The notes beneath the pieces were generated by a model. It was not told the DNA's origin. It saw only the letters and a program-made list of their open reading frames with translations, and made no database searches. DNA of 64,000 bases, from contig CP129473.1 of assembly GCA_030583745.1 (NCBI GenBank), forward strand, positions 616,211-680,210, written 5' to 3'. The position numbers and the translations under genes were made by a program. The DNA is from Minisyncoccota bacterium. Lineage in GTDB: Bacteria; Patescibacteriota; Minisyncoccia; Phycocordibacterales; BOKC01. Numbering within the stretch: position 1 is the first letter of the stretch; every line of letters begins with the position of its first letter. Below, one piece after another: positions 1-64,000 of this stretch.

Positions 1-1
1 G

Positions 2-91
2 ACGGCATTGCCGGCCGGTGTCGGTACGATTATCGGCGGTTCGTACCTGCTTGCCTTGCGCTTGCAGGGCCGGAGGACAACAACCGCTTGA
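2..91 (+). CDS. Partial 3' end of a GC-rich upstream gene; the C-terminal ~29 aa (TALPAGVGTIIGGSYLLALRLQGRRTTTA*) look membrane-protein-like
   Basis: Frame 2 is open from the window edge to TGA at 89-91. The segment is ~65% GC, in sharp contrast to the rest of the window, and is followed by a strong terminator. Confidence 0.3.
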   Translation, partial: TALPAGVGTIIGGSYLLALRLQGRRTTTA

Positions 92-100
92 TGAGCCATA

Positions 101-129
101 CCCCCGCGTCCATGTGACGCGGGGTTTTT
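101..129 (+). terminator. Rho-independent terminator
   Basis: Hairpin 'cccccgcgtc catgtga cgcggggg' followed by a TTTTT run. Confidence 0.7.
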
Positions 130-149
130 CTATTCTATTTCTGTCCCCA

Positions 150-317
150 CATTTTCAAACCATCTAAACCCTATACCCCAGCAGACCCTATACCCTAATT
201 TGACATAAATCTCCTTTCTGCTATTCTTTTACAAGCTCACCAAGAGCTATTTTAATTAGGGTTAGGAGTTTTGAATTTCCCTAAACCCTAAACCCTAGTC
301 GCTAAACCCTAGTTCTC
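150..317. repeat. Telomere-like ACCCTA/CCCTAAA repeat tract upstream of rpsZ
   Basis: Several 'accctata', 'ccctaaaccctaaaccctag' and 'gctaaaccctag' units. The same family recurs at 39480-39515, 39860-39915 and, in degenerate form, 18490-18560. Confidence 0.6.
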
Positions 318-503
318 ATGGCCACTAAAGCCCAAATTGCAAAATCAAAGAAAAAACCAAAGTTTCAAACCCGAACTGTTCGGCGTTGTTTTAAGTGTGG
401 TCGTTGCAGGGGTTATATGAGAGATTTTGACCTCTGCCGAATTTGTTTTAGGGAGTTTGCGAACGAAGGGGTTTTGCCGGGGATTAAGAAATCAAGCTGG
501 TAA
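318..503 (+). CDS. rpsZ: 30S ribosomal protein S14 type Z (zinc-binding)
   Basis: 61 aa with a CxxC...CxxC zinc ribbon (CFKCGRCRGY...CRICFRE), in the canonical position before S8. Confidence 0.93.
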   Translation: MATKAQIAKSKKKPKFQTRTVRRCFKCGRCRGYMRDFDLCRICFREFANEGVLPGIKKSSW

Positions 504-536
504 TTTTTTAATTTATCCTTCACTAGATTTGGAAAA

Positions 537-929
537 ATGACTGATCCAATATCCGATTTATTAATAAGAATTAAAAACGCGGCGCAAACTGGGAAAAAGC
601 ACGCTTCTGTTTCTTATTCCAAACTAATGCTTAATTTGTTGGAAGTTCTTGAAAAAGAAGGTTTTGTAGAAAAGATTTCGCAGAAAGGTAAAAAACCCGG
701 AGATCGATCTATTGAATTTGAAATTTCTTACGATGGCTCAAAACCGAAAGTCAAAGGTACGGAAAGGGTTTCCAGGTTTTCAAGAAGGGTGTATTTGAAA
801 AATAAGGACATTGCGGCAGTCAGAAAAGGTTTCGGACGCGTTATTTTAACGACCCCCAAGGGAGTTATGGCAGACAGAGAAGCTATTAAAGAAAATATCG
901 GCGGCGAGGCCTTGTTTCGAATTTGGTAA
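537..929 (+). CDS. rpsH: 30S ribosomal protein S8
   Basis: MTDPISDLLIRIKNA... is a typical S8 N-terminus, and the operon order fits. Confidence 0.95.
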   Translation: MTDPISDLLIRIKNAAQTGKKHASVSYSKLMLNLLEVLEKEGFVEKISQKGKKPGDRSIEFEISYDGSKPKVKGTERVSRFSRRVYLKNKDIAAVRKGFGRVILTTPKGVMADREAIKENIGGEALFRIW

Positions 930-937
930 TAAAAAAT

Positions 938-1471
938 ATGAGCAGAATAGGAAAAAAACCAATTTCTATACCGGAGAATACCACTGTCAGCTTAAACGAC
1001 GGCCTTTTGCTGGTAAAGGGCCCAAAAGGTGAGATTTCCAGAAAGTTTAACGACAATATCAAAATTTCTGTTGAGGATAATTCGGTAAAGTTAACACCTG
1101 CAAAGAAAGATAATTTCAGCCAAGTTCTCTGGGGAACCTACGCTTCTCATGTTGCCAATATGGTAAGTGGGGTAAACACCGGTTTTGAGAAAAAACTCGT
1201 AATAGAGGGTATTGGATTTAAAGCGGAGGTTAAGGGCGATAGCATTGTCTTAAACGTCGGTTTCTCTCATCCCGTAGAGTTAAAAATCCCTGGAGGGATA
1301 AATGTTGTGACCGAAAAAGATTCAATAAAAATTTCCGGGATTGATAAAGAAATGGTCGGGCAGTTTGCCGCTAAAGTAAGAGATGTTAAGAAACCAGAAC
1401 CTTACAAAGGAAAAGGTATTCATTACGAAGGAGAACAGATTAGAAGAAAACAAGGCAAGAAGTCTGCGTAA
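938..1471 (+). CDS. rplF: 50S ribosomal protein L6
   Basis: MSRIGKKPISIPENTTV... is a typical L6 start. The ORF could begin at 923, but 938 gives the canonical N-terminus. Confidence 0.93.
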   Translation: MSRIGKKPISIPENTTVSLNDGLLLVKGPKGEISRKFNDNIKISVEDNSVKLTPAKKDNFSQVLWGTYASHVANMVSGVNTGFEKKLVIEGIGFKAEVKGDSIVLNVGFSHPVELKIPGGINVVTEKDSIKISGIDKEMVGQFAAKVRDVKKPEPYKGKGIHYEGEQIRRKQGKKSA

Positions 1472-1489
1472 AAATTTTTAAACAAAGCT

Positions 1490-1828
1490 ATGAAAGTCTT
1501 AACAAAGATAGAAAGAAGGAGAAAGAGAATAAGGTCAAAAATTTTTGGCACGGTAGAGCGACCACGGGTTAGTGTGTTTCGATCCAACACTTCTATCTAC
1601 GCTCAAGTCATTGATGATAAAACCGGAGAGACATTGGTAGCTATTCATACTAAGAATGTTGAAGGTAAGAATCCTACCGAAAGAGCCAAACAAGCCGGCA
1701 AATTGTTGGCCGAGAAAGCTAAAGAAAAGAAAATTACAAAGATAGTTTTTGATAGAGGGGGTTATTTGTTTGGTGGTAAAATCAAGGCTTTAGCAGAAGG
1801 GTTGAGAGAGGGTGGTCTAGAATTTTAA
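1490..1828 (+). CDS. rplR: 50S ribosomal protein L18
   Basis: [20 protein letters not shown] motif. Confidence 0.93.
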
Positions 1829-1845
1829 TTTGTTTTTTAAAGATT

Positions 1846-2409
1846 ATGAAATCAGAAGAAAAAAAAGAGGAAAAAGCAGGGGCTGAAGTTGCAGACAACA
1901 AACAGCGTTCCGACAAGCCGGTCTTTGCAAAAAATAGAAGGCGCCGTTCGGACAAATTCGAAAAAGCCGGCCGACCTAAGCCGGAATTTGAACAGAAGAT
2001 CATAGAGATCCGCAGGGTTGCCAGAGTTGTTTCTGGTGGAAGACGCTTTAGTTTTAGTGTGGCCTTAGTTGCCGGCAATAGAAAAGGATCAGTCGGTGTC
2101 GGGCTTGGCAAGTCAAATGATACTCCGGTTGCGATTGAAAAAGCTTACAGAGACGCAAAGAAAAATTTGATAAATATATCTTTAACCAAAGACTCCTCTA
2201 TCCCACATTTGGTAAAAGGTAAATTTTCTAGCTCAAAAGTAATAATGATGCCGGCTCCTGGTAGAGGAATATTAGCCGGAAGCTCCGTTCGAGACGTGGT
2301 GGAATTGGCAGGAATAAAGAATATAAATTCTAAGGTTGTCTCCGGTAGCAAAAATAAGCTAAATAATGCCAAAGCGGCAATAGAAGCATTAGTTCAGTTT
2401 CAAGGTTAG
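1846..2409 (+). CDS. rpsE: 30S ribosomal protein S5
   Basis: IEIRRVARVVSGGRRFSFSVALVAGNRKGSVGVGLGKS is the S5 dsRBD/core. Confidence 0.95.
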   Translation: MKSEEKKEEKAGAEVADNKQRSDKPVFAKNRRRRSDKFEKAGRPKPEFEQKIIEIRRVARVVSGGRRFSFSVALVAGNRKGSVGVGLGKSNDTPVAIEKAYRDAKKNLINISLTKDSSIPHLVKGKFSSSKVIMMPAPGRGILAGSSVRDVVELAGIKNINSKVVSGSKNKLNNAKAAIEALVQFQG

Positions 2410-2430
2410 ATTTGAAATAAATTAAACACT

Positions 2431-2859
2431 ATGCAGTTACACAACTTAAAACCAAAAACCAAAAACAAAAAATCCCGCCAGGTTGGACGTGGAGGTAAGA
2501 GAGGAAAAACCTCCGGTCGTGGTATGAAGGGGCAAAAAGCTCGAGCCGGTCGCAAATTAAGACCGGAAGTTAGAGATTTGATAAAGCGTTTGCCTAAAAA
2601 AAGAGGTTATAGATTCAAGAGTTTTCAGATCAAGCCCGTAATTATTTCTCTACAAGATATAGAAGACAATTTTTCATCTGGCGAAGAGGTTAGTCCTGAT
2701 TCTTTATCTAAGAAAAATTTGATTACCAGAAAAGATTTGGAGATTGGAGTAAAAGTCTTGTCTGATGGTAAACTAACTAAAAAGATTGTTCTGTCCGGAT
2801 GTTTGTTTTCCAGTTCTGCAAAGTCTGCAATTGAGAAAGCCGGAGGCGAGGTAAAATAA
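2431..2859 (+). CDS. rplO: 50S ribosomal protein L15
   Basis: MQLHNLKPKTKNKKSRQVGRGGKRGKTSGRG. It follows rpsE directly, so there is no rpmD (L30) between them. Confidence 0.93.
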   Translation: MQLHNLKPKTKNKKSRQVGRGGKRGKTSGRGMKGQKARAGRKLRPEVRDLIKRLPKKRGYRFKSFQIKPVIISLQDIEDNFSSGEEVSPDSLSKKNLITRKDLEIGVKVLSDGKLTKKIVLSGCLFSSSAKSAIEKAGGEVK

Positions 2860-2863
2860 AAAT

Positions 2864-4135
2864 ATGAGCGGATTTAGCACAAAGTTAAAACTCATCTTCC
2901 AAGATAGGATTTTGAGAAAAAGAATATTTTTTGTCCTTGGGGCTTTAGTAGTCTTCAGGATGCTGGCATCCATCCCCATCCCCGGAGTTGACGCTTTTCA
3001 GTTAGAGAGGTTTTTTTCTGACAATCAATTTCTGGGTCTTTTGAACATTTTTTCCGGTGGTGGTTTGGCCAATCTTTCGATTGTGATGCTTGGTGTTGCG
3101 CCTTATATTACCGCTTCTATTATTATGCAGCTTCTGACCATTATGTCGCCCAAACTTAAAGCCATGTATCAGGAGGAGGGGGACGCGGGCAGGAAAAAAT
3201 TTAATCAGTATTCAAGATTTTTGACCGTGCCTCTTGCTTTTATTCAAGGTTTTGGTTTTTTGGCTTTTCTTCGCTCACAGGGCGTGCTTGCGGAAATGAC
3301 TTTAACTGATCAGTTGGTGAACGTTTTGATTATTGCCGCCGGTTCAATTTTGCTTATGTGGATTGGTGAATTAATTTCGGAGTTTGGTATTGGTAACGGA
3401 GTTTCAATATTAATTTTTGCCGGTATTGTCGCCGTCCTACCTTCAACTATTACCCAGCTCTTGTTTACTTTCGAAATATCGCAATTACCAATTTATCTTG
3501 CCGCCTTTGTTGCCGCTCTAGCGATAACTTACGGTGTGGTCTTTATTACTGAAGCCGAGAGGCCAATCCCAATTACTTATAGCAAGAGAATCAGGGGCTC
3601 TCGAGTCTTCGGTGGAGTTTCAACTTATTTACCGCTACGTTTGAATCAAGCTGGAGTAATTCCGATTATCTTTGCGCTCTCTATTCTTCTTTTCCCGCAA
3701 ATGGTCTTAAATTTTCTAGGTAGTATTGATAATTTGACAGTTCAAAATATTTCTCAAATTCTTTTGAGAATTGTTGAACAGCCGTGGATTTACGCGACAG
3801 TCTATTTTGGTCTGGTTTTCCTCTTCACCTATTTTTATACTGCTGTAACTTTTGACCCGAATACGACCGCGACTCATTTGCAGAAGAGTGGAGCTTTTAT
3901 CCCCGGAGTTCGTCCCGGAGAAAACACTTCTTCTTATGTCGGAAAGATTTTAACTCGCCTGACTTTGGTTGGCGCCTCGTTTTTGGGTATTATCGCTGTT
4001 CTACCCCTTGTTATGGTGGCTTTAACCGACATCACCGCTTTTGCTATCGGTGGCACAGGCCTTCTGATTGTTGTTTCGGTTGTGATTGATTTGATAAAGA
4101 AAATCGAAGCCCAGATAACAGCAAGAGAATATTAA
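2864..4135 (+). CDS. secY: Preprotein translocase subunit SecY
   Basis: 423-aa polytopic membrane protein in the conserved position after rplO; SecY-like TM pattern. Confidence 0.92.
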   Translation: MSGFSTKLKLIFQDRILRKRIFFVLGALVVFRMLASIPIPGVDAFQLERFFSDNQFLGLLNIFSGGGLANLSIVMLGVAPYITASIIMQLLTIMSPKLKAMYQEEGDAGRKKFNQYSRFLTVPLAFIQGFGFLAFLRSQGVLAEMTLTDQLVNVLIIAAGSILLMWIGELISEFGIGNGVSILIFAGIVAVLPSTITQLLFTFEISQLPIYLAAFVAALAITYGVVFITEAERPIPITYSKRIRGSRVFGGVSTYLPLRLNQAGVIPIIFALSILLFPQMVLNFLGSIDNLTVQNISQILLRIVEQPWIYATVYFGLVFLFTYFYTAVTFDPNTTATHLQKSGAFIPGVRPGENTSSYVGKILTRLTLVGASFLGIIAVLPLVMVALTDITAFAIGGTGLLIVVSVVIDLIKKIEAQITAREY

Positions 4136-4138
4136 AAG

Positions 4139-4732
4139 ATGCAAATGCGAACACGAACTTTCATGTTTTTTGGCCCGTCTGGCTCTGGCAAAGGCACACA
4201 AGCCAAGCTCTTGATAGATTTTTTGGAAAATAAACAGGGACGGAAAGTTATTTACATAGAAACCGGCCAAAAAATAAGGGAATTTATAATTAATGGCGGT
4301 TATACCAGTCGCCTGACCAAAGAAATCATAGACAAAGGTGGACTTCTACCGGCTTTTTTGCCGGTTTGGCTTTGGACGAGTCATTTGAATGAAAATTTTA
4401 CCGGTGAAGAAGATTTAGTGCTTGACGGTTTGTGTCGTCGACCATATGAAGCGCCGGTTTTGGATTCGGCTTTGAAATTCTACAAATTAGACAAGCCGTT
4501 TGTGGTTTCTTTAAATGTTTCTCGCGACTGGTCTATGGAAAGACTTAAATCAAGGGGCCGGAAAGATGACACCGAAGAATACATAAACAGCCGTCTTGAT
4601 TGGTATGAAAAAGAGGTGGCGCCCTCGGTTGATTTCTTTAGGAATAATCCCGATTATAATCTTTTGGAGATTAACGGCGAACAACCCATAGAGAAAGTTT
4701 ACGAAGAAATAATTCAAAAATCCGGAATCTAA
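4139..4732 (+). CDS. adk: Adenylate kinase
   Basis: P-loop FFGPSGSGKGTQAKLL and a position after secY. The true start may be an internal ATG near 4163. Confidence 0.88.
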   Translation: MQMRTRTFMFFGPSGSGKGTQAKLLIDFLENKQGRKVIYIETGQKIREFIINGGYTSRLTKEIIDKGGLLPAFLPVWLWTSHLNENFTGEEDLVLDGLCRRPYEAPVLDSALKFYKLDKPFVVSLNVSRDWSMERLKSRGRKDDTEEYINSRLDWYEKEVAPSVDFFRNNPDYNLLEINGEQPIEKVYEEIIQKSGI

Positions 4733-4741
4733 TTTTTCCAA

Positions 4742-5506
4742 TTGTCTATTTTAAAAAACAAAGAGGAAATAGAAATTTTGCGGGAGGGCGGACGACGTTT
4801 GGCTCGGATTCTTGCCAAGATAAAAAGTGCCTCAAAACCCGGAATTAGCACCAAAGATCTTGATGATTTAGCTTTTCGGTTGGCAGATGAAGGTGGCGAC
4901 AAACCGGCGTTTTTAAATTATTGTCCGGAAGAAAATGGCCGGCCATATCCAGCAACCCTTTGCGTTTCAGTAAATGAGGAATTGGTCCACGGCCTGCCTT
5001 CTCCCGAAAAAATTTTAAAAGACGGGGATATTATTTCTGTTGATATGGGTCTTAATCATCTGGGTCTTATAACAGATTCAGCAATAACTTTTCCGATAGG
5101 CAAGATTCAAAAAGAAACTCAGCTCTTACTTAAGGCGACAAGGGAATGTCTTGAAACTGGAATTAAGGAAGCTAAATCAGGAAACTTTGTTGGTGATATC
5201 GGTTTTGCTATAGAGAAAACAGCCAAAAAATACGGTTTTGATTTGGCAAAAGGACTGGCCGGACACGGTGTTGGTCACAAGGTCCATGAGGATCCGCTTA
5301 TTCCGAATACTGGAAGGAGGGGGAATGGCATGAAGCTAAAAATTGGTATGGTTTTAGCGATTGAGCCAATGCTTTGTCTTGGCAGTGGTGAGATTTCTCT
5401 GGAAAAAGATGGATTTACTATTAGCACCAAAGACAAATCCCTTTGCGCTCATTTTGAACATACAATTGCGATTACCGAAAAAGGCCCGGAGGTGTTGACT
5501 TGTTGA
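4742..5506 (+). CDS. map: Methionine aminopeptidase type I
   Basis: The pita-bread metalloprotease motifs (D..D..H..E..E pattern) are consistent, and the gene follows adk. Confidence 0.88.
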   Translation: MSILKNKEEIEILREGGRRLARILAKIKSASKPGISTKDLDDLAFRLADEGGDKPAFLNYCPEENGRPYPATLCVSVNEELVHGLPSPEKILKDGDIISVDMGLNHLGLITDSAITFPIGKIQKETQLLLKATRECLETGIKEAKSGNFVGDIGFAIEKTAKKYGFDLAKGLAGHGVGHKVHEDPLIPNTGRRGNGMKLKIGMVLAIEPMLCLGSGEISLEKDGFTISTKDKSLCAHFEHTIAITEKGPEVLTC

Positions 5507-5591
5507 AGTTCGCGATTTTGCTATTTTTAGTAAATTCTTCTATACTTTTTGCATTATCAACTACAGACTGTTAGCTACAAATTAATTTACT

Positions 5592-6194
5592 ATGCACCCA
5601 AGCAAAGAAAAAACACTAGTTATCATTAAGCCCGATGGAATTCAGAGGACTTTGATCGGCGAGATTATTGGACGATATGAAAGAATCGGCTTAAAGCTCG
5701 TTGGGCTCAAAATTGTGGTGCCGAAAGAAGATCAAGTTCACGCTCACTACACAGTTGATCCGGAATGGATTCAAAAAACTGGTGAAAAGGCGATTTCGGC
5801 TTATGAGAAGAAAGGGCAAACTCCTCCCTCAACAGATCCGATGGAAGTCGGCAACAAAGTTTTGGAAAATTTGAAAAAATATTTAACATCCGGCCCGGTT
5901 GTGGCAATGGTTTGGCAAGGCGCTCATGCGGTTGAGGTTGTTCGAAAAATTACTGGAGGCACGGAACCCCGTTCAAGCGATGTCGGCACCATCCGAGGCG
6001 ATTTTGTATTGGATTCATATCAAATGGCTGACACTGACGGCCGAGCTATCAGAAATCTTATTCACGCTTCCGGCTCAACTGATGAAGCTCAAAAAGAAAT
6101 TTCTCTTTGGTTTGACGGAAATGAAATCGTAAATTATCGATTAGTTCAGGAACAAATCACATACGATGTAAATCTAGACGGGATTTTGGAGTAA
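5592..6194 (+). CDS. ndk: Nucleoside diphosphate kinase with a ~50-aa C-terminal extension
   Basis: LVIIKPDGIQRTLIGEIIGRYERIGLKLVGLK..HASGS core; 200 aa compared with ~140 typical. Confidence 0.88.
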   Translation: MHPSKEKTLVIIKPDGIQRTLIGEIIGRYERIGLKLVGLKIVVPKEDQVHAHYTVDPEWIQKTGEKAISAYEKKGQTPPSTDPMEVGNKVLENLKKYLTSGPVVAMVWQGAHAVEVVRKITGGTEPRSSDVGTIRGDFVLDSYQMADTDGRAIRNLIHASGSTDEAQKEISLWFDGNEIVNYRLVQEQITYDVNLDGILE

Positions 6195-6346
6195 TTCTCT
6201 TGTTTTTGGTATAATCTATAAGGGGTTGTTTGAAACATTCTCTATGACATTTGTCAGGGAGTTCAAATTGCTCTACTCCTCGGAGTAGAGTTGAGAGCAC
6301 CCACCTATGATTTTATAGGGCAAATGTTTTCAAATGACCCCCACTA

Positions 6347-6390
6347 AAATTCCTCCGCCCGAAGCGGGGGAATTTTAGTTTTGGCACTGT
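6347..6390 (+). terminator. Strong rho-independent terminator, possibly the 3' end of a small RNA
   Basis: 15-bp stem 'ctaaaattcctccgc ccgaa gcgggggaattttag' followed by TTTT. An extended -10 'TGGTATAAT' lies upstream at about 6212-6221. Confidence 0.6.
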
Positions 6391-6423
6391 GATATCATTA
6401 AGGCGTGCAAAACTAGTTAAAAA

Positions 6424-6831
6424 ATGGAAAATAAAATTCTAAAAATTATCCTAGGACTCATTGTCGCTATTGCTATTTTACACACGGTAGCCATCTATTT
6501 CTATTTGTATTACGAACTTTGGTGGTTTGATATTTTGATGCACTTTGTTGGCGGTTTTTGGACAGTCTTGTTTTTTCTCTGGCTTTTGGTTTTTTCTGGA
6601 GCGTTTTTGCTTGATGTTGAACGTAAAAATCCGGCGATTCTGTCTTTCTTGGCAACGTCTTTTCTTGTGATCGTTGCTGTTTTTTGGGAAATTTTTGAAC
6701 TAAAATTTGGTCTGACTTCTCTTAACGACTTTGATTATATTCAAGACACAGTTTCTGATATCTTTTCGGCTTTTGCCGGCGGACTTTTGGCTTCTCTATT
6801 TTTCTTCCGGAAAGTTTTTAAAAACTTCTAA
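6424..6831 (+). CDS. Hypothetical small membrane protein (4 TM)
   Basis: Hydrophobic 135-aa ORF. Confidence 0.6.
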   Translation: MENKILKIILGLIVAIAILHTVAIYFYLYYELWWFDILMHFVGGFWTVLFFLWLLVFSGAFLLDVERKNPAILSFLATSFLVIVAVFWEIFELKFGLTSLNDFDYIQDTVSDIFSAFAGGLLASLFFFRKVFKNF

Positions 6832-6877
6832 AAGAAAAAGGCGCCCCATACAGATAGCGCCCACGAAACCGTCTTCA

Positions 6878-7045
6878 TCAGCTGCTGACTCTTTCCGCCT
6901 TACTCAGGTAGAGTTTCCGGCAGAGTTGACTCGGCTGGGGTTTGGTTTCCCCCCTTTCTTCTTTTTCTCCTTCTTTCCGGCACACTTCCTGTTCCTCTGC
7001 CGGATGCGTTGTTGATTGAGGTTTTTCCACACGCTCTTTTTCCAT
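6878..7045 (-). CDS. Hypothetical small charged protein (55 aa, 2 Cys)
   Basis: Good SD AAGGAGA 7 nt before the ATG; a terminator hairpin plus T-run lies downstream on the minus strand at about 6840-6868. Confidence 0.4.
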   Translation of the reverse strand: MEKERVEKPQSTTHPAEEQEVCRKEGEKEERGETKPQPSQLCRKLYLSKAERVSS

Positions 7046-7136
7046 GGATTTCTCCTTCTTGGTGTGCGAGTCCAAAATATATGATAGCAAAATATCCACC
7101 TCGCGCAATGCAAGGTGTGGATTTTGACTGTTGGAG

Positions 7137-7481
7137 TTAGGAGATTTTTTTAATTACCCTCTTGAAAGTTTCCGGATGATTTTGTGCCAAGCCGGAGAGG
7201 ATTTTTCTGTCTAAAGCGATATTGGCTTTTTTCAGAGCACCAATCAGTTTACTGTAAGAAACTCCCTGCTCTTTTGAAGCGGCTCCTATCCGCACGTTCC
7301 AAAGTTTTCGGAAGTCATTTTTCTTATCTCTTCGGTGCGCAAAAGCGTGAGCGCCAGCATGAACTAGCGCTTCATATGCTTGTCTTTCTTTTTTTGACCT
7401 GCCATGTCTGTAACCCTTGGCTCTCTTTAAAACATTCTTTCTTGTTTTAAGGGCGTGAACCCCCTTCTTTACTCTTGTCAT
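7137..7481 (-). CDS. rplT: 50S ribosomal protein L20
   Basis: MTRVKKGVHALKTRKNVLKRAKGYRHGRSK... Confidence 0.95.
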   Translation of the reverse strand: MTRVKKGVHALKTRKNVLKRAKGYRHGRSKKERQAYEALVHAGAHAFAHRRDKKNDFRKLWNVRIGAASKEQGVSYSKLIGALKKANIALDRKILSGLAQNHPETFKRVIKKIS

Positions 7482-7505
7482 GGTTCTTTCGGCTTAGATA
7501 ATATT

Positions 7506-7688
7506 TTATTTTGATAAAAATCTTCTACTGATTCTCTTGTTAAATTTCAGAGATGAGGATCTCCTTTTTGCAATCCCTTTCCGACCGCTGTCTTTGGAAT
7601 TGAAATGATTTTGACCAGTTTTTCTTGCAATAACTTTTCCTTTTCTGGTTACTTTCAACCTTTTTGTATACGATTTGTTTGTTTTCAT
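7506..7688 (-). CDS. rpmI: 50S ribosomal protein L35
   Basis: MKTNKSYTKRLKVTRKGKVIARKTGQNH... Confidence 0.92.
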   Translation of the reverse strand: MKTNKSYTKRLKVTRKGKVIARKTGQNHFNSKDSGRKGIAKRRSSSLKFNKRISRRFLSK

Positions 7689-7765
7689 AATCTTAAGTTA
7701 TTAAACGCTTAGTTTTTGACTCTAGTTTTTTATTGTATCCTGAAGCTAATTTATAGAACTTATTT

Positions 7766-8278
7766 TTATTTTTTCTCTATTATTATTGTCATTCCCTTCG
7801 GACTTTTTTTGGGCGGTTCAGCGATTTTATACTCAACCGGCAATAATTTCAAGATTCTATCCATTCTGTCCTTCAAGAAGTTTTGTTCAAGATATTTTGT
7901 TCGGCCTGGTAGGAACAAATCAATTTTTACTCTGTGTTTTTCGCTTAACCACTCGCCGGCTTTTTTAGCTTTTAAGCCAAGGTCATGCTCTCCGGTACCG
8001 ATTTTTATTTGTATATTTTTTACTTCTACTGACCGGGATTTTGACTTCGCTTGTTTTTGCTTCTTGTTTTCTTCGTACTGATATTTTCCAAAATCAGAGA
8101 TTCTGGCTATGGGCGGATTGGCGTTTGGTGAAATTTCTATTAAATCAAGACCCAGCTCCTCGCTTTTTTTGAGAGCTTCACTTAAGGTCAAAATTCCGAG
8201 ATTTTCGCCTTGGGATCCAATAACCCTTAATTCAGAGGCCCTAATTTGGTGGTTTATCCTTGCTTTCCAGTTATTCAA
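7766..8278 (-). CDS. infC: Translation initiation factor IF-3
   Basis: INHQIRASELRVIGSQGENLGIL and an IF3 C-domain; part of the classical infC-rpmI-rplT operon. The start may be non-AUG and lie further upstream. Confidence 0.92.
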   Translation of the reverse strand: MNNWKARINHQIRASELRVIGSQGENLGILTLSEALKKSEELGLDLIEISPNANPPIARISDFGKYQYEENKKQKQAKSKSRSVEVKNIQIKIGTGEHDLGLKAKKAGEWLSEKHRVKIDLFLPGRTKYLEQNFLKDRMDRILKLLPVEYKIAEPPKKSPKGMTIIIEKK

Positions 8279-8354
8279 TTATTTTAGGCGACAAGTTATT
8301 AACTTCTAAAGTATAGCACGACTTGTTTTTTACTGCAAATTTTTTCCTAGCGCT

Positions 8355-9500
8355 CTAGTGGTGATGGTGGTGATGGTGGTGTTCTATTTTTGGTTTTTGA
8401 CCCTTATATTTTTCCAGCACAAAGACGGCAATCAATGTTGTTATTGGTATTGTCAGCACAAGGCCGATGCTTCCGACTATTGTTCGTAAGATTTCTAAGG
8501 CAAAAACTTCTTGATTCACAATCATTCCAATACTGGATTCGGAAATAGAAAAGAGCATGAGAAGTGGCAGGGCGGCACCGGTATAAGCTAAGGCCAGTGT
8601 GTTGACCAAAGCGCCGGCATGCTCGCGCCCGACTCGCAGGGCTTTGCCATAGACTTCTTTTTTGGAAAGGTTTGGATTTGTGCCATAAAGTTCGCTAACC
8701 ACGGCCGATTGGGTTATGGCAATATCGTCGAGTACTCCAAGAACGCCGATTATTATTCCCGCCAAAAGTAATCCGGAAAGATCAAGTTGGCCGAAGGTGC
8801 TGAAGTTTAGATATATGGCTTCGTCGCTTGCGAAACCGGACAGTCGGCCGATTTTAACTGAAAGAAAAGCTAAGACGCTTGTGATAGAAACTGCCAGAAT
8901 TGTTCCAGTGAACGCCACGGTTGATTCGCGATTGAATCCGTGGGTGAAATAGATTGCCAAAAAGAGAACAATTGTTGCAATTAAAGTGCTTGTTAGAACC
9001 GGCGGATACCCATTTAAAAGTAACGGCAGAAGTATATAAATAATGACCAAAAAAGTTCCAAATAATCCCAACAGCGCCCTAAGCCCTTGCCATCCTCCGA
9101 AAATTAGAATCGTAAACGCAAAAAGCAAAGAAAATATTATCAATGTGGGTCGTCGGTCCACGTCTCTGACAGAGAATATTTCTCTTCCGTCTATTGTTAT
9201 TAGAAAATTGAGAAAAAAGGTGTCTCCGATTTTCAGGGGGATGTAATCGTTTTGCAAAGATATTATTTCACCACTTCTTTCTCCTTCCATAATTCTGGCT
9301 TCCAAAACCTGAACCACCGTTTCTGTATCGGTGCCGGGAATTAGGACCTTTTCTTCAGAAACCACTTTCTCAACCTTTGCTTTCCATGCCCCCTGAAAAT
9401 CTTGATGAATTTCTTGACCAAGAGCGATTTGGTTTGCGGTCGGCAGGAGAAAAAAGAGCAATATTAAAAAAAATGTTTTTAATCTTGGCATTTTCTGCAC
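8355..9500 (-). CDS. YibE/F-family membrane protein with a natural C-terminal His8 tail
   Basis: Polytopic, YibE/F-like TM core. The C-terminus is ...KPKIEHHHHHHHH*, encoded by mixed CAC/CAT codons, and the gene lies next to Fur/Zur and a ZIP transporter. Confidence 0.7.
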   Translation of the reverse strand: MQKMPRLKTFFLILLFFLLPTANQIALGQEIHQDFQGAWKAKVEKVVSEEKVLIPGTDTETVVQVLEARIMEGERSGEIISLQNDYIPLKIGDTFFLNFLITIDGREIFSVRDVDRRPTLIIFSLLFAFTILIFGGWQGLRALLGLFGTFLVIIYILLPLLLNGYPPVLTSTLIATIVLFLAIYFTHGFNRESTVAFTGTILAVSITSVLAFLSVKIGRLSGFASDEAIYLNFSTFGQLDLSGLLLAGIIIGVLGVLDDIAITQSAVVSELYGTNPNLSKKEVYGKALRVGREHAGALVNTLALAYTGAALPLLMLFSISESSIGMIVNQEVFALEILRTIVGSIGLVLTIPITTLIAVFVLEKYKGQKPKIEHHHHHHHH

Positions 9501-9910
9501 ACCCCGAATAGTTCAAAAGAGTGTTCCATTATTCTATCAAAATAAGATGACGAACGCAGGATTTTTTTGCTGATACGGTCAATGACACATTTGTTCGGGT
9601 AGAGGTTAAAATCTTCGACTAAACCACATTTTTTACAGACGATGTGGTGATGGTGGTTTTCGCTTAATTCGTACGACGTAAAATTTCCGCCCAGATCTAC
9701 TTTGCGGATAAGGTTTTTCTCCAGAAAAGTTTCAAGATTTCTGTAAATGGTGGCCAAATCCGCACCTCTGCCAGCCATTTTTTTATGGAGCTTCTCGGCA
9801 TTTAAAGGGGCGCGAGAGTCTTTGAATAATTTTAGCATCCAAACTCGGGTCGATGTAACTTTCAAACCATTTTGTTTCAGGATGTCTTGTTTTGTTTTGT
9901 TGTTTGACAT
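9479..9910 (-). CDS. zur: Fur-family metalloregulator, probably Zur
   Basis: Winged HTH followed by HHHH and CxxC...CxxC at the C-terminus. Divergent from a ZIP transporter. Start placed at MSNNKTK. Confidence 0.85.
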   Translation of the reverse strand: MSNNKTKQDILKQNGLKVTSTRVWMLKLFKDSRAPLNAEKLHKKMAGRGADLATIYRNLETFLEKNLIRKVDLGGNFTSYELSENHHHHIVCKKCGLVEDFNLYPNKCVIDRISKKILRSSSYFDRIMEHSFELFGVCRKCQD

Positions 9911-9914
9911 GTTT

Positions 9915-9960
9915 TTAGGGTCTGATAATATAATGCTATTACAAATGCGAATAATTTGCA
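9915..9960. promoter_or_regulatory. Candidate Fur/Zur box in the divergent zur-zupT promoter
   Basis: AT-rich imperfect dyad 'ATTACAAAT gcgaata ATTTGCAAT' between the two start codons. Confidence 0.45.
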
Positions 9961-9966
9961 ATTAAA

Positions 9967-10812
9967 ATGTTAACTTTTTATATTTTATTAAGTGTTTTTG
10001 CTGTCAGCTTGATCTCTTTGATCGGAGCTTTGACTCTGTCTTTTCAAAAAGAATTTTTGCAAAAAATTCTTTTTGTGCTGGTCGGCTTAGCCGCTGGCGC
10101 TCTTTTCGGCGATGCTTTTCTCCATCTTATTCCGGAAGCGTTTGAACACGTTGAAAATTGGGTAATCATCTCTCTTATGGTTTTGGCCGGGATTTTAACT
10201 TTTTTTGTTTTAGAAAAATTTCTCCATTGGCACCACCATCACGGTGTTGAAAGCGTGGAAGAGTGCCATACGTTAGAGCAGATGGAAAATCACAAAGGCA
10301 AAATCAAGCCGCTTGGGGTTTTAGTTTTGACTTCCGACTCCGTTCACAATTTGGTTGACGGCGTTATAATTGCCGCAAGTTTCTTTATAAGCATTGAAGT
10401 TGGAATTGCTACCGCCATCGCCGTGGCTTTGCACGAAATTCCCCAAGAGATTGCCGATTTCGGGCTTTTAGTCCACTCCGGAATGTCGCGACTCAAGGCT
10501 TTGACTTGGAATTTTGCTACCGCCCTGTTCGCTGTTTTAGGAGCTAGTTTGACTATCCTTTTTGGTGTTTTTTTGGAGCCTTACATTTTTCACATCGGCG
10601 CTTTCGCCGCCGGCGCCTTTATCTATATCGCTGGTTCAGACTTGGTGCCGGAAATTCACAAAACTCGCAACCTAAAAAAATCCGCCATTCAATTCGCTTC
10701 TATAATTGTTGGAATTCTAATAATGCTTTCTCTCGTTGCTTTGGAGGAAGGACATCACGATGAGGAGGAACATAACAATTTTGGTGAAATAGTGGAAATC
10801 CAAACTATCTGA
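9967..10812 (+). CDS. zupT: ZIP-family zinc/iron permease (ZupT-like)
   Basis: His-rich loop HWHHHHGVE..ECH; HEIPQEIADFG signature. Confidence 0.88.
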   Translation: MLTFYILLSVFAVSLISLIGALTLSFQKEFLQKILFVLVGLAAGALFGDAFLHLIPEAFEHVENWVIISLMVLAGILTFFVLEKFLHWHHHHGVESVEECHTLEQMENHKGKIKPLGVLVLTSDSVHNLVDGVIIAASFFISIEVGIATAIAVALHEIPQEIADFGLLVHSGMSRLKALTWNFATALFAVLGASLTILFGVFLEPYIFHIGAFAAGAFIYIAGSDLVPEIHKTRNLKKSAIQFASIIVGILIMLSLVALEEGHHDEEEHNNFGEIVEIQTI

Positions 10813-10837
10813 TTTTTAAAAAATCTTTACAAAAAAC

Positions 10838-10880
10838 ATTCTAACATTCTATAGAATGTTAGAATGTTTTTTTATGATTA
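10838..10880 (+). terminator. Rho-independent terminator (perfect 17-bp palindrome plus T-run)
   Basis: 'aacattctaacattcta tagaatgttagaatgtt ttttttt'. Confidence 0.75.
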
Positions 10881-11086
10881 GAATTTAAGAATCCTGATTC
10901 CTGGTTATTTTTTTGTAATCTGCTGCCAGAGCCAGATGCCGAGAAGTATCGCGTCTACAAATATCACAATCCAAAAGATTGTGAATAAGAGACCGGCTCC
11001 TCCCATCATGCCCCAGCCGCTAAAGTTCATCATATGAGGTTATTATAGCATTTCTAATCCTCCATTCTTTTTCTCATTTGCATAAA

Positions 11087-11103
11087 ATACCCCTAGGGGG
11101 TAT
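11087..11103. promoter_or_regulatory. CsoR-type operator overlapping the -10 element
   Basis: GC-rich palindrome ATACCCCTAGGGGGTAT immediately followed by TATAAT, about 35 bp before csoR. Confidence 0.65.
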
Positions 11104-11137
11104 AATTGGGAAACAATAACTAATAATCAATAACGAT

Positions 11138-11407
11138 ATGAAAGCTGAATATAAAAACAAAGCCAAAAGACGACTTAAGATAATTGAAGGGCAGATCAGA
11201 GGTCTACAGAAGATGGTCGAGAATGATAAATACTGCGTTGATATTATTGTTCAAGCAGAGGCAGTAAAGGAGGCGCTTTCTGGGATTGAGGATTTGATTT
11301 TGGAGAATCATTTGTCTACTCATGTTATGGAGCAGATGAAATCTGGAAAAGAGAGTAAAGCAACTAAAGAGATTTTGTTGTTATATAAATTATCAAGAAA
11401 GAAATAA
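11138..11407 (+). CDS. csoR: CsoR/RcnR-family metal-sensing repressor
   Basis: 89-aa all-helical protein; Cys in YCVD and His in ENHLSTH match the CsoR W-X-Y-Z Cu(I) ligand positions. Confidence 0.85.
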   Translation: MKAEYKNKAKRRLKIIEGQIRGLQKMVENDKYCVDIIVQAEAVKEALSGIEDLILENHLSTHVMEQMKSGKESKATKEILLLYKLSRKK

Positions 11408-11440
11408 TTTGTTTTACTATTTTTAATTTTAGAAAAATCT

Positions 11441-12052
11441 ATGAATTCAAAAATTTCGTTTATTTTAATAGGAGTTGTCGGAATATTTATCGGCATTTTA
11501 ATTGCACCAATTTTCTCCGGTAACCTGATGATGGGATTTACTCCCGGCAAAAAATTAGCACCCACTACTTCTCTAGGAAATATAGATAGACACTTTATTG
11601 AGGAGATGATTCCTCATCATAATGGTGCTATTGCTATGGCAGAGCTCGCTCTTGAACGTTCAGGGCGGGAAGAGATTAGATCCTTATCTGAAGATATTAT
11701 TAAAGCCCAGACTTTGGAAAATAATCAGATGAAAGAGTGGTATCAAGCTTGGTTTGGCGGAGAAGTTCCGGAAAGTTTTTCGGGAATGTCCGGTATGATG
11801 CATGGCCAAATGCCTATGCATATGGAGGGAATGGAGGGAGACATTGAAGCTCTACTAAGAGCAGAAAATTTCGACCTTGAGTTTTTAAGGCAAATGATTT
11901 TACACCATGAAATGGCTATTATGATGGCCAGAATGCTATCTACCGGAAGTGTCCGGTCAGAAATGCAAATTTTGGCTGACCAGATTATAACTTCTCAATC
12001 TGAAGAGATTGAAATTATGAGAAACTGGCAAAAAGAATGGTCTAAAAAATAA
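11441..12052 (+). CDS. DUF305 protein with a Met/His-rich copper-binding motif
   Basis: Two HH...A.MA ferritin-like repeats (PHHNGAIAMAE / LHHEMAIMMAR) and MSGMMHGQMPMHMEGMEG; N-terminal TM/signal. Confidence 0.8.
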   Translation: MNSKISFILIGVVGIFIGILIAPIFSGNLMMGFTPGKKLAPTTSLGNIDRHFIEEMIPHHNGAIAMAELALERSGREEIRSLSEDIIKAQTLENNQMKEWYQAWFGGEVPESFSGMSGMMHGQMPMHMEGMEGDIEALLRAENFDLEFLRQMILHHEMAIMMARMLSTGSVRSEMQILADQIITSQSEEIEIMRNWQKEWSKK

Positions 12053-12074
12053 TTAGAAAGATTAAAAATTAGAT

Positions 12075-14240
12075 ATGAGTGAAACTATAAAAAATTTTTA
12101 TACTTGTCCTATGCACCCGGAAATTCAAAAAGATGGTCCGGGAATGTGTCCGGAATGTGGGATGAATTTAGTAAAAAGTAGAAAGTCAAAAGTAGAAAGT
12201 AAAGATGCTGCAAGCCACGATAAACATCAAGGACACAAAACGGAAAGTTTTTTGCGGAAATTTTGGGTGGCTTTAATTTTGACAATACCGCTTGTAGCTT
12301 ATTCAGAACTTCCAGAATTGTTTTTCGGCAAAGGATTACCGTATTTCCCCGGACTTGAATATTTGATTCTGGTTTTAGGTTCAATCGTCTTTTTCTACGG
12401 CGGTTGGGTTTTTCTGACAGGGGCATTTAGAGAACTTCGAGCTCGGTTGCCGGGAATGATGACTTTGATTGCTTTGGCGATTTCAGCAGCTTATCTTTGG
12501 AGTATTTATGCCATTTTTGCCGGCGAACACCCTCTTTTCTGGGAGCTTGGAACTTTAGTGACAATTATGCTTTTAGGCCACTGGCTTGAAATGAAGGCGG
12601 TTAAAAAAGCCCGCGGTGCTCTAAAAGAATTAGCAAAATTAATTCCCGACACTGCCGAATTAATATTAAGGACATCAGATGTCAATATATCGACATCGCA
12701 AGTCCTTAATTTGAATAAAGGAGGGTTTAAAACAAAAATTATTTCGATTCTAGAGCTTAGAGTCGGAGATGTGGTTTTGGTAAAACCGGGGGCGAGAGTG
12801 CCGGCTGATGGAAAAGTTATTCGGGGTCAATCTGAACTGGACGAGTCAATTGTAACCGGTGAATCAAAGTTGGTTTCCAAAAAAGCCGGAGATGAAGTAA
12901 TTGCCGGTACCATAAACAGCGACGGAAGTTTAGAAGTTGAGGTAACAAAAATCGGTGAAGAAACTTTTTTAGCCGGAATAATGCGTTTGGTTGCTGAAGC
13001 CGAAAGCTCTAAGTCACGCCTTCAAATTCTCTCCGACAAAGCGGCGCTCGTTTTAACAATTATTGCCGTTTCAGCTGGAGCTATTACTTTAACTGCTTGG
13101 CTTTTGGCTGGCCGGGAAGTTGCTTTCGCGGTAGCTCGGCTAGTGGCAGTTTTGGTTATTGCCTGTCCTCACGCTTTGGGCCTAGCTGTGCCATTAGTTG
13201 CATCAATTTCTACCAATATGGCGGCTTCAAACGGTTTTATCGTAAAGAGGCGTCTGGCTCTTGAAGAAGCTCGCCGAATCCAAGTTGTGCTTTTTGACAA
13301 AACCGGGACTTTAACGGAAGGAAGGTTTGGTGTGGATGTAATTTTGTCTGCCGATGGAGTTGAAGAGAATAAAGTTTTGCAAATGGCTGCTTCTGTAAAT
13401 AAACATTCCGAACACTCAATTGCCAAAGCAATAGTTGAAGAAGCAAAAAAAAGAAATATTGGTCTTGAAGACATAAAAAATTTTGAGCGCCTAGCTGGTA
13501 AAGGCGCAAAAGGATTTATCCTCGGAAAAGAAATTTTAGTGGGAAGCGAGGTTTTGGTAAAGGAGAAAAATATTCAAATTAGCGAAGATGTTTATTCAAA
13601 AGTTAAAGGGTTAGAAGGGCAAGGTAAAACGGTAATTTTTGCTTTGTCTGGAGATAAACTTTTAGGCGGCATTGCCTTATCGGATGTTATTCGTCCAGAG
13701 TCCAAAAAAGCGGTTGAGATGCTCCATAATCAGGGTATTAAGGTTGCAATGGTTACGGGGGACTCGGAAGATGTGGCCTCTTATGTTGCTAAAGAATTGG
13801 GGATTGATGAATATTTTGCTCGGGTCTTGCCAGAGCAAAAGGTTGAGAAAGTCAAAGAATTGCAAAATCGTGGTTTGAAAGTGGCGTTTGTGGGCGATGG
13901 TGTGAACGACGCTCCGGCTTTAACTCAAGCCGACTTGGGAATTGCGGTCGGTGCAGGCACTAATGTGGCCATTGAATCGGCTGGCATAATTTTAGCTAAA
14001 AATGATCCACAAGACATTTCGAAAATAATCAGGCTTTCAAAGCTAACTTACAATAAAATGATTCAGAATCTTTTCTGGGCAACGGGTTACAACATTATCG
14101 CTTTGCCTTTGGCAGCCGGAGCGCTGATGTTTTACGGGGTGCCGCCGGTGGAGCCGGCAGTGGCCGCAATTTTTATGTCGGCCTCAACTGTTATCGTGGC
14201 AGTAAATGCAATGTTTTTAAGAAGTAGGTCATTGAATTAA
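12075..14240 (+). CDS. copB: P1B-type copper-transporting ATPase (CPH-type, CopB-like) with an N-terminal YTCPMHPE heavy-metal-binding domain
   Basis: DKTGTLT, GDGVNDAPAL, a TM6 'CPH' motif, and N-terminal YTCPMHPEIQKDGPGMCPECGM. Confidence 0.92.
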   Translation: MSETIKNFYTCPMHPEIQKDGPGMCPECGMNLVKSRKSKVESKDAASHDKHQGHKTESFLRKFWVALILTIPLVAYSELPELFFGKGLPYFPGLEYLILVLGSIVFFYGGWVFLTGAFRELRARLPGMMTLIALAISAAYLWSIYAIFAGEHPLFWELGTLVTIMLLGHWLEMKAVKKARGALKELAKLIPDTAELILRTSDVNISTSQVLNLNKGGFKTKIISILELRVGDVVLVKPGARVPADGKVIRGQSELDESIVTGESKLVSKKAGDEVIAGTINSDGSLEVEVTKIGEETFLAGIMRLVAEAESSKSRLQILSDKAALVLTIIAVSAGAITLTAWLLAGREVAFAVARLVAVLVIACPHALGLAVPLVASISTNMAASNGFIVKRRLALEEARRIQVVLFDKTGTLTEGRFGVDVILSADGVEENKVLQMAASVNKHSEHSIAKAIVEEAKKRNIGLEDIKNFERLAGKGAKGFILGKEILVGSEVLVKEKNIQISEDVYSKVKGLEGQGKTVIFALSGDKLLGGIALSDVIRPESKKAVEMLHNQGIKVAMVTGDSEDVASYVAKELGIDEYFARVLPEQKVEKVKELQNRGLKVAFVGDGVNDAPALTQADLGIAVGAGTNVAIESAGIILAKNDPQDISKIIRLSKLTYNKMIQNLFWATGYNIIALPLAAGALMFYGVPPVEPAVAAIFMSASTVIVAVNAMFLRSRSLN

Positions 14241-14260
14241 AAATTAAAATAAACTAATTT

Positions 14261-14734
14261 ATGAAAAAAATATTTTTTATTTTTACTACCCTTGTTGTGT
14301 TTGCCGGAATATTATTTTTTTGGCAAAGTTCCCCAGATGTTGTTCAAATAAGTTTAGCCGGAGAAAAGGTAGAAGTTTTTAAAACACCCGAGTGTGGTTG
14401 TTGCGGAGTCTATGTCAACTATCTTTCCAGAAGCGGAGTAGAAGTGGAAGCAAAAAATGTTTCTAATTTTGAGTTGGGAAAAATGAAAGAGGAATACGGA
14501 ATTCCGCAAAGTTTATCAAGTTGCCACACTTCATTTGTGGCCGGCTATGCGATTGAAGGTCATATTCCGCTTGAAGTGATTGAGAAACTACTGACAGAGA
14601 AGCCGGATATAAAAGGTATTGCGTTACCAGGGATGCCTTCTGGAACACCCGGAATGCCGGGGCCAAAGACCGAAGACTGGGTTATTTATGCTACTTCAAA
14701 TGATGGAGAAATTTATGAATTTATAAAAATATGA
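14261..14734 (+). CDS. DUF411 (CopG-like) periplasmic metal-binding protein
   Basis: TPECGCCGVY (CxCC motif) and the SCHTSF..GH thioredoxin-like fold of CopG. Confidence 0.8.
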   Translation: MKKIFFIFTTLVVFAGILFFWQSSPDVVQISLAGEKVEVFKTPECGCCGVYVNYLSRSGVEVEAKNVSNFELGKMKEEYGIPQSLSSCHTSFVAGYAIEGHIPLEVIEKLLTEKPDIKGIALPGMPSGTPGMPGPKTEDWVIYATSNDGEIYEFIKI

Positions 14735-15255
14735 AAAAAGAATTATTAACTTTGCTAGGTTTGTTTGCGCTTGCACCTAAATTTGTTTCGGCTCATTGTC
14801 CGCTTTGCACCGCTGGCGCCGGAGTACTCGCGGTTTTTGCCGCCTCAATTGGTGTTAAAACGCCGGTAGTCGGAGTTTTTATCGGTGCTTTTGCATTAGC
14901 TTTAGGTCTCTGGATGGCGCGGCTTATAAAAAAGAAGCACATGAAATATCAGGACACCCTCGTTGCGGTCGGTGTTTATTTATTAACAATCGTTCCCATA
15001 ATGCCTTTTATCATAGAATACCGTCCTCTTTACATTTCTTTTTTCGGCGAATACGGAACTTTATTCCATAACACTTATCTTATAAACCCCTATGTTTTCG
15101 GATCGGTTTTAGGAGGCATTCTGTTATTTTTGGCACCTTATTTAAGCAGATTTATTGCCCGTTTAAGAAATGGTCAAATCCTACCTTATCAGGGTTTGGG
15201 AATCACCTTCATTCTTCTTATTGTGGCAGGGGTAATTTTACAACTGACAATTTAA
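14731..15255 (+). CDS. Hypothetical membrane protein with an N-terminal HCPLC motif
   Basis: Signal/TM plus CxxC and 4-5 TM segments, inside the copper cluster. Confidence 0.55.
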   Translation: MKKELLTLLGLFALAPKFVSAHCPLCTAGAGVLAVFAASIGVKTPVVGVFIGAFALALGLWMARLIKKKHMKYQDTLVAVGVYLLTIVPIMPFIIEYRPLYISFFGEYGTLFHNTYLINPYVFGSVLGGILLFLAPYLSRFIARLRNGQILPYQGLGITFILLIVAGVILQLTI

Positions 15256-15256
15256 T

Positions 15257-15688
15257 ATGCTCTGGGCTTTAATTTCAATAGCCGTTTTATTTTTTCTCTC
15301 GCTCGGATTAAAAAAGCTGTTTCCAAGCTTGTGCGCCATTTGCTTTTCGGTATTCGCCACTTGGCTTTTTGGACTTCTTTTATATTTTTCGGGGCAAATT
15401 TTTATTGAAATTGACCCGCTGGTTTTGGCTCTTCTTATGGGCGGAAGTGCTGTCGGATTTTTATATTATTTAAACCGTCATCTGCCGAAAAGATTTCTGG
15501 TGTTTCGGTTGCCGTATCTTTTAACCGTTTTCATTGTTTTTTATTTTTTCCTTAAATTTGAGATTGATTTGCCGGTGTTGGTTTTTGTCTTTGTTATTTG
15601 GGTAATTTTCGGATTGGTTTTTCTTCTTAGAAATAAAACAGCCGACGGTTGGTTTAAAAAAATAATAGATTGTTGTAGAAGTTGGTGA
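15257..15688 (+). CDS. Hypothetical membrane protein
   Basis: Hydrophobic 143-aa ORF in the same operon. Confidence 0.5.
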   Translation: MLWALISIAVLFFLSLGLKKLFPSLCAICFSVFATWLFGLLLYFSGQIFIEIDPLVLALLMGGSAVGFLYYLNRHLPKRFLVFRLPYLLTVFIVFYFFLKFEIDLPVLVFVFVIWVIFGLVFLLRNKTADGWFKKIIDCCRSW

Positions 15689-15787
15689 TTTATGGTTTTG
15701 TTGGGCTGAAGGCGGTTTGATAGCAATAATGCTGATATAATAATATTGTTATGTTTTATTGGTTCTAATTTTTAATCTATATTAATT

Positions 15788-16264
15788 ATGAAAAAATTAC
15801 TTAAATTTTCATCAGGTTTGGCGATTGTAGCCGGCATAGCAATGGTTGTCGCCGGTATTTGGGGAATTTGTTTTACTTATAAAAATATTTCGGCAGAAAA
15901 TATTATTACGCCGTCCGACGCTAGGATTCCGGAAGTAGTAGTGCGAGGACCGCTGACCTTAAAAGCTCAAGCCGATATTATACGTGAGCATACTTTGCGG
16001 ATGACAGACGGAAAAACTTATGCGGAGATGCCAAGACTTGTGCCAAGACTTGATACTAAAGGCCGTCCGGTTTTAAACGAAGAAGGTGAGCCGGTTATGG
16101 TCCCTAACGAAGCTCGAAACATTTGGATTACCGCCACAGCTCTCATCACTGCTCTTCATTTGGGAATTTTAACCTATGTTTTTTCCGGACTGATTTTACT
16201 ACTCGGACTGATTTCAATTTGGACTGGAATTATTTTTTGTCTGCTTTCTAGGAGGGGTTTTTAA
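15788..16264 (+). CDS. Hypothetical membrane protein
   Basis: N- and C-terminal TM segments. Confidence 0.5.
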   Translation: MKKLLKFSSGLAIVAGIAMVVAGIWGICFTYKNISAENIITPSDARIPEVVVRGPLTLKAQADIIREHTLRMTDGKTYAEMPRLVPRLDTKGRPVLNEEGEPVMVPNEARNIWITATALITALHLGILTYVFSGLILLLGLISIWTGIIFCLLSRRGF

Positions 16265-16274
16265 TTTTCTTTAA

Positions 16275-16847
16275 ATGGATTCAAAAAATAAAAAAATTAT
16301 AAAGGCTCCTCAGGGCAAAGCCACAGGGTATTGTCAGAACTCGCTTTACTCGTTCATTCGCGCGACAGAGCTGCGCAGTATTGAACCTATATTAGCTCCT
16401 CGGCCGTTGGCACGATGGAGTCGGCCTTTGGCCAGACGAAGTCGGCCGTCGGCACGATGGAGTCGGCCTTTGGCCAGACGAAGTCGGCTCGGAAATGTGA
16501 AAGCTTTGCTTTCCCATTTCTCTCGCTCTACGTCGCTAATAAAATTTTTAACTATTGCAATCGTCGCTTTTCTTTTTGCGCGTCTGGCTTTAAACCTGCC
16601 TCTTGTTTATTTGCCTCTAAATTTGTTTTTTGTTTCAAGCTATCTTTTGTTGTTTGCCTTGCTTCAGAAAAATTCCGCATGGTTTTTGTTTCTTCTGGCT
16701 ATCTTCTTGTCGGTTGATTCAATGTTTGGCACTTATTTTTTTGCCGGCGGTCGCATTGGTCAGATTGAATATTTTGGTACAATGGCTGTTAATTTATTAT
16801 TTACCACCTTTGGTATTTGGCGAGACAGGTTAAAATATTCCAGTTAA
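16275..16847 (+). CDS. Hypothetical membrane protein. Its N-terminal region carries a GC-rich tandem repeat (RPLARWSRPLARRSR...), so the start is uncertain.
   Basis: The C-terminal half is clearly polytopic, but the N-terminus crosses a 2x42-bp tandem repeat. Confidence 0.4.
   Translation: MDSKNKKIIKAPQGKATGYCQNSLYSFIRATELRSIEPILAPRPLARWSRPLARRSRPSARWSRPLARRSRLGNVKALLSHFSRSTSLIKFLTIAIVAFLFARLALNLPLVYLPLNLFFVSSYLLLFALLQKNSAWFLFLLAIFLSVDSMFGTYFFAGGRIGQIEYFGTMAVNLLFTTFGIWRDRLKYSS
16398..16490. repeat. GC-rich 42-bp tandem repeat (about 2.2 copies)
   Basis: 'ggccgt(t/c)ggcacgatggagtcggcctttggccagacgaagtc' x2. All three forward frames are open across it. Confidence 0.8.
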
Positions 16848-16902
16848 TCAGCTAAAAAGTCGAGATTACTCGCTTTCTTTTAGTTATGTTAAAATTAAAA
16901 AT

Positions 16903-17553
16903 ATGAAAAAAAATAACGCGTTTTTGTGGGTTGGTTTTGGAGTTTTTATTATTGCTTCAGTGTTTGGAATTATTTTTTTGGGTGCTAAGACGGACAAATC
17001 CTCCGGCTTGGTTTCTCGTGAGCCACAGCCGATTAGCGCATCTGATTGGATAAATGGTGAGATGTCGGCCGAGGTTGTGATTATAGAATATTCTGATTTT
17101 GAGTGCCCTGCCTGTGCTTCTTATTTCCCAATCCTAAAAGATTTGAAAGAGAAGTTCGGTTCGCAAATCGCAGTTGTTTATAGACATTTTCCTCTTACAC
17201 AAATTCACAGAAATGCGGAGCTCGCCTCGTTGGCATCAGAAGCGGCTGGCCGTCAGGGGAAGTTTTGGGAAATGCATGATTTATTGTTTGAAAACCAGAG
17301 AAATTGGTCTGCCAATTTCGGGGCTAAAGAAATTTTCATCGGTTATGCACAGCAATTACAACTTGATGAAGAACAATTCATAAATGACCTTGACGCGAAA
17401 GACTTGCAAGATAAAGTTTCTGCTAGTTATAGAGAGGGGGTTTCAATTGGTATTGCCGGCACCCCAACTTTTTTCTTGAACGGAGAAAAAATTTCCAACC
17501 CGCGCGGTTATGAAGAATTTGAAAGAGTTATTTCTGAAAAATTAAATCAATGA
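16903..17553 (+). CDS. DsbA-family thiol:disulfide oxidoreductase
   Basis: Thioredoxin CPAC active site (EYSDFECPACASY) and an N-terminal TM anchor. Confidence 0.85.
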   Translation: MKKNNAFLWVGFGVFIIASVFGIIFLGAKTDKSSGLVSREPQPISASDWINGEMSAEVVIIEYSDFECPACASYFPILKDLKEKFGSQIAVVYRHFPLTQIHRNAELASLASEAAGRQGKFWEMHDLLFENQRNWSANFGAKEIFIGYAQQLQLDEEQFINDLDAKDLQDKVSASYREGVSIGIAGTPTFFLNGEKISNPRGYEEFERVISEKLNQ

Positions 17554-17993
17554 CAAAAAGTATAAAGATTGCTGTTGTTATATTTTTAGTGGTAGGTGTT
17601 ATTGGTTTTCTTGACGCGACTTATCTTACGGTTGAGCATTATCGTGGCAATATTCCGCCGTGCACGATTCAGGGCTGTGAAGTTGTTTTGACGAGTGAAC
17701 AAAGCAAAATTTTTGGCGTTCCGGTCGCTCTTCTGGGCGCTTTGTATTACTTGGTCATTTTGATCTTGTCTGTCAGTTTTCTTGATGGTAAGAAAGAGGG
17801 GGTTATTAGATTTGCTTCTCGGCTTACTTTTTTAGGGTTTATTGCTTCGGTATATTTTGTTTATCTTCAGTTTTTTGTTATTGGAGAGATTTGTCAGTAT
17901 TGCATGATTTCGGCCGGCACCTCAACCCTTCTTTTTGTTTTAGGAATTTATATTTTAATTAAAACTCGCCAGAGCAAGGTGGTGCAATATTAG
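17550..17993 (+). CDS. Vitamin K epoxide reductase (VKOR) family protein, the DsbB-equivalent partner of DsbA
   Basis: Loop Cys pair PPCTIQGCE, active site CQYC and 4-5 TM segments; translationally coupled to the dsbA-like gene. Confidence 0.85.
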   Translation: MTKSIKIAVVIFLVVGVIGFLDATYLTVEHYRGNIPPCTIQGCEVVLTSEQSKIFGVPVALLGALYYLVILILSVSFLDGKKEGVIRFASRLTFLGFIASVYFVYLQFFVIGEICQYCMISAGTSTLLFVLGIYILIKTRQSKVVQY

Positions 17994-18007
17994 TTATACC
18001 AATTAAC

Positions 18008-18040
18008 AAAAATCAGCTCTGTTAAAACAGGGCTGATTTT
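18008..18040. terminator. Bidirectional terminator between the VKOR gene and ssrA
   Basis: 'aaaaatcagctctg ttaaaa cagggctgattttt', with T-runs on both sides. Confidence 0.7.
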
Positions 18041-18047
18041 TGTACAA

Positions 18048-18489
18048 ATGGAGATGGCGAGAATCGAACTCGCGTGCAAAAGGTGATTAAATGTACTTCT
18101 ACAAGGCATAGTTCGTTTTTTCCGCTTACAGCGGATTTAAATGAACAAGCTTTAAAACAAACAAAACACTTATTCACCGAGCCCCATAAGTTTCGAAAAT
18201 TGAATGAGACAATTCAATCTCTATCCCGACCCGCGCTACGCCGAAAGCTTCGGCGAGGCGAGAAATATTACACCTCTAACTCTTTATCGGAAGTCGAAAG
18301 AAGAGATGTCGCTCGAGCTTTATTAAGCGTGAGCGAAAGCAAATTGGTTGGCCCCGAAATACGGAGATACAACTGATTTTGCTTTTGCAACTAAGTTGTT
18401 TGCACTTAGAAGTTTCCAAGCTTTTTGAGAGTTCTTGGAGCTCTACCTTGCGCGCAGACAATCAGTCTTTTGTCTAGACCGATCATCCC
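18048..18489 (-). ncRNA. ssrA: tmRNA (SsrA)
   Basis: The 5' GGGGAUG pairs with 3' CAUCUCC-A, including a G3:U70 alanine identity pair. The 3' end has T-arm GAGUUCGAUUCUC. An internal in-frame tag ...GCC AAC CAA UUU GCU UUC GCU CAC GCU UAA UAA (ANQFAFAHA**) is present, and the gene is adjacent to smpB. Confidence 0.85.
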
Positions 18490-18594
18490 CAAATATGAGG
18501 CTCTAGGGCATTAGACCCTAGGCTCTAGGAAAATTCTGTTTTCTCCTAAGGCCTAGCGCCTAATCCGCCAGCTGGCGGACCTAATGCCTATCTG

Positions 18595-19038
18595 TCAAAG
18601 ATCTTTCAATTCGCGTTGGGTGTCGCGCAGAGTATCGCGCTTTTTTATATCCTCACGCTTGTCGTATTTCTTCTTTCCTTTTGCGACAGCCAACTCAAGC
18701 TTGATTTTGTTGCCTTTAGTATATACTGAAATTGGCACTATTGTCAACCCTTTTTGCTTTTCAAGGCCGGCAAACCTAGCAATCTCTTTTTTGGTTAAGA
18801 GTAGCTTTCTCTCTCGTCTCGATTCATATTCTTTTGGCGTATTACCAGCTTGGTATGGAGGGATTTCCAAATTTAAAACAAAAGCTTCTCCATCTTTTGT
18901 AGTAGCATATCCGCCTTCAAGCGAACCCCTCTTACTTTTCAGAGATTTAACCTCAAACCCGAAAAGTTTAATTCCGGCTTCAAATTTTTCTATGAATTCG
19001 TAATTGAGACCGGCTTTTTTGTTTTTTAATAAAATCAT
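18595..19038 (-). CDS. smpB: SsrA-binding protein SmpB
   Basis: GIKLFGFEVKSLKSKRGSLEGGYATTKDGEAFVLNLEIPPY and a basic C-terminal tail. Start placed at MILLKNKK. Confidence 0.92.
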   Translation of the reverse strand: MILLKNKKAGLNYEFIEKFEAGIKLFGFEVKSLKSKRGSLEGGYATTKDGEAFVLNLEIPPYQAGNTPKEYESRRERKLLLTKKEIARFAGLEKQKGLTIVPISVYTKGNKIKLELAVAKGKKKYDKREDIKKRDTLRDTQRELKDL

Positions 19039-19139
19039 CTTTCTGAAATGTACAAAATTGTTTATCAATCTCAAATAGATTATACTGGACAGACGATTTA
19101 ATCCACAAGGTTAATTTAACCGTTATATAAAAATTCAAA

Positions 19140-21083
19140 ATGCCCCAACAAAAAAATCAAAAGAAAGGAGAACAAAAGAAAAAGGTCTTTTTAGTTAGAA
19201 AACCAGTAAAAAAGGGAAAAACGCCGGATAAAAAGCAGTTCTGGATGAATCTGTTGACGGCTTTTTTGTTTTTCTTCATCCTTATCACTTTCTATTCTTT
19301 TATTGTAGAACAGAGGCAGAAAGCAGAGATTATCGCTATTTCGCAGTTAGCTCAAGATGTTAGATCAGGAATTGTTTCAGAGATTGTAATTCGTGGCGAC
19401 AAGTTGGAAATTTTGTATCAAGACGAAGCTGTGAAGGAATCAAAAAAAGAAGTAGGGGTTTCGTTGACCGAAGTTTTGGTCTATCACGGCGCGTCACCGG
19501 AAGATCTGGCTGGTGTTTCAATTGAAGTTAAAAACCAGTCTGGTTTTGGTTTTTGGCTTTTGAATCTGGCGCCGTTTTTAATTCCCCTAATTTTTATCAT
19601 TTTTATCATCTGGTTTTTATCAAGGCAGGTTCGTGGCGCCGGAATGCAAGCTTTTTCTTTTGGCCAATCGAAAGCCCGAATGATTTTGCCTCATGATAGT
19701 AAACAGAGAGTAACCTTCAAGGATGTTGCCGGTGTCAAAGAAGCCAAGGAAGAATTGAAAGAAGTTGTTGATTTTCTCCGTAATCCTAAAAAGTTTATAG
19801 AAATTGGCGCGCGGATTCCAAAAGGGGCACTCTTGATCGGCCCTAGCGGTACCGGCAAAACTCTTCTTGCCAGAGCAGTCGCTGGTGAAGCCGGAGTCGC
19901 TTTCTTTTCAATTTCTGGTTCAGAATTTGTTGAAATGTTTGTAGGTGTGGGCGCTTCAAGAGTCAGAGACCTTTTCAAGATGGCTAAGCAGGCGGCGCCA
20001 GCTATAATTTTTATTGATGAGATTGACGCCGTTGGCCGAGTTCGCGGGACTGGTGTGGGCGGAGGTAACGACGAGCGTGAGCAGACACTGAACCAAATCT
20101 TGGTAGAAATGGACGGTTTTGAGCCAAATGAAAAAATAATAATTTTGGCGGCAACAAATCGCCCGGATGTTTTGGATCCAGCTCTTGTCCGACCCGGACG
20201 TTTTGATAGACGTGTTGTGATAGACATGCCGGACAGAGACGACAGGGAAGAAATTCTGAAAATTCATGCCGGTGGTAAAAAACTCGCTGAAGATGTAAAT
20301 TTGCGGGTTATTGCCGAACGAACTCCGGGTTTTTCCGGCGCTGATTTATATTCATTAATGAATGAGGCGGCGATTTTGGCGGCTCGAGAAGAGCGTCAGA
20401 AAATTTCCCAATACGATCTTGTCCGTTCAATTGAAAAAGTTATGCTTGGCCCTGAACGTCGAAGTCATATTCTTTCCAAAAAAGAAAAGGAAATAACCGC
20501 TTATCACGAAGCCGGCCATGCTCTTGTGGCTAGCGTCTTGCCTTATGCTGATCCGGTCCATAAAATTTCAATTATTTCTCGCGGGCGAGCGGCTGGCTAT
20601 ACTCTGAAATTGCCGTTTGAAGACAAACGGCTCCAATCGCGTAAAGAATTTTTAGACGATATTGCTGTTTCGCTTGGTGGCTATGCGGCCGAGACGATGA
20701 TGTTTGATGATCTAACCACTGGTTCCTCAAATGATTTACAGGTTTCAACTGCTCTGGCGCGTGATATGGTGACTAAATACGGCATGTCAGAAAAGCTCGG
20801 CGCCATGGCTTTTGAGGGTCAAGCAGGCAGAACAATGTTTGGCCATGGGCTGGACGAAAAAGAGTATTCGGAAGAAGTTAGCGCTTTGATTGACGAGGAA
20901 GTCAGCAAGATTATGAAAGAGGGTTTAGTAAAAGCCCAACAGATTTTGACTGAAAAGAAAAATGTTTTAGACGCTATTGCTTTGCGTTTGATTGAGGTTG
21001 AGACGATTGAACGTGAAGAATTTGACCAAATTCTAGTTGCCAACGGCATTCAGCTAAAGAAAAAAGAACAAGAAAATTCCTAA
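19140..21083 (+). CDS. ftsH: ATP-dependent zinc metalloprotease FtsH
   Basis: N-terminal TM, AAA+ module ([18 protein letters not shown]), SRH motif, and HEAGHA zinc site. Confidence 0.95.
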
Positions 21084-21141
21084 ATCTGCCCCAGCTTTCT
21101 TGTGGATAAACTATCGGTCTTTTGTGGTATAATCTTTAGAT

Positions 21142-21303
21142 ATGATTACGGACAATGTTAATGAAGTAAGCTCGGCTAAGAGAAAATTTCTGGAAAAGGT
21201 TGGGCGTTTGACAGCCGATTATCGACGCGAGGTCCAATCTGTCGCGGCTGTTCTGGAAAAAGAGCACCTGTCTCGTTTAAGTGAAGAATTAAAAAATTCT
21301 TAA
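21142..21303 (+). CDS. Hypothetical small protein (53 aa) whose stop overlaps the start of the next gene (TAATG)
   Basis: Preceded by an extended -10 'TGGTATAAT' at about 21126-21134. Confidence 0.35.
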   Translation: MITDNVNEVSSAKRKFLEKVGRLTADYRREVQSVAAVLEKEHLSRLSEELKNS

Positions 21304-22976
21304 TGTCTTCTGAATCAATAAAACCTAGTGCCGGAGAGGAGAAATTGGGACAGCCAATTTCGGAAGAGGGATTGGAAACTCCGGAAACTTTGAAAACTCC
21401 GGAAAAGCCAAGCGATGTCATCGCGACTATTGAAGGTGTTAATGGTGAGGTTGTGGCAGTTATGAATAGCGCTTACAAGAGGGTTGAAGGTTTGGGCGGC
21501 GATCCGAATCTTTTGCGAGATGCTGACCAAAAATTATCAGCCGGAATGGAAGCCGCCAAGAATGATTTTTTAAGAGAATTTGTTGACGCCGCGCCTGATG
21601 TCTTGCGAGCAAGGGTAAACGAAGTGGCTTCACTTTTAGCGACGATTAACGAACCTTCCGCTAAAGACTTAGAGCGAGAATTTGCATTGGATCCAGAAAC
21701 TGCCAAAGTCTATTTTACTTTAGCTAGTGCATTCAATAGTGTTTCGGAAAAGACTAGAGCAGAAAATATTGAAAATTCTAAAGAAGAAATCACACCCGGT
21801 TCATTAGTTACACGCCAGGGTTGGTCTGAACCCGGAAAAGTTTGGAAAATAGAAAACGGTCAGGCCTTTATTGAGGGTGTGGCTAATAGTGTTCCCCTAG
21901 ACGATCTTTCTTTATTTGAAGAAAAGATAGCAGAGCCAGAGACGCAACCTGTGAATGATTCAACACCTCTAGAAACGGTAGAAGTTAAAAATCCAACTGA
22001 ACAAGAATTTCAAAATAGAGAGGTTACGATTGAATCAGAGACACCGCCTGTAGTAGAGACAAAAAACGCGGAGATTCCAAAATCTGTGTTGAAGCAATTG
22101 AGTCCGGACAATCGGAATCTGATTCAAAAATTACCCGAGAAGACCTGGAATTTTTTGAGAGATAAAATTTTAACTCCGCCGATTTTTGCCACCAAACTTA
22201 TTGCCAGCCGAATTTCGCATAAAGCTCTGAGAGATGCCGGTGAAGTTCATCTCCGCTACGGATTTATCGGTTCCAGAGTCGGCACTCTTTTCAACAGTGT
22301 TTTGATTGATAGAGAAAAAACCGGATGGATTAGGTACGGCACAACCTTGGAGGGGATCCAGCAAAAATTTGATAAAACTGACGAGATTGCCAAAGAATAT
22401 GAAAGCCAGATCGCCGAGCTTGATAGACAGGAAAGAGAATTGTCGGCACAAGGGACACTTTCGTCTTCAGAAAGGTTAAAGATTGAGCATGTCAGAGAAC
22501 GTATAAACAGGAAATTGGAGCAAGTCAGAAACAAAAGAAATGCCTTGAGTCATCGGTCAGAAGAAGTCGGTGCCAGAATTAGTCGTTATGAAAATCGCCG
22601 TCAAGTTATTTCTGAAAACTTGATAAAGCGGGTTGAGTCGCGCCTTAAACCGCTCGAGTCCAGGATGGAGAAGATAAAATCCGCCAAGCAAAAATTGGAA
22701 GCCGAAACTCAAGAATTGAAGCGGGCGGTTGAAGAGAGACAAGCTCGGCTAGAAGATTTGAAGGCAAGGATGTCGGCAAATCCAAATCTAAAATCGGTCT
22801 TAAAACCCCGAAGCAAAGAAATTTCAGCGATTATGAAAAAAGCCGAAAAATTGATTGAATATAGGCAGACCAAAATAAGAGATTTTGACCGACAGATTTC
22901 GTTCTTGGTAGAAAGACTTAATCCCTATGACGAGATGAGGTCAAAGTTTCAAGGATTTATGAAATCACCAGTCTAA
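21303..22976 (+). CDS. Hypothetical protein (557 aa) with an acidic N-terminal region and a long C-terminal coiled-coil
   Basis: No recognisable catalytic motifs; the C-terminal 200 aa show a heptad-rich R/E/K pattern. Confidence 0.6.
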   Translation: MSSESIKPSAGEEKLGQPISEEGLETPETLKTPEKPSDVIATIEGVNGEVVAVMNSAYKRVEGLGGDPNLLRDADQKLSAGMEAAKNDFLREFVDAAPDVLRARVNEVASLLATINEPSAKDLEREFALDPETAKVYFTLASAFNSVSEKTRAENIENSKEEITPGSLVTRQGWSEPGKVWKIENGQAFIEGVANSVPLDDLSLFEEKIAEPETQPVNDSTPLETVEVKNPTEQEFQNREVTIESETPPVVETKNAEIPKSVLKQLSPDNRNLIQKLPEKTWNFLRDKILTPPIFATKLIASRISHKALRDAGEVHLRYGFIGSRVGTLFNSVLIDREKTGWIRYGTTLEGIQQKFDKTDEIAKEYESQIAELDRQERELSAQGTLSSSERLKIEHVRERINRKLEQVRNKRNALSHRSEEVGARISRYENRRQVISENLIKRVESRLKPLESRMEKIKSAKQKLEAETQELKRAVEERQARLEDLKARMSANPNLKSVLKPRSKEISAIMKKAEKLIEYRQTKIRDFDRQISFLVERLNPYDEMRSKFQGFMKSPV

Positions 22977-22977
22977 A

Positions 22978-23226
22978 ATGACAAATGTAAAAATGACAAA
23001 AGAAGAGAAAGAGCTTTTGAGAGATTTTGAAAAAGAACTCGCCGAGTTTGGGGTTTTTGTTCGAGACTTTGAAAAAAAGACTGAAAAACAGTTTGTTGAA
23101 ATTGAAAAAGATTTTGAGAAGCAAAAATTAGATTTTGAGAAATTAGAGGCAGAGATAATTGCTTTTGAAGAGAGACATGCAGAAGAGATTGATTCTTTGG
23201 CGATCAAATCTTTAATTAAAGAATAA
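22978..23226 (+). CDS. Hypothetical 82-aa coiled-coil protein with four DFEK repeats
   Basis: RDFEKELAEF / RDFEKKTEKQ / KDFEKQKLDFEKLEAE; translationally coupled to the upstream gene. Confidence 0.5.
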   Translation: MTNVKMTKEEKELLRDFEKELAEFGVFVRDFEKKTEKQFVEIEKDFEKQKLDFEKLEAEIIAFEERHAEEIDSLAIKSLIKE

Positions 23227-23229
23227 AAA

Positions 23230-23262
23230 AAAGAGCCCCGACGCGGTGTCGGGGTCTTAGGT
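23230..23262. terminator. Bidirectional rho-independent terminator
   Basis: 'aaaaaaaagagccccgaca ccgcg tcggggtctt'. Confidence 0.7.
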
Positions 23263-23267
23263 GCTGT

Positions 23268-23489
23268 TCAGGCGGCCGTGGCAAGAGAGAGGTGTCTCGT
23301 CTTGGTGCCTTCTGCGGTAATTGTGATTACCGCTCCGTCGTTCATGGCTTGGAGGAAGTCGGTTACCAAAATTGACACCGCACGTCGCCGATCTCCGTCA
23401 TTCAAAAAAGGGTATTGCCTTTTTGTGGCAATAACCAATTTTTCCAACAGAGGGCGAAGCTCTTTTCCCCAGTCAAATTCTCCCCGCAT
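23268..23489 (-). CDS. Hypothetical small protein (73 aa)
   Basis: Stand-alone minus-strand ORF between two terminators; no recognisable motif. Confidence 0.35.
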   Translation of the reverse strand: MRGEFDWGKELRPLLEKLVIATKRQYPFLNDGDRRRAVSILVTDFLQAMNDGAVITITAEGTKTRHLSLATAA

Positions 23490-23584
23490 CGCTTTTCTCC
23501 TTCTGTGTTTTGCCTGTGTTTTGCCCGGACTCTCTATCTTTCATACCAAAAAAACAAAAAATAGTCAAATATTGACATAATTAT

Positions 23585-23730
23585 TAAACAGGAAACTGGA
23601 GGCAGAGAAAATCTGGCCCCGCTCCAGATCTCGCGAGAACCATGACTGGTGAACCAGTCTTTCTTCCGGCCTGCCGGAAAGAATCAACACAGCCCGCCCA
23701 AGTTGCGAAAGCAACTCGGGCGGTTTTTTT
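23585..23730 (+). promoter_or_regulatory. Structured 5' leader with an intrinsic terminator (candidate attenuator or riboswitch-like element) upstream of the 916-aa ATPase gene
   Basis: Three perfect hairpins (ctgg..ccag; gactgg-tgaa-ccagtc; ttccgg-cctg-ccggaa), then a GNRA-looped terminator 'gcccgcccaagttgc gaaa gcaactcgggcgg' followed by TTTTTTT, about 27 nt before the ATG. Confidence 0.55.
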
Positions 23731-23757
23731 ATGATACAATTATCAAAATAAAACACC

Positions 23758-26508
23758 ATGCCTGAAAGTTTCGGAAAAAATTTTGGCAAATTTGATTCAG
23801 TTGAAGCAGAATTGGAATATTTACGGGAGAAAGTTCGGGAAAAGGAGGCGGCTTTTGAGGGCGCCAAAGAGCGGCCGGAAACGGAAAAAATAATTTCCGA
23901 AGAAATAGAAAGCTATCGCCGAGAGCCGACAGCTGGCCCGAAAGTTGAAATTCAACCCTCTGAAACAAAGGGCATTATTGAAGGCCTTAAGCCCGAGCCA
24001 CACGACAAGCAAATGAGTGAGTTGGCCGCTCTCATTCAAGAGAAGGGAATTAAAAACGCTTTTGCCATTTTGGACAAAGTCGGCGACTCGCATTTGGAAG
24101 ATGACCTTCATCGCTTTTTGGTCCAATATGTCAAAGCCGGCTATAAGCTCGGGCTTAAAGAAAAAGAGCCGCTTTACCGCGCGCTTAATATGACGCTTTT
24201 TGAAATTCTTTTGCCGGAAGAATACCGAGATAAAAATGAGCAGCAAAAGCCACTGAAAGAATTGATTTCTTCAATGGAGCAATTTTATGCAGGTATGCTC
24301 TCAATTCATGATCCGAAAAAGTGGCCAAGCCACTTTTCCATAGAGTTGGCGATGCCGGCAGTTGGCGAGGAATTCAGTTTTTATGTTTCGGTGCCAACAG
24401 AAAAAAGTGAGTTGTTTGAAAAGCAGATCTTATCAGTTTTTCCGAATGCTAAAGTTATTGAACAAAAAGACGATTACAACATTTTTAATGAAGATGGCGC
24501 GTCAGTTGGCTCAATCCTTGGTTTATCTAATAAACCGATTTTTCCAATAAAAACTTATGAAGAATTTGATTATGACCCAATCAACTCACTACTCAACGCT
24601 TTTTCAAAGGTAGACAAGGTTGGTGAGGGTGCATCGATTCAGATTATTTTTAGCCCTTCTGGTGGCGGAGAGATTTTGCGGAAATTCAAATATGCTTTGG
24701 AAGAAATAAAAAAAGGTAAATCGGTTAAAGAAGCCGCCAAGGTGCCGATGAGTTTCGGTGGCGAAGTTGTCGGAACTTTAAGAGAGGTATTTAGTTCAAA
24801 CAAGAAAAAGACAACAGACAAAGACGGTATTCCGGTTCAGAGAAATGAAGAAGTTAATCAGCAGGCATTAGAAAACATCCAGAAAAAAATTTCTTCGCCG
24901 ATTATCAAGACTAATATCCGACTAGTTGCTTCTTCTCGAACCGAAGATGAAGCTAGCTCAATTTTGTCTGATTTGGAGTCGGCTTTTAACCAATTTGAAA
25001 ATACAGATGGCAATAAATTCAAATTCTTACGACTTTCAGGTAATAAATTATTTCAAATGCAAAAAGATTTTTCATTTCGGATGTTTCGTGACGACTATGC
25101 CCTGCCATTAAATTTAAAAGAGTTGACAAGTATTATGCACTTGAACACCGAAGCGGTGAAAAGCGCGCCGCAGTTGAAACGCGCCAAATCCGGATCGGCG
25201 CCGACGCCAAGCGGCTTGCCGGCAGATGGAGTTTTGCTCGGGGTAAACCGGCATCGCAATTTGGCAACCGAGGTTAAAATTACTGACGAAGACCGGCTCC
25301 GACATTTTTACATCATCGGTCAGACCGGCACCGGTAAATCCTCGCTTTTGAAAAATTTGATTATTCAGGATATTGAAAAAGGTAATGGTGTCTGCTTTAT
25401 TGATCCGCACGGCGTTGATATTTTGGATGTTTTGGCAAATGTGCCGAAAGAGAGGTATGAAGATGTTATCTATTTTGATCCGAGCTACACTGCCCGGCCG
25501 ATGGGACTAAATATGCTGGAGTTTGACCAGAATTTTCCGGAGCAAAAAACCTTTGTGGTCAACGAGCTTTTCAGTATTTTCCAAAAGCTTTATGGTGGGG
25601 TTCCGGAATCAATGGGTCCGATGTTTGAACAATATTTCAGAAACGCGACAATGCTGGTCATTGAAGACCCGTCATCTGGCTCAACGCTTCTGGATGTTTC
25701 TCGTGTTATGGCCAATAAGTCCTACCGCGACCTCAAACTTTCCAAATGCAAAAATCCGATTGTTGTTCAGTTTTGGCGGGAAGTCGCCGAGAAAGCCGGC
25801 GGTGAAGCGGCTTTGGCAAATATCGTGCCTTATATCACCAGCAAATTTGACGTCTTTTTGGCCAACGACATTATGCGGCCGATTGTCGCTCAAGAAAAAT
25901 CAGCTTTGAATTTCCGAGAGATTATGGATAGTCGCAAAATTCTTCTGGTCAATTTGGCAAAAGGACGTTTGGGTGACATTAACAGCAATCTCTTGGGACT
26001 CATAATTGTTGGCAAAATTTTAATGGCCGCACTGTCGCGAGTGGATTCTTTTGGTAAAGAAATTCACCCTTTTTATCTTTATATCGACGAGTTTCAAAAT
26101 GTTACGACCGATTCAATCTCAACTATTTTATCCGAAGCCAGAAAATACAAATTGTCTCTGACCATCGCCCATCAATTCATCGCCCAGCTTGAAGAGGGAA
26201 TTCGTGACTCGGTTTTCGGCAATGTCGGCTCTCTTTCGTCTTTTAGAATCGGCTCGGATGATGCCGAATACTTGGAAAAACAATTCTCGCCGGTTTTCTC
26301 CGCCAAAGATTTGATGAATATAGACAATTATAATTGCTACTTGAAACTTTTGGTTCACGGCCGGCCGGTTACGCCGTTTAATATTGAAATTCCGCCGCCC
26401 AAACCCGGCCGGCCGGAAGTTGCCGACAAATTAAAAGAACTCTCTTACTTAAAATTCGGCCGCGACCGTGAGGAGATTGAGCAGGAGATAATGAGAAAAC
26501 ATCAGTAA
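23758..26508 (+). CDS. Large P-loop ATPase with a C-terminal TraD/VirD4 (T4CP)/FtsK-HerA-like motor domain and a ~470-aa N-terminal region of unknown function
   Basis: Walker A YIIGQTGTGKSS, Walker B FYLYIDEFQN, and EARKYKLSLTIAHQFIAQL, which resembles the T4CP 'RKYG..L.QS.sQL' motif. Confidence 0.7.
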   Translation: MPESFGKNFGKFDSVEAELEYLREKVREKEAAFEGAKERPETEKIISEEIESYRREPTAGPKVEIQPSETKGIIEGLKPEPHDKQMSELAALIQEKGIKNAFAILDKVGDSHLEDDLHRFLVQYVKAGYKLGLKEKEPLYRALNMTLFEILLPEEYRDKNEQQKPLKELISSMEQFYAGMLSIHDPKKWPSHFSIELAMPAVGEEFSFYVSVPTEKSELFEKQILSVFPNAKVIEQKDDYNIFNEDGASVGSILGLSNKPIFPIKTYEEFDYDPINSLLNAFSKVDKVGEGASIQIIFSPSGGGEILRKFKYALEEIKKGKSVKEAAKVPMSFGGEVVGTLREVFSSNKKKTTDKDGIPVQRNEEVNQQALENIQKKISSPIIKTNIRLVASSRTEDEASSILSDLESAFNQFENTDGNKFKFLRLSGNKLFQMQKDFSFRMFRDDYALPLNLKELTSIMHLNTEAVKSAPQLKRAKSGSAPTPSGLPADGVLLGVNRHRNLATEVKITDEDRLRHFYIIGQTGTGKSSLLKNLIIQDIEKGNGVCFIDPHGVDILDVLANVPKERYEDVIYFDPSYTARPMGLNMLEFDQNFPEQKTFVVNELFSIFQKLYGGVPESMGPMFEQYFRNATMLVIEDPSSGSTLLDVSRVMANKSYRDLKLSKCKNPIVVQFWREVAEKAGGEAALANIVPYITSKFDVFLANDIMRPIVAQEKSALNFREIMDSRKILLVNLAKGRLGDINSNLLGLIIVGKILMAALSRVDSFGKEIHPFYLYIDEFQNVTTDSISTILSEARKYKLSLTIAHQFIAQLEEGIRDSVFGNVGSLSSFRIGSDDAEYLEKQFSPVFSAKDLMNIDNYNCYLKLLVHGRPVTPFNIEIPPPKPGRPEVADKLKELSYLKFGRDREEIEQEIMRKHQ

Positions 26509-26596
26509 CTGTCCCTTCCTTTATCAGATTCTCACATACAATATAAATACGAACCTGATATAATATAGAAGTTATTTATAACTTAAAGGTTCGTGT

Positions 26597-27262
26597 ATGG
26601 CTAGAAGAAAAGATAAAGAAAAAGCTATTCAACTCCGACTTAAAGGAATGAGTTATAGCCAAATTAAGCAACAGCTCGGACTAAGTAAAAGTACATTAAG
26701 CGGTTGGCTTTCTGATTATCCTTTGTCTCCTGAAAGGATTAAAGAGCTAAGAGATATCAATCCTAGAAGAATTGAGAATTTTCGGAATACGATGAGGAAG
26801 AAAAGAGAGGAAAGATTGTCAAAAGTTTATGAAAGAGTAAAAAAAGATATTAGCAAACTTAATAAAAGAGAGATATTTTTATGTGGCCTGTTTTTGTATT
26901 GGGGTGAAGGATATAAGACGGCTGTTACAACAACGGCTGTAGCCAACACAGATCCTGCCGTACTCAAATTCTTTATTAAATGGCTCAAAACTATTCACGC
27001 TCCCTTTGATAAAATAAAGGTAAAAATTCATTTATATAAGGATATGGATAAAGATGAAATTGTAAGATATTGGAGTAAAGAACTAAAATTACCCACAAAG
27101 TGTTTTACTCAAATATATATAAAAAAATCCAAATTATCTGGTTTGAATTATAAAAATGGTTTTGGTAAGGGAACTTGCAACGTCATGATACACAACAGAG
27201 ACCTGAACGAGTATGTGATAATGGCAATGAAGTATCTTCAAGAAGAAGTTTCTAAAAACTAG
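26597..27262 (+). CDS. HTH-domain protein with a possible LAGLIDADG-like nuclease fold
   Basis: N-terminal resolvase-type HTH (GMSYSQIKQQLGLSKSTL). The downstream motif LFLYWGEGYK resembles a single LAGLIDADG motif. Confidence 0.4.
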   Translation: MARRKDKEKAIQLRLKGMSYSQIKQQLGLSKSTLSGWLSDYPLSPERIKELRDINPRRIENFRNTMRKKREERLSKVYERVKKDISKLNKREIFLCGLFLYWGEGYKTAVTTTAVANTDPAVLKFFIKWLKTIHAPFDKIKVKIHLYKDMDKDEIVRYWSKELKLPTKCFTQIYIKKSKLSGLNYKNGFGKGTCNVMIHNRDLNEYVIMAMKYLQEEVSKN

Positions 27263-27289
27263 AAATTATTGTAATATACTTTCAGATTT

Positions 27290-27363
27290 GCGCCTATAGC
27301 TCAATTGGTAGAGCGTCCGTCTTATACACGGAAGGTTTCTTGGTTCGAGTCCAAGTGGGCGCA
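27290..27363 (+). tRNA. tRNA with anticodon UAU, formally tRNA-Ile reading AUA
   Basis: Cloverleaf: acceptor gcgccta/tgggcgc; D-arm gctc-aattggta-gagc; anticodon stem tccgt/acgga with loop cTTATAc; T-arm cttgg-ttcgagt-ccaag; 6-nt variable region. Confidence 0.75.
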
Positions 27364-27423
27364 TTATCAGCTTTTATTATCCGCGTATATCAGCGGGTAT
27401 TTTACATCTGCGTTAATCCGCGT

Positions 27424-29589
27424 TTACTCAAAATGATACTTTCCTTTCTGGTTTTCCAGAATCTCTCTTAAGTGTTGGTGTTTTAGTTCTTTTAATTCCG
27501 GATCGGACTCAACAATTTCTCGGGCTTCGTTTCTGGCCGCCTCAACCATTTTAATATTTTTGATGGCTTCCATGCCGAGGTCCGTTATGCCCCATTGTTT
27601 TTGGCCATAAAGTTCGCCAGCACCCCTTTGCGCAAGATCCAATTCTGCCAATTCAAAGCCGTTCTTGGCTGTAATCATGGCTTTGAGTCGCTCTATTGAT
27701 TTTCCTGATTTTGAATCGGAGAAAACAAAACAATATGCTTGATGTCGGCTTCGTAAAACTCGGCCACGGAGCTGATGCAGTTGCGCCAAGCCGAATCTTT
27801 CTGCACCTTCTATAATAATTGTGGTGGCGTTTGGCACGTTGACACCGACTTCCACGACGGAAGTCGCGCAAAGAATTTGGATTTCATTTTTGGTAAATTT
27901 ATCCATAACTTTTTCTTTCTCGTCTTTTTTGAGTTTGCTATGAAGAATGCCAATTTCATATTCCGGAAAAATTTCTTTTTTGAGGCGCCTTGCTTCTTCT
28001 GTGACTGATTTAACATTTAGAGCCATTTCTTTTTCCGGATCTGGTTCGTTGATGCGGGGGCAAACAACATAAAGTTGTCGACCCGCCACAAGTTCGTGTC
28101 GGATTTTTTCATAAGTTTCTTTTCTTTTTTGAGGCGTGACAATTTCCGTAATGACCGGTTTTCGGCCACTTGGCATTTGGTCCAAAATAGTTAAATCTAA
28201 ATCGCCGTAAATTGTTAGAGCCAGTGTTCGGGGAATCGGCGTGGCGGTCATTGAAAGCAGATGCGGCAAAATATCGTCTTTTTTTCTAAGCCGGCTTCTT
28301 TGGGCGGTGCCGAAGCGGTGCTGTTCGTCAATTATGACAAAAGCCAGATTTTTAAAGTTCACTTTTTTTTCAATTAAAGAATGAGTGCCGATGAGAATTG
28401 GAATTTCCCCTTGAGCGACCCATTTTAGAAGCTGCGATTTAGAAATTGTTGTTGCTTCATTTGGGTTAATTTTTGACGGAAATTTTTTACAACCTGATCC
28501 GGTGATTAATCCGACTTTTATGTTAAGGCCGGCAAAGGTTTCAACAAAAGTTTTAAAATGCTGATTGGCGAGAATTTCTGTCGGCGCCATATAAGCCACC
28601 TGCAGTCCGCCGAATTTATTATCCGGTGGAGGAGTGGAAATAGTCGCGTAAGAAGTAATGGCGGCGACTGCCGTTTTTCCGCTTCCGACATCTCCCTCTA
28701 AAAGACGCGACATCGGAAATTCTCTTTTAAAATCTTTTAAGATTTCTGAAACCGCTCTATCTTGCGCATCAGTCAATCTGAACGGCAGTTTCTTCAAAAA
28801 TCCCTCCAAATCTTTTTTTGTTTTTTCAATTCTGAATGATTTTTTTTCTTGGCTCGCTTTTCTTTCTTTTTGTTTTTCAAGCTGAATGAAAAATATTTCT
28901 TGAAAAGCGAACCTTTTTCTGGCGGCTAAATAATCGCCTTCTTTTTTTGGTATATGAATCCAGACGAAAGAAGATTTTAATGTCGGTAAATTGTATTTCT
29001 TCAAAATTTCTGACGGAATCGGATCTTTCTGTTCTTCTAAAATTCCACTACGCAAGATTTTTTGGACAGCGAAATAAAACCAGCGCGAGCTTAATCCGGT
29101 CGTTTCTTTATAAATTGGCTCAAAAGGATTTTTGTCTTGATTTTCGGAATCTTGATTTAAGATTGGTAGTGGAATTTCTGTTATTTTATCAATTGTCGGA
29201 TTAACAAAACAAAGCGTGTTTTTTCTTTCAGATACTTTTCCGGAAATTTTAACCAACGGATTACCGGCAAACATTTTTGCCAGATAGGGCTGATTAAGCC
29301 AGAGAATTTTAATTTTACCGGTCGGATCAACCAGCGTTCCTCGAGAAAACGGCCTTTTGCCACTCCATGTTTTTCCGGTTTCCAGATTCGAAAGCCGTCC
29401 GTAGACAGACACCTCGTCTTCTTTTTGGAGACCGTTTATTGGCTTTTGAGTAAGCGTTTTTTCGTAGCGGATTGGAAAAAAATTCAAAATGTCACCATAG
29501 GTGTTAAGACCAAATTTTTTTAAGCCAGATTTTTGTTTGGGGTTTAGACGAAAATTTTCTTCAAGTGGTTTTTGGAGTATGTCTGTCAT
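27424..29589 (-). CDS. recG: ATP-dependent DNA helicase RecG
   Basis: N-terminal wedge/OB domain and SF2 helicase motifs (GDVGSGKT, DEQHRFG, ATPIPRT). Confidence 0.9.
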   Translation of the reverse strand: MTDILQKPLEENFRLNPKQKSGLKKFGLNTYGDILNFFPIRYEKTLTQKPINGLQKEDEVSVYGRLSNLETGKTWSGKRPFSRGTLVDPTGKIKILWLNQPYLAKMFAGNPLVKISGKVSERKNTLCFVNPTIDKITEIPLPILNQDSENQDKNPFEPIYKETTGLSSRWFYFAVQKILRSGILEEQKDPIPSEILKKYNLPTLKSSFVWIHIPKKEGDYLAARKRFAFQEIFFIQLEKQKERKASQEKKSFRIEKTKKDLEGFLKKLPFRLTDAQDRAVSEILKDFKREFPMSRLLEGDVGSGKTAVAAITSYATISTPPPDNKFGGLQVAYMAPTEILANQHFKTFVETFAGLNIKVGLITGSGCKKFPSKINPNEATTISKSQLLKWVAQGEIPILIGTHSLIEKKVNFKNLAFVIIDEQHRFGTAQRSRLRKKDDILPHLLSMTATPIPRTLALTIYGDLDLTILDQMPSGRKPVITEIVTPQKRKETYEKIRHELVAGRQLYVVCPRINEPDPEKEMALNVKSVTEEARRLKKEIFPEYEIGILHSKLKKDEKEKVMDKFTKNEIQILCATSVVEVGVNVPNATTIIIEGAERFGLAQLHQLRGRVLRSRHQAYCFVFSDSKSGKSIERLKAMITAKNGFELAELDLAQRGAGELYGQKQWGITDLGMEAIKNIKMVEAARNEAREIVESDPELKELKHQHLREILENQKGKYHFE

Positions 29590-29861
29590 TCTTCATATTC
29601 TATGCTCTCTTCTTGGAAAAGAAAATCATCAATTTCTTCCAGTCCTTTGGTTTTTCCTAAATTCTGAACTTCCGGACATTCTGGCAAGTCGCAGGCCGGC
29701 GGAATTCTTTTCACAACTGAACCATCAGGGCAGGTTAACGTTTCTATCGGGCAGGTCTCGGACTCAAAATTGATTTTGCTTTTGTTTAGAATATGAAAAA
29801 TTCCGCCGGTTATAAAAATAGCAATAATTAAGATAAAAGATATGTTTTCTTTATTCAGCAT
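29586..29861 (-). CDS. Hypothetical small secreted or membrane Cys-rich protein
   Basis: N-terminal TM, then ETCPIETLTCPDGS...PACDLPECP. Confidence 0.4.
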   Translation of the reverse strand: MLNKENISFILIIAIFITGGIFHILNKSKINFESETCPIETLTCPDGSVVKRIPPACDLPECPEVQNLGKTKGLEEIDDFLFQEESIEYEE

Positions 29862-29865
29862 ATAC

Positions 29866-30204
29866 TTACGGCAGTATCCGGGCTAATCTACCAACAATTG
29901 GCAGTGCCCGTTTTTTGCCGAGTAAGACATTCACGGCACCGAAGCACCAAAGTATAAAAATTGAAGAGAAAATTAAAAATCTTAAGAAAAGCCAGTCTGT
30001 TAATCCGGCTAAAAAATACGCCACGACTGACAATATAAATAAAACAAATGCTTGTTTTAGATGATACCAGACAAATTTACTTTTTCTGTGTTTAGATAAA
30101 AGTGGCAAGAAAAAAAATAAATAAGCAACAAATGCCCAGAAGACTTCAACCTCGCTTGGTTCGTCTTGGCTTTCAATTGTCTTTTGGTTAGGATTTTCCG
30201 ACAT
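29866..30204 (-). CDS. Hypothetical membrane protein
   Basis: Two or three TM segments and an acidic N-terminus. Confidence 0.5.
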   Translation of the reverse strand: MSENPNQKTIESQDEPSEVEVFWAFVAYLFFFLPLLSKHRKSKFVWYHLKQAFVLFILSVVAYFLAGLTDWLFLRFLIFSSIFILWCFGAVNVLLGKKRALPIVGRLARILP

Positions 30205-30280
30205 CTCCTAATTCTAACCCCACTTGGTATTTTTGAATAGTTTTTATGAAGACAAAAAATGCCGTGGTGGGTAAAGATTT

Positions 30281-30607
30281 CTACTTAACCAAACTTCCTT
30301 CCGAAACGGATTGGTCAACCGAAAGCAGAGAAAAGGTGTTGGCTTCGCCGGCGGCCAAAATCATGCCCTGACTTTGGAGCCCCATAAGACTTCTTGGTTC
30401 TAAGTTATAGACGAAAGCGTATTTATTGCCAATCAAAACTGAAACATCTTCAAAATAAAGACCAATGCCGGCGATAATCTGTTTCTCACCTTCATGTCCA
30501 AAAGAGACTATGAGTTTTACAAGTTTTAGGGAACCATCAACTCTCTCGGCGCTTAAAATTTTGCCAACTCGAATCTCAATCTTTTTTAAATCTTCTATTG
30601 TAGCCAT
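30281..30607 (-). CDS. tRNA-binding protein (CsaA/Trbp111 family, EMAP-like OB fold)
   Basis: MATIEDLKKIEIRVGKILSAERVDGS..LKLVKL..G. The longer ORF to 30904 would extend across a tandem repeat and overlap tRNA-Ser, so the start is placed at the internal ATG. Confidence 0.75.
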   Translation of the reverse strand: MATIEDLKKIEIRVGKILSAERVDGSLKLVKLIVSFGHEGEKQIIAGIGLYFEDVSVLIGNKYAFVYNLEPRSLMGLQSQGMILAAGEANTFSLLSVDQSVSEGSLVK

Positions 30608-30626
30608 GTTTTTATGATTTGCGAAC

Positions 30627-30878
30627 GTCGCCTTCGCAAACCCACTGGCGGACTTCGTCACGCCGTAGGTTCGCTTCGGCGAATCGAATGTTGCCTTCGC
30701 AAACCCACTGGCGGACTTCGTCACGCCGTAGGTTCGCTTCGGCGAACCGAATGTTGCCTTCGCAAACCCACTGGCGGACTTCGTCACGCCGTAGGTTCGC
30801 TTCGGCGAACCGAATGTTGCCTTCGCAAACCCACTGGCGGACTTCGTCACGCCGTAGGTTCGCTTCGGCGAACCGAAG
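30627..30878. repeat. 63-bp tandem repeat x4 that directly abuts the tRNA-Ser 3' end
   Basis: Unit 'gttgccttcgcaaacccactggcggacttcgtcacgccgtaggttcgcttcggcgaaccgaat'. It is GC-rich and open in three frames; in the longer ORF it would encode a 4x 21-aa repeat FGSPKRTYGVTKSASGFAKAT. Confidence 0.85.
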
Positions 30879-30879
30879 G

Positions 30880-30965
30880 CGGAGGAGGTGGGATTTGAAC
30901 CCACGAGGGGATTTCTCCCCTACGGATTAGCAATCCGCTCCGTTAGACCACTCCGGCACTCCTCC
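30880..30965 (-). tRNA. tRNA-Ser(GCU)
   Basis: Acceptor ggaggag/ctcctcc, 3-bp D-stem, anticodon loop tTGCTAa, long variable arm aggggagaaatcccct, and T-arm gtggg-ttcaaat-cccac. Confidence 0.9.
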
Positions 30966-31011
30966 AGACCACCTTACTTTAAGCTTTTAATCTAAAACTT
31001 TCAACTTTTTG

Positions 31012-31662
31012 TTAGTGTGCTACCACCACTGCTTTTATCTTTTTAGCCCCAGCTTTTCTCAAAACTTTTTTAATCTCATTCAATGTGGCGCCTGTGGTTA
31101 TGACATCATCAACAATAATCAGATTCCGTCCTTTGATTTTCTCCACACTAGAAACCTTGAAACAACCATTTAAATTTTTACTTCTTTCGGTCTTGCTTTT
31201 CAAAGAGCTCTGGTCTTTTGTTTCTCTGGATTTTGTTAAAACTTTAAGTTCCGCTTCAAAATTTTCTCCTTTATCTGTTTTCAAAATTTCTTTAACTAGA
31301 ATTTCTGTTTGATTGTACCCGCGTTTTGCCAACTTTTTCTTTGATAGGGGAACGGGCAACAATATCGGTTTTTGAAAATTTTCAAAAATCGCCCAATCAT
31401 TCATTTGACCAATAAGTTCTTCACGCATGGCTTTTGCCAAGACTTCCGCTGCTTTAAAATTATTTTTGTATTTTAGTTCCCAGATTAGTTTTTTTGCCAA
31501 AGTATCACCATAGTCAAAAATAACGATTGTGTTGTCGTCGTGCCAATCGAGGGGTTTTTTAATTTCTCTAATTCTGTCTTCTGTAACTGATTCTGGTAAT
31601 TGTGAGCTTGGAAAAACCAGTCCCAACAAAGTCTCTTTTATATTTTTTATAAAAATATCCAC
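31012..31662 (-). CDS. ComF-family phosphoribosyltransferase-domain protein (ComFC-like, without the zinc finger)
   Basis: PRTase motif LIIVDDVITTGATL; divergent from the pilM operon. Confidence 0.7.
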   Translation of the reverse strand: MDIFIKNIKETLLGLVFPSSQLPESVTEDRIREIKKPLDWHDDNTIVIFDYGDTLAKKLIWELKYKNNFKAAEVLAKAMREELIGQMNDWAIFENFQKPILLPVPLSKKKLAKRGYNQTEILVKEILKTDKGENFEAELKVLTKSRETKDQSSLKSKTERSKNLNGCFKVSSVEKIKGRNLIIVDDVITTGATLNEIKKVLRKAGAKKIKAVVVAH

Positions 31663-31721
31663 TTTCTTTGCTTTTTTGTATGATATTATGTAATGAATTA
31701 ATTATCGCATTTTTGTAAAAA

Positions 31722-32870
31722 ATGTTTACTGGTTTATTCAAGAAAAAAGGAAGTAATACGGTTGTCGGCATTGATATTGGTAGCTCGGCCATAAAAGTTG
31801 TCCAGCTTTCGGAGAAAAGAGGTAAGGCGGTTTTGGACACTTATGGCGCTTTAGCGCTCGGACCTTATGCGGGTGTTGAAATAGGACAGGCCACGAATTT
31901 GCCAGCCGATAAAATAATTTCCGCTCTAACGGAAATATTAAAAGAGTCAAAAGTTTCGACAAACGCCTCATCGATCGCCATTCCCTTCAACTCAACTCTT
32001 ATGACGGTTATAGAATTGCCATCTGCAAGTGAAAGACATCTAAAAAATATTATCCCGATTGAAGCCAAGAAGTATGTGCCCGTGCCAATAAGTGAAGTGT
32101 CTTTGGATTGGTCAATTTTACCGAAAGATCAGGTTGAGTCGGAAAGTCAGACGACAAGAAATGAATCAGAAAAAGAAAACAAAGAAGGTGGTGCTGGCAA
32201 CGACAAGACAGAAGAAAAGGCGGTTGGTGAAAAAATTAAAGTTTTAATAGTTGCTATTCATAATGATGTTTTTGGTAAATTCAAACAGATTATTGCTGGT
32301 GCCGGTTTGGAATCCGATATTTTTGAAGTTGAAATTTTTAGCACGCTACGAGCGGTTTTGGAGCCAACCGCAGAGCCAATTATGATTATGGATGTCGGTG
32401 CCGCTTCAACAAAGCTCTATGTTGTGGAGAGGGGTAATATTGAAAATTCACATACCATCAACCGTGGTTCGCAGGATATAACTTCTACTATTTCGCGCTC
32501 TTTACGTATTCCGATAAAAGAAGCCGAAATTGTGAAGCGGACCAAAGGTCTTGCTTTTCGCGAGGACAAAGAACTTGGCGGGGCGATTTTTTTAACTCTT
32601 GACCACATTTTTGCCGAGACCGCTAAAGTGATTAGGAATTACAATGCTAAAAACAATCAGGCCTTGAATAAGATTATTTTGGTCGGCGGTGGCTCTAGTA
32701 TGAAAGGTTTTGCCGAAGCGGCGAGCGCCAATTTGCAGGTTGAAGTTTTGTCGAGCGACCCCTTTTCTAAAGTCGAAGCGCCGGTTTTTGTTTCCGATGT
32801 ATTGAAAAATACCGGTCCGGAATTTGCCACAGCAGTTGGTGTTGCCTTGAGATATTTGTCAGAACAATAA
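31722..32870 (+). CDS. pilM: Type IV pilus assembly protein PilM (actin-like ATPase)
   Basis: VVGIDIGSSAIKVVQL start and an ASKHA fold. Confidence 0.85.
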   Translation: MFTGLFKKKGSNTVVGIDIGSSAIKVVQLSEKRGKAVLDTYGALALGPYAGVEIGQATNLPADKIISALTEILKESKVSTNASSIAIPFNSTLMTVIELPSASERHLKNIIPIEAKKYVPVPISEVSLDWSILPKDQVESESQTTRNESEKENKEGGAGNDKTEEKAVGEKIKVLIVAIHNDVFGKFKQIIAGAGLESDIFEVEIFSTLRAVLEPTAEPIMIMDVGAASTKLYVVERGNIENSHTINRGSQDITSTISRSLRIPIKEAEIVKRTKGLAFREDKELGGAIFLTLDHIFAETAKVIRNYNAKNNQALNKIILVGGGSSMKGFAEAASANLQVEVLSSDPFSKVEAPVFVSDVLKNTGPEFATAVGVALRYLSEQ

Positions 32871-32987
32871 TAGTGGAATACTCGCTTTGCCAGTTGTTCT
32901 TTATGTTCTATAATTAATAAATCCAAGGACAAAAACACAACAACCTTTTCTGAAGTTTTTGTTTTTGGTCGCACCACAAACCCAAAA

Positions 32988-33650
32988 GTGGAACAAAAAT
33001 CATCTTCATCTTTTATTCCTAAAAGCGTCGGTCCGAAAACTTTGAGGGCCAGGAAGCCTTTCAGCTTGTTTATTTGGCTGGTTTCTTTCTTGTTTATCGC
33101 CTCAGTATCTTCGTCGGTTATTATGTTCTTTTATGAAAGATTTTTGTTAAGCCAGCACGAAGCTAAAAAAGAGGCGATCCAAAACGAAATTCGAGCTTTT
33201 GAACCGGAACTGACTAGAGAATTGACCGCGGTCAAAAACCGTGTGGATTCTGGACAAAAACTTCTTCAAAGCCACATTTCAGCATCATCTTTCTTCTTGC
33301 TTCTTGAGAGTCTGACAGTGCGGAATGTCTTTTTTAGCGAACTTTCTTTGAACACTTCTTCTGACAGTTGGCCAACGATTCAAGCAAAAGGTGAAGCGCC
33401 AAGCTATGCTGTTCTGGCTTTTCAGTCAAATTCTTTGAAAGGGTCAGACGTTATTCGGAATGTGAAATTTGGTGATGTTAATTTAAATGAAAAGGGCACA
33501 GTAGGTTTTTCTCTAGAAATGGAGGTTGATCCGCGCTTAGTTCTTTACTCCGCTTTATTTCCTCGGCTTGAAGATTCTTCTTCCGAAACACAATCAGAGG
33601 TTGAATCTGAAGAACTTATACCAGAAACAGAATCAGAGCCAGCAGAATAA
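32988..33650 (+). CDS. pilN: PilN-like inner-membrane pilus assembly protein
   Basis: Single N-terminal TM followed by a coiled region; positioned after pilM. Confidence 0.55.
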   Translation: MEQKSSSSFIPKSVGPKTLRARKPFSLFIWLVSFLFIASVSSSVIMFFYERFLLSQHEAKKEAIQNEIRAFEPELTRELTAVKNRVDSGQKLLQSHISASSFFLLLESLTVRNVFFSELSLNTSSDSWPTIQAKGEAPSYAVLAFQSNSLKGSDVIRNVKFGDVNLNEKGTVGFSLEMEVDPRLVLYSALFPRLEDSSSETQSEVESEELIPETESEPAE

Positions 33651-33664
33651 TAATTTTATAAATT

Positions 33665-34219
33665 ATGCGAAATTTTTTTCCAATAATAATAATAGTTGCC
33701 ACCGCCGGCTTGGTTTATATGTACGTCTGGCCGCAGTTTAACAATGTCCAGGAGCTTTGGGCGGACGGCAGAAATTATGATGATGTATTAGCCAAGTCTG
33801 CCGAATTGAGGCAGGTTAGAGAAGGGTTAAGGGAGGTTTTGAGAGATTTACCGACACCTGAGCTGGAAAAACTTTCCAAAATGATTCCAAGTGGCAGTGA
33901 CAACGTTCAATTGATTTTGGATATTGATAATCTTGCCAGACGCCGTGGGATCTTGATGGAAAACATAAAAACCTCGTTCTCCGAAGACGAAACAGTAAAT
34001 TCTCGTAGTAGTAAAGCCACGCAGTCTTCGGGTGTTTACAATACAATGGTTGTAAATTTTCAGTTCAGCGCTTCGTATGAGAACTTGATTCTTTTTCTTA
34101 GAGACATAGAAGACAGCTTGCGAATAATGGATGTCTTGTCAATAAAGATCAAGGGCGATGAAGAGCGACCGAAAATTCAAAATTACGAACTATCAATAAG
34201 AACTTATTGGTTGAAATAA
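33665..34219 (+). CDS. pilO: PilO-like pilus assembly protein
   Basis: N-terminal TM, coiled-coil, and position in the operon. Confidence 0.55.
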   Translation: MRNFFPIIIIVATAGLVYMYVWPQFNNVQELWADGRNYDDVLAKSAELRQVREGLREVLRDLPTPELEKLSKMIPSGSDNVQLILDIDNLARRRGILMENIKTSFSEDETVNSRSSKATQSSGVYNTMVVNFQFSASYENLILFLRDIEDSLRIMDVLSIKIKGDEERPKIQNYELSIRTYWLK

Positions 34220-34225
34220 AATAAA

Positions 34226-34540
34226 ATGGATTTAGCAAAAAAATTAAGAGAAAATAAAAATACGATTATTCTGGTGGTTATTATCGGCGGGATTTTTTTG
34301 GGGTTTTGGTCTCTGAATAGGGGTAAAGAACCGTTATTGTCGGTTACAGTCCGAACCCCAAATCAAGAAATCATCGGCCGAGAACTTGTAGTTGAGCTTG
34401 AAAGGTTGAGAACCCTAAGTCGGATAAACACTTCGCTTTTCAATGACCCAGTTTTTAGAAGGTTGCAAGACACCGAAGTACGTCCAGCAGTTCAGTCAAT
34501 AGGCAGGAGAAATCCTTTTGTGCCGCAAGCTTTAGAATAA
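34226..34540 (+). CDS. Hypothetical single-TM protein, possibly PilP-like
   Basis: Position in the pilMNO(P) operon. Confidence 0.4.
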   Translation: MDLAKKLRENKNTIILVVIIGGIFLGFWSLNRGKEPLLSVTVRTPNQEIIGRELVVELERLRTLSRINTSLFNDPVFRRLQDTEVRPAVQSIGRRNPFVPQALE

Positions 34541-34603
34541 TTGCCGACGTGTGAATTTTAAAATATCTGTCTATTCCAGAATTTTCTTGTCGGCAATTAT
34601 TCT

Positions 34604-36202
34604 ATGGCAAACGGTTTCAATATTCAAAAGATAAAAATTGGCAACCAAAAAATTCCGAGCGAAATTCTAAGCATTGTTCCGGAAGAATCAGCCAAGCACT
34701 ATAAATTTGCCCCACTTGGTATAAGGGACAGTGTTTTGGAATTAGGCATAGTTGATCCAGATAATATTGAGGCAAGAGATGCTCTAAATTTCATTTCGGC
34801 CAAAACCAGGTTGCCTTACAAACTTTTTTTGATTTCGGAAGAAGATTTTGAAAAGGTTTTGTCTATGTATCGCGGATTGTCAGAAGAGGTGACAAAAGCC
34901 CTTTCCCAACTTGAGGGTAACTCTGAAGCCGTCACCGGCGTGTCTTTCAGTCAGGAGGAAGAAGATTCAATAAAAGAAAAAAAACTCAAAGACACAAGTG
35001 AGAAGCAAGAGACAAAAATAGTTGAAACGGCTCCAATCACAAAAATCGTTGCCACAATTTTGCGTTATGCCGCTGAAGGTAATGCTTCTGATGTCCACAT
35101 TGAAAAAATGACGGAGAATATAAGGGTTCGTTTTCGGGTGGACGGTGTTTTAAATACAAGTCTAGTTTTACCTGCCAAGGTTCATTCTGCGATTGTCGCA
35201 AGAATAAAACTTTTATCAAACATGAAGTTGGATGAAAAGCGTAAGCCACAAGACGGAAGGTTTAGCGCTAAAATCGATGGTCGGAAGATTGATTTTCGTG
35301 TTTCAACCTTTCCAACTTATCATGGCGAGAAGGTGGTGATGAGAATTTTGGATTCCGGAAAAGGTATGAAGAAGCTCGAAGAGCTTGGATTTTCGGAAGA
35401 CAGCTTGGTGATGGTTAGAAAAGCCATAAAAAAACCTTACGGCTTGATTTTGATTTCTGGTCCGACCGGTAGCGGAAAGACAACTACTCTATATTCAATC
35501 CTCAATGAATTTGATAGGGAAAAAAACAACGTGCTTTCTTTGGAGGATCCGATTGAATACAACATTGAGGGCGTTAACCAGTCGCAAGTCCGCTCAGATA
35601 TTGGCTATACTTTCGCTAACGGTTTGAGAACTACTTTGCGCCAAGATCCAGACATTATAATGGTCGGTGAAATCAGAGATGCGGAAACTGCCGGTCTTGC
35701 GATTCAGGCCGCTTTGACTGGACATTTAGTTCTGGCAACAATCCACACCAATAATGCTGCGGGTGTCATTCCGCGTCTTATAGACATGAAGGTTGACCCG
35801 TATCTCATTGCCCCTACTTTGATTTTGGCAATGGCGCAAAGACTTGTAAGCTTGCTGTGTCCGGGGGCCGGCACGCCGACTCCGATTGAAGGTTCAATCA
35901 AAATGATGATAGACAAGCAGTTTAGTGATCTACCCGAAGAATTTCGCAAGAAACTGCCGATTGGGAATGAGGTTTACCGCTTGTCGCCCGGGCCCGAATG
36001 CCCGTCTGGTACTAGGGGCAGGATAGTCGTTTCCGAAATGTTTGAGATGGATAAAGATGTTGAGAGCGCGATTCTGAAGGGCTCGTCTGAACTTGAAATA
36101 GACAAAATCTTGAGAAATAAAGGCATGCTTAAAATGAAAGAAGATGCGATTTTGAAGTCATTTAAACGACTCATACCTTTTGAAGAGATATTGGGTTTGT
36201 AG
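34604..36202 (+). CDS. pilB: Type IV pilus assembly ATPase PilB (GspE family)
   Basis: Walker A LISGPTGSGKTTTL, Asp and His boxes, and a tetracysteine CPGAG...CPSG. Confidence 0.92.
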   Translation: MANGFNIQKIKIGNQKIPSEILSIVPEESAKHYKFAPLGIRDSVLELGIVDPDNIEARDALNFISAKTRLPYKLFLISEEDFEKVLSMYRGLSEEVTKALSQLEGNSEAVTGVSFSQEEEDSIKEKKLKDTSEKQETKIVETAPITKIVATILRYAAEGNASDVHIEKMTENIRVRFRVDGVLNTSLVLPAKVHSAIVARIKLLSNMKLDEKRKPQDGRFSAKIDGRKIDFRVSTFPTYHGEKVVMRILDSGKGMKKLEELGFSEDSLVMVRKAIKKPYGLILISGPTGSGKTTTLYSILNEFDREKNNVLSLEDPIEYNIEGVNQSQVRSDIGYTFANGLRTTLRQDPDIIMVGEIRDAETAGLAIQAALTGHLVLATIHTNNAAGVIPRLIDMKVDPYLIAPTLILAMAQRLVSLLCPGAGTPTPIEGSIKMMIDKQFSDLPEEFRKKLPIGNEVYRLSPGPECPSGTRGRIVVSEMFEMDKDVESAILKGSSELEIDKILRNKGMLKMKEDAILKSFKRLIPFEEILGL

Positions 36203-36253
36203 TCTAAAAGCTGTAGATTTGAAATTTATATTCTGAAACTGTATATTACTACT

Positions 36254-36649
36254 ATGCCTGATAAAAAAAATTATAAAATTTTATTGTTAGACGATGACCG
36301 ACTACTTCTGAATATGTACGAGAAGAAGTTTAGCGCTTATGGTCATGAAGTCTTAGCAACACTAAGCAGTGCCGAAGCTCTTTCAAAACTTCGCGAAGGA
36401 TATAACCCCGACATTTTAATACTTGATGTTGTTATGCCTCATCCGGACGGAGTCGAGGTCTTAAAGATTATTAGGGAAGAAAAACTTGCTGACTCTGCCA
36501 CCGTGGTAATGCTTACCAATCAAGGTGCATCTCAAGACATCGAAAAGGCAAAGCAGTATGGTATAGATGGCTACATTATCAAAGCCGCTCTTATCCCCTC
36601 CGAAGTTGCCATTGAAGTTTTAAAAATCGCCGAAAGCAAGAAAAGATAA
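36254..36649 (+). CDS. CheY-like response regulator receiver (PilH/PilG-like)
   Basis: DD..D..K receiver residues (LLLDDDRLL, ILDVVMP). Confidence 0.85.
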   Translation: MPDKKNYKILLLDDDRLLLNMYEKKFSAYGHEVLATLSSAEALSKLREGYNPDILILDVVMPHPDGVEVLKIIREEKLADSATVVMLTNQGASQDIEKAKQYGIDGYIIKAALIPSEVAIEVLKIAESKKR

Positions 36650-36776
36650 TTTTTTTCTATTTCTTCATTTCCCCAGTCTTTATCTGGCGTATATTTAAAT
36701 CACGGGTTAAAATAGATTTAGGAAACTAGACAAAATTATTTTTAAATTTTGTCCGGATTCAAATTTCCTAGATAAA

Positions 36777-37838
36777 ATGAATTATAAACAAGAATTGGAC
36801 GAGCTCGTAAAAATTGTTTTGGCCGAAGGCGGGTCCGATTTGCATTTAGGCGAGGGTAGGAAGCCGACAATTAGAGTCAACGGCTCACTTATCCCAATTT
36901 CTAACAAAGAATCCATCAACCGTGAGTATATATACGGCATGATTGACGAGCTTTTGACCACTGAAAACAAAAAAAGGTTTTTGGCCTTGAAAAATGTTGA
37001 TTTCGCTTATAGTCATGTCAACAAAGAGAGATTTAGAGGTAACTCATATTTTCAACAAGGTCTTATAGCCATTTCTCTAAGATATATTCCGGAAAAAATC
37101 AGAACTTTTGAGGAGCTAAATTTGCCTCCGATTTTGGAGAATTTTACTGAAAAGAAGCAAGGTTTTTTCTTGGTTGTCGGACCGGTTGGTCAAGGTAAGA
37201 GCACGACATTGGCGGCCATGATTGAATTGATAAACCAAAGGCGTGCCGAGCACATAATCACTATCGAAGACCCGATTGAGTATGTTTTCAAGGAAAACAA
37301 ATCAATAATCGACCAGCGGGAAATCAGGACTGATAGTCCAGATTTTTACAGTGCTTTGAAAAATGTTTTCAGGCAGGATGTTAATGTAGTGATGGTCGGC
37401 GAAATGCGCGAGACCGAGACGATTGCAACGGCCGTTACCGCCGCCGAAACTGGACATTACATTCTTTCAACTCTACACACAAATGACGCGGCGCAAACTG
37501 TTGAGAGAGTAATTGATGCTTTTCCGGCTGCCCAACAAAACCAAATTCGTCTTCAGCTCGCTGGCAGTTTAACCGGAATATTTTCACAAAGATTGGTGCC
37601 GACAATTGCCGGTGGTTTGGTGCCAGCTTATGAGCTTTTGATAAATAATACCGCCGTCTCAAACGTCATTAGAGAAAACAGAGTTTATGAAATTTCGACC
37701 ATTATTGAAACCGGCTTAGGCGAAGGTATGATAAGTCTAAACCGCTCGCTTGTTGAATTGGTCCGGTCTGGACAGATTACCGCTGAAAATGCTTTTAGGT
37801 ATTCAAACGACGTGAAGAGTCTGGAAAAACTCCTGTAA
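36777..37838 (+). CDS. pilT: Twitching-motility retraction ATPase PilT
   Basis: Walker A VVGPVGQGKSTTLAAMI, HTNDAAQTVERV, GMISLN. Confidence 0.92.
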   Translation: MNYKQELDELVKIVLAEGGSDLHLGEGRKPTIRVNGSLIPISNKESINREYIYGMIDELLTTENKKRFLALKNVDFAYSHVNKERFRGNSYFQQGLIAISLRYIPEKIRTFEELNLPPILENFTEKKQGFFLVVGPVGQGKSTTLAAMIELINQRRAEHIITIEDPIEYVFKENKSIIDQREIRTDSPDFYSALKNVFRQDVNVVMVGEMRETETIATAVTAAETGHYILSTLHTNDAAQTVERVIDAFPAAQQNQIRLQLAGSLTGIFSQRLVPTIAGGLVPAYELLINNTAVSNVIRENRVYEISTIIETGLGEGMISLNRSLVELVRSGQITAENAFRYSNDVKSLEKLL

Positions 37839-37888
37839 TAGTTTTGTAGTTTGTAGTTGTTAGTTTATAGTTTGATATTAATAGACAG

Positions 37889-38242
37889 ATGGGCAGAGGA
37901 TATAAAGATTTAATTGTTTGGCAGAAGGCAAAAAATTTTTGTGTAAAAATATACAGAGTGACTGAGGAGTTTCCTAAATCAGAAACTTTTGGATTAGTAA
38001 GTCAATTAAGAAGGTCGTGTGTATCTATCCCGTCAAATATAGCAGAGGGCTCCAAAAGAAACAGTAAAAAAGACCAAAATCAATTTTACTCTATTGCCTA
38101 CGGTTCGGGAGCCGAGGTTGAAACCCAGTTGGATATTTCAAAAGAATTATTTCCAACATTAAAAGATAAAATTACCGCTATTGAAAATGAGCTGACTGAG
38201 ATTATGAAGATGTTAAATAAGTTAAGAAGTTATAAACTATAG
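37889..38242 (+). CDS. Four-helix-bundle protein (TIGR02436, the '23S rRNA intervening-sequence protein' family)
   Basis: LIVWQKA..F...Y.....FPK.E.FGL.SQLRR...SI..NIAEG; flanked by inverted 'tagttt' hexamer repeats. Confidence 0.85.
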   Translation: MGRGYKDLIVWQKAKNFCVKIYRVTEEFPKSETFGLVSQLRRSCVSIPSNIAEGSKRNSKKDQNQFYSIAYGSGAEVETQLDISKELFPTLKDKITAIENELTEIMKMLNKLRSYKL

Positions 38243-38276
38243 TCTATCAACCATAAACTAAAAACTATAAACTGAT

Positions 38277-39479
38277 ATGTTATTCAAATACCACGCCATA
38301 GATAATAGTGGAGCTGAAAAAGAGGGAATAATTGATGCTTTGAACAAAGATGTGGCTATCAGCTCTTTGCAAAACAGAGGTCTTGTAGTTTCGTCTGTTG
38401 AGCTTCTTGAGAAACCATCAATCTTAAGAAAAATTCCGTTTCTAAATAGGGTTGCTTCAAAAGATATTGTGATCGTGACCCGTCAGATGGCGACCTTGTT
38501 TGAGGCGCAAGTTTCAGCTTTAAGAGTTTTTCGTCTGCTGTCTTCGGAAACTGATCACCCGGTCTTGAAGAGGTCTTTGGGTCAAGTCGCTGATGATTTG
38601 CAGGAAGGAAGTTCAATTTCCGCCGCCTTGGAAAAGCATCCGCATATTTTTTCAGACTTCTATGTCAGCATGGTCAAAGTCGGTGAAGAGTCCGGAAGAT
38701 TGAGTCAGGTTTTTGTTTACCTCGCTGATTATTTGGACCGGACTTATGCCGTAACAACCAAAGCCAAGCACGCCCTAATTTATCCGACTTTTGTTATTAT
38801 CGCTTTTATAGGCGTGATGGTTCTTTTGTTTACTGTGGTTATTCCGAGAATTACCCCGATTTTGCTTGAGACAGGAGTTGATTTGCCGGTTTACACTAAA
38901 GCTGTTTTGTGGATGAGCTCTTTTCTTTTGAACTACGGAATTTATCTTTTGGTGGCACTTATTATCATGACTTTTGTCTTTTTTAAATATTTCCGGACAC
39001 AAAGCGGGCGTTTGACCTTGGATAATTTAAAACTTAGCGTGCCCTATGTCAGCAATTTGTACCAGAAACTTTATTTGACCAGAATTGCCGACAATATGAA
39101 TACTATGACTTCAAGCGGTGTTTCGATGATTCAAGCCATTGAATCAACTGCCGAAGTTGTTGACAATGAGATTTTCAAAGAGATTCTGCAGGACGCCGCT
39201 CTGAAAGTGAAAGCCGGCAAGTCGCTTTCTTCGGCTTTGGCCGAATATCGTGAAGTGCCGAGCATTATGACCCAGATGATAAAAGTTGGCGAAGAGACCG
39301 GCGAGCTTGCGCATATTTTGGATACTTTGGCGAAATTTTACCAACGTGAAGTTATCACCGCGGTTGACACCTTGACCGATATGATCCAGCCGGCAATCAT
39401 TGTCGTCTTGGGTCTTGGTGTCGGTTTTCTTCTCGCCGCTGTGCTTATGCCAATCTACAACATCGCCGGTGCATTTTAA
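38277..39479 (+). CDS. pilC: Type IV pilus inner-membrane platform protein PilC (GspF family)
   Basis: Duplicated T2SS-F domains and 3 TM segments. Confidence 0.9.
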   Translation: MLFKYHAIDNSGAEKEGIIDALNKDVAISSLQNRGLVVSSVELLEKPSILRKIPFLNRVASKDIVIVTRQMATLFEAQVSALRVFRLLSSETDHPVLKRSLGQVADDLQEGSSISAALEKHPHIFSDFYVSMVKVGEESGRLSQVFVYLADYLDRTYAVTTKAKHALIYPTFVIIAFIGVMVLLFTVVIPRITPILLETGVDLPVYTKAVLWMSSFLLNYGIYLLVALIIMTFVFFKYFRTQSGRLTLDNLKLSVPYVSNLYQKLYLTRIADNMNTMTSSGVSMIQAIESTAEVVDNEIFKEILQDAALKVKAGKSLSSALAEYREVPSIMTQMIKVGEETGELAHILDTLAKFYQREVITAVDTLTDMIQPAIIVVLGLGVGFLLAAVLMPIYNIAGAF

Positions 39480-39518
39480 GTAGGGTATAGGGTCTAGGGT
39501 ATATAGCCAATAGGGAAA

Positions 39519-39878
39519 ATGCAATCTTACAAAAATCTGATTGTTTGGCAAAAAAATTTCGAACTTGTTAAATCTGTCTATAACCTGACCAAACAATTTC
39601 CAAGAGAGGAATTATACGGACTGGTTTCACAGATGCGCCGGTCGGCAGTTTCCATTCCGTCTAACCTTGCAGAAGGTTATAGTAGGAAATCAAGACAAGA
39701 ATATATTCAGTTTGTAAGAATTGCTTTTGGTTCTGGGGCGGAATTAGAAACTCAACTTTTATTAGTTATAGACCTGAAACTGGCTAACCAAAACGAAACC
39801 GAAAAAGTGTATAATCAATTAGTGGAGGTAATGAAAATGCTGAACAAATTAATTTCTTCCCTAACCCCTAAACCCTAG
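39519..39878 (+). CDS. Second four-helix-bundle protein (TIGR02436), about 45-50% identical to the first copy
   Basis: Same LIVWQK...GLVSQMRRSAVSIPSNLAEG motif; flanked by inverted 'tagggt' hexamer repeats. Confidence 0.85.
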   Translation: MQSYKNLIVWQKNFELVKSVYNLTKQFPREELYGLVSQMRRSAVSIPSNLAEGYSRKSRQEYIQFVRIAFGSGAELETQLLLVIDLKLANQNETEKVYNQLVEVMKMLNKLISSLTPKP

Positions 39879-40103
39879 TGGCTAGTCGCTATACCCTAGT
39901 CTCTAAACCCTATCTCACTTATCCACACCCTCTTTGTAGTACCTTACCTCTTTGTTATAATTAAATTCGTCGTAAAGACAAATATTATTGGGATTTTGGT
40001 CGAATCAAGCCCAATTTTAAAAAAATTATTAGTAGAGTTAAAAGTTAAGAATTGTTCGCGCGAGCAATTTTAAAGTCTTAACAAGACTTAATAAAAATAA
40101 ATT

Positions 40104-40472
40104 ATGAACATTTTCAGAAAAAGTCAAAAAGGTTTTACCTTAATTGAACTTTTGGTTGTTATCGCTATTATCGGTATCTTGTCTTCAGTTGTATTGGCTT
40201 CGCTTAATACTGCTAGAACAAAAGCAGCTATTTCAGCATATCAAGCTGAACTAAGAGGCGCTGTTCCATCACTTCTTGTTGATTGTGATGGCGCTGCTTC
40301 AGGTGCGAATGCTACAGTTGCGGCTACTGAGAGACATGCTGCAATCACAGTCACTTGTGATGGACTCGGCGGATTTGCTGATGTACAAGTTCCACCAATT
40401 CCGGCTACATTAGCAGAATGTGGAACGGTCACTGATGAGGGTGTAACCTTTACAGGTGCAGTTTGCGCATAA
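40104..40472 (+). CDS. pilA: Type IV major pilin (PilA-like)
   Basis: Prepilin leader plus GFTLIELLVVIAIIGIL, and a C-terminal Cys pair. Confidence 0.9.
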   Translation: MNIFRKSQKGFTLIELLVVIAIIGILSSVVLASLNTARTKAAISAYQAELRGAVPSLLVDCDGAASGANATVAATERHAAITVTCDGLGGFADVQVPPIPATLAECGTVTDEGVTFTGAVCA

Positions 40473-40497
40473 GCTTTCATTCTAAATGAGACCTACA

Positions 40498-40616
40498 GCA
40501 AGGAATTTGCTTGATAATTCCTTGATAAGAAAAACCCCCGCAAAACGGGGGTTTTTCTTTAAACTTCTAAAGTTTCCCACAACATCCTTACCTTATCAAG
40601 GAATTTCCTTGATAGA
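40498..40616. repeat. REP-like palindromic repeats (two copies) flanking the pilA terminator, upstream of the RAYT gene
   Basis: Perfect palindrome 'tatcaaggaatttccttgata' at 40593-40616 and a degenerate copy at 40498-40530. Confidence 0.8.
40535..40557 (+). terminator. Rho-independent terminator after pilA
   Basis: 'aaaaaccccc gcaaaac gggggttttt'. Confidence 0.8.
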
Positions 40617-40626
40617 ATAAAGGTAT

Positions 40627-41286
40627 ATGGGAATAAGAAACATAACTTTTTCCGAGGGTGAATTTTATCACGTATTCAACCGAGGTGTAGATAAAAGGGT
40701 TATTTTTATTGATAATGGCGATCGCGAACGTTTTGTCCGCCTTTTGTACGCGACAAACAGTACTATGGAAGCGCATATCAGCAATTATCAAGGAATTTCC
40801 TTGATAGAAATCCCGCGAGGGGAGACTATTGTAGACATTGGCGCGTGGTGCATTATGCCTAACCATTTTCATCTTCTGTTGAGGGAAAAAATTGAAAAAG
40901 GGATAAGTATTTTTATGAAAAAGCTATTAACGGGATATTCAATGTATTTTAATACTAAATATCAAAGGAAGGGTAAACTTTTTGAAGGGAAGTTTTCAGC
41001 AAAACATTTAAATACTGATAATTATTTAAAATACCAATACGCTTATATCCATTTGAACCCAATCGGCATTATTGAAAATGGTTGGAAACAAAAAAAGATT
41101 AATGACAAAGAAGGAGCCAAAAAATTTCTTTCTTCTTACGATTATTCAAGTTATTTAGACTATGCAAAATCAGACGACAGAGTAGAATCAGCCATTTTAG
41201 AAAAACCGGCATTTCCGGAATACTTTCAAACTTTCACTGAATTTAATTCAATGATTGATGAATGGATAAATTTTGAAGAATTATAA
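40627..41286 (+). mobile_element. REP-associated tyrosine transposase (RAYT, IS200/IS605-like HuH Y1 transposase)
   Basis: HuH motif CIMPNHFHLLL, the RAYT C-terminal motif YAYIHLNPIGIIENGW, and catalytic-Tyr region GYSMYFNTKYQ. It is flanked by cognate REP palindromes and contains one copy at 40785-40805. Confidence 0.8.
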
Positions 41287-41320
41287 TTTTTGCTTTTTTT
41301 GGTTTATAATTATTCTCATA

Positions 41321-41761
41321 ATGCATAGAAAAAATAAAGGCTTCACCTTGATAGAGCTCTTGGTGGTAATTTCTATTATTGGTGTTTTGGCTTCTATCGT
41401 TCTGGTCTCTCTTCAAAGCGCCAGGGAAAGAGCGCGACTAGCTGATGTTCAGAGTTCTTTAAGGTCAATTGTTCCTGCGGTAGTTTTATGCGTTGATTCT
41501 AATTCAGACCTTACTTGCGGACAATCGGGCCAGACCTTTCCTTGCACAGGTCAAGATGGCGGGGGGGACCAACCTTCAGCCGGCGTGCCAATATGTGGCA
41601 ATCTAAGCGCTACAGATGTTGCCTGGCCCAATTTACCAGCTGGCTGGAGTTATGGAAACAACGCAAGGACTAACCAAATAGAATCGACTTTTGAATATTC
41701 CGCAACTGGTAATGGTAATACCGTAACCTGCACTGAAACTGGCTGCCAAACAGAAAATTAA
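41321..41761 (+). CDS. Second type IV pilin or pseudopilin
   Basis: Prepilin motif KGFTLIELLVVISIIGVLASI. Start placed at MHRKNKG. Confidence 0.85.
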   Translation: MHRKNKGFTLIELLVVISIIGVLASIVLVSLQSARERARLADVQSSLRSIVPAVVLCVDSNSDLTCGQSGQTFPCTGQDGGGDQPSAGVPICGNLSATDVAWPNLPAGWSYGNNARTNQIESTFEYSATGNGNTVTCTETGCQTEN

Positions 41762-42628
41762 ATGACCATCTTTTTTTCTATTTCAATTTTTATTCTAGGA
41801 ACTTTAGTCGGTAGTTTTTTGAATGTGGTGACTCTGCGCTATGGCACGGATAGAGGTGTTGTTCGCAAGCGTTCTTCTTGCCCGTCGTGTAAAAAGGTCT
41901 TAGGTCCTGCCGAGCTCGTTCCAATCCTAAGTTTTATTTTGCAAAAGGGCAGATGCCGAAAGTGTAAGGCCAAAATTTCTTGGCAGTATCCGCTGGTGGA
42001 ATTTTTGACCGGCCTTGTTTTTCTCCTAGTTTTTTTAAAAGTTATCCTTTATCAAGGAAATTCCTTGATATCAAGGAATTTCCTTGATATGGGGACTATT
42101 GGAGAATTGTTTTTCTACTGGACAATCTTTTCTGTTCTAATTGCCATTTCAGTTTACGATTTCCATCATAAAATTATTCCGGATGAATTTGTTTTCACCT
42201 TTATCGCGCTTTCTTTTCTTGTCGGTTTTCTGGAATTTTTGAATTCCGGATTTTTAGCTTGGCTTTTGGCCGGACCCTTGATTGTCGCACCATTTTTTCT
42301 AATTTGGCTTTTTTCCGGCGGGCGTTGGATGGGCTTTGGCGATGTTAAGCTCGCGCTTGGTATCGGCTGGTTTCTCGGAATTGTCGGGGGAATTTACGCG
42401 ATCCTTTGGTCTTTTTGGATTGGAGGAGCAGTGGCGATTGTTCTTTTACTTTCAAAAAATTTTCTATCAACATTACCGTCCAAAGGCGCGTTGTTTTCAG
42501 AGCTTAAAGGGCTTACAATTAAGAGTGAAATCCCATTCGGTCCGTTTCTGGTCTTGGGCACGATGATTTATTTTTTTGCGGAACATGACTTTTTGGGGCT
42601 CGACATGTTTTTCAGACTAATTTTCTAG
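41762..42628 (+). CDS. pilD: Prepilin peptidase PilD (A24 family) with an in-frame tandem REP insertion
   Basis: Zn-finger CPSC...CRKC and peptidase A24 TM core. At 42051-42088 there are two head-to-tail 19-21-bp REP palindromes encoding ...YQGNSLISRNFLD... Confidence 0.88.
   Translation: MTIFFSISIFILGTLVGSFLNVVTLRYGTDRGVVRKRSSCPSCKKVLGPAELVPILSFILQKGRCRKCKAKISWQYPLVEFLTGLVFLLVFLKVILYQGNSLISRNFLDMGTIGELFFYWTIFSVLIAISVYDFHHKIIPDEFVFTFIALSFLVGFLEFLNSGFLAWLLAGPLIVAPFFLIWLFSGGRWMGFGDVKLALGIGWFLGIVGGIYAILWSFWIGGAVAIVLLLSKNFLSTLPSKGALFSELKGLTIKSEIPFGPFLVLGTMIYFFAEHDFLGLDMFFRLIF
42051..42088. repeat. Tandem pair of REP palindromes in opposite orientation inside pilD
   Basis: 'atcaaggaaattccttgat' plus 'atcaaggaatttccttgat'. 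Confidence 0.85.
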
Positions 42629-42644
42629 CCCCAACCTTTGTCTT

Positions 42645-43421
42645 ATGAAGAAAAATCAGAATCTTGAATCCGGCATCACACTGATTGAACTATTAGTCTC
42701 GATTTTTATTATTATCCTTATAACCTCTGTTGTTGTCTTTAACCATCGCGCCTTTACCGACAAACTGGAAATTACCAATCTGGCTTTTGATATTGCTCTC
42801 ACTATCAGGGAAGCGCAGGTTTCGGGCATTGCCGTAGAGCAGGCGCCTGATGTCGGGGGATTTGAAAACGCTTTCGGAGTCTCTTTTTTCATAAGGACAC
42901 AGCCGAGCGAGGGCGGAGATGTTAATAATGATAAAATTTTTATAAGATTCATAGATTTTGATTCGGAAGGTGATACTGATTTTTTAATGTATAACGGCAC
43001 TTACGATTGCACCGATTCAGAATGTTTGGAAAAAGTTGAAATAGGTCGTGGAAATAAAATAAGTCATATTTGCTACAGGAACGGAGGGGCTTTGAAGTGC
43101 GGTAGTCCGATAAGAAGTGAGCCGAGAGGGGTTGATATCGCCTTTTTAAGACCCAAGCCGGACGCTTCCATAAAATTCAGAGATGCGGGAGGGGAATATC
43201 TTTCAAGCGATGAAGGGGTATCTCTTGATAATTTGGAAGCGGTAATTTGTCTTGAGTCGCCCTTGGGTAGAAAAAAGAGCGTTCATGTTTTACCGACTGG
43301 TCAGATTTCGGTTCGAGACGGTGAAGGATGTCTTACACCTGGTGGCGGGCCGGGCGGAGGTGCTCCAGGAGGAGGTGGTCCAGGAGGAGGTGCTCCAGGA
43401 GGAGGTGGTCCACCCGGCTAA
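42645..43421 (+). CDS. Minor pilin or pseudopilin with a Gly/Pro-rich C-terminal tail
   Basis: Prepilin N-terminus GITLIELLVSIFII. The C-terminus GGGPGGGAPGGGGPGGGAPGGGGPPG comes from tandem ~21-bp repeats. Confidence 0.75.
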   Translation: MKKNQNLESGITLIELLVSIFIIILITSVVVFNHRAFTDKLEITNLAFDIALTIREAQVSGIAVEQAPDVGGFENAFGVSFFIRTQPSEGGDVNNDKIFIRFIDFDSEGDTDFLMYNGTYDCTDSECLEKVEIGRGNKISHICYRNGGALKCGSPIRSEPRGVDIAFLRPKPDASIKFRDAGGEYLSSDEGVSLDNLEAVICLESPLGRKKSVHVLPTGQISVRDGEGCLTPGGGPGGGAPGGGGPGGGAPGGGGPPG

Positions 43422-43460
43422 TAACTTGATATTCAAATTTTCTTAAATTTATAGCAAATT

Positions 43461-44093
43461 ATGTTAGTTAAAAAACACAAGAACAAAAAAGATAGAGGTC
43501 TAATTCTCTTGGAGTTGGTTGTGGCTTTGGGAATTTTCTTGGCGGTTATGACGATTGGTATGGGAGCAGTCTTGGAGATGTATGGGCTAAATAAAAAAAG
43601 TCAGTCGTTGAAACTCGTTATGACCAATTTAAATTTTGCAGTTGAAAGTATGGCGCGGGAAATTGTGGTGGGAACGGATTATAGATGTGACGACTCTGGC
43701 ACCGAACCCTTTGATTGTCCGATGGGCGGGGAGGGCGGAAAAGCGATCACTTTTTGTTCAAGTGAAAATCAGAAGGTTTTTTACAGGTTTTCAGAAGATT
43801 TAAAGTCTATCCAGCGGTATGTGGAAAAAGATGAGGATGAAGATACGTGTGATGAACATAGTCCAGACGGAGACAAGTTCCAGGATATTACCGCGCCGGA
43901 AGTTGAGATAGAGAAATTACATTTTTTTGTTGAGGGGACCGGGACCGGGACTGGAGATTGCGAAAAGCAACCAAGGGTTGTGATTTTGATAGAGGGAGTT
44001 GCTGGGGTTCGTGAAGAAGAAAAGTCGGAATTTTCAATACAGACCACGGTGTCCCAAAGAGTGCCTAAAATAAACGCATCATGTACTTATTAA
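43461..44093 (+). CDS. Minor pilin-like protein
   Basis: N-terminal RGLILLELVVALGIFLAV pilin-like helix. Confidence 0.65.
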   Translation: MLVKKHKNKKDRGLILLELVVALGIFLAVMTIGMGAVLEMYGLNKKSQSLKLVMTNLNFAVESMAREIVVGTDYRCDDSGTEPFDCPMGGEGGKAITFCSSENQKVFYRFSEDLKSIQRYVEKDEDEDTCDEHSPDGDKFQDITAPEVEIEKLHFFVEGTGTGTGDCEKQPRVVILIEGVAGVREEEKSEFSIQTTVSQRVPKINASCTY

Positions 44094-44662
44094 ATAAAAA
44101 AATCAAAAAATCTAAGAGCGGGTTTTCTCTGGTGGAGACATTAGTTGCGATTTTTATTTTGGCGATGGCGATTGCGGCGGCGATGACTGTTGCCAATAGC
44201 AGTTTGCAGGCCAGCTTTTACGCACGAGACAGAATCGCCGCTTTCTTTTTGGCACAAGAAGCCATAGAACTTATAAAAAATAAAAGGGATGTGAATGGAT
44301 TGTCTGGTAACCGATGGCTTGGCGGTATTGCCAATTGGGATTCATATGGCGGTTGGTGTGGAGAGAATAGTGATTGCGGGATTGATATCGATGGAAATAA
44401 TTTAGAACAATGTCTAATTCAAGGATGTGAGTTGTGTAAAGACGAAAGTGGTTTATTGTTACATCGGGGAAACAATGCTTCCACCCCTTGCGATGGATTA
44501 GAACGCACCGGGATTTTTAGGACCATAAATATGAAAAAAATAAACGCAAACGAGGCAAAAATAACTGTAAAAGTGTCTTGGACACGGGGGCTTGGCACAA
44601 AAGAGCTTGTAGTCTCGGAGCACATTCTTAACTGGCATCCGTTTAGCGATATTGAAGAATAA
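44081..44662 (+). CDS. Minor pilin (PilV/PilW-like)
   Basis: KSGFSLVETLVAIFILAMAIAA prepilin motif. Confidence 0.75.
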   Translation: MYLLNKKIKKSKSGFSLVETLVAIFILAMAIAAAMTVANSSLQASFYARDRIAAFFLAQEAIELIKNKRDVNGLSGNRWLGGIANWDSYGGWCGENSDCGIDIDGNNLEQCLIQGCELCKDESGLLLHRGNNASTPCDGLERTGIFRTINMKKINANEAKITVKVSWTRGLGTKELVVSEHILNWHPFSDIEE

Positions 44663-44664
44663 AT

Positions 44665-45174
44665 ATGAAATCTGACAAAAAACAAAAAGGAATTTCTCTT
44701 TTCATTGCGGTTCTGGTGGCTTCTGTAGCAGCGCTTTTTAGTTTTGCGATTTCAAATATTGCTTTGCGGGAAGTTATTTTGGCGCAGACTGGCAGGGACT
44801 CGCAGTTGTCTTTTTATGCCGCAAATTCCGGCATTGAATGTGCCCTTTTTTGGGATTTGAAAAAAGGTTCATTTGAACCTGGGAAAATCAGCCAGATAAA
44901 TTGCAATAATCAGACCAAGACTGTAGATATGAGACTAAGTACGGATGATGGAACTACTTATGTCTTTAACTTACCCATAAACAATGCGATTTCTTTGGGA
45001 GATTCCTCAAACGACTCTTGTTTTGTTTTTACTATGACGAAAAAAATAAATTTTGACGACGGCAATGAAGGTGAAATTGAAAGTATTGATACCACCCTTG
45101 TTTCCCGTGGTTATAATACTTGCGATTTTAACAGCGCGCGGGTTTTGGAAAGAGCGATACGGGTAACGTATTAG
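44665..45174 (+). CDS. Minor pilin-like protein (PilX-like)
   Basis: QKGISLFIAVLVASVAALFS N-terminal hydrophobic helix. Confidence 0.6.
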   Translation: MKSDKKQKGISLFIAVLVASVAALFSFAISNIALREVILAQTGRDSQLSFYAANSGIECALFWDLKKGSFEPGKISQINCNNQTKTVDMRLSTDDGTTYVFNLPINNAISLGDSSNDSCFVFTMTKKINFDDGNEGEIESIDTTLVSRGYNTCDFNSARVLERAIRVTY

Positions 45175-45204
45175 TGAGTAGAGAGGAGGTAAGCGGTAGT
45201 GTAA

Positions 45205-47259
<2,055 letters not shown>

Positions 47260-47266
47260 CTTAACT

Positions 47267-47566
47267 ATGGCGGAAATAAGCACAGAAGACTTAAATAAGC
47301 TGGCTGAACTAGCCAGATTGAGATTTGACTCGGCTGAACTAGAGTCTTTTTCAAAAGATATCGACTCAATTTTGTCTTATGTAAAACAGGTACAAGAGGT
47401 AGCAATCGGAGAGATTTCTAACCGGCCGGCCGGAGTTTACGCACTCTTGGAAAACCAAATGAGGCGGGACGAAAACCCTCATCCGGCCGGAGAATTTACG
47501 GAAAAGATTCTCGGTCAAGCACCACAAAGAGAGGGAAATTACTTTAAGGTTAAGAAAATACTTTAG
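47267..47566 (+). CDS. gatC: Glu-tRNA(Gln)/Asp-tRNA(Asn) amidotransferase subunit C
   Basis: LAELARLRFDSAELESFSKDIDSILSYV. Confidence 0.85.
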   Translation: MAEISTEDLNKLAELARLRFDSAELESFSKDIDSILSYVKQVQEVAIGEISNRPAGVYALLENQMRRDENPHPAGEFTEKILGQAPQREGNYFKVKKIL

Positions 47567-47599
47567 CAAATTGCTCTAATTAAACTAATTTTTAATTTC

Positions 47600-47760
47600 T
47601 AAACAATGACCAATTATTATTTTGAAATTCTAAACTCTAAGTTCTAATCAAACTTAAAACTCAAAGATTAAAACTCTAAAATGAAATTTGGAACTTTGAT
47701 CTTAGAACTTAAAACTTGATTAGAGTTTAGAACTTAGAGTTTAAAATGTTGTAGAATAAT
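47600..47760. repeat. AT-rich imperfect inverted repeat (MITE-like or a large hairpin) between gatC and gatA
   Basis: 'aaactctaagttctaa' and 'cttaaaactc' motifs on the left arm, mirrored as 'ttagaacttagagttt' and 'gagtttagaac' on the right arm. Confidence 0.6.
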
Positions 47761-47781
47761 TAGGCCAATTCTTTTGAAGAA

Positions 47782-49221
47782 GTGTTACTAAAAACTATGT
47801 CAATCGATCTAAAATCATTAACCATACGCAATACTCACGACCATCTCAAGGCGGGTGATTTTTCTGTTATGGAATTGGTCGAATCATGCGTCAAAAACAT
47901 TGAAAAAGAAAATCCGGAATTAAATGCCTTCCTGGAAATTTTTGACGATTGGAAAAACCAAACTGAAGAAGCGCAGGAGTTTTTTCGTTCCGGCCAAGCC
48001 GATTTTTTAACCGGCATACCAATTGCCGTAAAAGATAACATCTTGATAGAAGGTAAAATCTGTTCGGCTGGTTCAAAGATTTTAGAAAATTATCGCGCGG
48101 TTTATGATTCCACCGTTGCTTCAAAATTAAAGAAAAGAAAAAGTATTTTGCTCGGTCGGACAAACATGGATGAGTTTGCTATGGGTTCGTCAACGGAAAA
48201 CTCGGCTTACGGCCTGTCTAGGAATCCTCTCGATAAAGAGAGAGTGCCGGGTGGTTCAAGTGGCGGCTCGGCGGTGGCGGTTGCTATGGGTGGCTCGCTT
48301 GGCGCTTTGGGCTCTGAAACTGCCGGCTCTGTTCGCCAGCCAGCAAGTTTTTGCGGACTTGTCGGTCTTAAGCCGACATACGGGAGTGTATCAAGGTATG
48401 GGCTTATCGCTCTTGGTTCTTCTCTTGACCAAATCGGACCTTTTGCAAAAACCGTCGGAGACATTGAAATATTGTTTGATGCTATAAAAGGCCACGATCC
48501 GCTTGACGCAACAACTGCTAAAGTTTTGGGAAGTGATAGTTTGCCTAAAGACTTGGTGATTGGTGTGCCAAGGGATATTTTGTCCCAGCCCGGGATAGAT
48601 AAAGAAGTTTTGAAAAATTTTGAAGATTCAATCGCGCGGCTTTCTAAGCTCGGATTTCATATAAAAGACATTTCTTTACCTCACACTTCATATTCTTTGG
48701 CTGTTTATTACATAATCATGCCGGCTGAAGTTTCTTCCAATCTGGCGCGGTTTGATGGAGTTAAATACGGCTTGAGAAAAGAAGGAGAAAATCTGCTTGA
48801 TGAGTATGTAAAAACCAGAACAAGCGGTTTTGGAAAAGAACCGCGTCGCAGAATTATTTTGGGAACATACGTTTTGTCTACCGGATATTACGACGCCTTT
48901 TATAACAAAGCTAATTTGGTGCGCAATCTTATCATCGATGATTTTGAAAAGGTCTTTGCCGACGGCGTTCATTTGGTCGCTACGCCGACAACTCCAACTG
49001 AAGCGTTTAAGATTGGAGAGAAAGCGAACAACCCTCTTTCAATGTATATGTCTGATCTGTTGACCGCGCCGGCAAATATCGCTGGTTTGCCAGCAATTTC
49101 TTTGCCAAGCGGTTTTACCGAAAAAAACAAAATGCCGCTCGGATTGCAGTTTATCGCACCAAATTTTAGAGAGGACATGCTATTTGAAGCTGGTAAGCGT
49201 TTTTTGGGAGAGAATGATTGA
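47782..49221 (+). CDS. gatA: Glu-tRNA(Gln) amidotransferase subunit A (amidase signature family)
   Basis: GGSSGGSAVAVA and the Ser-cisSer-Lys amidase signature. gatB is not adjacent. Confidence 0.92.
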   Translation: MLLKTMSIDLKSLTIRNTHDHLKAGDFSVMELVESCVKNIEKENPELNAFLEIFDDWKNQTEEAQEFFRSGQADFLTGIPIAVKDNILIEGKICSAGSKILENYRAVYDSTVASKLKKRKSILLGRTNMDEFAMGSSTENSAYGLSRNPLDKERVPGGSSGGSAVAVAMGGSLGALGSETAGSVRQPASFCGLVGLKPTYGSVSRYGLIALGSSLDQIGPFAKTVGDIEILFDAIKGHDPLDATTAKVLGSDSLPKDLVIGVPRDILSQPGIDKEVLKNFEDSIARLSKLGFHIKDISLPHTSYSLAVYYIIMPAEVSSNLARFDGVKYGLRKEGENLLDEYVKTRTSGFGKEPRRRIILGTYVLSTGYYDAFYNKANLVRNLIIDDFEKVFADGVHLVATPTTPTEAFKIGEKANNPLSMYMSDLLTAPANIAGLPAISLPSGFTEKNKMPLGLQFIAPNFREDMLFEAGKRFLGEND

Positions 49222-49270
49222 TTGTTATAAGAGCTTGGGTGATAATTTAAAAGAAATTTTTAATTTTTGA

Positions 49271-49930
49271 TTGATTAAAACAATGGCCGATTACAAACCA
49301 AAGACACCAAGTTCCTCAAGTTCTGACCCGATTGAGATTTTGCTCATTCTTGGTTTTCTAACTCTTATTGGAGGTTTTTTACTTGAGAGAATCATCTCTT
49401 TTTCAAGAGCAGAGGGTCCATTTTTGGAGGTCGCATACTCTTATTTCATCAATGTTTTTTATGTGATAATGCCACTTTCTTTTGTAATTTCATCTGTTTT
49501 CTTGTTTGGGATAATTTATAGTTTACGGAAACTTAGTCGATTGAATAGGGAGCTCAAGCTTAAATTTCATTCTCAAAAATCTGATTTTGGTTCGAGCGAA
49601 ACCGTCTTTAAAAAGGCAGAAGAAAGATGGGGAAAGATTTTAGAGCATTTGGAGTCTTTTAATATGAGTGATTGGAAAATGGCGATTCTTGAAGCAGACA
49701 TAATGCTTGAGGAAATGGTTGACAAGATGGGTTATCCTGGCGTAGGTTTAGGCGAAAAATTGAAAAATATTGAGCGGAGCGATTTTAATACTTTGGACAA
49801 GGCGTGGGAAGCGCATAAAATAAGAAATACCATAGCGCACGAAGGGACCAGCTTTTATATTACGCAAAGCGAGGCCAGAAGAGTCATCGGGCTTTTTGAA
49901 GAAGTATTCAAAGAGTTTAAATATATTTAA
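49271..49930 (+). CDS. Membrane-anchored HEPN-domain protein (DUF4145/Swt1-like), candidate RNase, toxin or defense protein
   Basis: Two N-terminal TM segments. The C-terminal all-helical domain carries an Rx4H motif (RNTIAHEG). Confidence 0.5.
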   Translation: MIKTMADYKPKTPSSSSSDPIEILLILGFLTLIGGFLLERIISFSRAEGPFLEVAYSYFINVFYVIMPLSFVISSVFLFGIIYSLRKLSRLNRELKLKFHSQKSDFGSSETVFKKAEERWGKILEHLESFNMSDWKMAILEADIMLEEMVDKMGYPGVGLGEKLKNIERSDFNTLDKAWEAHKIRNTIAHEGTSFYITQSEARRVIGLFEEVFKEFKYI

Positions 49931-49936
49931 ATTCAC

Positions 49937-49960
49937 AAAAACCCGCTTAAGCGGGTTTTT
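49937..49960 (+). terminator. Rho-independent terminator
   Basis: 'aaaaacccgc ttaa gcgggttttt'. Confidence 0.8.
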
Positions 49961-49970
49961 GTGAACCTTG

Positions 49971-50041
49971 TTGCGGGGGCCCGAATTGCACGGACGTCTC
50001 CAGGTTATGAGCCTGACGAGATACTACTTCTCCACCCCGCG
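49971..50041 (-). tRNA. tRNA-Met(CAU)-like with an initiator-type C1:A72 mismatch and an atypical T-loop; possibly a pseudo-tRNA
   Basis: Acceptor cgcgggg/ccccgca (C1xA72); D-arm gaga-agtagta-tctc; anticodon stem tcagg/cctgg with loop cTCATAa; T-stem gtccg/cgggc with loop 'tgcaatt' (G at position 55). Confidence 0.55.
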
Positions 50042-50131
50042 AGAATTTGTTTGTTAATTATACAGAAATTTTTTAAAAATGCAACGCTTATTGAATTATT
50101 TCTCTTAAAATGTTATTTTCTTGTAACAATT

Positions 50132-50205
50132 GTCGGGGTAGCTCAGTTGGTTAGAGCGCGGGACTCATAAGCCCGAGGTCGTGGGTTCGACCCCCACCCC
50201 CGACA
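50132..50205 (+). tRNA. tRNA-Met(CAU) elongator (or tRNA-Ile2 if lysidinylated)
   Basis: Acceptor gtcgggg/ccccgac; D-arm gctc-agttggtta-gagc; anticodon loop cTCATAa; T-arm gtggg-ttcgacc-cccac. Confidence 0.85.
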
Positions 50206-50250
50206 CACGACACAGAAAATTTTTTTTGTTAGAATCACTGTGTTAGTTTT

Positions 50251-50325
50251 GCGGGTGTAGCTCAATTTGGTTAGAGCACTCCCCTGTCACGGGAGAGGTT
50301 GCGGGTTCAAGTCCCGTCGCTCGCG
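50251..50325 (+). tRNA. tRNA-Asp(GUC)
   Basis: Acceptor gcgggtg/cgctcgc with two G-U pairs; anticodon stem ctccc/gggag with loop cTGTCAc; T-arm gcggg-ttcaagt-cccgt. Confidence 0.8.
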
Positions 50326-50429
50326 CATTTCGGGATTAAAGGCGGCAAATTCGTCTTTTTTCGTAAGTTGAAGATCTAGCCAATTATAAGCTATCTTTGT
50401 CGCTGATTTGTCTGTGTTAAAATTTAGTT

Positions 50430-50978
50430 ATGTCTTTTGAATCTCCAATTTCAAGAAAAGAGCCAATCAGGAAAGTTAATATTGAGGGGGGTGTGAGTAA
50501 GGAAGAGCACGATCTTGTGGTTGGCATTTGCATTACTCGCTTGGCAAAAAACAAAGAAGGAGAAGGAGAGGAGGTGACGGAATATCTCTTGGTGCAAAGA
50601 GATCCACCTGATGGTCCATGGTATTTTCCTGGCGGAAAAGTGCATCAAGGAGAAACTATGAAAGACGCGCTTAAAAGAGAGCTTGAAGAAGAGGTGGGTT
50701 TAAAGTATGAGGAAGATTACTCCGGACCATTTAGAGATTTAACTTCAGGTTCTTACAATATAGAAGGCAAAAATTTTGCGATTGTTAATGTTTCTATTCC
50801 CCGAGATTCCATTAAAAAAGAACCGAAATTACAAAGCGATGACAAAGTCCAAAAAATGATCTGGACCAAAGACCCTTTAAGTCTAGATTTAATACCGCAG
50901 ACGAGAGAAATTTTAGAGGCAAAGATGAAGGGGGAAACAAATTTACCAAAAAGTAAGATGAAGAATGTGAAAAACTAA
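50430..50978 (+). CDS. NUDIX hydrolase
   Basis: Nudix box GGKVHQGETMKDALKRELEEEVGL. Confidence 0.85.
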   Translation: MSFESPISRKEPIRKVNIEGGVSKEEHDLVVGICITRLAKNKEGEGEEVTEYLLVQRDPPDGPWYFPGGKVHQGETMKDALKRELEEEVGLKYEEDYSGPFRDLTSGSYNIEGKNFAIVNVSIPRDSIKKEPKLQSDDKVQKMIWTKDPLSLDLIPQTREILEAKMKGETNLPKSKMKNVKN

Positions 50979-51174
50979 TTATACATATTTTCAATTCTAG
51001 AGTTTTCGTATATAACAAATTTACAAATATAGTCCCTCGGGACTCTGCCCTCAACAATTCGGGCAGGCGGCGGGGCAACTTATTTTCGCTCGGGCGGATC
51101 AGCAGGAGGAGGTGAGGGGGAGGAATGCCGAGCCGCCCACCAAATGGTTGGTCAAAAACCGAGAGGTCTAATTC

Positions 51175-51250
51175 TGGAGCCGACCCGGGGACTTGAACCC
51201 CGCACCTACGGTTTACGATACCGTTGCTCTACCAGATGAGCTAGGTCGGC
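51175..51250 (-). tRNA. tRNA-Thr(CGU) with an encoded CCA
   Basis: Acceptor gccgacc/ggtcggc; D-arm gctc-atctggta-gagc; anticodon stem acggt/accgt with loop aTCGTAa; T-arm cgggg-ttcaagt-ccccg; discriminator U plus CCA. Confidence 0.9.
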
Positions 51251-51298
51251 AGTGTTTCTACTATAAACTAAAAACTACCGACCACAAACCATTTCGGA

Positions 51299-51545
51299 GT
51301 CCCTATTGTACTCCGCTCGAACCTATTTTAGCAAAAATACCGAATGACCTGCCACGCGCCGCGCGCGTGGCGATGCGATACCAAATCGTACGCATTGGAG
51401 TTCGTGATGACTCTCAAACGCCGCCCAGCGCCTCCGCATCCGCTCCGGCGCTCCGCCCTCGCCCCGTTTCCGCTCTCATACTTTTCTTTTTTCGCGGGGG
51501 GATTTTTCAAAAATTGAATGGGCGGAAAACGGGGCTCGGTCGGCC
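51299..51545. repeat. IR1-L: a 247-bp GC-rich repeat that is identical, in inverted orientation, to 61304-61552
   Basis: The overlapping frame-translations are identical (82 aa SPYCTPLEPILAKIPNDLPRAARV...KTGLGR on opposite strands, and the 60-aa MKNPPAKKEK... ORF duplicated at 51328-51510 and 61343-61525). Confidence 0.9.
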
Positions 51546-52120
51546 TTCACCTAGGAAGGTGAAGGTGGGACGGCTTCCCATGCGGTGCCTCGTGACTTAT
51601 TCCTGTTTATATTGGCGTTCATGGTTAAAGGGATGGCACCCTCGGCATCCGCCTCGGGCTATTTCCGCTAGGGCTACGAGCGCCTAAATGCCTATGTGCG
51701 CTGCTTTTCCTCGCACTCCCGCTCTGCGGAGCGGGCGCTCGGGCAGCGCCTCTGTTTGGGGGAGAAAACGATTTTCTCCCCCAGCTTCAGGCTCCTCCTC
51801 GCAGTGGTTCACCAGAGTCTTCAGTGCTTAATTGTGTTTGTCTTTTGCACGCGCTTTGTGGCTTCGTTTAACGTGCCTTCGGAGTCCGCCTTCGCACAAC
51901 CCCCTCTTTTAGTTTTCATCCTTTCGTTTAGAGTGTCGCTTCCGCTACTAAACTTCTGTGACTTCGGTGTTCGTCGGCGCTCGTCCTTTAGCCCTGGACG
52001 CTCCTAGTGGAAATAGCCCGAGGCGCTGCCTTATGTGCTTGCCTGGCCGTGTTCACGGCTCCCACCCGTGCGCGCACAAACCCCGCCCGCTGACGCGGGC
52101 GGGGTTGCCTTATACTTTTT
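51546..52120. other. GC-rich, apparently non-coding structured region (candidate large ncRNA or a remnant of the element adjacent to IR1-L)
   Basis: No convincing ORF. Long-range complementarity 'gcctcgggctatttccgctagg' (51651-51672) against 'cctagtggaaatagcccgaggc' (52003-52025). An 11-bp perfect hairpin gggggagaaaa-cga-ttttctccccc at 51759-51783 and a terminal 10-bp hairpin ccccgcccgc-tgac-gcgggcgggg at 52081-52104. Confidence 0.5.
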
Positions 52121-52123
52121 AAG

Positions 52124-53923
52124 TTAAATCTCTTCTACTATCGGGACGCCTAAAATAGAAAGTCCGTTTTTTATTACTATTCCAACAGATTTTGTTAGTG
52201 CAAGCTTGTAATTTTCTCTCGGAGAACCGTCAAGGATCGGTTCTTTGGCATACCATGAATTAAAAGCAGAGCATATTTCTAGCAAGTATTGAGCAATGCC
52301 ATGCACAGATAAATCTGATCTGGCCATCTTAATGACGTCTGGTAAAAACAGAAGGAGCCACAGGAGCCTTTTTTCATCTTTCTGGTCATTGAAAATAAAT
52401 TTGGAAAAATCATGGGTATCTTTCGCCACTTCTTTTTTGCGTAAAATTGACTGAGTTCGAACGTATGTATACAAAATATAGATTCCAGAGTCACCTGATG
52501 TCTCTATTGATTTCTCGGTATCAAATGTAATGTCCTGTGTTCGATCCGGCTTAAGTAGAGCAAACTTTACTGAAGCAATTGCCAGACGTTCGGAAAGTTC
52601 TTCCATTATTTCTGAATCCACCTTACCTTCATTAAGAAAACGTTGATGGATCTTTTCTTTGACCTGATCAATCACATCATCAATAAGCACAACCGTGCCT
52701 TCTCTTGAAGACATTTTCTTAAACCCACCTGATTCTCCCTTCAGACCGACATACCCATAAGGAATATGTGTGAAATCATGAATGTCCCCGATACCCAACT
52801 GTTCACACACTGCAAAAAGCTGCTTCATGGCCAGAGATTGTTCTGGACCAATTACCCATACCAATTTATCGGCGCCATAACGGTTCTTTTTAAGAACAGT
52901 GAGAGCAATGTCCTGAGTGATATATAGAGATGTTCCGTCTCTCTTTAGTAATATCGTGTCTGAGATGTTATAAGCGGATAAATCGGTCAATATCGCACCA
53001 TCCTCTAATTGCTTAAAAATACCTTCCTTGAGACCGCGTTCAACATACTCTTTACCAGATTGATAATGCTCATGTTCATGCCATATAACATCCCAGTGAT
53101 TTTCTAACCGTGAAAGCGTTCTATTCATTCCTTCATATGCGTAGTTAAGAACATGAGACCAGAGATTCCATATTTGCTCATTATGATTTTCCCATTCGAC
53201 AACAAAGTTACGGACTTTATTCTCCACTTCAGAAGATTGTTTGAAATCGCTCTCTCCCAACACATAGCATTTGGTGACGAATAAATCAGGCTTTATCCCA
53301 ATTTCTGACGGAGCAAGCCATTCATCCTTATGAGAAATCCAGTAAGTAACATCGATTGGTAAATCATCTTTCTTTCTCATATGCGCAAGAAATCCCCACA
53401 TTAATTTTGCGATAGCTATACCGCGATTGTTATCCACCGCATCAGACACAACAGATGCTCCGTTCCATTTCAATAACCGAACAAGTCCCATGCCGACCAA
53501 ATTATTACGCAAGTGACCCAAATGCATTGCTTTGTTTGGGTTTGGGGATGTGTGTTCAACCACCCACTTTTCTCCAGATAAGTCAGTATTACTTCCAAAG
53601 CCTGATCCTTGATTTAAAATATCCTTAAGAAGACTGCTAAAAAAATCTTCGGAAAAAGTTATATTAATAAACCCTGGTTTTATTACTTCAATCGTTTTAA
53701 CATCTTTTATTTTTCTTGATAAAAGATGTCCGGCTATCTTATTCGCTAAAGCAAACGGGCTGATCTTTGCATTTTTTGAATATTTAAGAGCAATATTGCA
53801 CGTAACATCTCCCATTTCTTGACTCGGTGTCCTATCCAAACTCACCGCCGAAGTACTGATTTCAAAATCAGTAATACATTTTGCTATTTCAGATCGAATT
53901 GTTGCTAATGTCTTCGAATACAT
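52124..53923 (-). CDS. argS: Arginine--tRNA ligase
   Basis: HIGH motif HLGHLRNNLVGMG, class I Rossmann fold and a DALR anticodon-binding C-terminus. Confidence 0.92.
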   Translation of the reverse strand: MYSKTLATIRSEIAKCITDFEISTSAVSLDRTPSQEMGDVTCNIALKYSKNAKISPFALANKIAGHLLSRKIKDVKTIEVIKPGFINITFSEDFFSSLLKDILNQGSGFGSNTDLSGEKWVVEHTSPNPNKAMHLGHLRNNLVGMGLVRLLKWNGASVVSDAVDNNRGIAIAKLMWGFLAHMRKKDDLPIDVTYWISHKDEWLAPSEIGIKPDLFVTKCYVLGESDFKQSSEVENKVRNFVVEWENHNEQIWNLWSHVLNYAYEGMNRTLSRLENHWDVIWHEHEHYQSGKEYVERGLKEGIFKQLEDGAILTDLSAYNISDTILLKRDGTSLYITQDIALTVLKKNRYGADKLVWVIGPEQSLAMKQLFAVCEQLGIGDIHDFTHIPYGYVGLKGESGGFKKMSSREGTVVLIDDVIDQVKEKIHQRFLNEGKVDSEIMEELSERLAIASVKFALLKPDRTQDITFDTEKSIETSGDSGIYILYTYVRTQSILRKKEVAKDTHDFSKFIFNDQKDEKRLLWLLLFLPDVIKMARSDLSVHGIAQYLLEICSAFNSWYAKEPILDGSPRENYKLALTKSVGIVIKNGLSILGVPIVEEI

Positions 53924-54006
53924 ATTTGTGTTAATTAACCCATCTTAACAGAAAAATAGCTAATAATAAATGGAATAATCTGGTTTTATCAAGTATTATT
54001 AAAATA

Positions 54007-55407
54007 ATGAAAACCCACAATTTTCTTATCGCTACAACAAGACCAGAACTGATCGTTCGACAAGTCAATGCCTTTATAAAAGTGAGAAATGGAAGGCAGA
54101 TAAATTTTTATATATTTGATGATAGTTATGACAAGAAAGAATACTTTTTAAGAGAAATTTCTAAGCTACCTAAGGACGAGGCGTGGGTGAAAGTCTTTTA
54201 TTTTAGCCTTGACCAACAGAAGGCAATGCTTCTGGACACTGCACGCAAATACTCCTTAAAACTTCATGTATCAGGAGAAGAAATACTGAAGTGTTTTGAG
54301 GAGAAAAATGAATTGCGGGGTATTAGAAGTATTCAAAACAAATCTATCCTGATCTTCTATTTAAAAAACAATCAAAACAACAGTATTATCCATAAAATTG
54401 ATGACGATATTCTACCATACGAAGCTGACAGACGAAATGGTCGCGTAGAAATAATTCCTAAATACGACTTCTTTCAACATAAGGAAAATGTCATAGGTCA
54501 TGACAAAAAAGTAATCTGCGGAAGTAACTATACTATTGATTCACCGAGTCCATTGGTGCACTATGCGGATTTTGCAGAGTTTGTATATAAGTTTCTTACT
54601 ATAGCTAAAACAAAAACGGAATCCGAATTGGTTGGAGAAAATACAGTCACCATCTCACCTTCTCAGGCGGAAGAGGTATTAGATATCCACAACATTGTTA
54701 AGCTATTACCAATAGGCAAAAATCATACTTTTGGAAGCGCTCTCAGGGAACTTGAAAATCATATAAATTTTTTTAATAAAGGAATCTCAAGAGTTGTTAT
54801 AAATGATAATCGTCTACAGGAAAAAGGGACTAATAAATTCTTTCCGGGTGGTTGCGTTTCTTTTCTCTACAATAATGTCCCTACACTCACACCACTCTTC
54901 GGGAATCAAGACCTTCTATGGGAACTTTTTGAGGCGCTTGATGGAAAAACAATTTTCACCGATGGTTGTATTGGGCACGTAAAATCAGAATCAAATCGAT
55001 CATCTATACTTGAAGATTTAAAAGACTCTTCTTACAAGCACCAAACATCTGTAACCTATGCGGTGTTCAGCCATTTAGTTAGTAAAAATAGAGACGGTTC
55101 TCTGCATGATTTTGAAAAGAATTTTGTACATTTAATGAATAAGTGGTTAGAGGAAGCACGAGATTACACAAAAGATATACTACGTATATTAAACCATGAA
55201 GATGGTCTTTGGTTTCGTTCCGTTCAATACAGAAATGTTCTAAATAACTTAAAAGTTATTCTGAATGAATTTGAAAAATCTTATGAAGAAATAAAATCAA
55301 ATTTCTCTTATTCAAATATAGATGCTGATCGAATCGTTACAGATTATTTTCAAAAGAAGGGCATTTTCGATAAGTTGTTAAAACAAATCATCTCCGAACA
55401 TGTTTAG
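54007..55407 (+). CDS. Hypothetical protein (466 aa), possibly a glycosyltransferase accessory or nucleotide-sugar transferase-like
   Basis: Lies in the glycosyltransferase cluster; no clear motif. Confidence 0.5.
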   Translation: MKTHNFLIATTRPELIVRQVNAFIKVRNGRQINFYIFDDSYDKKEYFLREISKLPKDEAWVKVFYFSLDQQKAMLLDTARKYSLKLHVSGEEILKCFEEKNELRGIRSIQNKSILIFYLKNNQNNSIIHKIDDDILPYEADRRNGRVEIIPKYDFFQHKENVIGHDKKVICGSNYTIDSPSPLVHYADFAEFVYKFLTIAKTKTESELVGENTVTISPSQAEEVLDIHNIVKLLPIGKNHTFGSALRELENHINFFNKGISRVVINDNRLQEKGTNKFFPGGCVSFLYNNVPTLTPLFGNQDLLWELFEALDGKTIFTDGCIGHVKSESNRSSILEDLKDSSYKHQTSVTYAVFSHLVSKNRDGSLHDFEKNFVHLMNKWLEEARDYTKDILRILNHEDGLWFRSVQYRNVLNNLKVILNEFEKSYEEIKSNFSYSNIDADRIVTDYFQKKGIFDKLLKQIISEHV

Positions 55408-56080
55408 CATCATCATACCAGTACATAACTCATTAAAAATTCTCTCAGAGAATCTGAAAAATATTTGCTCCCAGATTGAGGCGTCTGATGAGATTATTGT
55501 AGTTGACGATAAGAGTGATAATGCGATTGAAATCAAAGAATTGGCCTATAGCTATAATGCAAAATATTATTACATCAATCCACATTCAACATATAATCGA
55601 TGTCTGGCAATAAATACGGGAGTTAAAAATGCCAGTAATAAATGGATCGTGGAATTAGATCAGGATAAAATACCAAATAGTAACGATTATTTTAAAGCTA
55701 TACGCGAGGAAATATCAAAGAATGATGACTATAAAATCGTCAGGTTTGGACACACCACAAACCACTTTCCAATCGAAATCAAATTGAAATACATAGATAA
55801 AAACAATAAGGCGACCTTCAATGCAATAGTAGGAGGCAATACTTGCTATTCCAAGCAACTTTTTAATGAAGTTGGTGGATACGACACTAAATTTGATGGC
55901 AACAAAGGATTCCAAGATTTCGATCTTTTCTATCGTTTTCAAAAACATGGCGCCAAACTATGTTATATAAAATCAATGCTCGCAGATCATGTGGATTCTC
56001 ACCAAAAAACAAACCAGATGTACAAGAAAAATATGTCTAGATTTTTTAATAAACATGGGTTTTATCCAGAGGTCGACTGA
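55400..56080 (+). CDS. Glycosyltransferase family 2
   Basis: FSIIIPVHNS...IIVVDDKSDN (GT-A DxD). Confidence 0.85.
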   Translation: MFSIIIPVHNSLKILSENLKNICSQIEASDEIIVVDDKSDNAIEIKELAYSYNAKYYYINPHSTYNRCLAINTGVKNASNKWIVELDQDKIPNSNDYFKAIREEISKNDDYKIVRFGHTTNHFPIEIKLKYIDKNNKATFNAIVGGNTCYSKQLFNEVGGYDTKFDGNKGFQDFDLFYRFQKHGAKLCYIKSMLADHVDSHQKTNQMYKKNMSRFFNKHGFYPEVD

Positions 56081-56092
56081 ATGAAATAAACT

Positions 56093-57268
56093 ATGAAGCG
56101 TAAATCACTACTTATCCTCGCACCGCCTGTGCCGCCACACCACATAGGGGGCGATGGAAAATTTGCGCTTGATATCGCTACTGAATTAAGCAGGAGGGGT
56201 CAGAAAGTCACTATCTTAACCCCGTTTTATAATGGCAGTTTTATAGATGAGCGACCTAACGATTTTTTAAGAATAATCAGAGTCCCGATCAGTGATCCGC
56301 TCAGTAAAGACCCATGGGACGTGCCTATTTGGGATCCAGAATTTACAATAGGAAGAGACAAGGTTCTTTTGGAGCATATAAGAAACCTTAATCTAATAAA
56401 TAAAGATGTGTGGGTTCATGAGATAGGCGGGTCTATTTACAATCGGTTACTACTTACTTTAAAAAACCAGGAAGAACTGTTTTACAGTTGTCACATACAG
56501 ATTGTCTTAGAAAATTACGATAAACTCATACCAAATAACAGGGATTTGAAAAAGCTTACTCTTGAGTCGCAACGATTGCTTATTAAAAATGCTTCGATGG
56601 TGTTCTTTTTATCAAAATTTGATTTCATACCATTTCAATACGATGTTAAAGACTACCGAATAGTTCCTAATGGAGTTGAGCTATCCAAATTTGTTTTTAA
56701 AAAGCAAGTTGAAAGAGATGCGTGGTATCGCATCTTTATCGGAGGAAGGTTGCATGACAAAATGAAAGGAGCGACAGAAATGTTCCCGATCCTTAATATG
56801 ATTTTAGAAAAAGAAAAAATGGTTGAATTGCATGTCTGTGCTCCCGATAAAACGTACTTCGAGCACTTCAGCGCTGAAGCAATGAAGCATGTTCATTACC
56901 ATGGATGGATTTCAGTCCAAAAAACTCAAGAGATTATAGGACGCTGTGATTTAAGCCTCGTACCATCTCTTTATGAGCCGTTTGGATTACTTGCCCTTGA
57001 GTCTCTAGCAAACGGCATACCAGTACTTGGTACAAAGACCGGAGGATTATCGGAGATGATAATACCAAATACCAATGGGGACTTTATAGATACGCAATAT
57101 CCAAATAAAGTGAAAACTATACTCGAGTATTACATATCACGCAAAAATAATTTACAACAACGAGATATTCAAGACAGTATCAGGAGGACGGTCGAAAAAT
57201 ATGATATCAAAAATATTGCTAATCTCTATATTAATAATCTCGGAGAATTTCAAGCGTCTGAATGTTAG
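56093..57268 (+). CDS. Glycosyltransferase family 4 (GT-B)
   Basis: EPFGLLALESLANGIPVLGTKTGG (the E-x7-E region). Confidence 0.85.
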   Translation: MKRKSLLILAPPVPPHHIGGDGKFALDIATELSRRGQKVTILTPFYNGSFIDERPNDFLRIIRVPISDPLSKDPWDVPIWDPEFTIGRDKVLLEHIRNLNLINKDVWVHEIGGSIYNRLLLTLKNQEELFYSCHIQIVLENYDKLIPNNRDLKKLTLESQRLLIKNASMVFFLSKFDFIPFQYDVKDYRIVPNGVELSKFVFKKQVERDAWYRIFIGGRLHDKMKGATEMFPILNMILEKEKMVELHVCAPDKTYFEHFSAEAMKHVHYHGWISVQKTQEIIGRCDLSLVPSLYEPFGLLALESLANGIPVLGTKTGGLSEMIIPNTNGDFIDTQYPNKVKTILEYYISRKNNLQQRDIQDSIRRTVEKYDIKNIANLYINNLGEFQASEC

Positions 57269-58179
57269 ACATCTGCTACAAACTTCTTACGGAATCTATT
57301 TCTTAGCTTTATTAGCGATGGAAACAAAAATTCAGGACGCACAATGGCACGTTTTACATACATCCAGAGACTTTCCATGCGGCCAAAATGCCTTATTAAA
57401 ACTTTATGTTCTTCAGTTTTTCTAGTTCCTTGTTCTCTAATTTCCGCTAAAGAATTTTGGTGTATTCGATATCCAGCAGTGACTTCTGGTATATAGCCTA
57501 TCTTTGTGTTAACAATTTTTGCATATTCAAACGAAGAAAGCGCGATGTCCACATCCTCAGCGCACCCAATATTAGGATCAAATGGTCCATCAAAACCATA
57601 ACGTCTTTTAACCCACAAGGTTAATCCTTCCAAAAAGTCTTTCCTCCAACACATGGTCGGATATGGCATCTTGCCAAAAATCCAAAAATTCTTGTATGCC
57701 CTTTGAGGGTTAAGAGCTTTCCAAACAAGGCGACCAGGGATATCATTATCGAAAAAAATAAAAGCATCAGAATAGCCAAAAGAAAATTGATTTTTCTCCA
57801 TAAAAGATAATCTCAAACCGAGATTGGTAACGAGATCATCAGAATCAGTGAATGAAATATATTTATGGTTGGAAATATCAATACCTGCTATATTTTTATG
57901 CTTGAGGCATAACTCTATTGCATAGTTTCTTGCATTTGTCGAACTTAGTGGTTCTGCATGAGACTTTTCTCTTCTGATCACTCTTCGCGTTGGATGGTCG
58001 GCATATTTTTTGCTTAATACCGAGTACATATCATCAGTGCTTCCATCGTCGACGATTAAATGGAAAAGATTGTCGAGATTTTGCGAATCAACTGATTGTA
58101 TTGTTTGTTCAAGATATTGGCGTCTATTTAGAAACCTCTGATCTCCAGACCGAGAATAATATGTGGTAATTAGAATCAT
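57265..58179 (-). CDS. Glycosyltransferase family 2
   Basis: ILITTYYS...HLIVDDGSTDD. Confidence 0.85.
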   Translation of the reverse strand: MILITTYYSRSGDQRFLNRRQYLEQTIQSVDSQNLDNLFHLIVDDGSTDDMYSVLSKKYADHPTRRVIRREKSHAEPLSSTNARNYAIELCLKHKNIAGIDISNHKYISFTDSDDLVTNLGLRLSFMEKNQFSFGYSDAFIFFDNDIPGRLVWKALNPQRAYKNFWIFGKMPYPTMCWRKDFLEGLTLWVKRRYGFDGPFDPNIGCAEDVDIALSSFEYAKIVNTKIGYIPEVTAGYRIHQNSLAEIREQGTRKTEEHKVLIRHFGRMESLWMYVKRAIVRPEFLFPSLIKLRNRFRKKFVADV

Positions 58180-60449
58180 AAAGAATTGATAATTTTCTCA
58201 AGCAACTTTTCTAGATATTCAAGGTGCCCAGAAAAATCAGAGTCAGATGTGTGAGGATTTCCTATTGTAACCCCCAGAACACGCAATTTTTGCTTACTAG
58301 GAATAATTTTCTCCGTGACATCGATAATGTCAAAAGTGTGTATGCACATGTAGCCCTCCGTATACGTCAGATTGTGAAGTGATTGGTTGATTTGGTTTAT
58401 TAATGAAGAGTCGAAAGTGATGTCTGGATAGTGTGATTGAAGTTTTTCTGGTGAAATAGAGAAAACTACACTATTTAGCTCAACATTATTAAGAGCGATG
58501 AAGTACTTCGATTCATTCATTGTTATAGACCACTTTTTTGCTAGGCTGAAGCGGTAATCCACCAACTCTCCCACACCATCAACACCAAGATGCTTCATGA
58601 AGAACCATAATTTTAAACTATCGAATGGTCTGCTCCCTAAAAATGGTGTTATCTGCCCCAAATCAAATGAACCCTTTTGAATAGTAATATCTGTGGATTT
58701 ACTAATCAGCTGAAGGTCGGCTAGATCTCTAAAGAGTATTGCGCTTGAGGAATATGGTATACCCAACCCCTTGTGTGGATCGATACTGATTGAATCAGCC
58801 ATTTCAATTCCTTGCATTTTCGCCTTTAAATTTTTTGAAAACAAGGCCACACCGCCATGACACGCATCGACATGTAGCCATACACTATGTTTTCTTGTAA
58901 TCAGTGCTATTTTCTCAAAATTTTCGATGGTAGTTGTTCTCGAATCACCAGCTTGTGCTACCACCGCAACTACTTTTGATGTTTTACTATTGTTGTATGT
59001 AACGAGCTTTGTTTCCAAATCATCATAATCAAGACGGTAATCATTAAGCATATTTATCTTCACAATATTCTCTTCCCCCAAACCGAGCCACCAGAATGCG
59101 GCTATATGAGAATAATGATAAATGGTATCGCCGGTAATGAGTAAGATCGGCTTTATATTTGATTCTGTTAAACCTTGCTTTCGTGATTCTGGAAAAACCT
59201 TACAACGAGCAACTAAAAGTCCGATGGTATTTGCAAGAGTACCACCAGTAACCATCACTCCTCCCACATCCAAAGCATTTCCAGGGATTTCTTTTGGATT
59301 CGCAAAACCAATAAGCTGGCGAAGCCAGTGAATAACCTGCACTTCGACAAAAGTCCCGGTTGGTGCGCTCTTAGCAGTTGCTATAAGATTCTGATTTGTA
59401 AAACACTCTAAAATACTTGCCGCCAATGCGGATGTGGCATTTCCAGAATCAGGAAAAGCTAAATAATTTGGAGATGATTGTCTTATTGAACCATCAAGTA
59501 TTTTTGTTTGATATTCTGATATAACTTGCTCCAAAGCCTGACCTTTCTCAGGGATATTCTCTAACAGATTTGCTTGAACTTTTTGTTCCGGATAAAAATT
59601 TAAAACTTTATGGTGATTATTGGTAATAAAATCAACACCGATATCTAAGCACTTTCTAAAAACCTTTTCCCCATATTCCTTGCCAATATCGCCAAGAAAC
59701 TTACTCTTTAAATCAAACTCAGATTTATCTGTTAATCTATTTAATGAGTTGATAGCATTGGATCTTCGCACGGTATATTTGTTTTCTGAAATAAGCACTA
59801 AGCCCTGCTGTTCGAGTTTCGATAGTATCAGCGGTAGATGCCTATCCAGATATTGTCTCGTGTAATTTGTATTGCAGAAACCCAAATATTCTTTGCCCTC
59901 ATCTAATAATCGGGTTATTATTTCTTGCTGATCAAAAGTATCTTTGCTACCGGATAACAACAGTAACAGTATGATAGATTGAAGACATCTGGTTTTTAAT
60001 TCCTCAAAACTTGCCGGGTCGCCTATAATCAACTGACTGGGACCAGCGCAAGCACTCAACCATTGTCTATACTCGTTGAATGTTGTCCACTCATTCGCGG
60101 CAAGAGGTAAAATCTCTACATGTTTTTGATCGTAAGTAAATCCGTATCCAGCTATTGCTTTTTCCAACTCAGAACGAGTAATAAACTCACCCGGGTAATG
60201 TTCATCAGGAATAAGTGCATAATCAACGTGAAACTGGATAAAGAATTCCTTAAACTCGTCAACCTTAGATTGAATTAAACTTCCGTCTTTGAAGATAAGT
60301 AATAAATCAATATCACTCGCTGGTTTGTTCTCAAGGCGAGCTCGGGAACCAAAAATAACTGCATATTCAACCTCAGTCGGAAACTGTTCCATTATCTTAT
60401 TCGAAAGAGTATGGATTAATTCGTCTTGATTTTCTATGTTGAACATCAT
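58176..60449 (-). CDS. Fusion protein: N-terminal Pol-beta-type nucleotidyltransferase domain plus C-terminal PLP-dependent group II decarboxylase-like domain
   Basis: NTase motif VIFGSRARLENKPASDIDLLLIF. The PLP-binding Lys sits in SISIDPHKGLGIPYSSSAILF, in a fold-type I decarboxylase (DDC/GAD-like) region. Confidence 0.75.
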   Translation of the reverse strand: MMFNIENQDELIHTLSNKIMEQFPTEVEYAVIFGSRARLENKPASDIDLLLIFKDGSLIQSKVDEFKEFFIQFHVDYALIPDEHYPGEFITRSELEKAIAGYGFTYDQKHVEILPLAANEWTTFNEYRQWLSACAGPSQLIIGDPASFEELKTRCLQSIILLLLLSGSKDTFDQQEIITRLLDEGKEYLGFCNTNYTRQYLDRHLPLILSKLEQQGLVLISENKYTVRRSNAINSLNRLTDKSEFDLKSKFLGDIGKEYGEKVFRKCLDIGVDFITNNHHKVLNFYPEQKVQANLLENIPEKGQALEQVISEYQTKILDGSIRQSSPNYLAFPDSGNATSALAASILECFTNQNLIATAKSAPTGTFVEVQVIHWLRQLIGFANPKEIPGNALDVGGVMVTGGTLANTIGLLVARCKVFPESRKQGLTESNIKPILLITGDTIYHYSHIAAFWWLGLGEENIVKINMLNDYRLDYDDLETKLVTYNNSKTSKVVAVVAQAGDSRTTTIENFEKIALITRKHSVWLHVDACHGGVALFSKNLKAKMQGIEMADSISIDPHKGLGIPYSSSAILFRDLADLQLISKSTDITIQKGSFDLGQITPFLGSRPFDSLKLWFFMKHLGVDGVGELVDYRFSLAKKWSITMNESKYFIALNNVELNSVVFSISPEKLQSHYPDITFDSSLINQINQSLHNLTYTEGYMCIHTFDIIDVTEKIIPSKQKLRVLGVTIGNPHTSDSDFSGHLEYLEKLLEKIINSL

Positions 60450-60454
60450 AGTAT

Positions 60455-61261
60455 TTATTTATGCAATTCACTATTTAACTTCTCGACGAGAAACCCATGT
60501 AGATGGCCGTTACTTAAAATAGCTCCTTTTATTGGACAATCATAACGTTGATCTTCACCAAATAAGTCCGTTACCTTACCACCAGCCTCTTCAATAATAA
60601 TCTTTAGTGGAGCAATATCGTACAAAGTATCCCACCAAAATATCACCGCATCCGCTTTCCCCATAGCCAGATAAGAGCAGTGTTCTGAAAAAGAATAGAA
60701 ATCAAGATAATACTTCGCGTCTTTTATAATATCTTTAATGAATGCACTGGGGGCATATAGTGCATTTTTATCATACAGACCAAAAATCTTTGCATCGCTA
60801 ATGGATCTAGTATCTGATATAAATATTTGATCGCATTTTTGATAGTTAGTGATTTTAGTCTTAAACGCACCACCACCCTTAAACGCAAAAAGTATTCGGT
60901 TTAAAATAGGATTTGCAACCACACCAAGCACTGGGGCGCCATCATCCAGTAGGCCTACTGATATTGTCCAGTTCGCTGAACCCATTACGAATGCGTCTGT
61001 TCCATCTATCGGATCAATAACCCATTGGAAATTAGAATTTTTCTTGAGAGAGATTTCTTCTCCCAAAACACCTTCTCCGGGATATTTTATGCTTATTTCG
61101 CTAATAAATTTTTTATTTAGGAAAACATCCAATTCTGTCACTAATGAGCCATCATTCTTTGAGTGATTATCATTATTACCATTATTAAAATGCTCCAGAG
61201 CCTTGTTTGCATTTGACGAAATAAACTTGAGCAGAAAATCAAGTCTATTATTTAGTTCCAT
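60455..61261 (-). CDS. Inositol monophosphatase / 3'(2'),5'-bisphosphate nucleotidase family protein
   Basis: Motifs WVIDPIDGT and WDxxA (FWWDTLYDIAP). Confidence 0.85.
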   Translation of the reverse strand: MELNNRLDFLLKFISSNANKALEHFNNGNNDNHSKNDGSLVTELDVFLNKKFISEISIKYPGEGVLGEEISLKKNSNFQWVIDPIDGTDAFVMGSANWTISVGLLDDGAPVLGVVANPILNRILFAFKGGGAFKTKITNYQKCDQIFISDTRSISDAKIFGLYDKNALYAPSAFIKDIIKDAKYYLDFYSFSEHCSYLAMGKADAVIFWWDTLYDIAPLKIIIEEAGGKVTDLFGEDQRYDCPIKGAILSNGHLHGFLVEKLNSELHK

Positions 61262-61303
61262 GGAATGTAATCTAGCGTAAAATTACTTTATTTTCAAGAA
61301 ATT

Positions 61304-61552
61304 TTAGGCCCGACCGAGCCCCGTTTTCCGCCCATTCAATTTTTGAAAAATCCCCCCGCGAAAAAAGAAAAGTATGAGAGCGGAAACGGGGCGAGGGCGG
61401 AGCGCCGGAGCGGATGCGGAGGCGCTGGGCGGCGTTTGAGAGTCATCACGAACTCCAATGCGTACGATTTGGTATCGCATCGCCACGCGCGCGGCGCGTG
61501 GCAGGTCATTCGGTATTTTTGCTAAAATAGGTTCGAGCGGAGTACAATAGGG
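61304..61552. repeat. IR1-R: inverted copy of the 247-bp repeat
   Basis: See IR1-L; identity ends at the same 'ctcggtcgg' boundary. Confidence 0.9.
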
Positions 61553-61554
61553 AC

Positions 61555-61655
61555 TCAAGAATCAAACTCAACTGCTTTTTAGGGGCAGAAGTTTTGGCGG
61601 CGCGAAGCGCCGCATAAGGGGGGATGGGATTTCCGCGCGCTTCGCGCGCGTGAAG
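61555..61655. repeat. IR2-a: a ~100-bp GC-rich repeat, inverted relative to 63307-63410
   Basis: Identical 33-aa translation HAREARGNPIPPYAALRAAKTSAPKKQLSLILE on opposite strands. It contains the palindromic core 'cgcgcgcgaagcgcgcg'. Confidence 0.9.
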
Positions 61656-61920
61656 GAGGTTCAGAAAATTCTGATCCGAAAATTTTGGAGGGAGGATCAA
61701 AAGGCAGCTCTGCAAGTTTATGTGTGTTTACCCCACCCGCCCGTGCGCACACACCAATCATCGCCGTTTTTGCGGAGACATTATAAAACGGCGATGATTG
61801 CTCCCATGGAAAGTGCTATACTTTAAGTGCAATCAATCCGACAGGTCGTCTTTCCTAATGGCCGTCCCAGACAGTTCAAGGCGACTTGGATTGATTGCAC
61901 CGGGGCGGCCATTTAAGTTT

Positions 61921-63468
61921 ATGAAATATTTTCTATACGCTAGAAAATCTACTGATGTCGAGGACAAGCAAGTGCTTTCTATTGAAGCACAGCTTTCAGA
62001 GTTGAGAATTATTGCCAGAAATCAGGAGTTGGAAATTTTAGAAGAGTTTATTGAAAAACGAAGTGCAAAATCTCCAGGCCGCCCCACGTTCGGCGACATG
62101 ATGGCGCGGATTCAAAAGGGCGAAGCGAATGGCATTATTTGTTGGAAGGTAGACCGCCTCGCGAGAAATCCCGTGGATGGCGGACAAGTGCAGTGGCTTT
62201 TGCAGCAAGGTGTCATTCGCCACATTCAAACACACGACCGCTCGCACTATCCGAACGACAATGTGTTGATGATGTCCGTCGAGCTCGGGATGGCGAACGA
62301 GTACATACGCCAACTCTCCGCAAACACAGCACGGGGATTGCGGCAAAAAGCGAGGCAAGGAATTTATCCCGGACTCGCCCCTATCGGTTACATAAATGAT
62401 CCGCGCACCAAAACCATCCGCGTTCACAAGAAAAATGCCGCGCTGGTGCGCGAAATGTTTGAAAAGTACGCAAGCGGAAGCGCAACGCTCGACGGCCTCG
62501 CGACTTTTCTTGAAAACGCAGGCGTAATATCAAAAGGAAATCGTCGCGTCCATATCTCGCGCATCTCGTTCATTTTGCAAAATCCATTTTATTACGGACA
62601 CTTCCGCTACGCGGGCGAAGTGTACGAGGGAAATCACATGTCTCTCATTTCAAAAGCACTGTACGACAAGGCGAACGCAGTGCTTCGCGGACGTGGCCGG
62701 ACACTCGCCGTCAAAACCGATCCTGCGCCATACTGCGGACTCCTGCGTTGCGGCTTCTGCGGCATGGCAATCACGGCCGAGATGAAAGAGAAGCATCAGA
62801 AGAACGGGAATGTTCATCGCTACACATATTACCGATGTACACGCAAGAACAAGGCCGTGAGATGCAAAGAAGCGCCGATGCGAAGCGAGCTTTTGGACTC
62901 GCAACTTTCGGCGCTTCTTTCCGAATACACCATGTCGCAGGAGTGGGTATCTCCACTTTCGGAGATGCTGAATACAGAAGCCGCTAACGCTTCCAAAACG
63001 GCGGCGGAGGCCGTTCAAGAACTGCGAGACAAGTGCGAAAACATTTCTCGGCAAATAACGCGCTTGACGGACTTGTATGTTGCCGAGGACATCGAGCGCG
63101 AAGATTACTTGTCTCGCAGGCGTTCTCTTATGTCGGAACGCCGGACGATAGAAGAAAATATCGTCCGTCTTGAACGAGCCCCCGCTTTATGGGTTGAACC
63201 TGTCCGAAATTGGATAACGGACGCTTCAACACTGGACAAAATCGCGCAAGCGGAAGACCTCCTTTTGAAAAAATCATCCCTCCAAAAAATTTTCGGATTG
63301 AACCTCTCAATTCACGCGCGCGAAGCGCGCGGAAATCCCATCCCCCCTTATGCGGCGCTTCGCGCCGCCAAAACTTCTGCCCCTAAAAAGCAGTTGAGTT
63401 TGATTCTTGAGCCAACGGTCGGAATTGAACCGACGACCTCGCCCTTCGCTTTTACCCCTGTTTCCTAG
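61921..63468 (+). CDS. Large serine recombinase (resolvase/invertase catalytic domain, recombinase domain, zinc ribbon and coiled-coil)
   Basis: YARKSTDVEDKQVLSIEAQ holds the catalytic Ser; zinc ribbon CGLLRCGFCG...YYRC. The gene is GC-rich, about 55%. The ORF's last ~55 codons run through IR2-b and the antisense tRNA 3' exon, so the real stop is uncertain. Confidence 0.85.
   Translation: MKYFLYARKSTDVEDKQVLSIEAQLSELRIIARNQELEILEEFIEKRSAKSPGRPTFGDMMARIQKGEANGIICWKVDRLARNPVDGGQVQWLLQQGVIRHIQTHDRSHYPNDNVLMMSVELGMANEYIRQLSANTARGLRQKARQGIYPGLAPIGYINDPRTKTIRVHKKNAALVREMFEKYASGSATLDGLATFLENAGVISKGNRRVHISRISFILQNPFYYGHFRYAGEVYEGNHMSLISKALYDKANAVLRGRGRTLAVKTDPAPYCGLLRCGFCGMAITAEMKEKHQKNGNVHRYTYYRCTRKNKAVRCKEAPMRSELLDSQLSALLSEYTMSQEWVSPLSEMLNTEAANASKTAAEAVQELRDKCENISRQITRLTDLYVAEDIEREDYLSRRRSLMSERRTIEENIVRLERAPALWVEPVRNWITDASTLDKIAQAEDLLLKKSSLQKIFGLNLSIHAREARGNPIPPYAALRAAKTSAPKKQLSLILEPTVGIEPTTSPFAFTPVS
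63307..63410. repeat. IR2-b: copy of the 100-bp repeat that ends exactly at the tRNA-Thr(GGU) 3' end
   Basis: Identity with 61555-61655 (inverted) stops at 63410, which is the discriminator position of the minus-strand tRNA. Confidence 0.9.
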
Positions 63469-63691
63469 AAGCTTATCAGGGGGCTAGACTGTATCTTAGA
63501 CTTATTCGTAATTGTGAACTTAGTCTCCCTTGTCAGTCGTTCGGGCCTCCCAATTAAATTAACTGAGATGCCACGGTCTTAACCAAGCTCTGGTCTTTAA
63601 CCGTTATTCAGGATTCTCTAAAAGATTTCTCTTTTAGAGGGCAGAAATGCTTTCTACCATGGGCGTGCTCTACCAACTGAGCTACGTTGGC
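63410..63691 (-). tRNA. Intron-containing tRNA, most consistent with tRNA-Thr(GGU)
   Basis: The 5' exon reads gccaacg-ta-gctc-agttggta-gagc-a-cgccc-auggu. The 3' exon reads aa-gggcg-aggtc-gtcgg-ttcaatt-ccgac-cgttggc-u. The acceptor and anticodon stems are perfectly complementary across a 209-nt insertion in the anticodon loop. Confidence 0.75.
63447..63655 (-). ncRNA. Candidate group I intron (~209 nt) in the tRNA anticodon loop between positions 36 and 37
   Basis: The 5' splice site follows a U that forms a U-G pair within a P1 hairpin (GGU|AGAAA gca UUUCUGCC). P2 is a 9-bp hairpin (CUCUAAAAG...CUUUUAGAG). A P7-like pair AGACUA / AGUCUAG is present. The intron ends in G (..AAAAGCG|AA). An A-rich bulged P4-P6-like hairpin is also present. 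Confidence 0.55.
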
Positions 63692-63789
63692 GCATTAAAT
63701 TAATGCGTGGCTAAATCCTATTATATAAAATCACTTTTTTCAACACTTTTTCATGTTAAAATCAAAACTACGATCAGGAAATTGAGGCG

Positions 63790-63995
63790 CTCCTGCTTAT
63801 GCTCCCATGCCTCCCGCCAAAGAAGGCTTCGGCCTGAAAGATGGAAACAGGGTAAAGCGGATTAGATACCCGCTGTGGGTGGGTTGAATTCCCACCGTTA
63901 ACACTTTGTACCCCTGTATCTCCCGCCCGAAAGGGAAACCGGCGGCCCCGTTTAGCGGGGAGCCCTCACGCACGAAAAAGTGCGAGAGGGTTTTT
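63790..63995 (+). ncRNA. Candidate GC-rich structured RNA ending in a strong terminator
   Basis: Nested helices (acagggta...tacccctgt; gcgg-attagatac-ccgc; ggtggg-ttgaatt-cccacc) and a terminator 'ccctcacgcac gaaaaa gtgcgagaggg' plus TTTTTT. It contains only a 12-codon ORF. Confidence 0.35.
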
Positions 63996-64000
63996 TATTT

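Follow-up and report, generated by a model that had tools for sequence, protein, structure and literature searches.

A predicted T4CP-family ATPase, a leader of narrow distribution and a tRNA-linked LAGLIDADG-like gene are unrelated neighbours in a Paceibacterota chromosome

The region described here lies in a Paceibacterota (CPR) chromosome, and positions are those of the window, the whole stretch of 64,000 nucleotides that was analysed. A gene for a large ATPase is preceded by a structured leader and followed by a gene for a 221-aa protein and a tRNA gene, with a small operon further upstream. All of the ORFs, the motifs, the leader and the tRNA of a preliminary description of this DNA were found. 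The features are:

21142–23226, plus strand: upstream operon of three ORFs, encoding 53-aa (21142–21303), 557-aa coiled-coil (21303–22976) and 82-aa DFEK-repeat (22978–23226) proteins
23268–23489, minus strand: 73-aa gene diverging from the leader (ORF, strain comparison)
23564–23576: palindrome GTCAA-N3-TTGAC, upstream of the 73-aa gene start
23573–23581, plus strand: putative extended -10-like box TGACATAAT, before the leader, read from the sequence
23585–23757, plus strand: structured leader
23596–23627, 23644–23659 and 23661–23684, plus strand: leader hairpins
23642–23734, plus strand: 30-codon uORF that passes through the terminator
23694–23730, plus strand: intrinsic terminator, a 12-bp stem capped by a GAAA loop and containing a single A·C mismatch (23694–23723), then T7 to 23730
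23732–23740, plus strand: putative extended -10-like box TGATACAAT, after the terminator and before the ATPase ATG, read from the sequence
23758–26508, plus strand: 916-aa soluble T4CP-family ATPase (ORF, Pfam/NCBIfam, homologues, AF2, Foldseek, hhalign), with an N-terminal helical region (aa 1–130) and a VirD4/HerA-type P-loop domain (aa ~490–890)
24145–25197, plus strand: alpha/beta domain DUF8128 of the ATPase (aa ~130–480; precomputed Pfam PF26449 on all homologues)
25318–25344, plus strand: Walker A GQTGTGKSS (aa 521–529), aligning to the TrwB P-loop
26086–26175, plus strand: Walker B DEFQN (aa 777–781) and the RKYKLSLTIAHQ motif (aa 795–806)
26449–27363, plus strand: cassette of the ATPase 3' tip, the 221-aa gene and tRNA-Ile, from alignments with L087/L088
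26597–27262, plus strand: 221-aa protein with HTH and LAGLIDADG-like motif (ORF; HTH_23/28/40 and I-DmoI profile matches)
26888–26917, plus strand: LFLYWGEGYK motif of the 221-aa protein
27289–27364, plus strand: tRNA-Ile(UAU), anticodon TAT, the conserved partner of the 221-aa gene

The leader folds far better than shuffled sequences (z = -5.3, with 0 of 200 shuffles as good). Its hairpins and terminator are as claimed, the T7 tract ending 27 nt 5' of the ATG. The accompanying claim of an attenuator or riboswitch found no support: the leader has no Rfam match, no convincing or stable antiterminator was found for it (z = -1.2), and it was found only in strains that are at least 98% identical, being absent from the 77–82% relatives that have ATPase orthologues. 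Since it is present in near-identical strains only, no covariation signal is obtainable for or against it. The leader is real, is confined to a species-level lineage, and its regulation of the ATPase is putative. At ca. 145 nt, it may be transcribed on its own as a short RNA, or it may be a terminator or attenuator peculiar to this lineage; TGATACAAT may provide the ATPase with an extended -10 promoter of its own. True attenuation of the ATPase in cis by the leader, with translation of the uORF or a bound factor deciding between termination and read-through, is possible but doubtful. Just before the ATG stands a strong terminator, upstream of which there is no gene on the plus strand that it could serve, and the uORF covers hairpins 2 and 3 as well as the terminator; in the close relative L090, two of three substitutions are synonymous in the uORF frame and one keeps a base pair (A-U to G-U), although three substitutions carry no statistical weight. 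Against attenuation, in addition to the narrow distribution and the Rfam and antiterminator results, the uORF has no evident Shine-Dalgarno sequence and the TGATACAAT box lies between terminator and ATG.

The three proteins of the upstream operon have coiled-coil-type matches only. Only 7–9 of 170 loci have the trio in the vicinity of the ATPase, separated from it by spacers of 0.2–3.5 kb; the unit evolves fast and is restricted to one sub-clade. The 73-aa gene on the minus strand is a real gene that the preliminary description had missed, with a hypervariable body when 99% strains are compared. Also missed was that the TTGACA near the leader is half of the palindrome.

The 221-aa protein has the N-terminal HTH (HTH_23/28/40) and, at residue 98, the LFLYWGEGY that had been reported for it. 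The LAGLIDADG-like character of this motif was significant at the profile level: the best PDB sequence match to the family profile was I-DmoI, with an E value of 0.004 and then, with a more diverse alignment, of 7e-5. The L-Y-W-(G)-E-G-x-K...N core, which matches the LAGLIDADG motif of I-DmoI, is invariant across the CPR and viral members of the family. The corresponding fold was left unconfirmed by structure searches – the AF2 model (pLDDT 86.7) had no significant Foldseek match in PDB or BFVD, with no LAGLIDADG enzyme near the top. Pfam LAGLIDADG_3 was reached only weakly, by 5 of 37 family members. For the modelled protein, fold searches neither confirmed nor excluded a LAGLIDADG fold. The family is large, with more than 2,000 homologues or clusters at 55–77% identity, and many residues outside the motif are invariant within its CPR members. 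This level of conservation is like that of core genes and of the ATPase, and is not what a selfish homing gene usually shows.

The 221-aa gene is tied to the tRNA gene rather than to the ATPase. In eight of eight independent CPR lineages the homologue adjoins tRNA-Ile(UAU), and in every one of nine lineages examined a family member abuts a tRNA gene, which is Ile-UAU in eight of them and Gln-UUG where the member is a paralogue. For each of the 17 family ORFs in the CPR loci surveyed, a tRNA lies at a distance of -10 to +31 nt, compared to a background of 6 of the 63 genes in the window. An ftsH-[220 aa]-tRNA-Ile arrangement occurs without the ATPase in other lineages, and the gene belongs to the ftsH-recG neighbourhood. 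The same habit is seen on viral contigs, where 19 of 23 relatives have a tRNA no more than 100 nt away and for the most part sit inside an array of tRNAs. These distant relatives lie in the tRNA arrays of large viral contigs, beside many different tRNAs. The gene is also polymorphic: in a 99%-identical strain the cassette is replaced by a segment with no 221-aa gene and a different tRNA-Ile(UAU), and in an 82% relative the gene is absent and its slot is held by a GIY-YIG-like ORF.

The protein is most likely a free-standing homing-type endonuclease. With an HTH and a single LAGLIDADG-like domain, it would bind DNA site-specifically, as a homodimer at the tRNA-Ile(UAU) gene or next to it, and is probably a nuclease. 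The main alternative, to which we give appreciable though lesser credence, is a domesticated host factor at the tRNA locus: a transcription regulator of that locus, or a factor that binds tRNA or DNA and is required wherever tRNA-Ile(UAU) is in use. There is precedent in WhiA, a LAGLIDADG-derived regulator with an HTH. The level of identity over more than 2,000 clusters, which is like that of the ATPase, the invariant residues beyond the motif, the stable place between ftsH and tRNA-Ile in many lineages, and the outcome of the fold searches would all suit a host factor. They are set against presence or absence between 99% strains with replaced flanks, the GIY-YIG-like ORF in the 82% relative, the paralogue at a different tRNA, and viral relatives scattered among many tRNAs. 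The catalytic-type E-G-x-K core is moreover the most conserved feature of the family, and domesticated LAGLIDADG proteins typically lose it.

The ATPase is predicted to be a soluble P-loop enzyme that falls in the VirD4/T4CP branch of the FtsK-HerA superfamily and carries, at its N-terminus, the family-specific domain DUF8128. The motifs GQTGTGKSS, DEFQN and RKYKLSLTIAHQ were found at residues 521, 777 and 795 and are invariant in a 33-sequence alignment, and the region of the latter two aligns to the TrwB 'IDE...RKAGLRVVAGLQ'. Family matches, the TrwB P-loop alignment and Foldseek all bear out the earlier placement in the VirD4/TraD/HerA clade. The N-terminal domain had been called one of no recognisable fold, fused to the motor; it is the defined Pfam family DUF8128, also overlooked before, and the two-domain layout is a conserved architecture common to the plasmid proteins described below. 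Homologues carrying PF26449 number more than 1,900, the 120 best having at least 59% identity and nearly all being full length, and the family is encoded in at least 598 GTDB species genomes. Searched by phmmer with DUF8128, a set of 1.84 billion representatives yielded 1,001 matches; in the best 150 of these the domain is N-terminal, and the full-length ones have ~790–1,120 aa. By these homologies the ATPase represents a large, highly conserved Paceibacterota family of DUF8128 plus a VirD4/HerA-type P-loop.

Scores for Pfam DUF87, TraG-D_C and T4SS-DNA_transf were barely above cut-offs, and TIGR03743 TraD matched at 3.5e-12. At the sequence level the ATPase is nearest to TrwB and TraD, the TrwB P-loop being the closest solved sequence. 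A canonical T4CP has a membrane anchor, whereas no TM segment or anchor is predicted in this protein. The AF2 model is only moderate: its pLDDT is 66.7, with values of 75–93 over most of DUF8128 and under 50 in parts of the ATPase core. In Foldseek it matched TrwK/VirB4 (5e-9), HerA (1e-5) and TrwB (6e-5). Because the best Foldseek matches are VirB4 rather than VirD4 and their TM-scores are low (~0.22), the placing of the modelled ATPase within the clade is not firm. It is nevertheless quite unlikely that it works as a VirB4-like energiser, peripheral to the membrane, instead of a VirD4-like substrate receptor. The 13 best PDB matches, better than TrwB, are to full-length TrwK/VirB4 (~600–930 columns, E 5e-9 to 6e-7), the protein is soluble with two domains and ~900 aa like VirB4, and Patescibacteria have TrsD-type proteins that are related to the N-terminal part of VirB4 (PMC12102498). 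Beside the low TM-scores, however, AAA_10 and CagE_TrbE_VirB gave no match, TIGR00929 VirB4 reached 16.6 bits against a cut-off of 643, the sequence is nearer to TrwB and TraD, and the plasmid homologue next to a relaxase is accompanied by a bona fide VirB4.

That homologue is on Bacillus plasmids, where it is directly 5' of a Replic_Relax relaxase gene, beyond which come TcpD/TcpE and a VirB4-type ATPase with AAA_10. It is likewise soluble, and hhalign aligned it to the window's ATPase with 99.7% probability (E = 2e-26) over 651 columns (columns 178–886), covering both the DUF8128 and ATPase domains. Being encoded immediately 5' of a relaxase in operons with their own VirB4, these distant relatives on monoderm plasmids hold the position of a conjugative coupling protein. 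Conjugative homologues are the only ones with an informative context.

On Paceibacterota chromosomes the usual place of the ATPase gene is 3' of the ribosomal/adk/map operon and 5' of ndk. Among 80 species-representative loci, Ndk is immediately downstream in 26 of 81 cases and at the second position in 9 more; Map is immediately upstream in 12 of 78, with 14 more at the second position. Ndk and Map are the commonest neighbours. The earlier statement that the gene has no obvious housekeeping role is at odds with its behaviour as a conserved core chromosomal gene. No relaxase, T4SS or defence genes were found around the ATPase, and neither virB4 nor a relaxase gene was found within the window. 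A housekeeping DNA translocase, FtsK- or HerA-like, that serves segregation, repair or DNA uptake and has lost its T4SS link is an unlikely but credible reading. It would accord with the ~60% identity across the class, with the setting among ribosomal, adk, map and ndk genes, and with the DUF87/HerA and FtsK_SpoIIIE P-loop similarities that were seen. Of 5,713 VirD4-like T4CP homologues in 2,918 Patescibacteria genomes, just 148 are near virB4, and the one tested, in S. epibionticum, was reportedly non-essential for epibiotic growth while T4SS genes were essential (PMC12102498). This reading is opposed by HerA and FtsK family models scoring far under their cut-offs, by the conjugative context of the plasmid homologues, and by the lack of NurA or any other repair partner near the ATPase at the loci surveyed.

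The region had been proposed to be one DNA-processing or anti-phage module – the leader, the ATPase, the 221-aa protein and the upstream operon, under attenuator or riboswitch control. The genes are close together and co-oriented within the window, their order is identical in three or four close relatives (L001/L002, L090, L091), the ATPase has generic HerA/mad8-type similarity, and an ATPase with a nuclease-like partner superficially resembles HerA-nuclease defence pairs. This proposal is now very improbable, and synteny has largely refuted it already. The gene set is syntenic in the closest relatives only; a comparison with related CPR genomes found no conserved locus beyond these. No 221-aa homologue is beside the ATPase in the 99% strain, in the 82% relative, or outside the window's close lineage among the 170 loci, and in other lineages the gene follows ftsH with no ATPase nearby. 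The usual ndk downstream, the rarity of the 557-aa operon and the 77–82% relatives without the leader also speak against it. As for defence, PADLOC returned only a generic ATPase-domain match (mad8, 9e-12), with no partner proteins or system components. The preliminary description had itself set two observations against its reading, and these were largely what was found: distant ATPase homologues beside relaxase and VirB4-type genes, and no synteny.

The region is three unrelated neighbours and not one module, and the ATPase, the leader and the 221-aa gene were probably joined as independent units by lineage-specific rearrangement. The ATPase would form a ring for the recruitment or translocation of a substrate, DNA or protein, most likely in partnership with the chromosomal Patescibacteria T4SS, whose genes lie elsewhere in the genome; this proposed partnership is weakened by the S. 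epibionticum result (PMC12102498). Orphan T4CP homologues had been reported from Patescibacteria in 2025 (PMC12102498), and in Paceibacterota the gene for this ATPase has become a conserved chromosomal 'orphan' without a relaxase.

The five ORFs of the preliminary description of this locus (53, 557, 82, 916 and 221 aa) were all recovered at the coordinates it had assigned them, and one gene that it lacked, encoding a 73-aa protein, was added.

Features of the locus (window positions)
21142-21303, plus strand, 53-aa ORF, first gene of the upstream trio
21303-22976, plus strand, 557-aa coiled-coil protein, second gene of the trio
22978-23226, plus strand, 82-aa protein, third gene of the trio
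23268-23489, minus strand, 73-aa gene, divergent from the leader and conserved in relatives
23585-23757, structured leader upstream of the ATPase gene
23758-26508, plus strand, 916-aa ATPase
26597-27262, plus strand, 221-aa protein with an HTH and a LAGLIDADG-like motif
27289-27364, tRNA-Ile(UAU)

The ATPase is widely conserved. A protein search returned more than 1,900 homologues, of which the best 120 were 59–99% identical and nearly all full length, and at least 598 species-representative genomes encode it. The VirD4/TrwB-clade P-loop motor that had been read from the sequence is present in the C-terminal half: GQTGTGKSS lies at residue 521, DEFQN at 777 and RKYKLSLTIAHQ at 795. The Walker A, Walker B and C-terminal motifs (the last as RK..L.(L/V)..A.Q) are invariant in the family and align to TrwB, and a 33-sequence alignment has long invariant runs in the ATPase half. 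Pfam matches to this half are weak and above threshold: T4SS-DNA_transf (21.8 bits, cut-off 20.1), TraG-D_C (24.6, cut-off 22) and DUF87 (28.2, cut-off 23.2, at the domain level only). TrwB_AAD_bind matched the P-loop only, with 19.4 bits against a cut-off of 20.5, and many homologues carry a precomputed PF10412 annotation. More specific models were not reached. The NCBIfam T4CP models (TraD, VirD4-like, CD1115) scored far under their cut-offs, the best being TIGR03743 (45.6 vs 366), with conju_CD1115 at 30.9 vs 250; among VirB4 models, AAA_10 and CagE gave no match and TIGR00929 gave 16.6 bits against 643; the HerA model NF040819 gave 13 bits against 970, and no NurA-like neighbour was seen among the ORFs or in the neighbour survey.

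The N-terminal part had been described as a fused domain of about 470 aa with no recognisable fold. It corresponds to DUF8128 (Pfam PF26449), which is present in all of the best 120 homologues, and the two-domain form is shared with plasmid proteins. A literature search on DUF8128 found nothing relevant. The ATPase has no transmembrane segment – the maximum 19-residue Kyte-Doolittle mean is 1.8, at residue 741, inside the ATPase core – and nothing in the N-terminal 480 aa resembles the transmembrane anchor of VirD4-type T4CPs. An AlphaFold model (pLDDT 66.7) consists of a fairly confident alpha/beta N-domain (about 140–460) and a P-loop domain, with helices at 582–725, between Walker A and Walker B, where pLDDT is below 50.

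Structure and sequence gave different nearest matches. In Foldseek searches against the PDB the top match was full-length TrwK/VirB4 (E = 5e-9, about 900 columns, TM only 0.22), followed by HerA (1e-5) and TrwB/VirD4 (6e-5), while the nearest solved protein by sequence profile is TrwB. TrwK/VirB4 of R388 (PDB 7o42, 8rtd) is, like the ATPase, a soluble two-domain protein of similar length. Unlike it, the ATPase matches no VirB4 model and has no VirB3, VirB6 or VirB8 neighbours, and the TM score is low; a VirB4-like role is improbable. The T4CPs (VirD4/TrwB/TraD) belong to the same clade as the ATPase and share the motor motifs and, as far as the low-confidence part of the model goes, a helical region between Walker A and Walker B, and distant homologues of the ATPase are found beside relaxases. 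The ATPase differs from them in having about 350 aa of DUF8128 and a 130-aa helical extension in place of a membrane anchor, in having no relaxase or T4SS gene nearby, and in behaving as part of the core chromosome rather than of a mobile element.

The core setting is apparent from the neighbouring genes. In 80 species-representative ATPase loci, the downstream neighbour was most often ndk (26/81, with 9 more at the second position) and the upstream neighbour most often map (12/78, with 14 more at the second position), which places the ATPase at the end of the S10-spc-secY-adk-map block. No genes for relaxase, VirB4 or VirB6 were found in the 3.5–10 kb flanking the ATPase at the other 169 of 170 loci, nor are virB4, virB6 or relaxase genes present within the 64-kb window. 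The ATPase thus behaves as a conserved chromosomal gene, unlike mobile or defence genes, and the earlier statement that the genes here have no obvious housekeeping role does not fit it.

The window itself is ordinary chromosome. Its nearest named relative in protein searches was a Candidatus Paceibacter MAG, and the homologues were all from Parcubacteria/Paceibacterota. A P-type ATPase, tmRNA, SmpB, FtsH, RecG, LigA, GatA, ArgRS, PilB and PilC are encoded, and ORF sizes compared with annotated relatives point to a ribosomal-protein/SecY/Adk/Map region. A type IV pilus cluster lies at 34604-39479, with a PilB-type ATPase (T2SSE) and PilC (T2SSF) confirmed and a 353-aa ORF between them. A 63-bp tandem repeat (4.1 copies, 98% matches, 30622-30877) is found between a tRNA-Ser gene (30878-30965, minus strand) and the gene at 30281-30904; the long ORF would read it as a 21-aa repeat, and it probably does not code. 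The C-terminal part of the product of 30281-30904 resembles, by eye, a Trbp111/CsaA-type tRNA-binding domain. The segment at the window end has a GC content of about 0.50, compared to 0.40 elsewhere, and encodes a large serine recombinase (Resolvase, Recombinase and Zn_ribbon_recom domains, 61798-63468), which suggests an integrated element.

Relatives of the ATPase are also found outside the CPR (Patescibacteria/Paceibacterota). PHROG 5156, of unknown function, matches residues 202–914 (E = 9e-78) and includes Bacillus phage G gp156. Searches with tblastn found homologues in Bacillus phages (phage G gp156, TP-84) over residues ~142–915 with 21–26% identity, and in 577 plasmid records from Bacillus, Streptomyces, haloarchaea and Sulfolobus. 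Examples without an annotated role are at 90946-93210 in phage G and 60842-64423 in the Haladaptatus plasmid NZ_CP085331, along with SPO1 gp27.4; in SPO1-like phages the ATPase half alone was matched.

Two B. subtilis plasmids give an informative context. On each, the gene for a "DUF87" protein (885 and 913 aa; NZ_CP154917, NZ_OX419581) directly precedes that of a Replic_Relax relaxase, and conjugal-transfer genes come next, with TcpD/TcpE annotated on the larger plasmid; the smaller one encodes a separate, Pfam-confirmed AAA_10 VirB4-type ATPase. Alignment of the CPR ATPase profile to the plasmid protein with hhalign gave 99.7% probability (E = 2e-26) over 651 columns, profile positions 178–886, a span that covers both the DUF8128 and the ATPase domains. 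The plasmid proteins are likewise soluble and have the same two-domain architecture, but identity is only 21–26%, their setting is a conjugation operon rather than a housekeeping region, and the CPR ATPase has an extra N-terminal helical region of about 130 aa. The plasmid synteny and the profile alignment together indicate that the N-domain joined to a T4CP motor is an ancestral architecture of soluble coupling-type ATPases in monoderm conjugative elements. This fits the reported derivation of the Patescibacteria T4SS from monoderm conjugation machinery (PMC12102498; see also PMC12857230). The VirD4 of pLS20 was considered as the plasmid counterpart and rejected: the product of gene 48 is a canonical, membrane-anchored T4CP of 786 aa with two transmembrane helices, from a different lineage (PMC8557374). 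The preliminary description had set its module reading against a clustering of the ATPase with VirD4 near relaxase or VirB genes. That setting is found for the distant plasmid homologues and is absent from the surveyed flanks at the 170 CPR loci.

Proteins of this kind have been counted before. A census of Patescibacteria (Quinonero-Coronel et al. 2025, PMC12102498) reported 5,713 VirD4-like T4CP homologues across 2,918 genomes and placed no more than 148 of these near virB4. The window ATPase is alike in phylum and protein kind, in its distance from virB4 and in lacking a relaxase, and it was very probably counted among these orphans. It is a further member of an already-noticed kind. The census does not cover the DUF8128 architecture or the lack of an anchor, nor does it place the gene in the ribosomal-operon/ndk context or connect it to plasmid proteins encoded beside relaxases. 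With these, the orphan T4CP can be described more sharply – a soluble protein with a DUF8128 N-domain in a core-gene setting, with a two-domain ancestry in common with relaxase-adjacent plasmid ATPases – and a coupling-protein role in bacteria without relaxases becomes easier to test.

Most probably the ATPase descends from T4CPs and forms an NTP-driven ring that acts as a translocase or substrate receptor, its gene having been kept by the Paceibacterota as a core gene. As to its partner, a chromosomal T4SS is the leading guess, and a tentative one. In S. epibionticum the T4SS genes are essential, while epibiotic growth does not need the T4CP homologue (PMC12102498). A DNA translocase that works independently of any T4SS is a less likely reading.

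The preliminary description joined the leader, the ATPase and the 221-aa gene into one possible DNA-processing or defence module. It named the parts well, and comparative data do not back their joining, as synteny extends to close relatives only. The 53/557/82-aa trio always occurs together and, in tblastn and iterated HMM searches, was near the ATPase at 7–9 of 170 loci, all in one sub-clade, with spacers of 0.2–3.5 kb and once in the opposite orientation; a general partnership of the 557/82-aa operon with the ATPase was rejected on this count. The 221-aa gene is missing from L087/L088, a 99% strain, and from L007, in which the ATPase is 82% identical. In L007, 3 kb of unrelated genes lie between the 73-aa gene and the ATPase, including a RelE/ParE-like toxin-antitoxin pair read from the sequence at 5369-5874, directly upstream of the ATPase. 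Downstream of the ATPase, L007 has a tRNA and no 221-aa gene; an 87-aa GIY-YIG-like ORF (9095-9358, also read from the sequence) occupies that gene's place between tRNA-Ile and recG. As for defence, a PADLOC run gave only a mad8 hit to the ATPase domain (9e-12) and, for the 557-aa protein, coiled-coil noise, with no second component. One-genome adjacency hinted at a module that comparative synteny dissolves, a caution for scanning of this kind.

The proteins of the trio are tightly linked and fast-evolving – at 78% identity of the ATPase, the 557-aa protein retains 33%. Its N-terminus is acidic and its C-terminal part is a coiled coil, and one segment, judged by eye, may be SH3/KOW-like; the 82-aa protein has four DFEK repeats. 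A match of the 557-aa protein to the T4SS component family PF07996 (E = 4e-4) was under the cut-off, in the coiled-coil region, and was rejected; matches to SMC, Rad50 and tape-measure proteins fell in the same coiled-coil stretch and were treated as noise.

The structures described in the leader are real. Hairpins are present at 23596-23627, 23644-23659 and 23661-23684, followed by a terminator with a 12-bp GAAA-looped stem (23694-23723) and seven T, 27 nt before the ATG. A separate hairpin scan recovered the terminator again (23694-23730), and the predicted folding of the leader is much stronger than that of shuffled sequence (z = -5.3). The interpretation as an attenuator or riboswitch did not hold up as well: the leader matches no described RNA family, is not conserved in orthologous loci and has no convincing antiterminator alternative. 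Rfam covariance models gave no match at gathering or permissive thresholds; the best permissive hit had E = 0.32 and was driven by the terminator. Inspection of the sequence for an SRP RNA, a 6S RNA or a T-box led to the rejection of all three. Copies of the leader were sought by blastn (word size 9) in the window and 169 loci, and only strains at least 98% identical matched: L087/L088 (100% identical) and L090, another 99% strain, with three substitutions (one in a linker, one at the base of the terminator, and one changing A-U to G-U). The element is missing upstream of the orthologous ATPase in the 82%, 78% and 77% relatives (L007, L001, L091), and in most of the 80 species-representative loci the upstream gap is less than 100 nt, mostly too short for such a leader. 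With the 3' arm of the terminator removed, only a weak 6-bp alternative pairing was found (z = -1.2), so a classical antiterminator is not evident.

A promoter is predicted ahead of the leader terminator, and two extended -10-like boxes were read: TGACATAAT ahead of the leader and TGATACAAT downstream of the terminator, before the ATG. The second box would give the ATPase its own promoter, in which case the leader would be a separate RNA of about 140 nt. A 30-codon ORF (23642-23734) covers hairpins 2 and 3 as well as the terminator, and would permit translation-coupled read-through. In E. coli, pyrBI is controlled by an intrinsic-terminator attenuator with a leader peptide. The leader resembles attenuators of this type in its promoter-like box, structured leader, strong Rho-independent terminator close to the ATG and short ORF through the terminator, but lacks an evident antiterminator, conservation in orthologous loci and an Rfam family, and has a second promoter-like box downstream of the terminator. 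At 25 of 156 loci a terminator-like hairpin precedes the ATPase; most of these, read without individual checking, may be terminators of upstream genes. The leader is a lineage-specific structured RNA of putative function and not a feature of the gene family.

Homologues of the 73-aa gene are found in L087 (69-293), L090 (3008-3232) and L007 (2776-3006). Its product matches no Pfam or PHROGs family. The body of the gene has only about 56% protein identity between strains whose flanks are 99–100% identical, a hypervariable or recombination patch. A TTGACA ahead of the leader is half of a palindrome, GTCAA-N3-TTGAC (23564-23576), which lies immediately before the start of the 73-aa gene. It is probably not a simple -35 box but an operator, either of the 73-aa gene or of the divergent promoter. 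The palindrome also occurs by the homologous gene in L007 (about 3064-3076), where the downstream plus-strand gene differs.

The 221-aa protein belongs to a family of more than 2,000 homologues in the Paceibacterota, all about 220 aa and 55–77% identical. On long contigs the order is ftsH, then the homologue, then recG or other genes, without the ATPase, and in the comparison locus L089 the ATPase is beyond smpB-ftsH, on the other side. These arrangements indicate that in the window lineage the ATPase block lies between ftsH and the 221-aa gene.

The LAGLIDADG-like motif proposed for the protein was borne out. LFLYWGEGY is at residue 98, and the motif aligns to the second motif of I-DmoI, LYVAEGDK...N (E = 0.004, then 7e-5). 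The residues L100-Y-W-(G)-E104-G105-x-K107...N117 are invariant across the CPR and viral members. The gathering scores of Pfam LAGLIDADG_1/2/3 were not reached, LAGLIDADG_3 being matched weakly by 5 of 37 members (best E 0.008), and a Foldseek search with the 221-aa model did not recover LAGLIDADG structures.

The linkage of this LAGLIDADG-like family to tRNA genes is the newest observation of the present analysis. A tRNA gene begins within -10 to +31 nt after 17 of 17 family ORFs in the CPR loci compared, from nine independent lineages; by comparison, 6 of 63 window genes are within 100 nt of a tRNA. The adjoining tRNA is Ile(UAU) in eight lineages (once inverted) and Gln(UUG) for a 30%-identical paralogue. 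An IMG/VR scan found 23 distant full-length relatives (22–34% identity) on contigs of 15–527 kb, and for 19 of these a tRNA gene lies no more than 100 nt away; most sit in tRNA arrays, with as many as 21 genes in 5.5 kb. Large viral contigs of 100–527 kb among these loci (L184-L206) have dense tRNA arrays with interspersed relatives of about 220 aa.

A tRNA-Ile with a UAU anticodon is uncommon in bacteria, which usually use CAU with lysidine. It is carried by the window, L087, L091, L007, L001, L170, L173, L178, L180 and L182, and its sequence differs across lineages via compensatory stem changes, even between two 99% strains. A literature search on tRNA-Ile(UAU) in Patescibacteria found nothing relevant.

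Comparison with the closest strains points to exchange of the gene together with its tRNA. The ATPase gene differs little between the window and L087 as far as about 26449, beyond which differences are dense up to the stop codon; L087 has a tRNA-Ile(UAU) of other sequence, and identity resumes right after the tRNA 3' end. This pattern indicates that a cassette, 26449-27363, was exchanged as a unit. It amounts to presence or absence at a fixed site with replaced flanks – the cassette is swapped in L087/L088 and 100% identical in L090 – and is one case only. Homing with co-conversion would produce such an exchange, and so would ordinary homologous recombination with a diverged donor.

The 221-aa protein is most probably a dimeric, site-specific DNA-binding protein, likely a nuclease, that acts at tRNA genes. 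It resembles homing endonucleases – LAGLIDADG enzymes such as I-DmoI and the free-standing ones of phage tRNA clusters – in its motif, in its added DNA-binding HTH, in the position of its gene beside or inside tRNA clusters, and in its presence or absence with replaced flanks. It differs in its model, where one LAGLIDADG-like domain carries an additional helix, and in its unusually high conservation. Of the free-standing ones, T4 SegB, for instance, is a GIY-YIG enzyme, and the likeness to it is one of lifestyle, not of family. A homing-type element is slightly favoured, as a tentative reading, over a domesticated tRNA-locus factor, which is somewhat less probable. As a homing-type element, the family could be a clade of LAGLIDADG-type homing endonucleases not described before, free-standing, HTH-bearing, single-domain enzymes directed at tRNA genes, and the swapped cassette (the 3' tip of the ATPase gene, the 221-aa gene and tRNA-Ile) could be a homing footprint with tRNA co-conversion. 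Equally tentatively, such a clade may be common to Patescibacteria chromosomes, at tRNA-Ile(UAU) with a paralogue at tRNA-Gln(UUG), and to the tRNA arrays of large phages. If the protein is a host factor, it would point to new biology around the decoding of AUA by tRNA-Ile(UAU). If it is a homing element, the near-obligate link of its family to tRNA genes in CPR bacteria and large phages would mark a selfish element that shapes tRNA loci and strain mosaicism in reduced genomes.

Follow-up and report, generated by a model that had tools for sequence, protein, structure and literature searches.

CPR bacteria and cyanobacteria abound in small genes of the families PF05635 and PF13366, which are labelled "functionally uncharacterized", and so far they have been treated chiefly as curiosities of 23S rRNA intervening sequences (IVS). 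What, then, are two PF05635 genes in a type IV pilus operon? The question is raised by a window of 64,000 nt from a Minisyncoccota bacterium (the whole stretch of DNA analysed here), for which a preliminary description had reported two paralogous four-helix-bundle (4HB) genes of the TIGR02436 family on either side of pilC. Both open reading frames (ORFs) are indeed present at this place (Table 1).

Table 1 Cassettes, host genes and gene-less arrays in the window (positions are those of the window)
Feature	Position	Strand	Description
pilT	36777..37838	+	PF00437 T2SSE, E 1.3e-40; host gene upstream of cassette 1
Upstream array, cassette 1	37839..37874	+	five units: TAGTTTTG TAGTTTG TAGTTGT TAGTTTA TAGTTTG
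4HB-1	37889..38242	+	117-aa four-helix-bundle protein (PF05635/TIGR02436)
Downstream array, cassette 1	38232..38274	+	six N4-CTA units, ATAAACTA-type, two degenerate
pilC	38277..39479	+	PF00482 T2SSF, E 4e-58; host gene between both cassettes
Upstream array, cassette 2	39481..39517	+	TAGGGTA TAGGGTC TAGGGTA, TA, TAGCCAA TAGGGAA
4HB-2	39519..39878	+	119-aa four-helix-bundle protein (PF05635/TIGR02436)
Downstream array, cassette 2	39857..39912	+	eight N4-CTA units, CCCTAAC … CCCTATC
CCCTA-type heptamer cluster	158..315	.	cassette-2 unit type and inverted TTAGGGT stretch; ends just upstream of the ORF starting at 318
Cargo-less hairpin	18504..18590	.	TAG arrays, then CTA arrays; adjoins the 5' end of the tmRNA gene
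Cargo-less inverted-array element, gatC-gatA spacer	47567..47796	.	TCTAAAC-type and TTAGAGT-type arms; fold z -3.96
Solo half-array CTATAAACTAAAAACTA	51261..51281	.	15 bases identical to the downstream array of cassette 1; beside a tRNA gene

Two genes framed by inverted heptamer arrays

Both proteins belong to the TIGR02436/PF05635 family (S23p, 23S_rRNA_IVP). 4HB-1 and 4HB-2 match the PF05635 profile over positions 1-106 of 106 with 133.2 and 136.8 bits (cut-off 33.8), and their TIGR02436 scores are 128.6 and 129.2 bits (E 1e-37 and 7e-38; cut-off 24). They share 51 % identity and are the only members of the family in the 64,000 nt. With 4HB-2 as a query the PDB entries 2gsc (E 8e-23) and 2rld (E 8e-7) were found, each of which has five chains, and XCC0516 has been described as a toroidal homopentamer (PMC4990558). 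4HB-1 also matches the PHROG family of Avd (phrog_3206, E 4e-9), the accessory protein of diversity-generating retroelements, which belongs to the same fold family (hits to PF22296 and phrog_3206; a pentameric four-helix bundle). However, an identity with Avd was rejected: with the equivalog NF033474 the two proteins reach 26.9 and 33.2 bits where 80 would be required, and the cassettes adjoin pilT, pilC and a pilin gene, with neither a reverse transcriptase nor a template/variable repeat beside them. The PADLOC defence models gave zero matches for the 4HB proteins, and likewise for the GxxExxY and RAYT-like proteins mentioned below.

Each gene is framed by tandem repeats which face each other in inverted orientation. 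The preliminary description had seen inverted TAGNNN hexamers here; the inverted tandem arrangement holds, but the unit is a heptamer (period 7, occasionally 8) that reads TAG-N4 upstream and N4-CTA downstream. All strings quoted at that time occur in the sequence, but the arms are not exact reverse complements of each other, for which those of the first copy had been taken. In cassette 1 the upstream TAG triplets lie at 37839, 37847, 37854, 37861 and 37868, and downstream of the gene CTA or a degenerate form of it recurs each 7 nt from 38237 to 38272. The corresponding TAG positions of cassette 2 are 39481, 39488, 39495, 39504 and 39511, and its downstream array has eight CTA triplets at an exact spacing of 7 nt from 39861 to 39910. 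Both downstream arrays start within the final codons of their own ORF: that of cassette 1 covers the stop codon of 4HB-1 and ends 2 nt before the ATG of pilC, and the first three units of cassette 2 lie inside the end of the 4HB-2 ORF. On the other side, directly after the TAA stop codon of pilT, the upstream array of cassette 1 opens with a TAG in the same frame, and the upstream array of cassette 2 starts 1 nt past the stop codon of pilC.

The arms of cassette 1 are complementary over 31 nt at 81 % or over 25 nt at 88 %, those of cassette 2 over 23 nt at 87 %. Their local-alignment scores of 43 and 31 stand against means of 18.3 and 15.5 for dinucleotide shuffles, and not one of 2000 shuffles of this AT-rich sequence scored as high, which makes the similarity of the flanks significant. 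Among the 72 ORFs of the window, the two 4HB genes take the first and the second rank in flank complementarity.

Exchange of cassettes between strains and arrays without a gene

Among contigs with 100 % identical PilC or PilT, the slot between pilT and pilC holds either a 4HB cassette or a cassette with a gene of the GxxExxY family (contig L006, 7006-7437; TIGR04256, 71.3 bits with a cut-off of 35; PF13366), and the slot between pilC and the pilin gene holds four different 4HB alleles. The replaced segments reach exactly from stop codon to start codon, and the flanking genes have a few synonymous changes within them (positions -7, +3, +5, +8). The arrays themselves vary as well: the downstream array of cassette 1 has eight units in strain L157, and the distal five units of the downstream array of cassette 2 are also found in strain L008. 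Furthermore, the family of cassette 1, including its flanks, has 72-73 % nucleotide identity to cassettes of two other genomes, where they are placed between rpsG and fusA. Judging from the slot alleles, the rpsG-fusA copies and the varied neighbours, gene and both arrays are swapped as units, which bears out the earlier view of self-contained cassettes. Neither homing, which had been suggested along with it, nor any particular mechanism of transposition is supported: no transposase, no target-site duplication and no clean pair of empty and filled sites with simple junctions was found. When an empty pilT-pilC or pilC-pilin site was sought in the strains with identical PilC or PilT, every slot was filled. 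Ordinary homologous recombination, with the conserved genes on either side as its substrate, could account for the swaps.

Array-only versions exist too, and they are polymorphic. The element in the gatC-gatA spacer (230 nt) is found only in the window strain, where gatC ends on TAG; all ten other strains with identical GatC have a spacer of 32 nt and a TGA stop codon. This is the only comparison of a filled with an empty site, and it reveals no target-site duplication, the whole spacer being replaced. The remaining gene-less arrays are listed in Table 1. A RAYT-like Y1_Tnp gene with its own distinct 21-nt palindromes lies 0.7 kb off, at 40627-41286.

Related loci and comparable repeats

The architecture of a gene plus arrays is widespread in CPR bacteria. 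Related 4HB loci, 78 in number and almost exclusively from CPR genomes, were compared: flank complementarity reaches a z of at least 4 in 61 of them, and 81 % lie above the 95th percentile of control ORFs (n = 315). The 4HB flanks contain 4.6 TAG per 70 nt (background 0.71), with a TAG-to-TAG spacing of 7 nt in 144 cases and of 8 nt in 58; k-mers are enriched 14-29x, the autocorrelation peaks at period 7, and the mode of array length is 4-5 units, that is 28-35 nt. Cassettes and neighbour genes are separated by median gaps of 39 and 27.5 nt. In 73 of 78 loci the gene upstream has the same orientation as the cassette gene, compared with a baseline of 85 % (p=0.04), and the neighbours of 77 cassettes span 92 Pfam families. 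To call these proteins otherwise known from 23S rRNA IVS, as had been done, was too narrow: with a search for conserved rRNA motifs, none of 80 related loci was placed within rRNA. No description of the cassette flanks came up in literature searches on TIGR02436, PF05635 and GxxExxY.

The core of the array goes with the cargo. It is TAG-N4 in the main 4HB clade, CTAATTNN in a divergent 4HB clade and CGAAT/ATTCG in GxxExxY/PDDEXK_3, the second small-gene family with inverted arrays; overall, array type correlates with protein similarity (Spearman -0.24, p 8e-36). Different units are not obligatory for the cassettes of one genome, a rule that was rejected with L072, which has two cassettes with the same CTAATT arrays. 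Copies on cyanobacterial plasmids also possess heptamer arrays; in cyanobacteria, however, an array may reach 14 units, be direct instead of inverted, or have a core without TAG.

The arrays also provide stop codons for the host. TAG is the stop codon of the upstream host gene at 56 of 73 loci (77 %) compared with 57 of 239 controls (24 %; odds ratio 10.5, p 5e-16), and in 36 of 61 cases the host stop codon is a TAG of the array itself. Stops in all three frames are found in 65 % of the 4HB arrays but only in 20 % of the GxxExxY arrays; as a universal purpose of the arrays they were rejected, failing in GxxExxY and in some cyanobacterial arrays.

Among other repeats and cassettes, the cyanobacterial STRR repeats are heptamers. 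TAACTGA heptamers of Beggiatoaceae, cyanobacteria and Bacteroidetes are tandem 7-mers of spacers which often end 1 nt before a start codon; they contain stops in each of the three frames, and the upstream ORF may run into them with its 3' end (PMC4679880). However, these are direct repeats only, of one genome-wide sequence and with no cargo gene reported, whereas the arrays described here are inverted pairs specific to each cassette. Integron cassettes resemble the 4HB cassettes as promoterless single-ORF units; this assignment was rejected, as the repeats flank both sides of the ORF instead of forming a single 3' attC, and the operon has no integrase, which integron cassettes need nearby together with attI.

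Readings of the cassettes

The closest known system is the S23p-encoding IVS of 23S rRNA, found in Coxiella burnetii and also in Leptospira and others. The IVS of Coxiella (428 nt) comprises an S23p ORF, two to three tandem heptamers upstream of it which vary between strains, and a terminal stem of 28 bp that is cut by RNase III in vitro (PMC4990558); 23S_rRNA_IVP ORFs are also known from rRNA insertions of CPR bacteria (PMC11270868). The cassettes have in common with it the ORF family (PF05635/S23p), the size (about 430-440 nt compared with 428-444 nt), strain-variable heptamers just upstream of the ORF, a terminal complementary stem (about 28 bp in Coxiella, predicted here) and an ORF in sense orientation within the host transcript, which is presumed for the cassettes (PMC4990558). 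The tandem heptamers before the S23p ORF are of the Coxiella type, and the arms, with 25-31 nt and 81-88 % complementarity, agree with a terminal stem of at least 20 bp. In contrast to the IVS, the cassettes lie between protein-coding genes and not in helix 9, 25 or 45 of 23S rRNA (the window is free of rRNA), their heptamers are TAG-cored, form an array at either end and provide the preceding host gene with its stop codon, and the slot is polymorphic between strains.

We tentatively prefer to read both genes as the cargo of IVS-type selfish cassettes in operon spacers. Such a cassette of about 0.44 kb starts with 4-5 TAG-N4 heptamers, followed by a linker of about 11-20 nt, the PF05635 ORF and 5-8 N4-CTA heptamers, and leaves no part of the spacer between two type IV pilus genes unoccupied. 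As neither a promoter nor a terminator can be recognised in it (the cassette flanks were searched for sigma-70-like promoters and intrinsic terminators, with a negative result), the cassette is probably co-transcribed with the operon. Since the two arrays are complementary, the transcript can form a stem of about 30 bp from which the cassette is looped out. The pairing of the flanks into an IVS-like stem, named as a check in the preliminary description, is also predicted by folding, with the arrays paired in the minimum-energy as well as the centroid structures (z -3.0 and -3.9). A looped-out stem would correspond to the form that is cut by RNase III in the homologous S23p IVS of 23S rRNA, and we infer a similar processing here; neither an RNase III signature nor an rnc gene was found in the window. 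Gene and arrays are inherited, diversified and exchanged jointly, and movement probably takes place by recombination at or beside the arrays or through conserved flanking genes.

A stem, however, could form without any conserved core, whereas every cargo family retains one of its own (TAG, CTAATT, CGAAT). In addition, where the arms mismatch, G:U pairs are not in excess of A:C (60 vs 65 in 4HB, 61 vs 53 in GxxExxY), and a permutation of the units in 45 cassettes gave no mirrored order between the arms (mean z 0.27, p at most 0.05 in none). Therefore the evolution of the arms gives no sign of a specific helix in the sense RNA, and with arms lacking a wobble signature the binding of a protein to the arrays is a strong rival explanation. 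Possibly, though we are doubtful, the arrays are mainly binding sites for the oligomeric protein of the cassette itself. A toroidal 4HB pentamer might sit on five TAG (or UAG) triplets with four bases between one and the next, and it is equally doubtful, if conceivable, that the GxxExxY protein of the PD-(D/E)XK type binds or cuts the CGAAT/ATTCG repeats. With the same reservation, the inverted sets of sites may mark the ends of the element, like the subterminal repeats of transposons, or act in an mRNA autoregulation of the HutP/TRAP type. The complementarity of the arms would then be a by-product, because both ends carry the same sites.

A core motif specific to each cargo family, an array type that follows protein similarity, the lack of both wobble bias and mirrored unit order, and the modal five units per side next to the five chains of 2gsc and 2rld and the homopentamer of XCC0516 all fit such binding, and array-only copies could be its non-autonomous derivatives. 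A precedent exists in HutP, a symmetric protein ring that reads UAG triplets with four non-specific bases between them, that is 7-nt units with sequence-independent spacers (PMC2425495). The sites of HutP and TRAP resemble the TAG-N4 arrays and their putative binding in pattern, whereas the proteins are not homologous to 4HB. Against this explanation, specific sequence binding is known for none of the PF05635/PF13366 members, no catalytic activity by which a four-helix bundle could mobilise DNA is known, and the correlation of array and protein is explained equally well by co-inheritance of gene and array. The deviating cyanobacterial copies (up to 14 units, direct arrays, cores without TAG) also speak against it, and the S23p protein of Coxiella is apparently not made (PMC4990558).

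A wider version, which we regard as rather unlikely, would make the large and unexplained paralogous families PF05635 and PF13366 the cargo of an unrecognised class of minimal mobile elements. Each would consist of a single small ORF whose oligomeric product reads the family-specific arrays at both ends of the element (five TAG-N4 per pentamer in 4HB) and thereby drives or controls the spread. Such elements would invade operon spacers and rRNA loops and overwrite the host sequence from the stop codon to the next start codon, and the 23S rRNA IVSs would be their rRNA-resident minority.

It is improbable that the genes are resident and domesticated, with arrays that are ordinary hairpins of the host (serving as terminators, as mRNA stabilisers or as stop-codon pads) in spacers that evolve fast, and with strain differences arising only via homologous recombination of diverged alleles. 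Replacement from stop to start codon with a few synonymous changes inside the flanking genes does fit allelic exchange through conserved genes, both slots are filled in every strain seen, and neither a transposase nor a target duplication was found; but resident genes do not account for unrelated families (4HB and GxxExxY) in the same slot, for the same cassette family between rpsG and fusA, for neighbours from 92 Pfam families or for a gatC-gatA element that is missing from ten of ten strains with identical GatC.

Less probable still are non-autonomous, MITE-like transposons moved in trans, for example by the RAYT-like Y1 enzyme nearby. Inverted terminal repeats, cargo-less copies, presence/absence polymorphism and the proximity of the Y1_Tnp gene would suit them. 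However, the terminal sequences differ between copies save for a core of 3 nt, which is ill-suited to a sequence-specific transposase, the RAYT-like gene has palindromes of its own, no target-site duplication was seen, and contigs L001 and L002 have both cassettes without the RAYT-like gene. The combination of a transposase and conserved terminal repeats that defines insertion sequences and MITEs was not found. REP/RAYT elements (REPINs) also consist of one small gene within inverted repeats, with gene-less copies scattered, but their cargo is a Y1 HUH transposase between fixed 21-nt palindromes, in contrast to 4HB or GxxExxY between variable tandem heptamers. MITEs of the Correia/ERIC type are co-transcribed inverted-repeat elements in operon spacers, some of which are cut by RNase III; they differ from the cassettes by conserved terminal repeats and the lack of an ORF. 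Finally, a chance similarity of the flanks in AT-rich, low-complexity sequence, for which a genome of 40 % GC with repetitive spacers might speak, is refuted by the shuffles, the ranking among the window ORFs and the recurrence of the pattern in 61 of 78 independent loci, and its probability is close to nil.

The known gene-plus-repeat unit of the rRNA IVS is found here between protein-coding genes. PF05635 and PF13366 genes appear as cassettes with family-specific inverted arrays which occupy the spacers of operons, furnish the host gene with its stop codon and are swapped between near-identical strains. For annotation this calls for caution, as the 3' ends of upstream host genes and the translation starts of downstream ones are partly derived from the element. 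The nature of the IVS ORF and the spread of IVSs, both old questions, now become open to experiment, and the recurrent hypervariable spacers of reduced genomes find an explanation in the cassettes.

Two four-helix-bundle genes in the pilus operon

The type IV pilus operon of the window is broken by two short ORFs, 4HB-1 and 4HB-2. As the preliminary description had stated, they are paralogous: both match the four-helix-bundle (4HB) family PF05635/TIGR02436 over their full length and are 51% identical to each other; the 64 kb hold no further 4HB gene. 4HB-2 also matches the crystallised homologue XCC0516 (2gsc, E 8e-23), a toroidal homopentamer (PMC4990558), and five chains each are present in the PDB entries 2gsc and 2rld. 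Identity with Avd, a protein of diversity-generating retroelements (DGR), was rejected because both proteins score far under the Avd cut-off, and so was a DGR context, the neighbours being pilT, pilC and a pilin with no flanking reverse transcriptase.

Each gene forms a cassette together with two inverted arrays. The inverted repeats reported earlier proved real, but their unit comprises 7 nt instead of 6. The downstream array of cassette 1 starts within the last codons of the ORF and stops 2 nt short of the pilC ATG. The arms are 81-88% complementary; none of 2000 dinucleotide shuffles attained the observed scores, and among 72 window ORFs 4HB-1 and 4HB-2 rank first and second in flank complementarity. 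In minimum-energy and centroid RNA folds alike the upstream array pairs with the downstream array and the whole ORF is looped out (z -3.0 and -3.9), a pairing that the preliminary description had suggested testing. A simple scan of the flanks yielded neither promoter-like nor terminator-like sites. Shine-Dalgarno-like sequences are nearly absent from the window (4 of 66 genes) and leaders are A/T-rich; stop codons are TAA (40), TAG (15) and TGA (11).

Features of the window (positions in nt unless stated otherwise)
Feature	Position	Remarks
Type IV pilus operon	31.7-44 kb	pilM, pilO, pilB, response regulator, pilT, pilC, pilins, prepilin peptidase
Cassette 1 upstream array	37839-37874	five TAG-N4 units, directly 3' of pilT stop codon
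4HB-1	37889-38242	117 aa, between pilT and pilC
Cassette 1 downstream array	38232-38274	six N4-CTA units
Cassette 2 upstream array	39481-39517	five TAG units, start 1 nt past pilC stop
4HB-2	39519-39878	119 aa, between pilC and first pilin
Cassette 2 downstream array	39857-39912	eight CTA units, exact 7-nt spacing
Array-only element	158-315	
Array-only element	18504-18590	adjoins tmRNA gene
Array-only element	47567-47796	gatC-gatA spacer
21-nt palindromes	40496, 40594, 40786, 42050, 42069	in and near RAYT-like gene

Further repeats occur in the operon and elsewhere in the window. Two pilin genes enclose a RAYT-like Y1 transposase gene (40627-41286; PF01797 31 bits, above cut-off; REP_Tyr_transpos 38.6 bits, below the cut-off of 80), which is missing from two compared contigs (L001, L002). 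Five copies of the palindrome TATCAAGGAA(T/A)TTCCTTGATA, with 0 expected, include one within the ORF of this gene and two overlapping ones in frame in the prepilin peptidase gene (peptide YQGNSLI). In-frame tandem repeats occur inside coding regions at 43356-43412 and 16400-16488; one, with a 15/30-nt unit, encodes the Gly/Pro-rich tail of a 258-aa pilus-operon ORF whose N-terminus begins with a pilin-like motif; the other (21/42 nt) lies in a 190-aa ORF. A 63-nt tandem repeat (30622-30877, 4.1 copies, 98% identity) within a 94-aa ORF abuts a tRNA gene (30880-30965, minus strand) and apparently has fewer copies in contig L002.

Cassettes in other genomes and their host genes

Relatives were surveyed in 80 loci of species-representative genomes, nearly all CPR/Patescibacteria MAGs. 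Complementary flanks (z>=4) were found in 61 of 78 4HB loci, and 81% scored above the 95th percentile of the controls, 315 ORFs taken from these loci. TAG-N4 arrays stand upstream and N4-CTA arrays downstream, their length peaking at four to five units per side; TAG occurs at a density of 4.6 per 70 nt, compared with 0.71 in the background, with a spacing of 7 nt (144 cases) or 8 nt (58 cases). An unbiased 5-mer search (14-29x enrichment) and an autocorrelation peak at 7 with a harmonic at 14 agree with this pattern. The last upstream TAG ends a median of 11 nt before the ATG, and the first downstream CTA mostly overlaps the stop codon of the ORF. The four variable bases differ from cassette to cassette but agree between the arms of one cassette (1.09 vs 1.87 mismatches), and they correlate with protein similarity (Spearman -0.24, p 8e-36).

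Other cargo has other cores. Among 62 metagenomic loci with relatives of GxxExxY/PDDEXK_3 (TIGR04256), 40 of the 54 testable ones have complementary flanks (z>=4), with (A)TACGAAT upstream and ATTCGTA downstream (enriched 19-22x) at a weaker period of ~9-10. A divergent 4HB clade (L157, L072) has CTAATTNN upstream and NNAATTAG downstream; the core motif therefore follows the cargo family. Locus L072 contains three 4HB cassettes in 2.4 kb (1258-3640). Two are of the divergent clade, with identical CTAATT-type arrays, and lie on either side of a 221-aa host ORF, which consequently looks as if it were itself flanked by inverted repeats.

Six cyanobacterial plasmid copies were also checked, inserted between the members of gene pairs like cas6-cas4 and cmr2-cmr3. 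Inverted arrays are present in three of the six, among them Calothrix (TAGGGTG/CACCCTA, z 17.6) and Geminocystis (AAGGGAA/TTCCCTT, z 9.6), and one carries direct arrays of 14 GCTAAAA units on each side. In the Pseudanabaena plasmid NZ_CP112875.1 (L165, ~1400-1970) the gene stands between cas6 and cas4 amid long direct, not inverted, GCTAAAA or GCCAAAA arrays, with at least 14 units upstream; other cyanobacterial copies lie inside cmr2-cmr3 and adjoin integrase genes.

The upstream neighbour is co-directional in 73 of 78 cassettes (baseline 85%, p=0.04), median gaps to the neighbouring genes are 39 and 27.5 nt, and the upstream genes represent 92 different Pfam families, mostly housekeeping. 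They end in TAG in 56 of 73 cases compared with 57 of 239 controls (odds ratio 10.5, p 5e-16), and in 36 of 61 cases the array itself supplies the host TAG, most commonly through its first unit. With a period of 7 or 8 nt, each reading frame meets a TAG. Three-frame stops occur in 65% of 4HB arrays, 20% of GxxExxY arrays and 10% of controls, and hence were rejected as a trait common to both cargo families. That 4HB arrays serve as host stop codons is, as an observation, probable; whether this is a selected function is an evenly balanced question.

Probable exchange between strains, and array-only elements

The synteny of pilT, pilC and pilin was compared across contigs sharing an identical PilC or PilT protein with the window, and the occupants of both slots differ among these strains. 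The pilT-pilC slot holds either the 4HB-1 cassette, whose downstream array has 6 or 8 units, or, replacing it in some strains, a GxxExxY cassette. Four alleles exist in the pilC-pilin slot, of 119 aa, 116 aa (56% identical, TAGGCNN/GCCTAGC arrays), 100 aa (a chimera of these two) and a divergent 118-aa type, and the two slots assort independently. The pilT stop and the pilC start delimit the replaced segment, with one SNP at -7, and the 4.3 kb further upstream are identical. Synonymous changes at +3, +5 and +8 in the three codons that follow the pilC ATG (38277-38285 vs L006/L007/L008) are confined to strains with GxxExxY upstream, which suggests either an exchanged segment that includes the beginning of pilC or co-adaptation of the start region with the adjoining array. 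Cassettes between rpsG and fusA in two other genomes share 72-73% nucleotide identity with the cassette-1 family, arrays included. The cassette is very probably the unit of inheritance and exchange.

Array-only elements occur in the window and in other CPR loci. The one in the gatC-gatA spacer is missing from all ten strains with identical GatC: their gatC ends with TGA and is followed by a 32-nt spacer, that of the window strain ends with TAG and is followed by 230 nt, and the window strain's gatA has one extra codon at the start. Two GC-rich stretches (51290-52100 and 62000-64000, ~49-55% vs 40% overall) contain no Rfam family at gathering score, and the former, devoid of gene-like ORFs, adjoins a tRNA gene and a solo cassette-1-type half-array (51261-51281). 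Positions 1-150, likewise GC-rich, end in a strong hairpin and T-run (cccccgcg…cgcggggttttt) directly before CCCTA-type arrays and may be the 3' end of an RNA or gene cut by the window edge.

Relation to rRNA intervening sequences

The closest documented system is the S23p-encoding intervening sequence (IVS) of Coxiella 23S rRNA, which has 428 nt, an ORF of the same family and two or three strain-variable tandem heptamers 5' of it; its 28-bp terminal stem is cut in vitro by Coxiella and E. coli RNase III, and a mobile element has long been suspected (PMC4990558). Insertions in CPR rRNA also carry 23S_rRNA_IVP ORFs (PMC11270868). On these grounds the window units are tentatively read as IVS-type cassettes in mRNA operon spacers, at slightly less than an even chance. 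They would be co-transcribed with the pilus operon, host translation would end on their TAG arrays, and the cassette could be looped out of the transcript by a stem of 28-35 bp, made up of four to five heptamers. RNase III requires about two helical turns of duplex, a substrate length that this stem would provide; processing by the enzyme is a possible, still rather doubtful prediction.

Inter-arm mismatches show no G:U excess and unit variants are not mirrored between arms, two results which argue that sense-RNA pairing is only part of the explanation. Both points favour recognition by protein, in which the cassette's own oligomer would read the arrays in the manner of HutP on UAG-N4 repeats (PMC2425495) or of transposases on subterminal repeats. 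This model also fits the conservation of cores specific to the cargo and the mode of five units per side; it is a strong rival, though rather less likely than the IVS-type reading. Resident, non-mobile hairpins are improbable and MITEs mobilised in trans still more so, while chance similarity of the flanks is practically negligible in view of the shuffles and the relatives with complementary flanks.

In the literature searched, no description was found of the prevalence of S23p-type elements outside rRNA, the TAG rule, the termination of host genes at array TAGs, the arrays peculiar to the GxxExxY family, strain-level slot swapping or array-only derivatives. The IVS-type cassette itself, in which an S23p ORF is combined with heptamers and a terminal stem, is an already known kind of element.

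Follow-up and report, generated by a model that had tools for sequence, protein, structure and literature searches.

In the 64-kb window, the whole stretch of DNA analysed here (64,000 nucleotides), a gene for a RAYT-like HuH nuclease of the Y1 type is located in a type IV pilus operon, accompanied by copies of a 21-bp palindrome. It has been concluded that this locus is probably a REPtron-like module belonging to an extensive family of RAYT-like HuH nucleases (class-2 TnpA-Y1) in Patescibacteria, and the arrangement is the CPR version of one already described in other phyla. The palindromes reported in an earlier note upstream of the nuclease gene, inside it and inside pilD are all present, as four exact copies and one variant between positions 40496 and 42089, and the names of the homologues are Patescibacteria-like, in agreement with the CPR-like genome proposed in that note.

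The nuclease and its fold

The nuclease gene (40627..41286, + strand) encodes a protein of 219 aa, whose residues 69-142 align with profile positions 41-119 of Pfam PF01797 (Y1_Tnp) with 31.1 bits, above the gathering cut-off of 23. The RAYT equivalog model of NCBIfam (NF047646, REP_Tyr_transpos) gives 38.6 bits where 80 are required, so that the profile search suggested earlier succeeds with the Pfam model but not with the RAYT-specific one. The HuH motif is formed by H80-F-H82 (NHFH) and the catalytic-tyrosine motif by Y140-I-H-L-N144-P145; across 28 aligned homologues H80, H82, Y140 and N144 do not vary, and P145 shows at least 90% conservation. The protein thereby carries the Y-x-x-x-N-P motif that defines class 2 TnpA-Y1, whereas IS200 transposases carry Y-x-x-x-Q (PMC6006769).

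Since a sequence search of the PDB returned marginal matches only (E 0.3-0.9), a fold search was needed. The best Foldseek match of the AlphaFold model (pLDDT 87.8) is 4ER8_A, the TnpA-REP of E. coli (E 1.9e-6; TM 0.64, normalised to the target; 13% sequence identity), and the TnpA structures of ISDra2 and IS608 rank after it, with E values of at least 5e-4. Profile match, fold and motif together uphold the assignment to the RAYT-like class of HuH Y1 proteins. No Pfam domain matches the C-terminus.

The gene is under purifying selection, with pN/pS = 0.16 against the 94%-identical gene of locus L008. It is single-copy within the 64-kb window, and the ORF list contains no tnpB-like ORF adjacent to it.

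Palindrome copies in the pilus operon

The palindrome reads TATCAAGGAA(T/A)TTCCTTGATA (window version GGAATTTCC; hairpin type CAAGGAAWTTCCTTG). At up to 3 mismatches, 9 strand-matches were found in the 64-kb window against 0.01 expected, none of them outside 40496-42089. With T at its centre it encodes YQGISLI and with A YQGNSLI, so that the peptide Y-Q-G-N-S-L-I given in the earlier note holds for the A version only.

The upstream neighbour of the module is the major pilin gene (pilA-like; 40104..40472, + strand; Pfam N_methyl, E 5e-11; taken from the ORF list). The variant hairpin, CAAGGAATT-TGCTTGAT-AATTCCTTG, with a 9-bp stem and an 8-nt loop, is found 27 nt past its stop codon, at 40499..40524 (3-mismatch match at 40496-40528, and DNA fold; like the other hairpins, listed without strand), and it has counterparts in loci L008 and L006. 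Directly 3' of it, the inverted-repeat search and the DNA fold reveal a 14-bp hairpin that is rich in G+C and leads into a T run (40527..40559, + strand), likely the pilA terminator on our own reading of the sequence, as it is absent from a simple terminator scan; this hairpin is flanked on each side by a palindrome copy. The second of these, an exact match at 40594..40614, is a perfect 21-nt hairpin (-6.8 kcal/mol, z -4.3) 33 nt 5' of the nuclease start codon, in the canonical upstream position of the family. Thus, of the two perfect upstream palindromes claimed earlier, only this one is perfect.

A further exact copy lies in frame within the nuclease gene (40786..40806), where it encodes Y54-QGISLI-60, and it is identical to the upstream copy in 25 of 25 nt, flanks included. 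In the AlphaFold model its codons fall in a loop of lower pLDDT between helix 30-42 and strand 69-76. Among the 120 closest homologues, roughly half share the segment YQGxSLx, gene length is unchanged by the palindrome when homologues are compared, and the strain of locus L008, with its 94%-identical nuclease, has the same hairpin arrangement. The palindrome had been regarded as inserted into the RAYT gene; these comparisons do not support a local, recent event and instead indicate an old, clade-wide copy.

Downstream, a second pilin gene (41321..41761, + strand; Pfam N_methyl) is located between the nuclease gene and pilD. Although it sits between hairpin copies, it is counted outside the hairpin system; L008 carries another allele of it, and L089 a homologous gene. 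A swappable pilin cassette bounded by hairpins (those at 40594 and 42050 in the window, and at 6974 and 7555 in L089) was considered and is not supported: where pilin-2 varies between the window and L008, the edges of the differing segment do not fall at hairpins.

The prepilin peptidase gene pilD (41762..42628, + strand; Pfam A24_N_bact at aa 11-93 and Peptidase_A24 at aa 121-226) contains the two remaining exact 21-mers, 42050-42070 (centre A) and 42069-42089. As they overlap by 2 nt with opposite centre bases, they form a perfect 40-nt inverted doublet (20+20; 42050..42089; inverted-repeat search; -18.5 kcal/mol, z -7.4) and not the head-to-tail pair described before. As had been stated, the palindromes within the nuclease and pilD genes keep the frame. 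However, the doublet encodes YQGNSLI-SRNFLD (aa 97-109), with its second copy (SRNFLD) in another reading frame, and the argument that 21 = 3x7 accounts for the tolerance of the pilD palindromes thus fails for the pair.

Within PilD, the doublet falls in the variable linker that joins the two domains. This linker (VFL to YD) measures 44 aa here and 37-43 aa in orthologues, and relatives read IPDLSLI where the PilD of the window reads ILYQGNSLI. A clean 13-aa insertion was contemplated and is unproven, given that the linker shows no clear excess in length over that of palindrome-free orthologues. Thus, the ortholog alignment called for in the earlier note places the site in a variable linker, without clear lengthening, and the remodelling of pilus genes that it proposed is not sustained. 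The doublet also occurs in L008, L089-L091 and L092, and it is retained in relatives from which the nuclease gene has been lost. The order pilin-nuclease-pilD is common to nucleases of 94%, 67% and ~43% identity, PilD identity dropping in parallel.

It has to be noted that the window lacks the canonical hairpin right after the nuclease stop codon, the next copies being those at 42050 and 42069. The promoter/terminator scan was uninformative (10 promoter-like sites against 7.6 expected), and no match was found in the viral contigs scanned.

Judged from the window and the homologue flanks, the hairpins do not form a dispersed REP population. No copy in the 64-kb window lies beyond ~800 nt from the ends of the nuclease gene, and only three distant copies were found in ~350 kb of homologue flanks. 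The conserved 5' foot of REPs, GT[AG]G (or CGTC), was not found at the window hairpins, which are preceded by ccttaccT-, gcaatT- and atcctT-TATCAAGG.... Together with the sub-threshold score of the NCBIfam RAYT model, this leaves the view of the palindrome as a dispersed REP family unsupported. Within any of 185,579 representative genomes, a set that does not include the source genome, the exact 21-mer is never repeated; their contigs contain five single matches in unrelated MAGs, of which four resemble chance occurrences or palindromes of the terminator kind. The other one lies inside a cysteine-desulfurase-like ORF of Saccharibacteria.

Co-variation of hairpin and nuclease across the family

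The nuclease family is very large (more than 3,800 database matches), and 87 homologous genes were surveyed, 72 of them with full flanks; 74 loci entered the in-CDS test. An upstream hairpin is present in 58 of the 72 (at most 120 nt 5' of the start, mostly at -30 to -55), a downstream one at or past the stop in 52, and a cognate up/down pair in 45. The apex AGG..CCT appears in 116 of 148 flank hairpins, and no uniform inversion of upstream against downstream copies was seen, the orientation being the same in 17 cases, inverted in 21 and ambiguous in 10. A cognate 10-mer was detected within the CDS of 28/74 loci, against 133/5402 (2.5%) in the cross-locus control, and the in-gene copies in these 28 loci keep the reading frame.

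Hairpin sequence varies among loci and matches within each of them (GGAATTTCC in the window, GGAAAGTCC in L009, GGCCTCGCC in L013, GGCGGCGCC in L026 and GGTTCAACC in L031), flank and in-gene hairpins co-varying from locus to locus. This family-wide co-variation supports the palindrome as the cognate hairpin of the nuclease.

The same data bear on the proposal that the in-gene palindrome reflects a need for YQGxSLI at the protein level, its symmetry being accidental and the copies outside the gene being local duplications of that stretch. The peptide is indeed common to many close homologues, and all copies in the window lie within 1.6 kb. However, the distant members have different peptides at the in-gene site (IQGLALD, KLREGLTFTEL, INQGGALM, LQGSTLL), while their DNA there is still a perfect hairpin identical to their own flank copies. 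Moreover, base three of the Gly codon is complementary to base one of the S/A/T codon (GGA-TCC, GGC-GCC, GGT-ACC), and these matched codon choices mean that DNA pairing dictates the residue. Taking into account also that the AlphaFold model shows a loop of low confidence at this site and that other members have their in-gene hairpin elsewhere (+270, +445, +535), a protein-level requirement seems extremely improbable.

The palindromes might instead be host regulatory sites or RNA structures unrelated to the nuclease, such as the operator of a dimeric regulator or a stabiliser or attenuator of the pilus mRNA. The copy past the pilA stop and the one 33 nt ahead of the start codon that follows do occupy regulatory-looking spots, all copies would be co-transcribed with the operon, and REPs elsewhere have been reported to act on mRNA (PMC3733652). 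This explanation is nevertheless very improbable, because hairpin sequence follows the nuclease gene and not the operon, and because most homologues are found outside pilus operons, yet with the same hairpin layout. Furthermore, L089 retains the pilD doublet while a different hairpin type flanks its nuclease remnant, no T run follows the window hairpins, and no Rfam family reaches threshold in the region or in the whole window, tRNAs and tmRNA excepted.

The hairpin-gene-hairpin layout at tightly fixed positions throughout the family has also to be considered in the light of an autonomous IS200-type insertion sequence, in which the hairpins would be the left and right ends and the whole ~750-bp unit would transpose. 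Members of the family occur in many genomic contexts, in both orientations beside pilD, and two different paralogues are found within 10 kb in L020, L032, L035 and L070, as would suit such an element. Even so, it is quite unlikely, in view of the class 2 motif, of a fold nearest to TnpA-REP and of the purifying selection on the gene. Besides being single-copy in the window, the gene belongs to homologue clusters that are nearly all on one or a few contigs only; identical extra copies were not seen, and the hairpins of co-resident paralogues differ. The pilin-nuclease-pilD position is constant down to ~43% nuclease identity, and the window contains neither a right-end hairpin nor an adjacent tnpB.

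At a second in-gene site of other members (+270 nt), a true increase in length is shown by comparing sequences, the 82-99 loop measuring 16 aa in most members and 18-30 aa where a hairpin is located at +260 to +285. In L035, an intragenic copy occurs in ligA, and the LigA loop is not lengthened with respect to orthologues. As neither host loop is measurably longer than in orthologues, the copies in pilD and ligA do not qualify as demonstrated "insertions".

Returning to the REPtron-like module, it is proposed that the Y1 nuclease encoded by the gene, single-copy in the window, would recognise a short perfect hairpin on single-stranded DNA, with a stem of the type ..CAAGG-N-CCTTG.. and the apex AGG..CCT, and would cut and rejoin the DNA via a phosphotyrosine link. 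Every family member would retain its own hairpin version just 5' of the start and at or past the stop, from where the hairpin would occasionally be copied to nearby DNA. Copies in coding sequences would persist only if the frame is kept and the loop is tolerant, which in the window would be the case for the alphaA-beta2 loop of the nuclease itself and, as an inverted doublet, for the inter-domain linker of PilD. We infer that the nuclease binds and cleaves the hairpin and made the copies; the identity of copies within a locus would be kept by gene conversion, re-insertion or selection. A bolder version, which we regard as unlikely, is that the in-gene hairpin is a working part rather than a tolerated passenger, the gene bearing within it the site that its product recognises, for self-regulation or self-targeting. 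Its identity to the flank copies would then be kept by selection or directed conversion across a Patescibacteria clade (spanning at least 45-94% protein identity), and the module would have resided for long in a type IV pilus / DNA-uptake operon, where single-stranded DNA is handled.

Relation to known systems and meaning

The best structural match, the TnpA-REP of E. coli (4ER8; TnpA-Y1 subclass 2.2, Quentin et al. 2018), shares with the window nuclease the Y1 HuH fold, the Y-x-x-x-N-P motif, a gene (single-copy here within the 64-kb window) with its own flanking cognate hairpins and gene-hairpin co-evolution. In contrast, the window nuclease has ~70 extra C-terminal residues, only 13% identity and a Patescibacterium as host, and its hairpins, short and perfectly palindromic, lack the GT[AG]G foot and the bulges of E. 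coli REPs. TnpA-REP of E. coli is accompanied by hundreds of dispersed REP copies, and no such population was seen in the window or in the homologue flanks.

Subclass 2.4, from Cyanobacteria and Bacteroidetes, is characterised by the motifs NH[IFV]H, WQ and YIxNNP and by REPs inserted in frame within tnpA-REP genes, between HuH and Y (PMC6006769). Frame-preserving hairpins beside and inside the nuclease gene, in peripheral loops, are common to both systems, and NHFH fits NH[IFV]H. On comparison of the printed motifs only, however, the window protein differs in having FE (F119-E120) and YIHLNP. In addition, its in-gene copy precedes HuH (aa 54-60), other family members having theirs after HuH (+270), its hairpins do not belong to the GTAG 'long' or 'double-foot' REPs, and the in-gene copy is clade-wide and identical to the flank copies. 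By printed motifs, the closest subclass is 2.1 / TIRYT (Bertels group 1), with NH[YF]H, Y[IV]HLNP, a median of 238 aa and low copy number (PMC6006769), which is also a longer protein with a C-terminal extension. In subclass 2.1, HTH-type C-terminal domains and no nearby REP-like hairpins have been reported (PMC6006769), whereas here hairpins are the rule and the C-terminus matches no Pfam domain.

Intragenic REPs and the palindromic elements of Rickettsia (Di Nocera et al. 2013, PMC3733652; Ogata et al. 2000, as cited there) are likewise short repeats that keep the frame of the functional genes containing them. They are frequently dimeric and located in loops, and DNA ligase is one of the hosts reported, as it is for the ligA copy of L035. 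Both are abundant genome-wide families that add 20-30 residues, whereas the copies described here are few, near the nuclease gene and without measurable lengthening of the PilD or LigA loops. With IS200/IS605 TnpA, the window nuclease shares the superfamily (PF01797) and hairpins adjoining the gene ends; the multi-copy mobility, the distinct imperfect left and right hairpins and the frequent tnpB of those units were not seen.

Taking into account that in-frame REPs in tnpA-REP and in unrelated genes were already published (PMC6006769, PMC3733652), the novelty claimed in the earlier note has to be reduced, and the general picture of REP/RAYT systems is unaltered, since in-gene, in-frame REPs were previously described (Quentin 2018; Di Nocera 2013). 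Among the best-ranked CPR literature matches, there is no mention of RAYT or tyrosine transposase. Thus, the finding extends RAYT-type hairpin/nuclease modules to Patescibacteria, where the family seems to hold a few cognate hairpins at the gene and not a genome-wide REP population. The hairpin versions specific to each locus provide clean natural data on protein-hairpin co-variation, usable for the recognition code of Y1 nucleases. Finally, even in very compact genomes such hairpins can persist within essential genes, here pilD, ligA and the gene of the nuclease itself.

A RAYT-like nuclease and its hairpins in a pilus operon

According to the ORF list and Pfam matches, a type IV pilus operon has its distal part in this region of the window: pilB (34604-36202) is followed by a response regulator gene, pilT, a gene of the 23S-rRNA-IVP four-helix-bundle type, pilC, a second IVP-type gene, a pilin gene (40104-40472), a 219-aa ORF (40627-41286), a second pilin gene (41321-41761), pilD (41762-42628), minor pilin genes and, finally, ligA. 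The two 23S_rRNA_IVP genes (TIGR02436; 37889-38242 and 39519-39878), located in the pilT-pilC and pilC-pilA gaps, look like small variable operon inserts; the relative L094 has none at these positions, and L008, a second strain, has a different one. A minor-pilin-like ORF (42645-43421) carries a Gly/Pro-rich terminal tail, GGGPGGGAPGGGGPGGGAPGGGGPPG (43340-43418).

The 219-aa ORF, present once in the window, had been read as a Y1 transposase of the RAYT class, and profile searches bear out the first term: it passes Pfam Y1_Tnp (31.1 bits, cut-off 23) and falls below the NCBIfam RAYT equivalog (38.6, cut-off 80). H80-F-H82 and Y140-IHLNP are conserved among its homologues, with H80, H82, Y140 and N144 invariant. 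Sequence searches of the PDB give marginal matches only; the AlphaFold model (pLDDT 87.8) has as its best structural match E. coli TnpA-REP with a bound REP hairpin (4ER8, E 1.9e-6), followed by the ISDra2, IS608 and IS200 transposases. Changes with respect to the 94%-identical gene of L008 are mostly synonymous (pN/pS 0.16). Database matches number more than 3,800; the named ones are Parcubacteria, Paceibacteria or Minisyncoccota MAGs, and a few bear the JGI label RayT.

The co-occurrence of this nuclease and palindrome copies in the pilus operon is confirmed. Exact copies of the 21-mer TATCAAGGAA(T/A)TTCCTTGATA lie at 40594, 40786, 42050 and 42069, and a variant copy (40496-40528), whose fold has a stem of 9 bp and a loop of 8 nt, lies immediately 5' of the likely pilA terminator hairpin (40527-40559). 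Allowing up to 3 mismatches, the whole 64 kb holds nine strand-matches, against 0.01 expected, with no further match in the rest of the window; a general hairpin scan found no other CAAGG..CCTTG-type family in it. The hairpin-encoded QG-ISLIE (40786-40812) is similar to KG-FTLIE, the prepilin cleavage motif, and the N-terminal DNA of the second pilin gene (41327-41355) is 72% identical to the 29-nt repeat unit; both resemblances are probably coincidental.

Other repeats were also observed in the window. A perfect 42-nt A+T-rich palindrome (10831-10872; stem 21, no loop) is unrelated to the CAAGG hairpins. A 63-bp-period tandem repeat (30622-30877; copies 95-98% identical) abuts a tRNA gene (30880-30965). 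A 250-bp inverted repeat (51297-51546 and 61306-61556; 99.6% identical) encloses about 9.8 kb that may be invertible or mobile; this segment adjoins a tRNA gene (51178-51250), and a second inverted repeat, of 110 bp (61554-61663 and 63299-63411), comes directly after the 250-bp one.

Hairpin layout across the family

The layout was studied in 80 metagenome loci with homologues and in contigs of close relatives, flank hairpins (perfect, stem of at least 7) being counted in the 72 genes flanked by 120 nt or more on each side. In 58 of the 72 genes an upstream hairpin lies within 120 nt 5' of the start codon, usually between -30 and -55; a downstream one, from 45 nt before to 120 nt after the stop, was found in 52, and a cognate upstream/downstream pair in 45. 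The apex AGG..CCT occurs in 116/148 flank hairpins, and none of the 148 has the GT[AG]G foot seen in classical REPs. Hairpin sequence is locus-specific: CAAGGAATTTCCTTG in the window, CAAGGAAAGTCCTTG in L009 (67% identity), CCAAGGCCTCGCCTTGG in L013, TCAAGGCGGCGCCTTGA in L026, ACAAGGTTCAACCTTGT in L031 and a 33-nt hairpin in L014.

A cognate 10-mer lies within the coding sequence at 28 of 74 loci, against 133/5402 (2.5%) in the cross-locus control. In-gene copies are mostly at +158 to +168 nt, the window included, and elsewhere at +175, +190, +260 to +285, +445 and +535 to +552. The Gly codon at the +159 site pairs, through its third base, with the initial base of the Ser/Ala/Thr codon (GGA-TCC, GGC-GCC, GGT-ACC), and therefore DNA pairing sets the residue.

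The earlier note considered the in-gene copy an insertion. However, the lengths of the 27 homologues aligned (56-94% identity) are nearly equal, and most of them have S-N-Y-Q-G-x-S-L-x-E at the hairpin site; YQGx[SATP]L occurs in 55 of the best 120 matches, with decayed forms in many others. Thus, a recent insertion is the wrong reading, and the alignments indicate that the palindrome is native to the clade. The hairpin-encoded residues 54-60 form, in the AlphaFold model, a lower-confidence loop joining helix 30-42 to strand 69-76; the 44-72 loop has 27 aa in the window and between 23 and 48 aa among members. The H82-K99 loop has 16 aa in nearly all members and 18-30 aa in those with a +270-site hairpin, and these hairpins are true in-frame insertions.

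The pilD doublet and the history of the locus

In pilD, two copies with opposite centre bases overlap by 2 nt and jointly form a perfect 40-nt palindrome; copy 1 is translated as YQGNSLI and copy 2, in another frame, as SRNFLD. The doublet encodes PilD aa 97-109, the linker between A24_N_bact (aa 11-93) and Peptidase_A24 (aa 121-226). Orthologues lacking it have linkers of similar length, with IPDLSLI in place of ILYQGNSLI, and therefore a simple 13-aa insertion is unproven.

L008 has the same layout, doublet included, with a different allele of the second pilin. In the loci L089-L091, PilD is 95% identical and the nuclease gene is gone save its last ~85 nt, identical to window ~41205-41286; the window-type doublet is retained with one mutation, and another hairpin type, GGCAAGGTTTAACCTTGAC, flanks the remnant and the second pilin, lying before the former and after the latter (L089 6900-7600; also L090 and L091). 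The doublet of L092 is spaced one codon wider, which preserves the frame. L010 (67% identity) and L075 (43%) also have a nuclease homologue between pilin and pilD; in L093 and L035 one adjoins pilD on the opposite strand. The public short-read contigs L006 (ending at window ~42079) and L008 (~42105 equivalent) break inside the 40-nt palindrome, probably an assembly effect.

Dispersal and relation to known systems

The flanks more than 1 kb away from the genes, totalling ~350 kb with the 61 kb that the window contributes, have only three cognate copies, and no genome among the representatives of 185,579 species contains the exact 21-mer more than once, leaving a mobile, dispersed REP family unsupported. 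One of the three is the cognate hairpin of L035's own nuclease (6271-6287; …SAMSRFNLDIEYVCELKIDG…), in frame within its NAD-dependent DNA ligase gene, ligA, 2.4 kb from the nuclease gene, where it is read MSRFNLDI and the loop is not lengthened. A Saccharibacteria MAG (L001, CAZJFZ010000010.1, 3103-3123) also has the exact window 21-mer, read in frame within a cysteine-desulfurase-like ORF (…HARKIYQGISLIFHTDASQAG…), with no nuclease homologue in the 8 kb examined; this could be another intragenic copy, or chance.

The phenomenon had been taken as new, but in-frame and intragenic REPs are already published. Quentin, Siguier, Chandler and Fichant (2018; PMC6006769) split TnpA-Y1 proteins into classes, with RAYTs in class 2 (Y..NP), and describe in-frame REPs within the tnpA-REP gene itself in subclass 2.4. 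By the printed motifs (NHFH, FE, YIHLNP, long C-terminus) the window protein is nearer to subclass 2.1, in which these authors found no REPs, whereas the window protein has cognate hairpins. Neither Parcubacteria nor Candidatus, as terms for candidate phyla, appears in the main text of the 2018 paper. Di Nocera et al. (2013; PMC3733652) list intragenic REPs, with DNA ligase among the host genes, and recall in-frame Rickettsia palindromic elements. The 15 top-ranked literature matches for RAYT or tyrosine transposase together with CPR terms mention neither.

In sum, a RAYT-like nuclease with a cognate hairpin and in-frame copies stands from the earlier interpretation; recent insertion, dispersed REPs and novelty do not. 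What is new here is the Patescibacteria nuclease family itself, with its non-GTAG hairpins, their very low copy number near the gene, an in-gene copy shared throughout the clade and kept identical to those in the flanks, and recurrent residence in the pilus operon. Because of its family membership and the co-variation of the hairpins, we infer that the nuclease would recognise its hairpin on single-stranded DNA, after which Y140 would cleave and join DNA.
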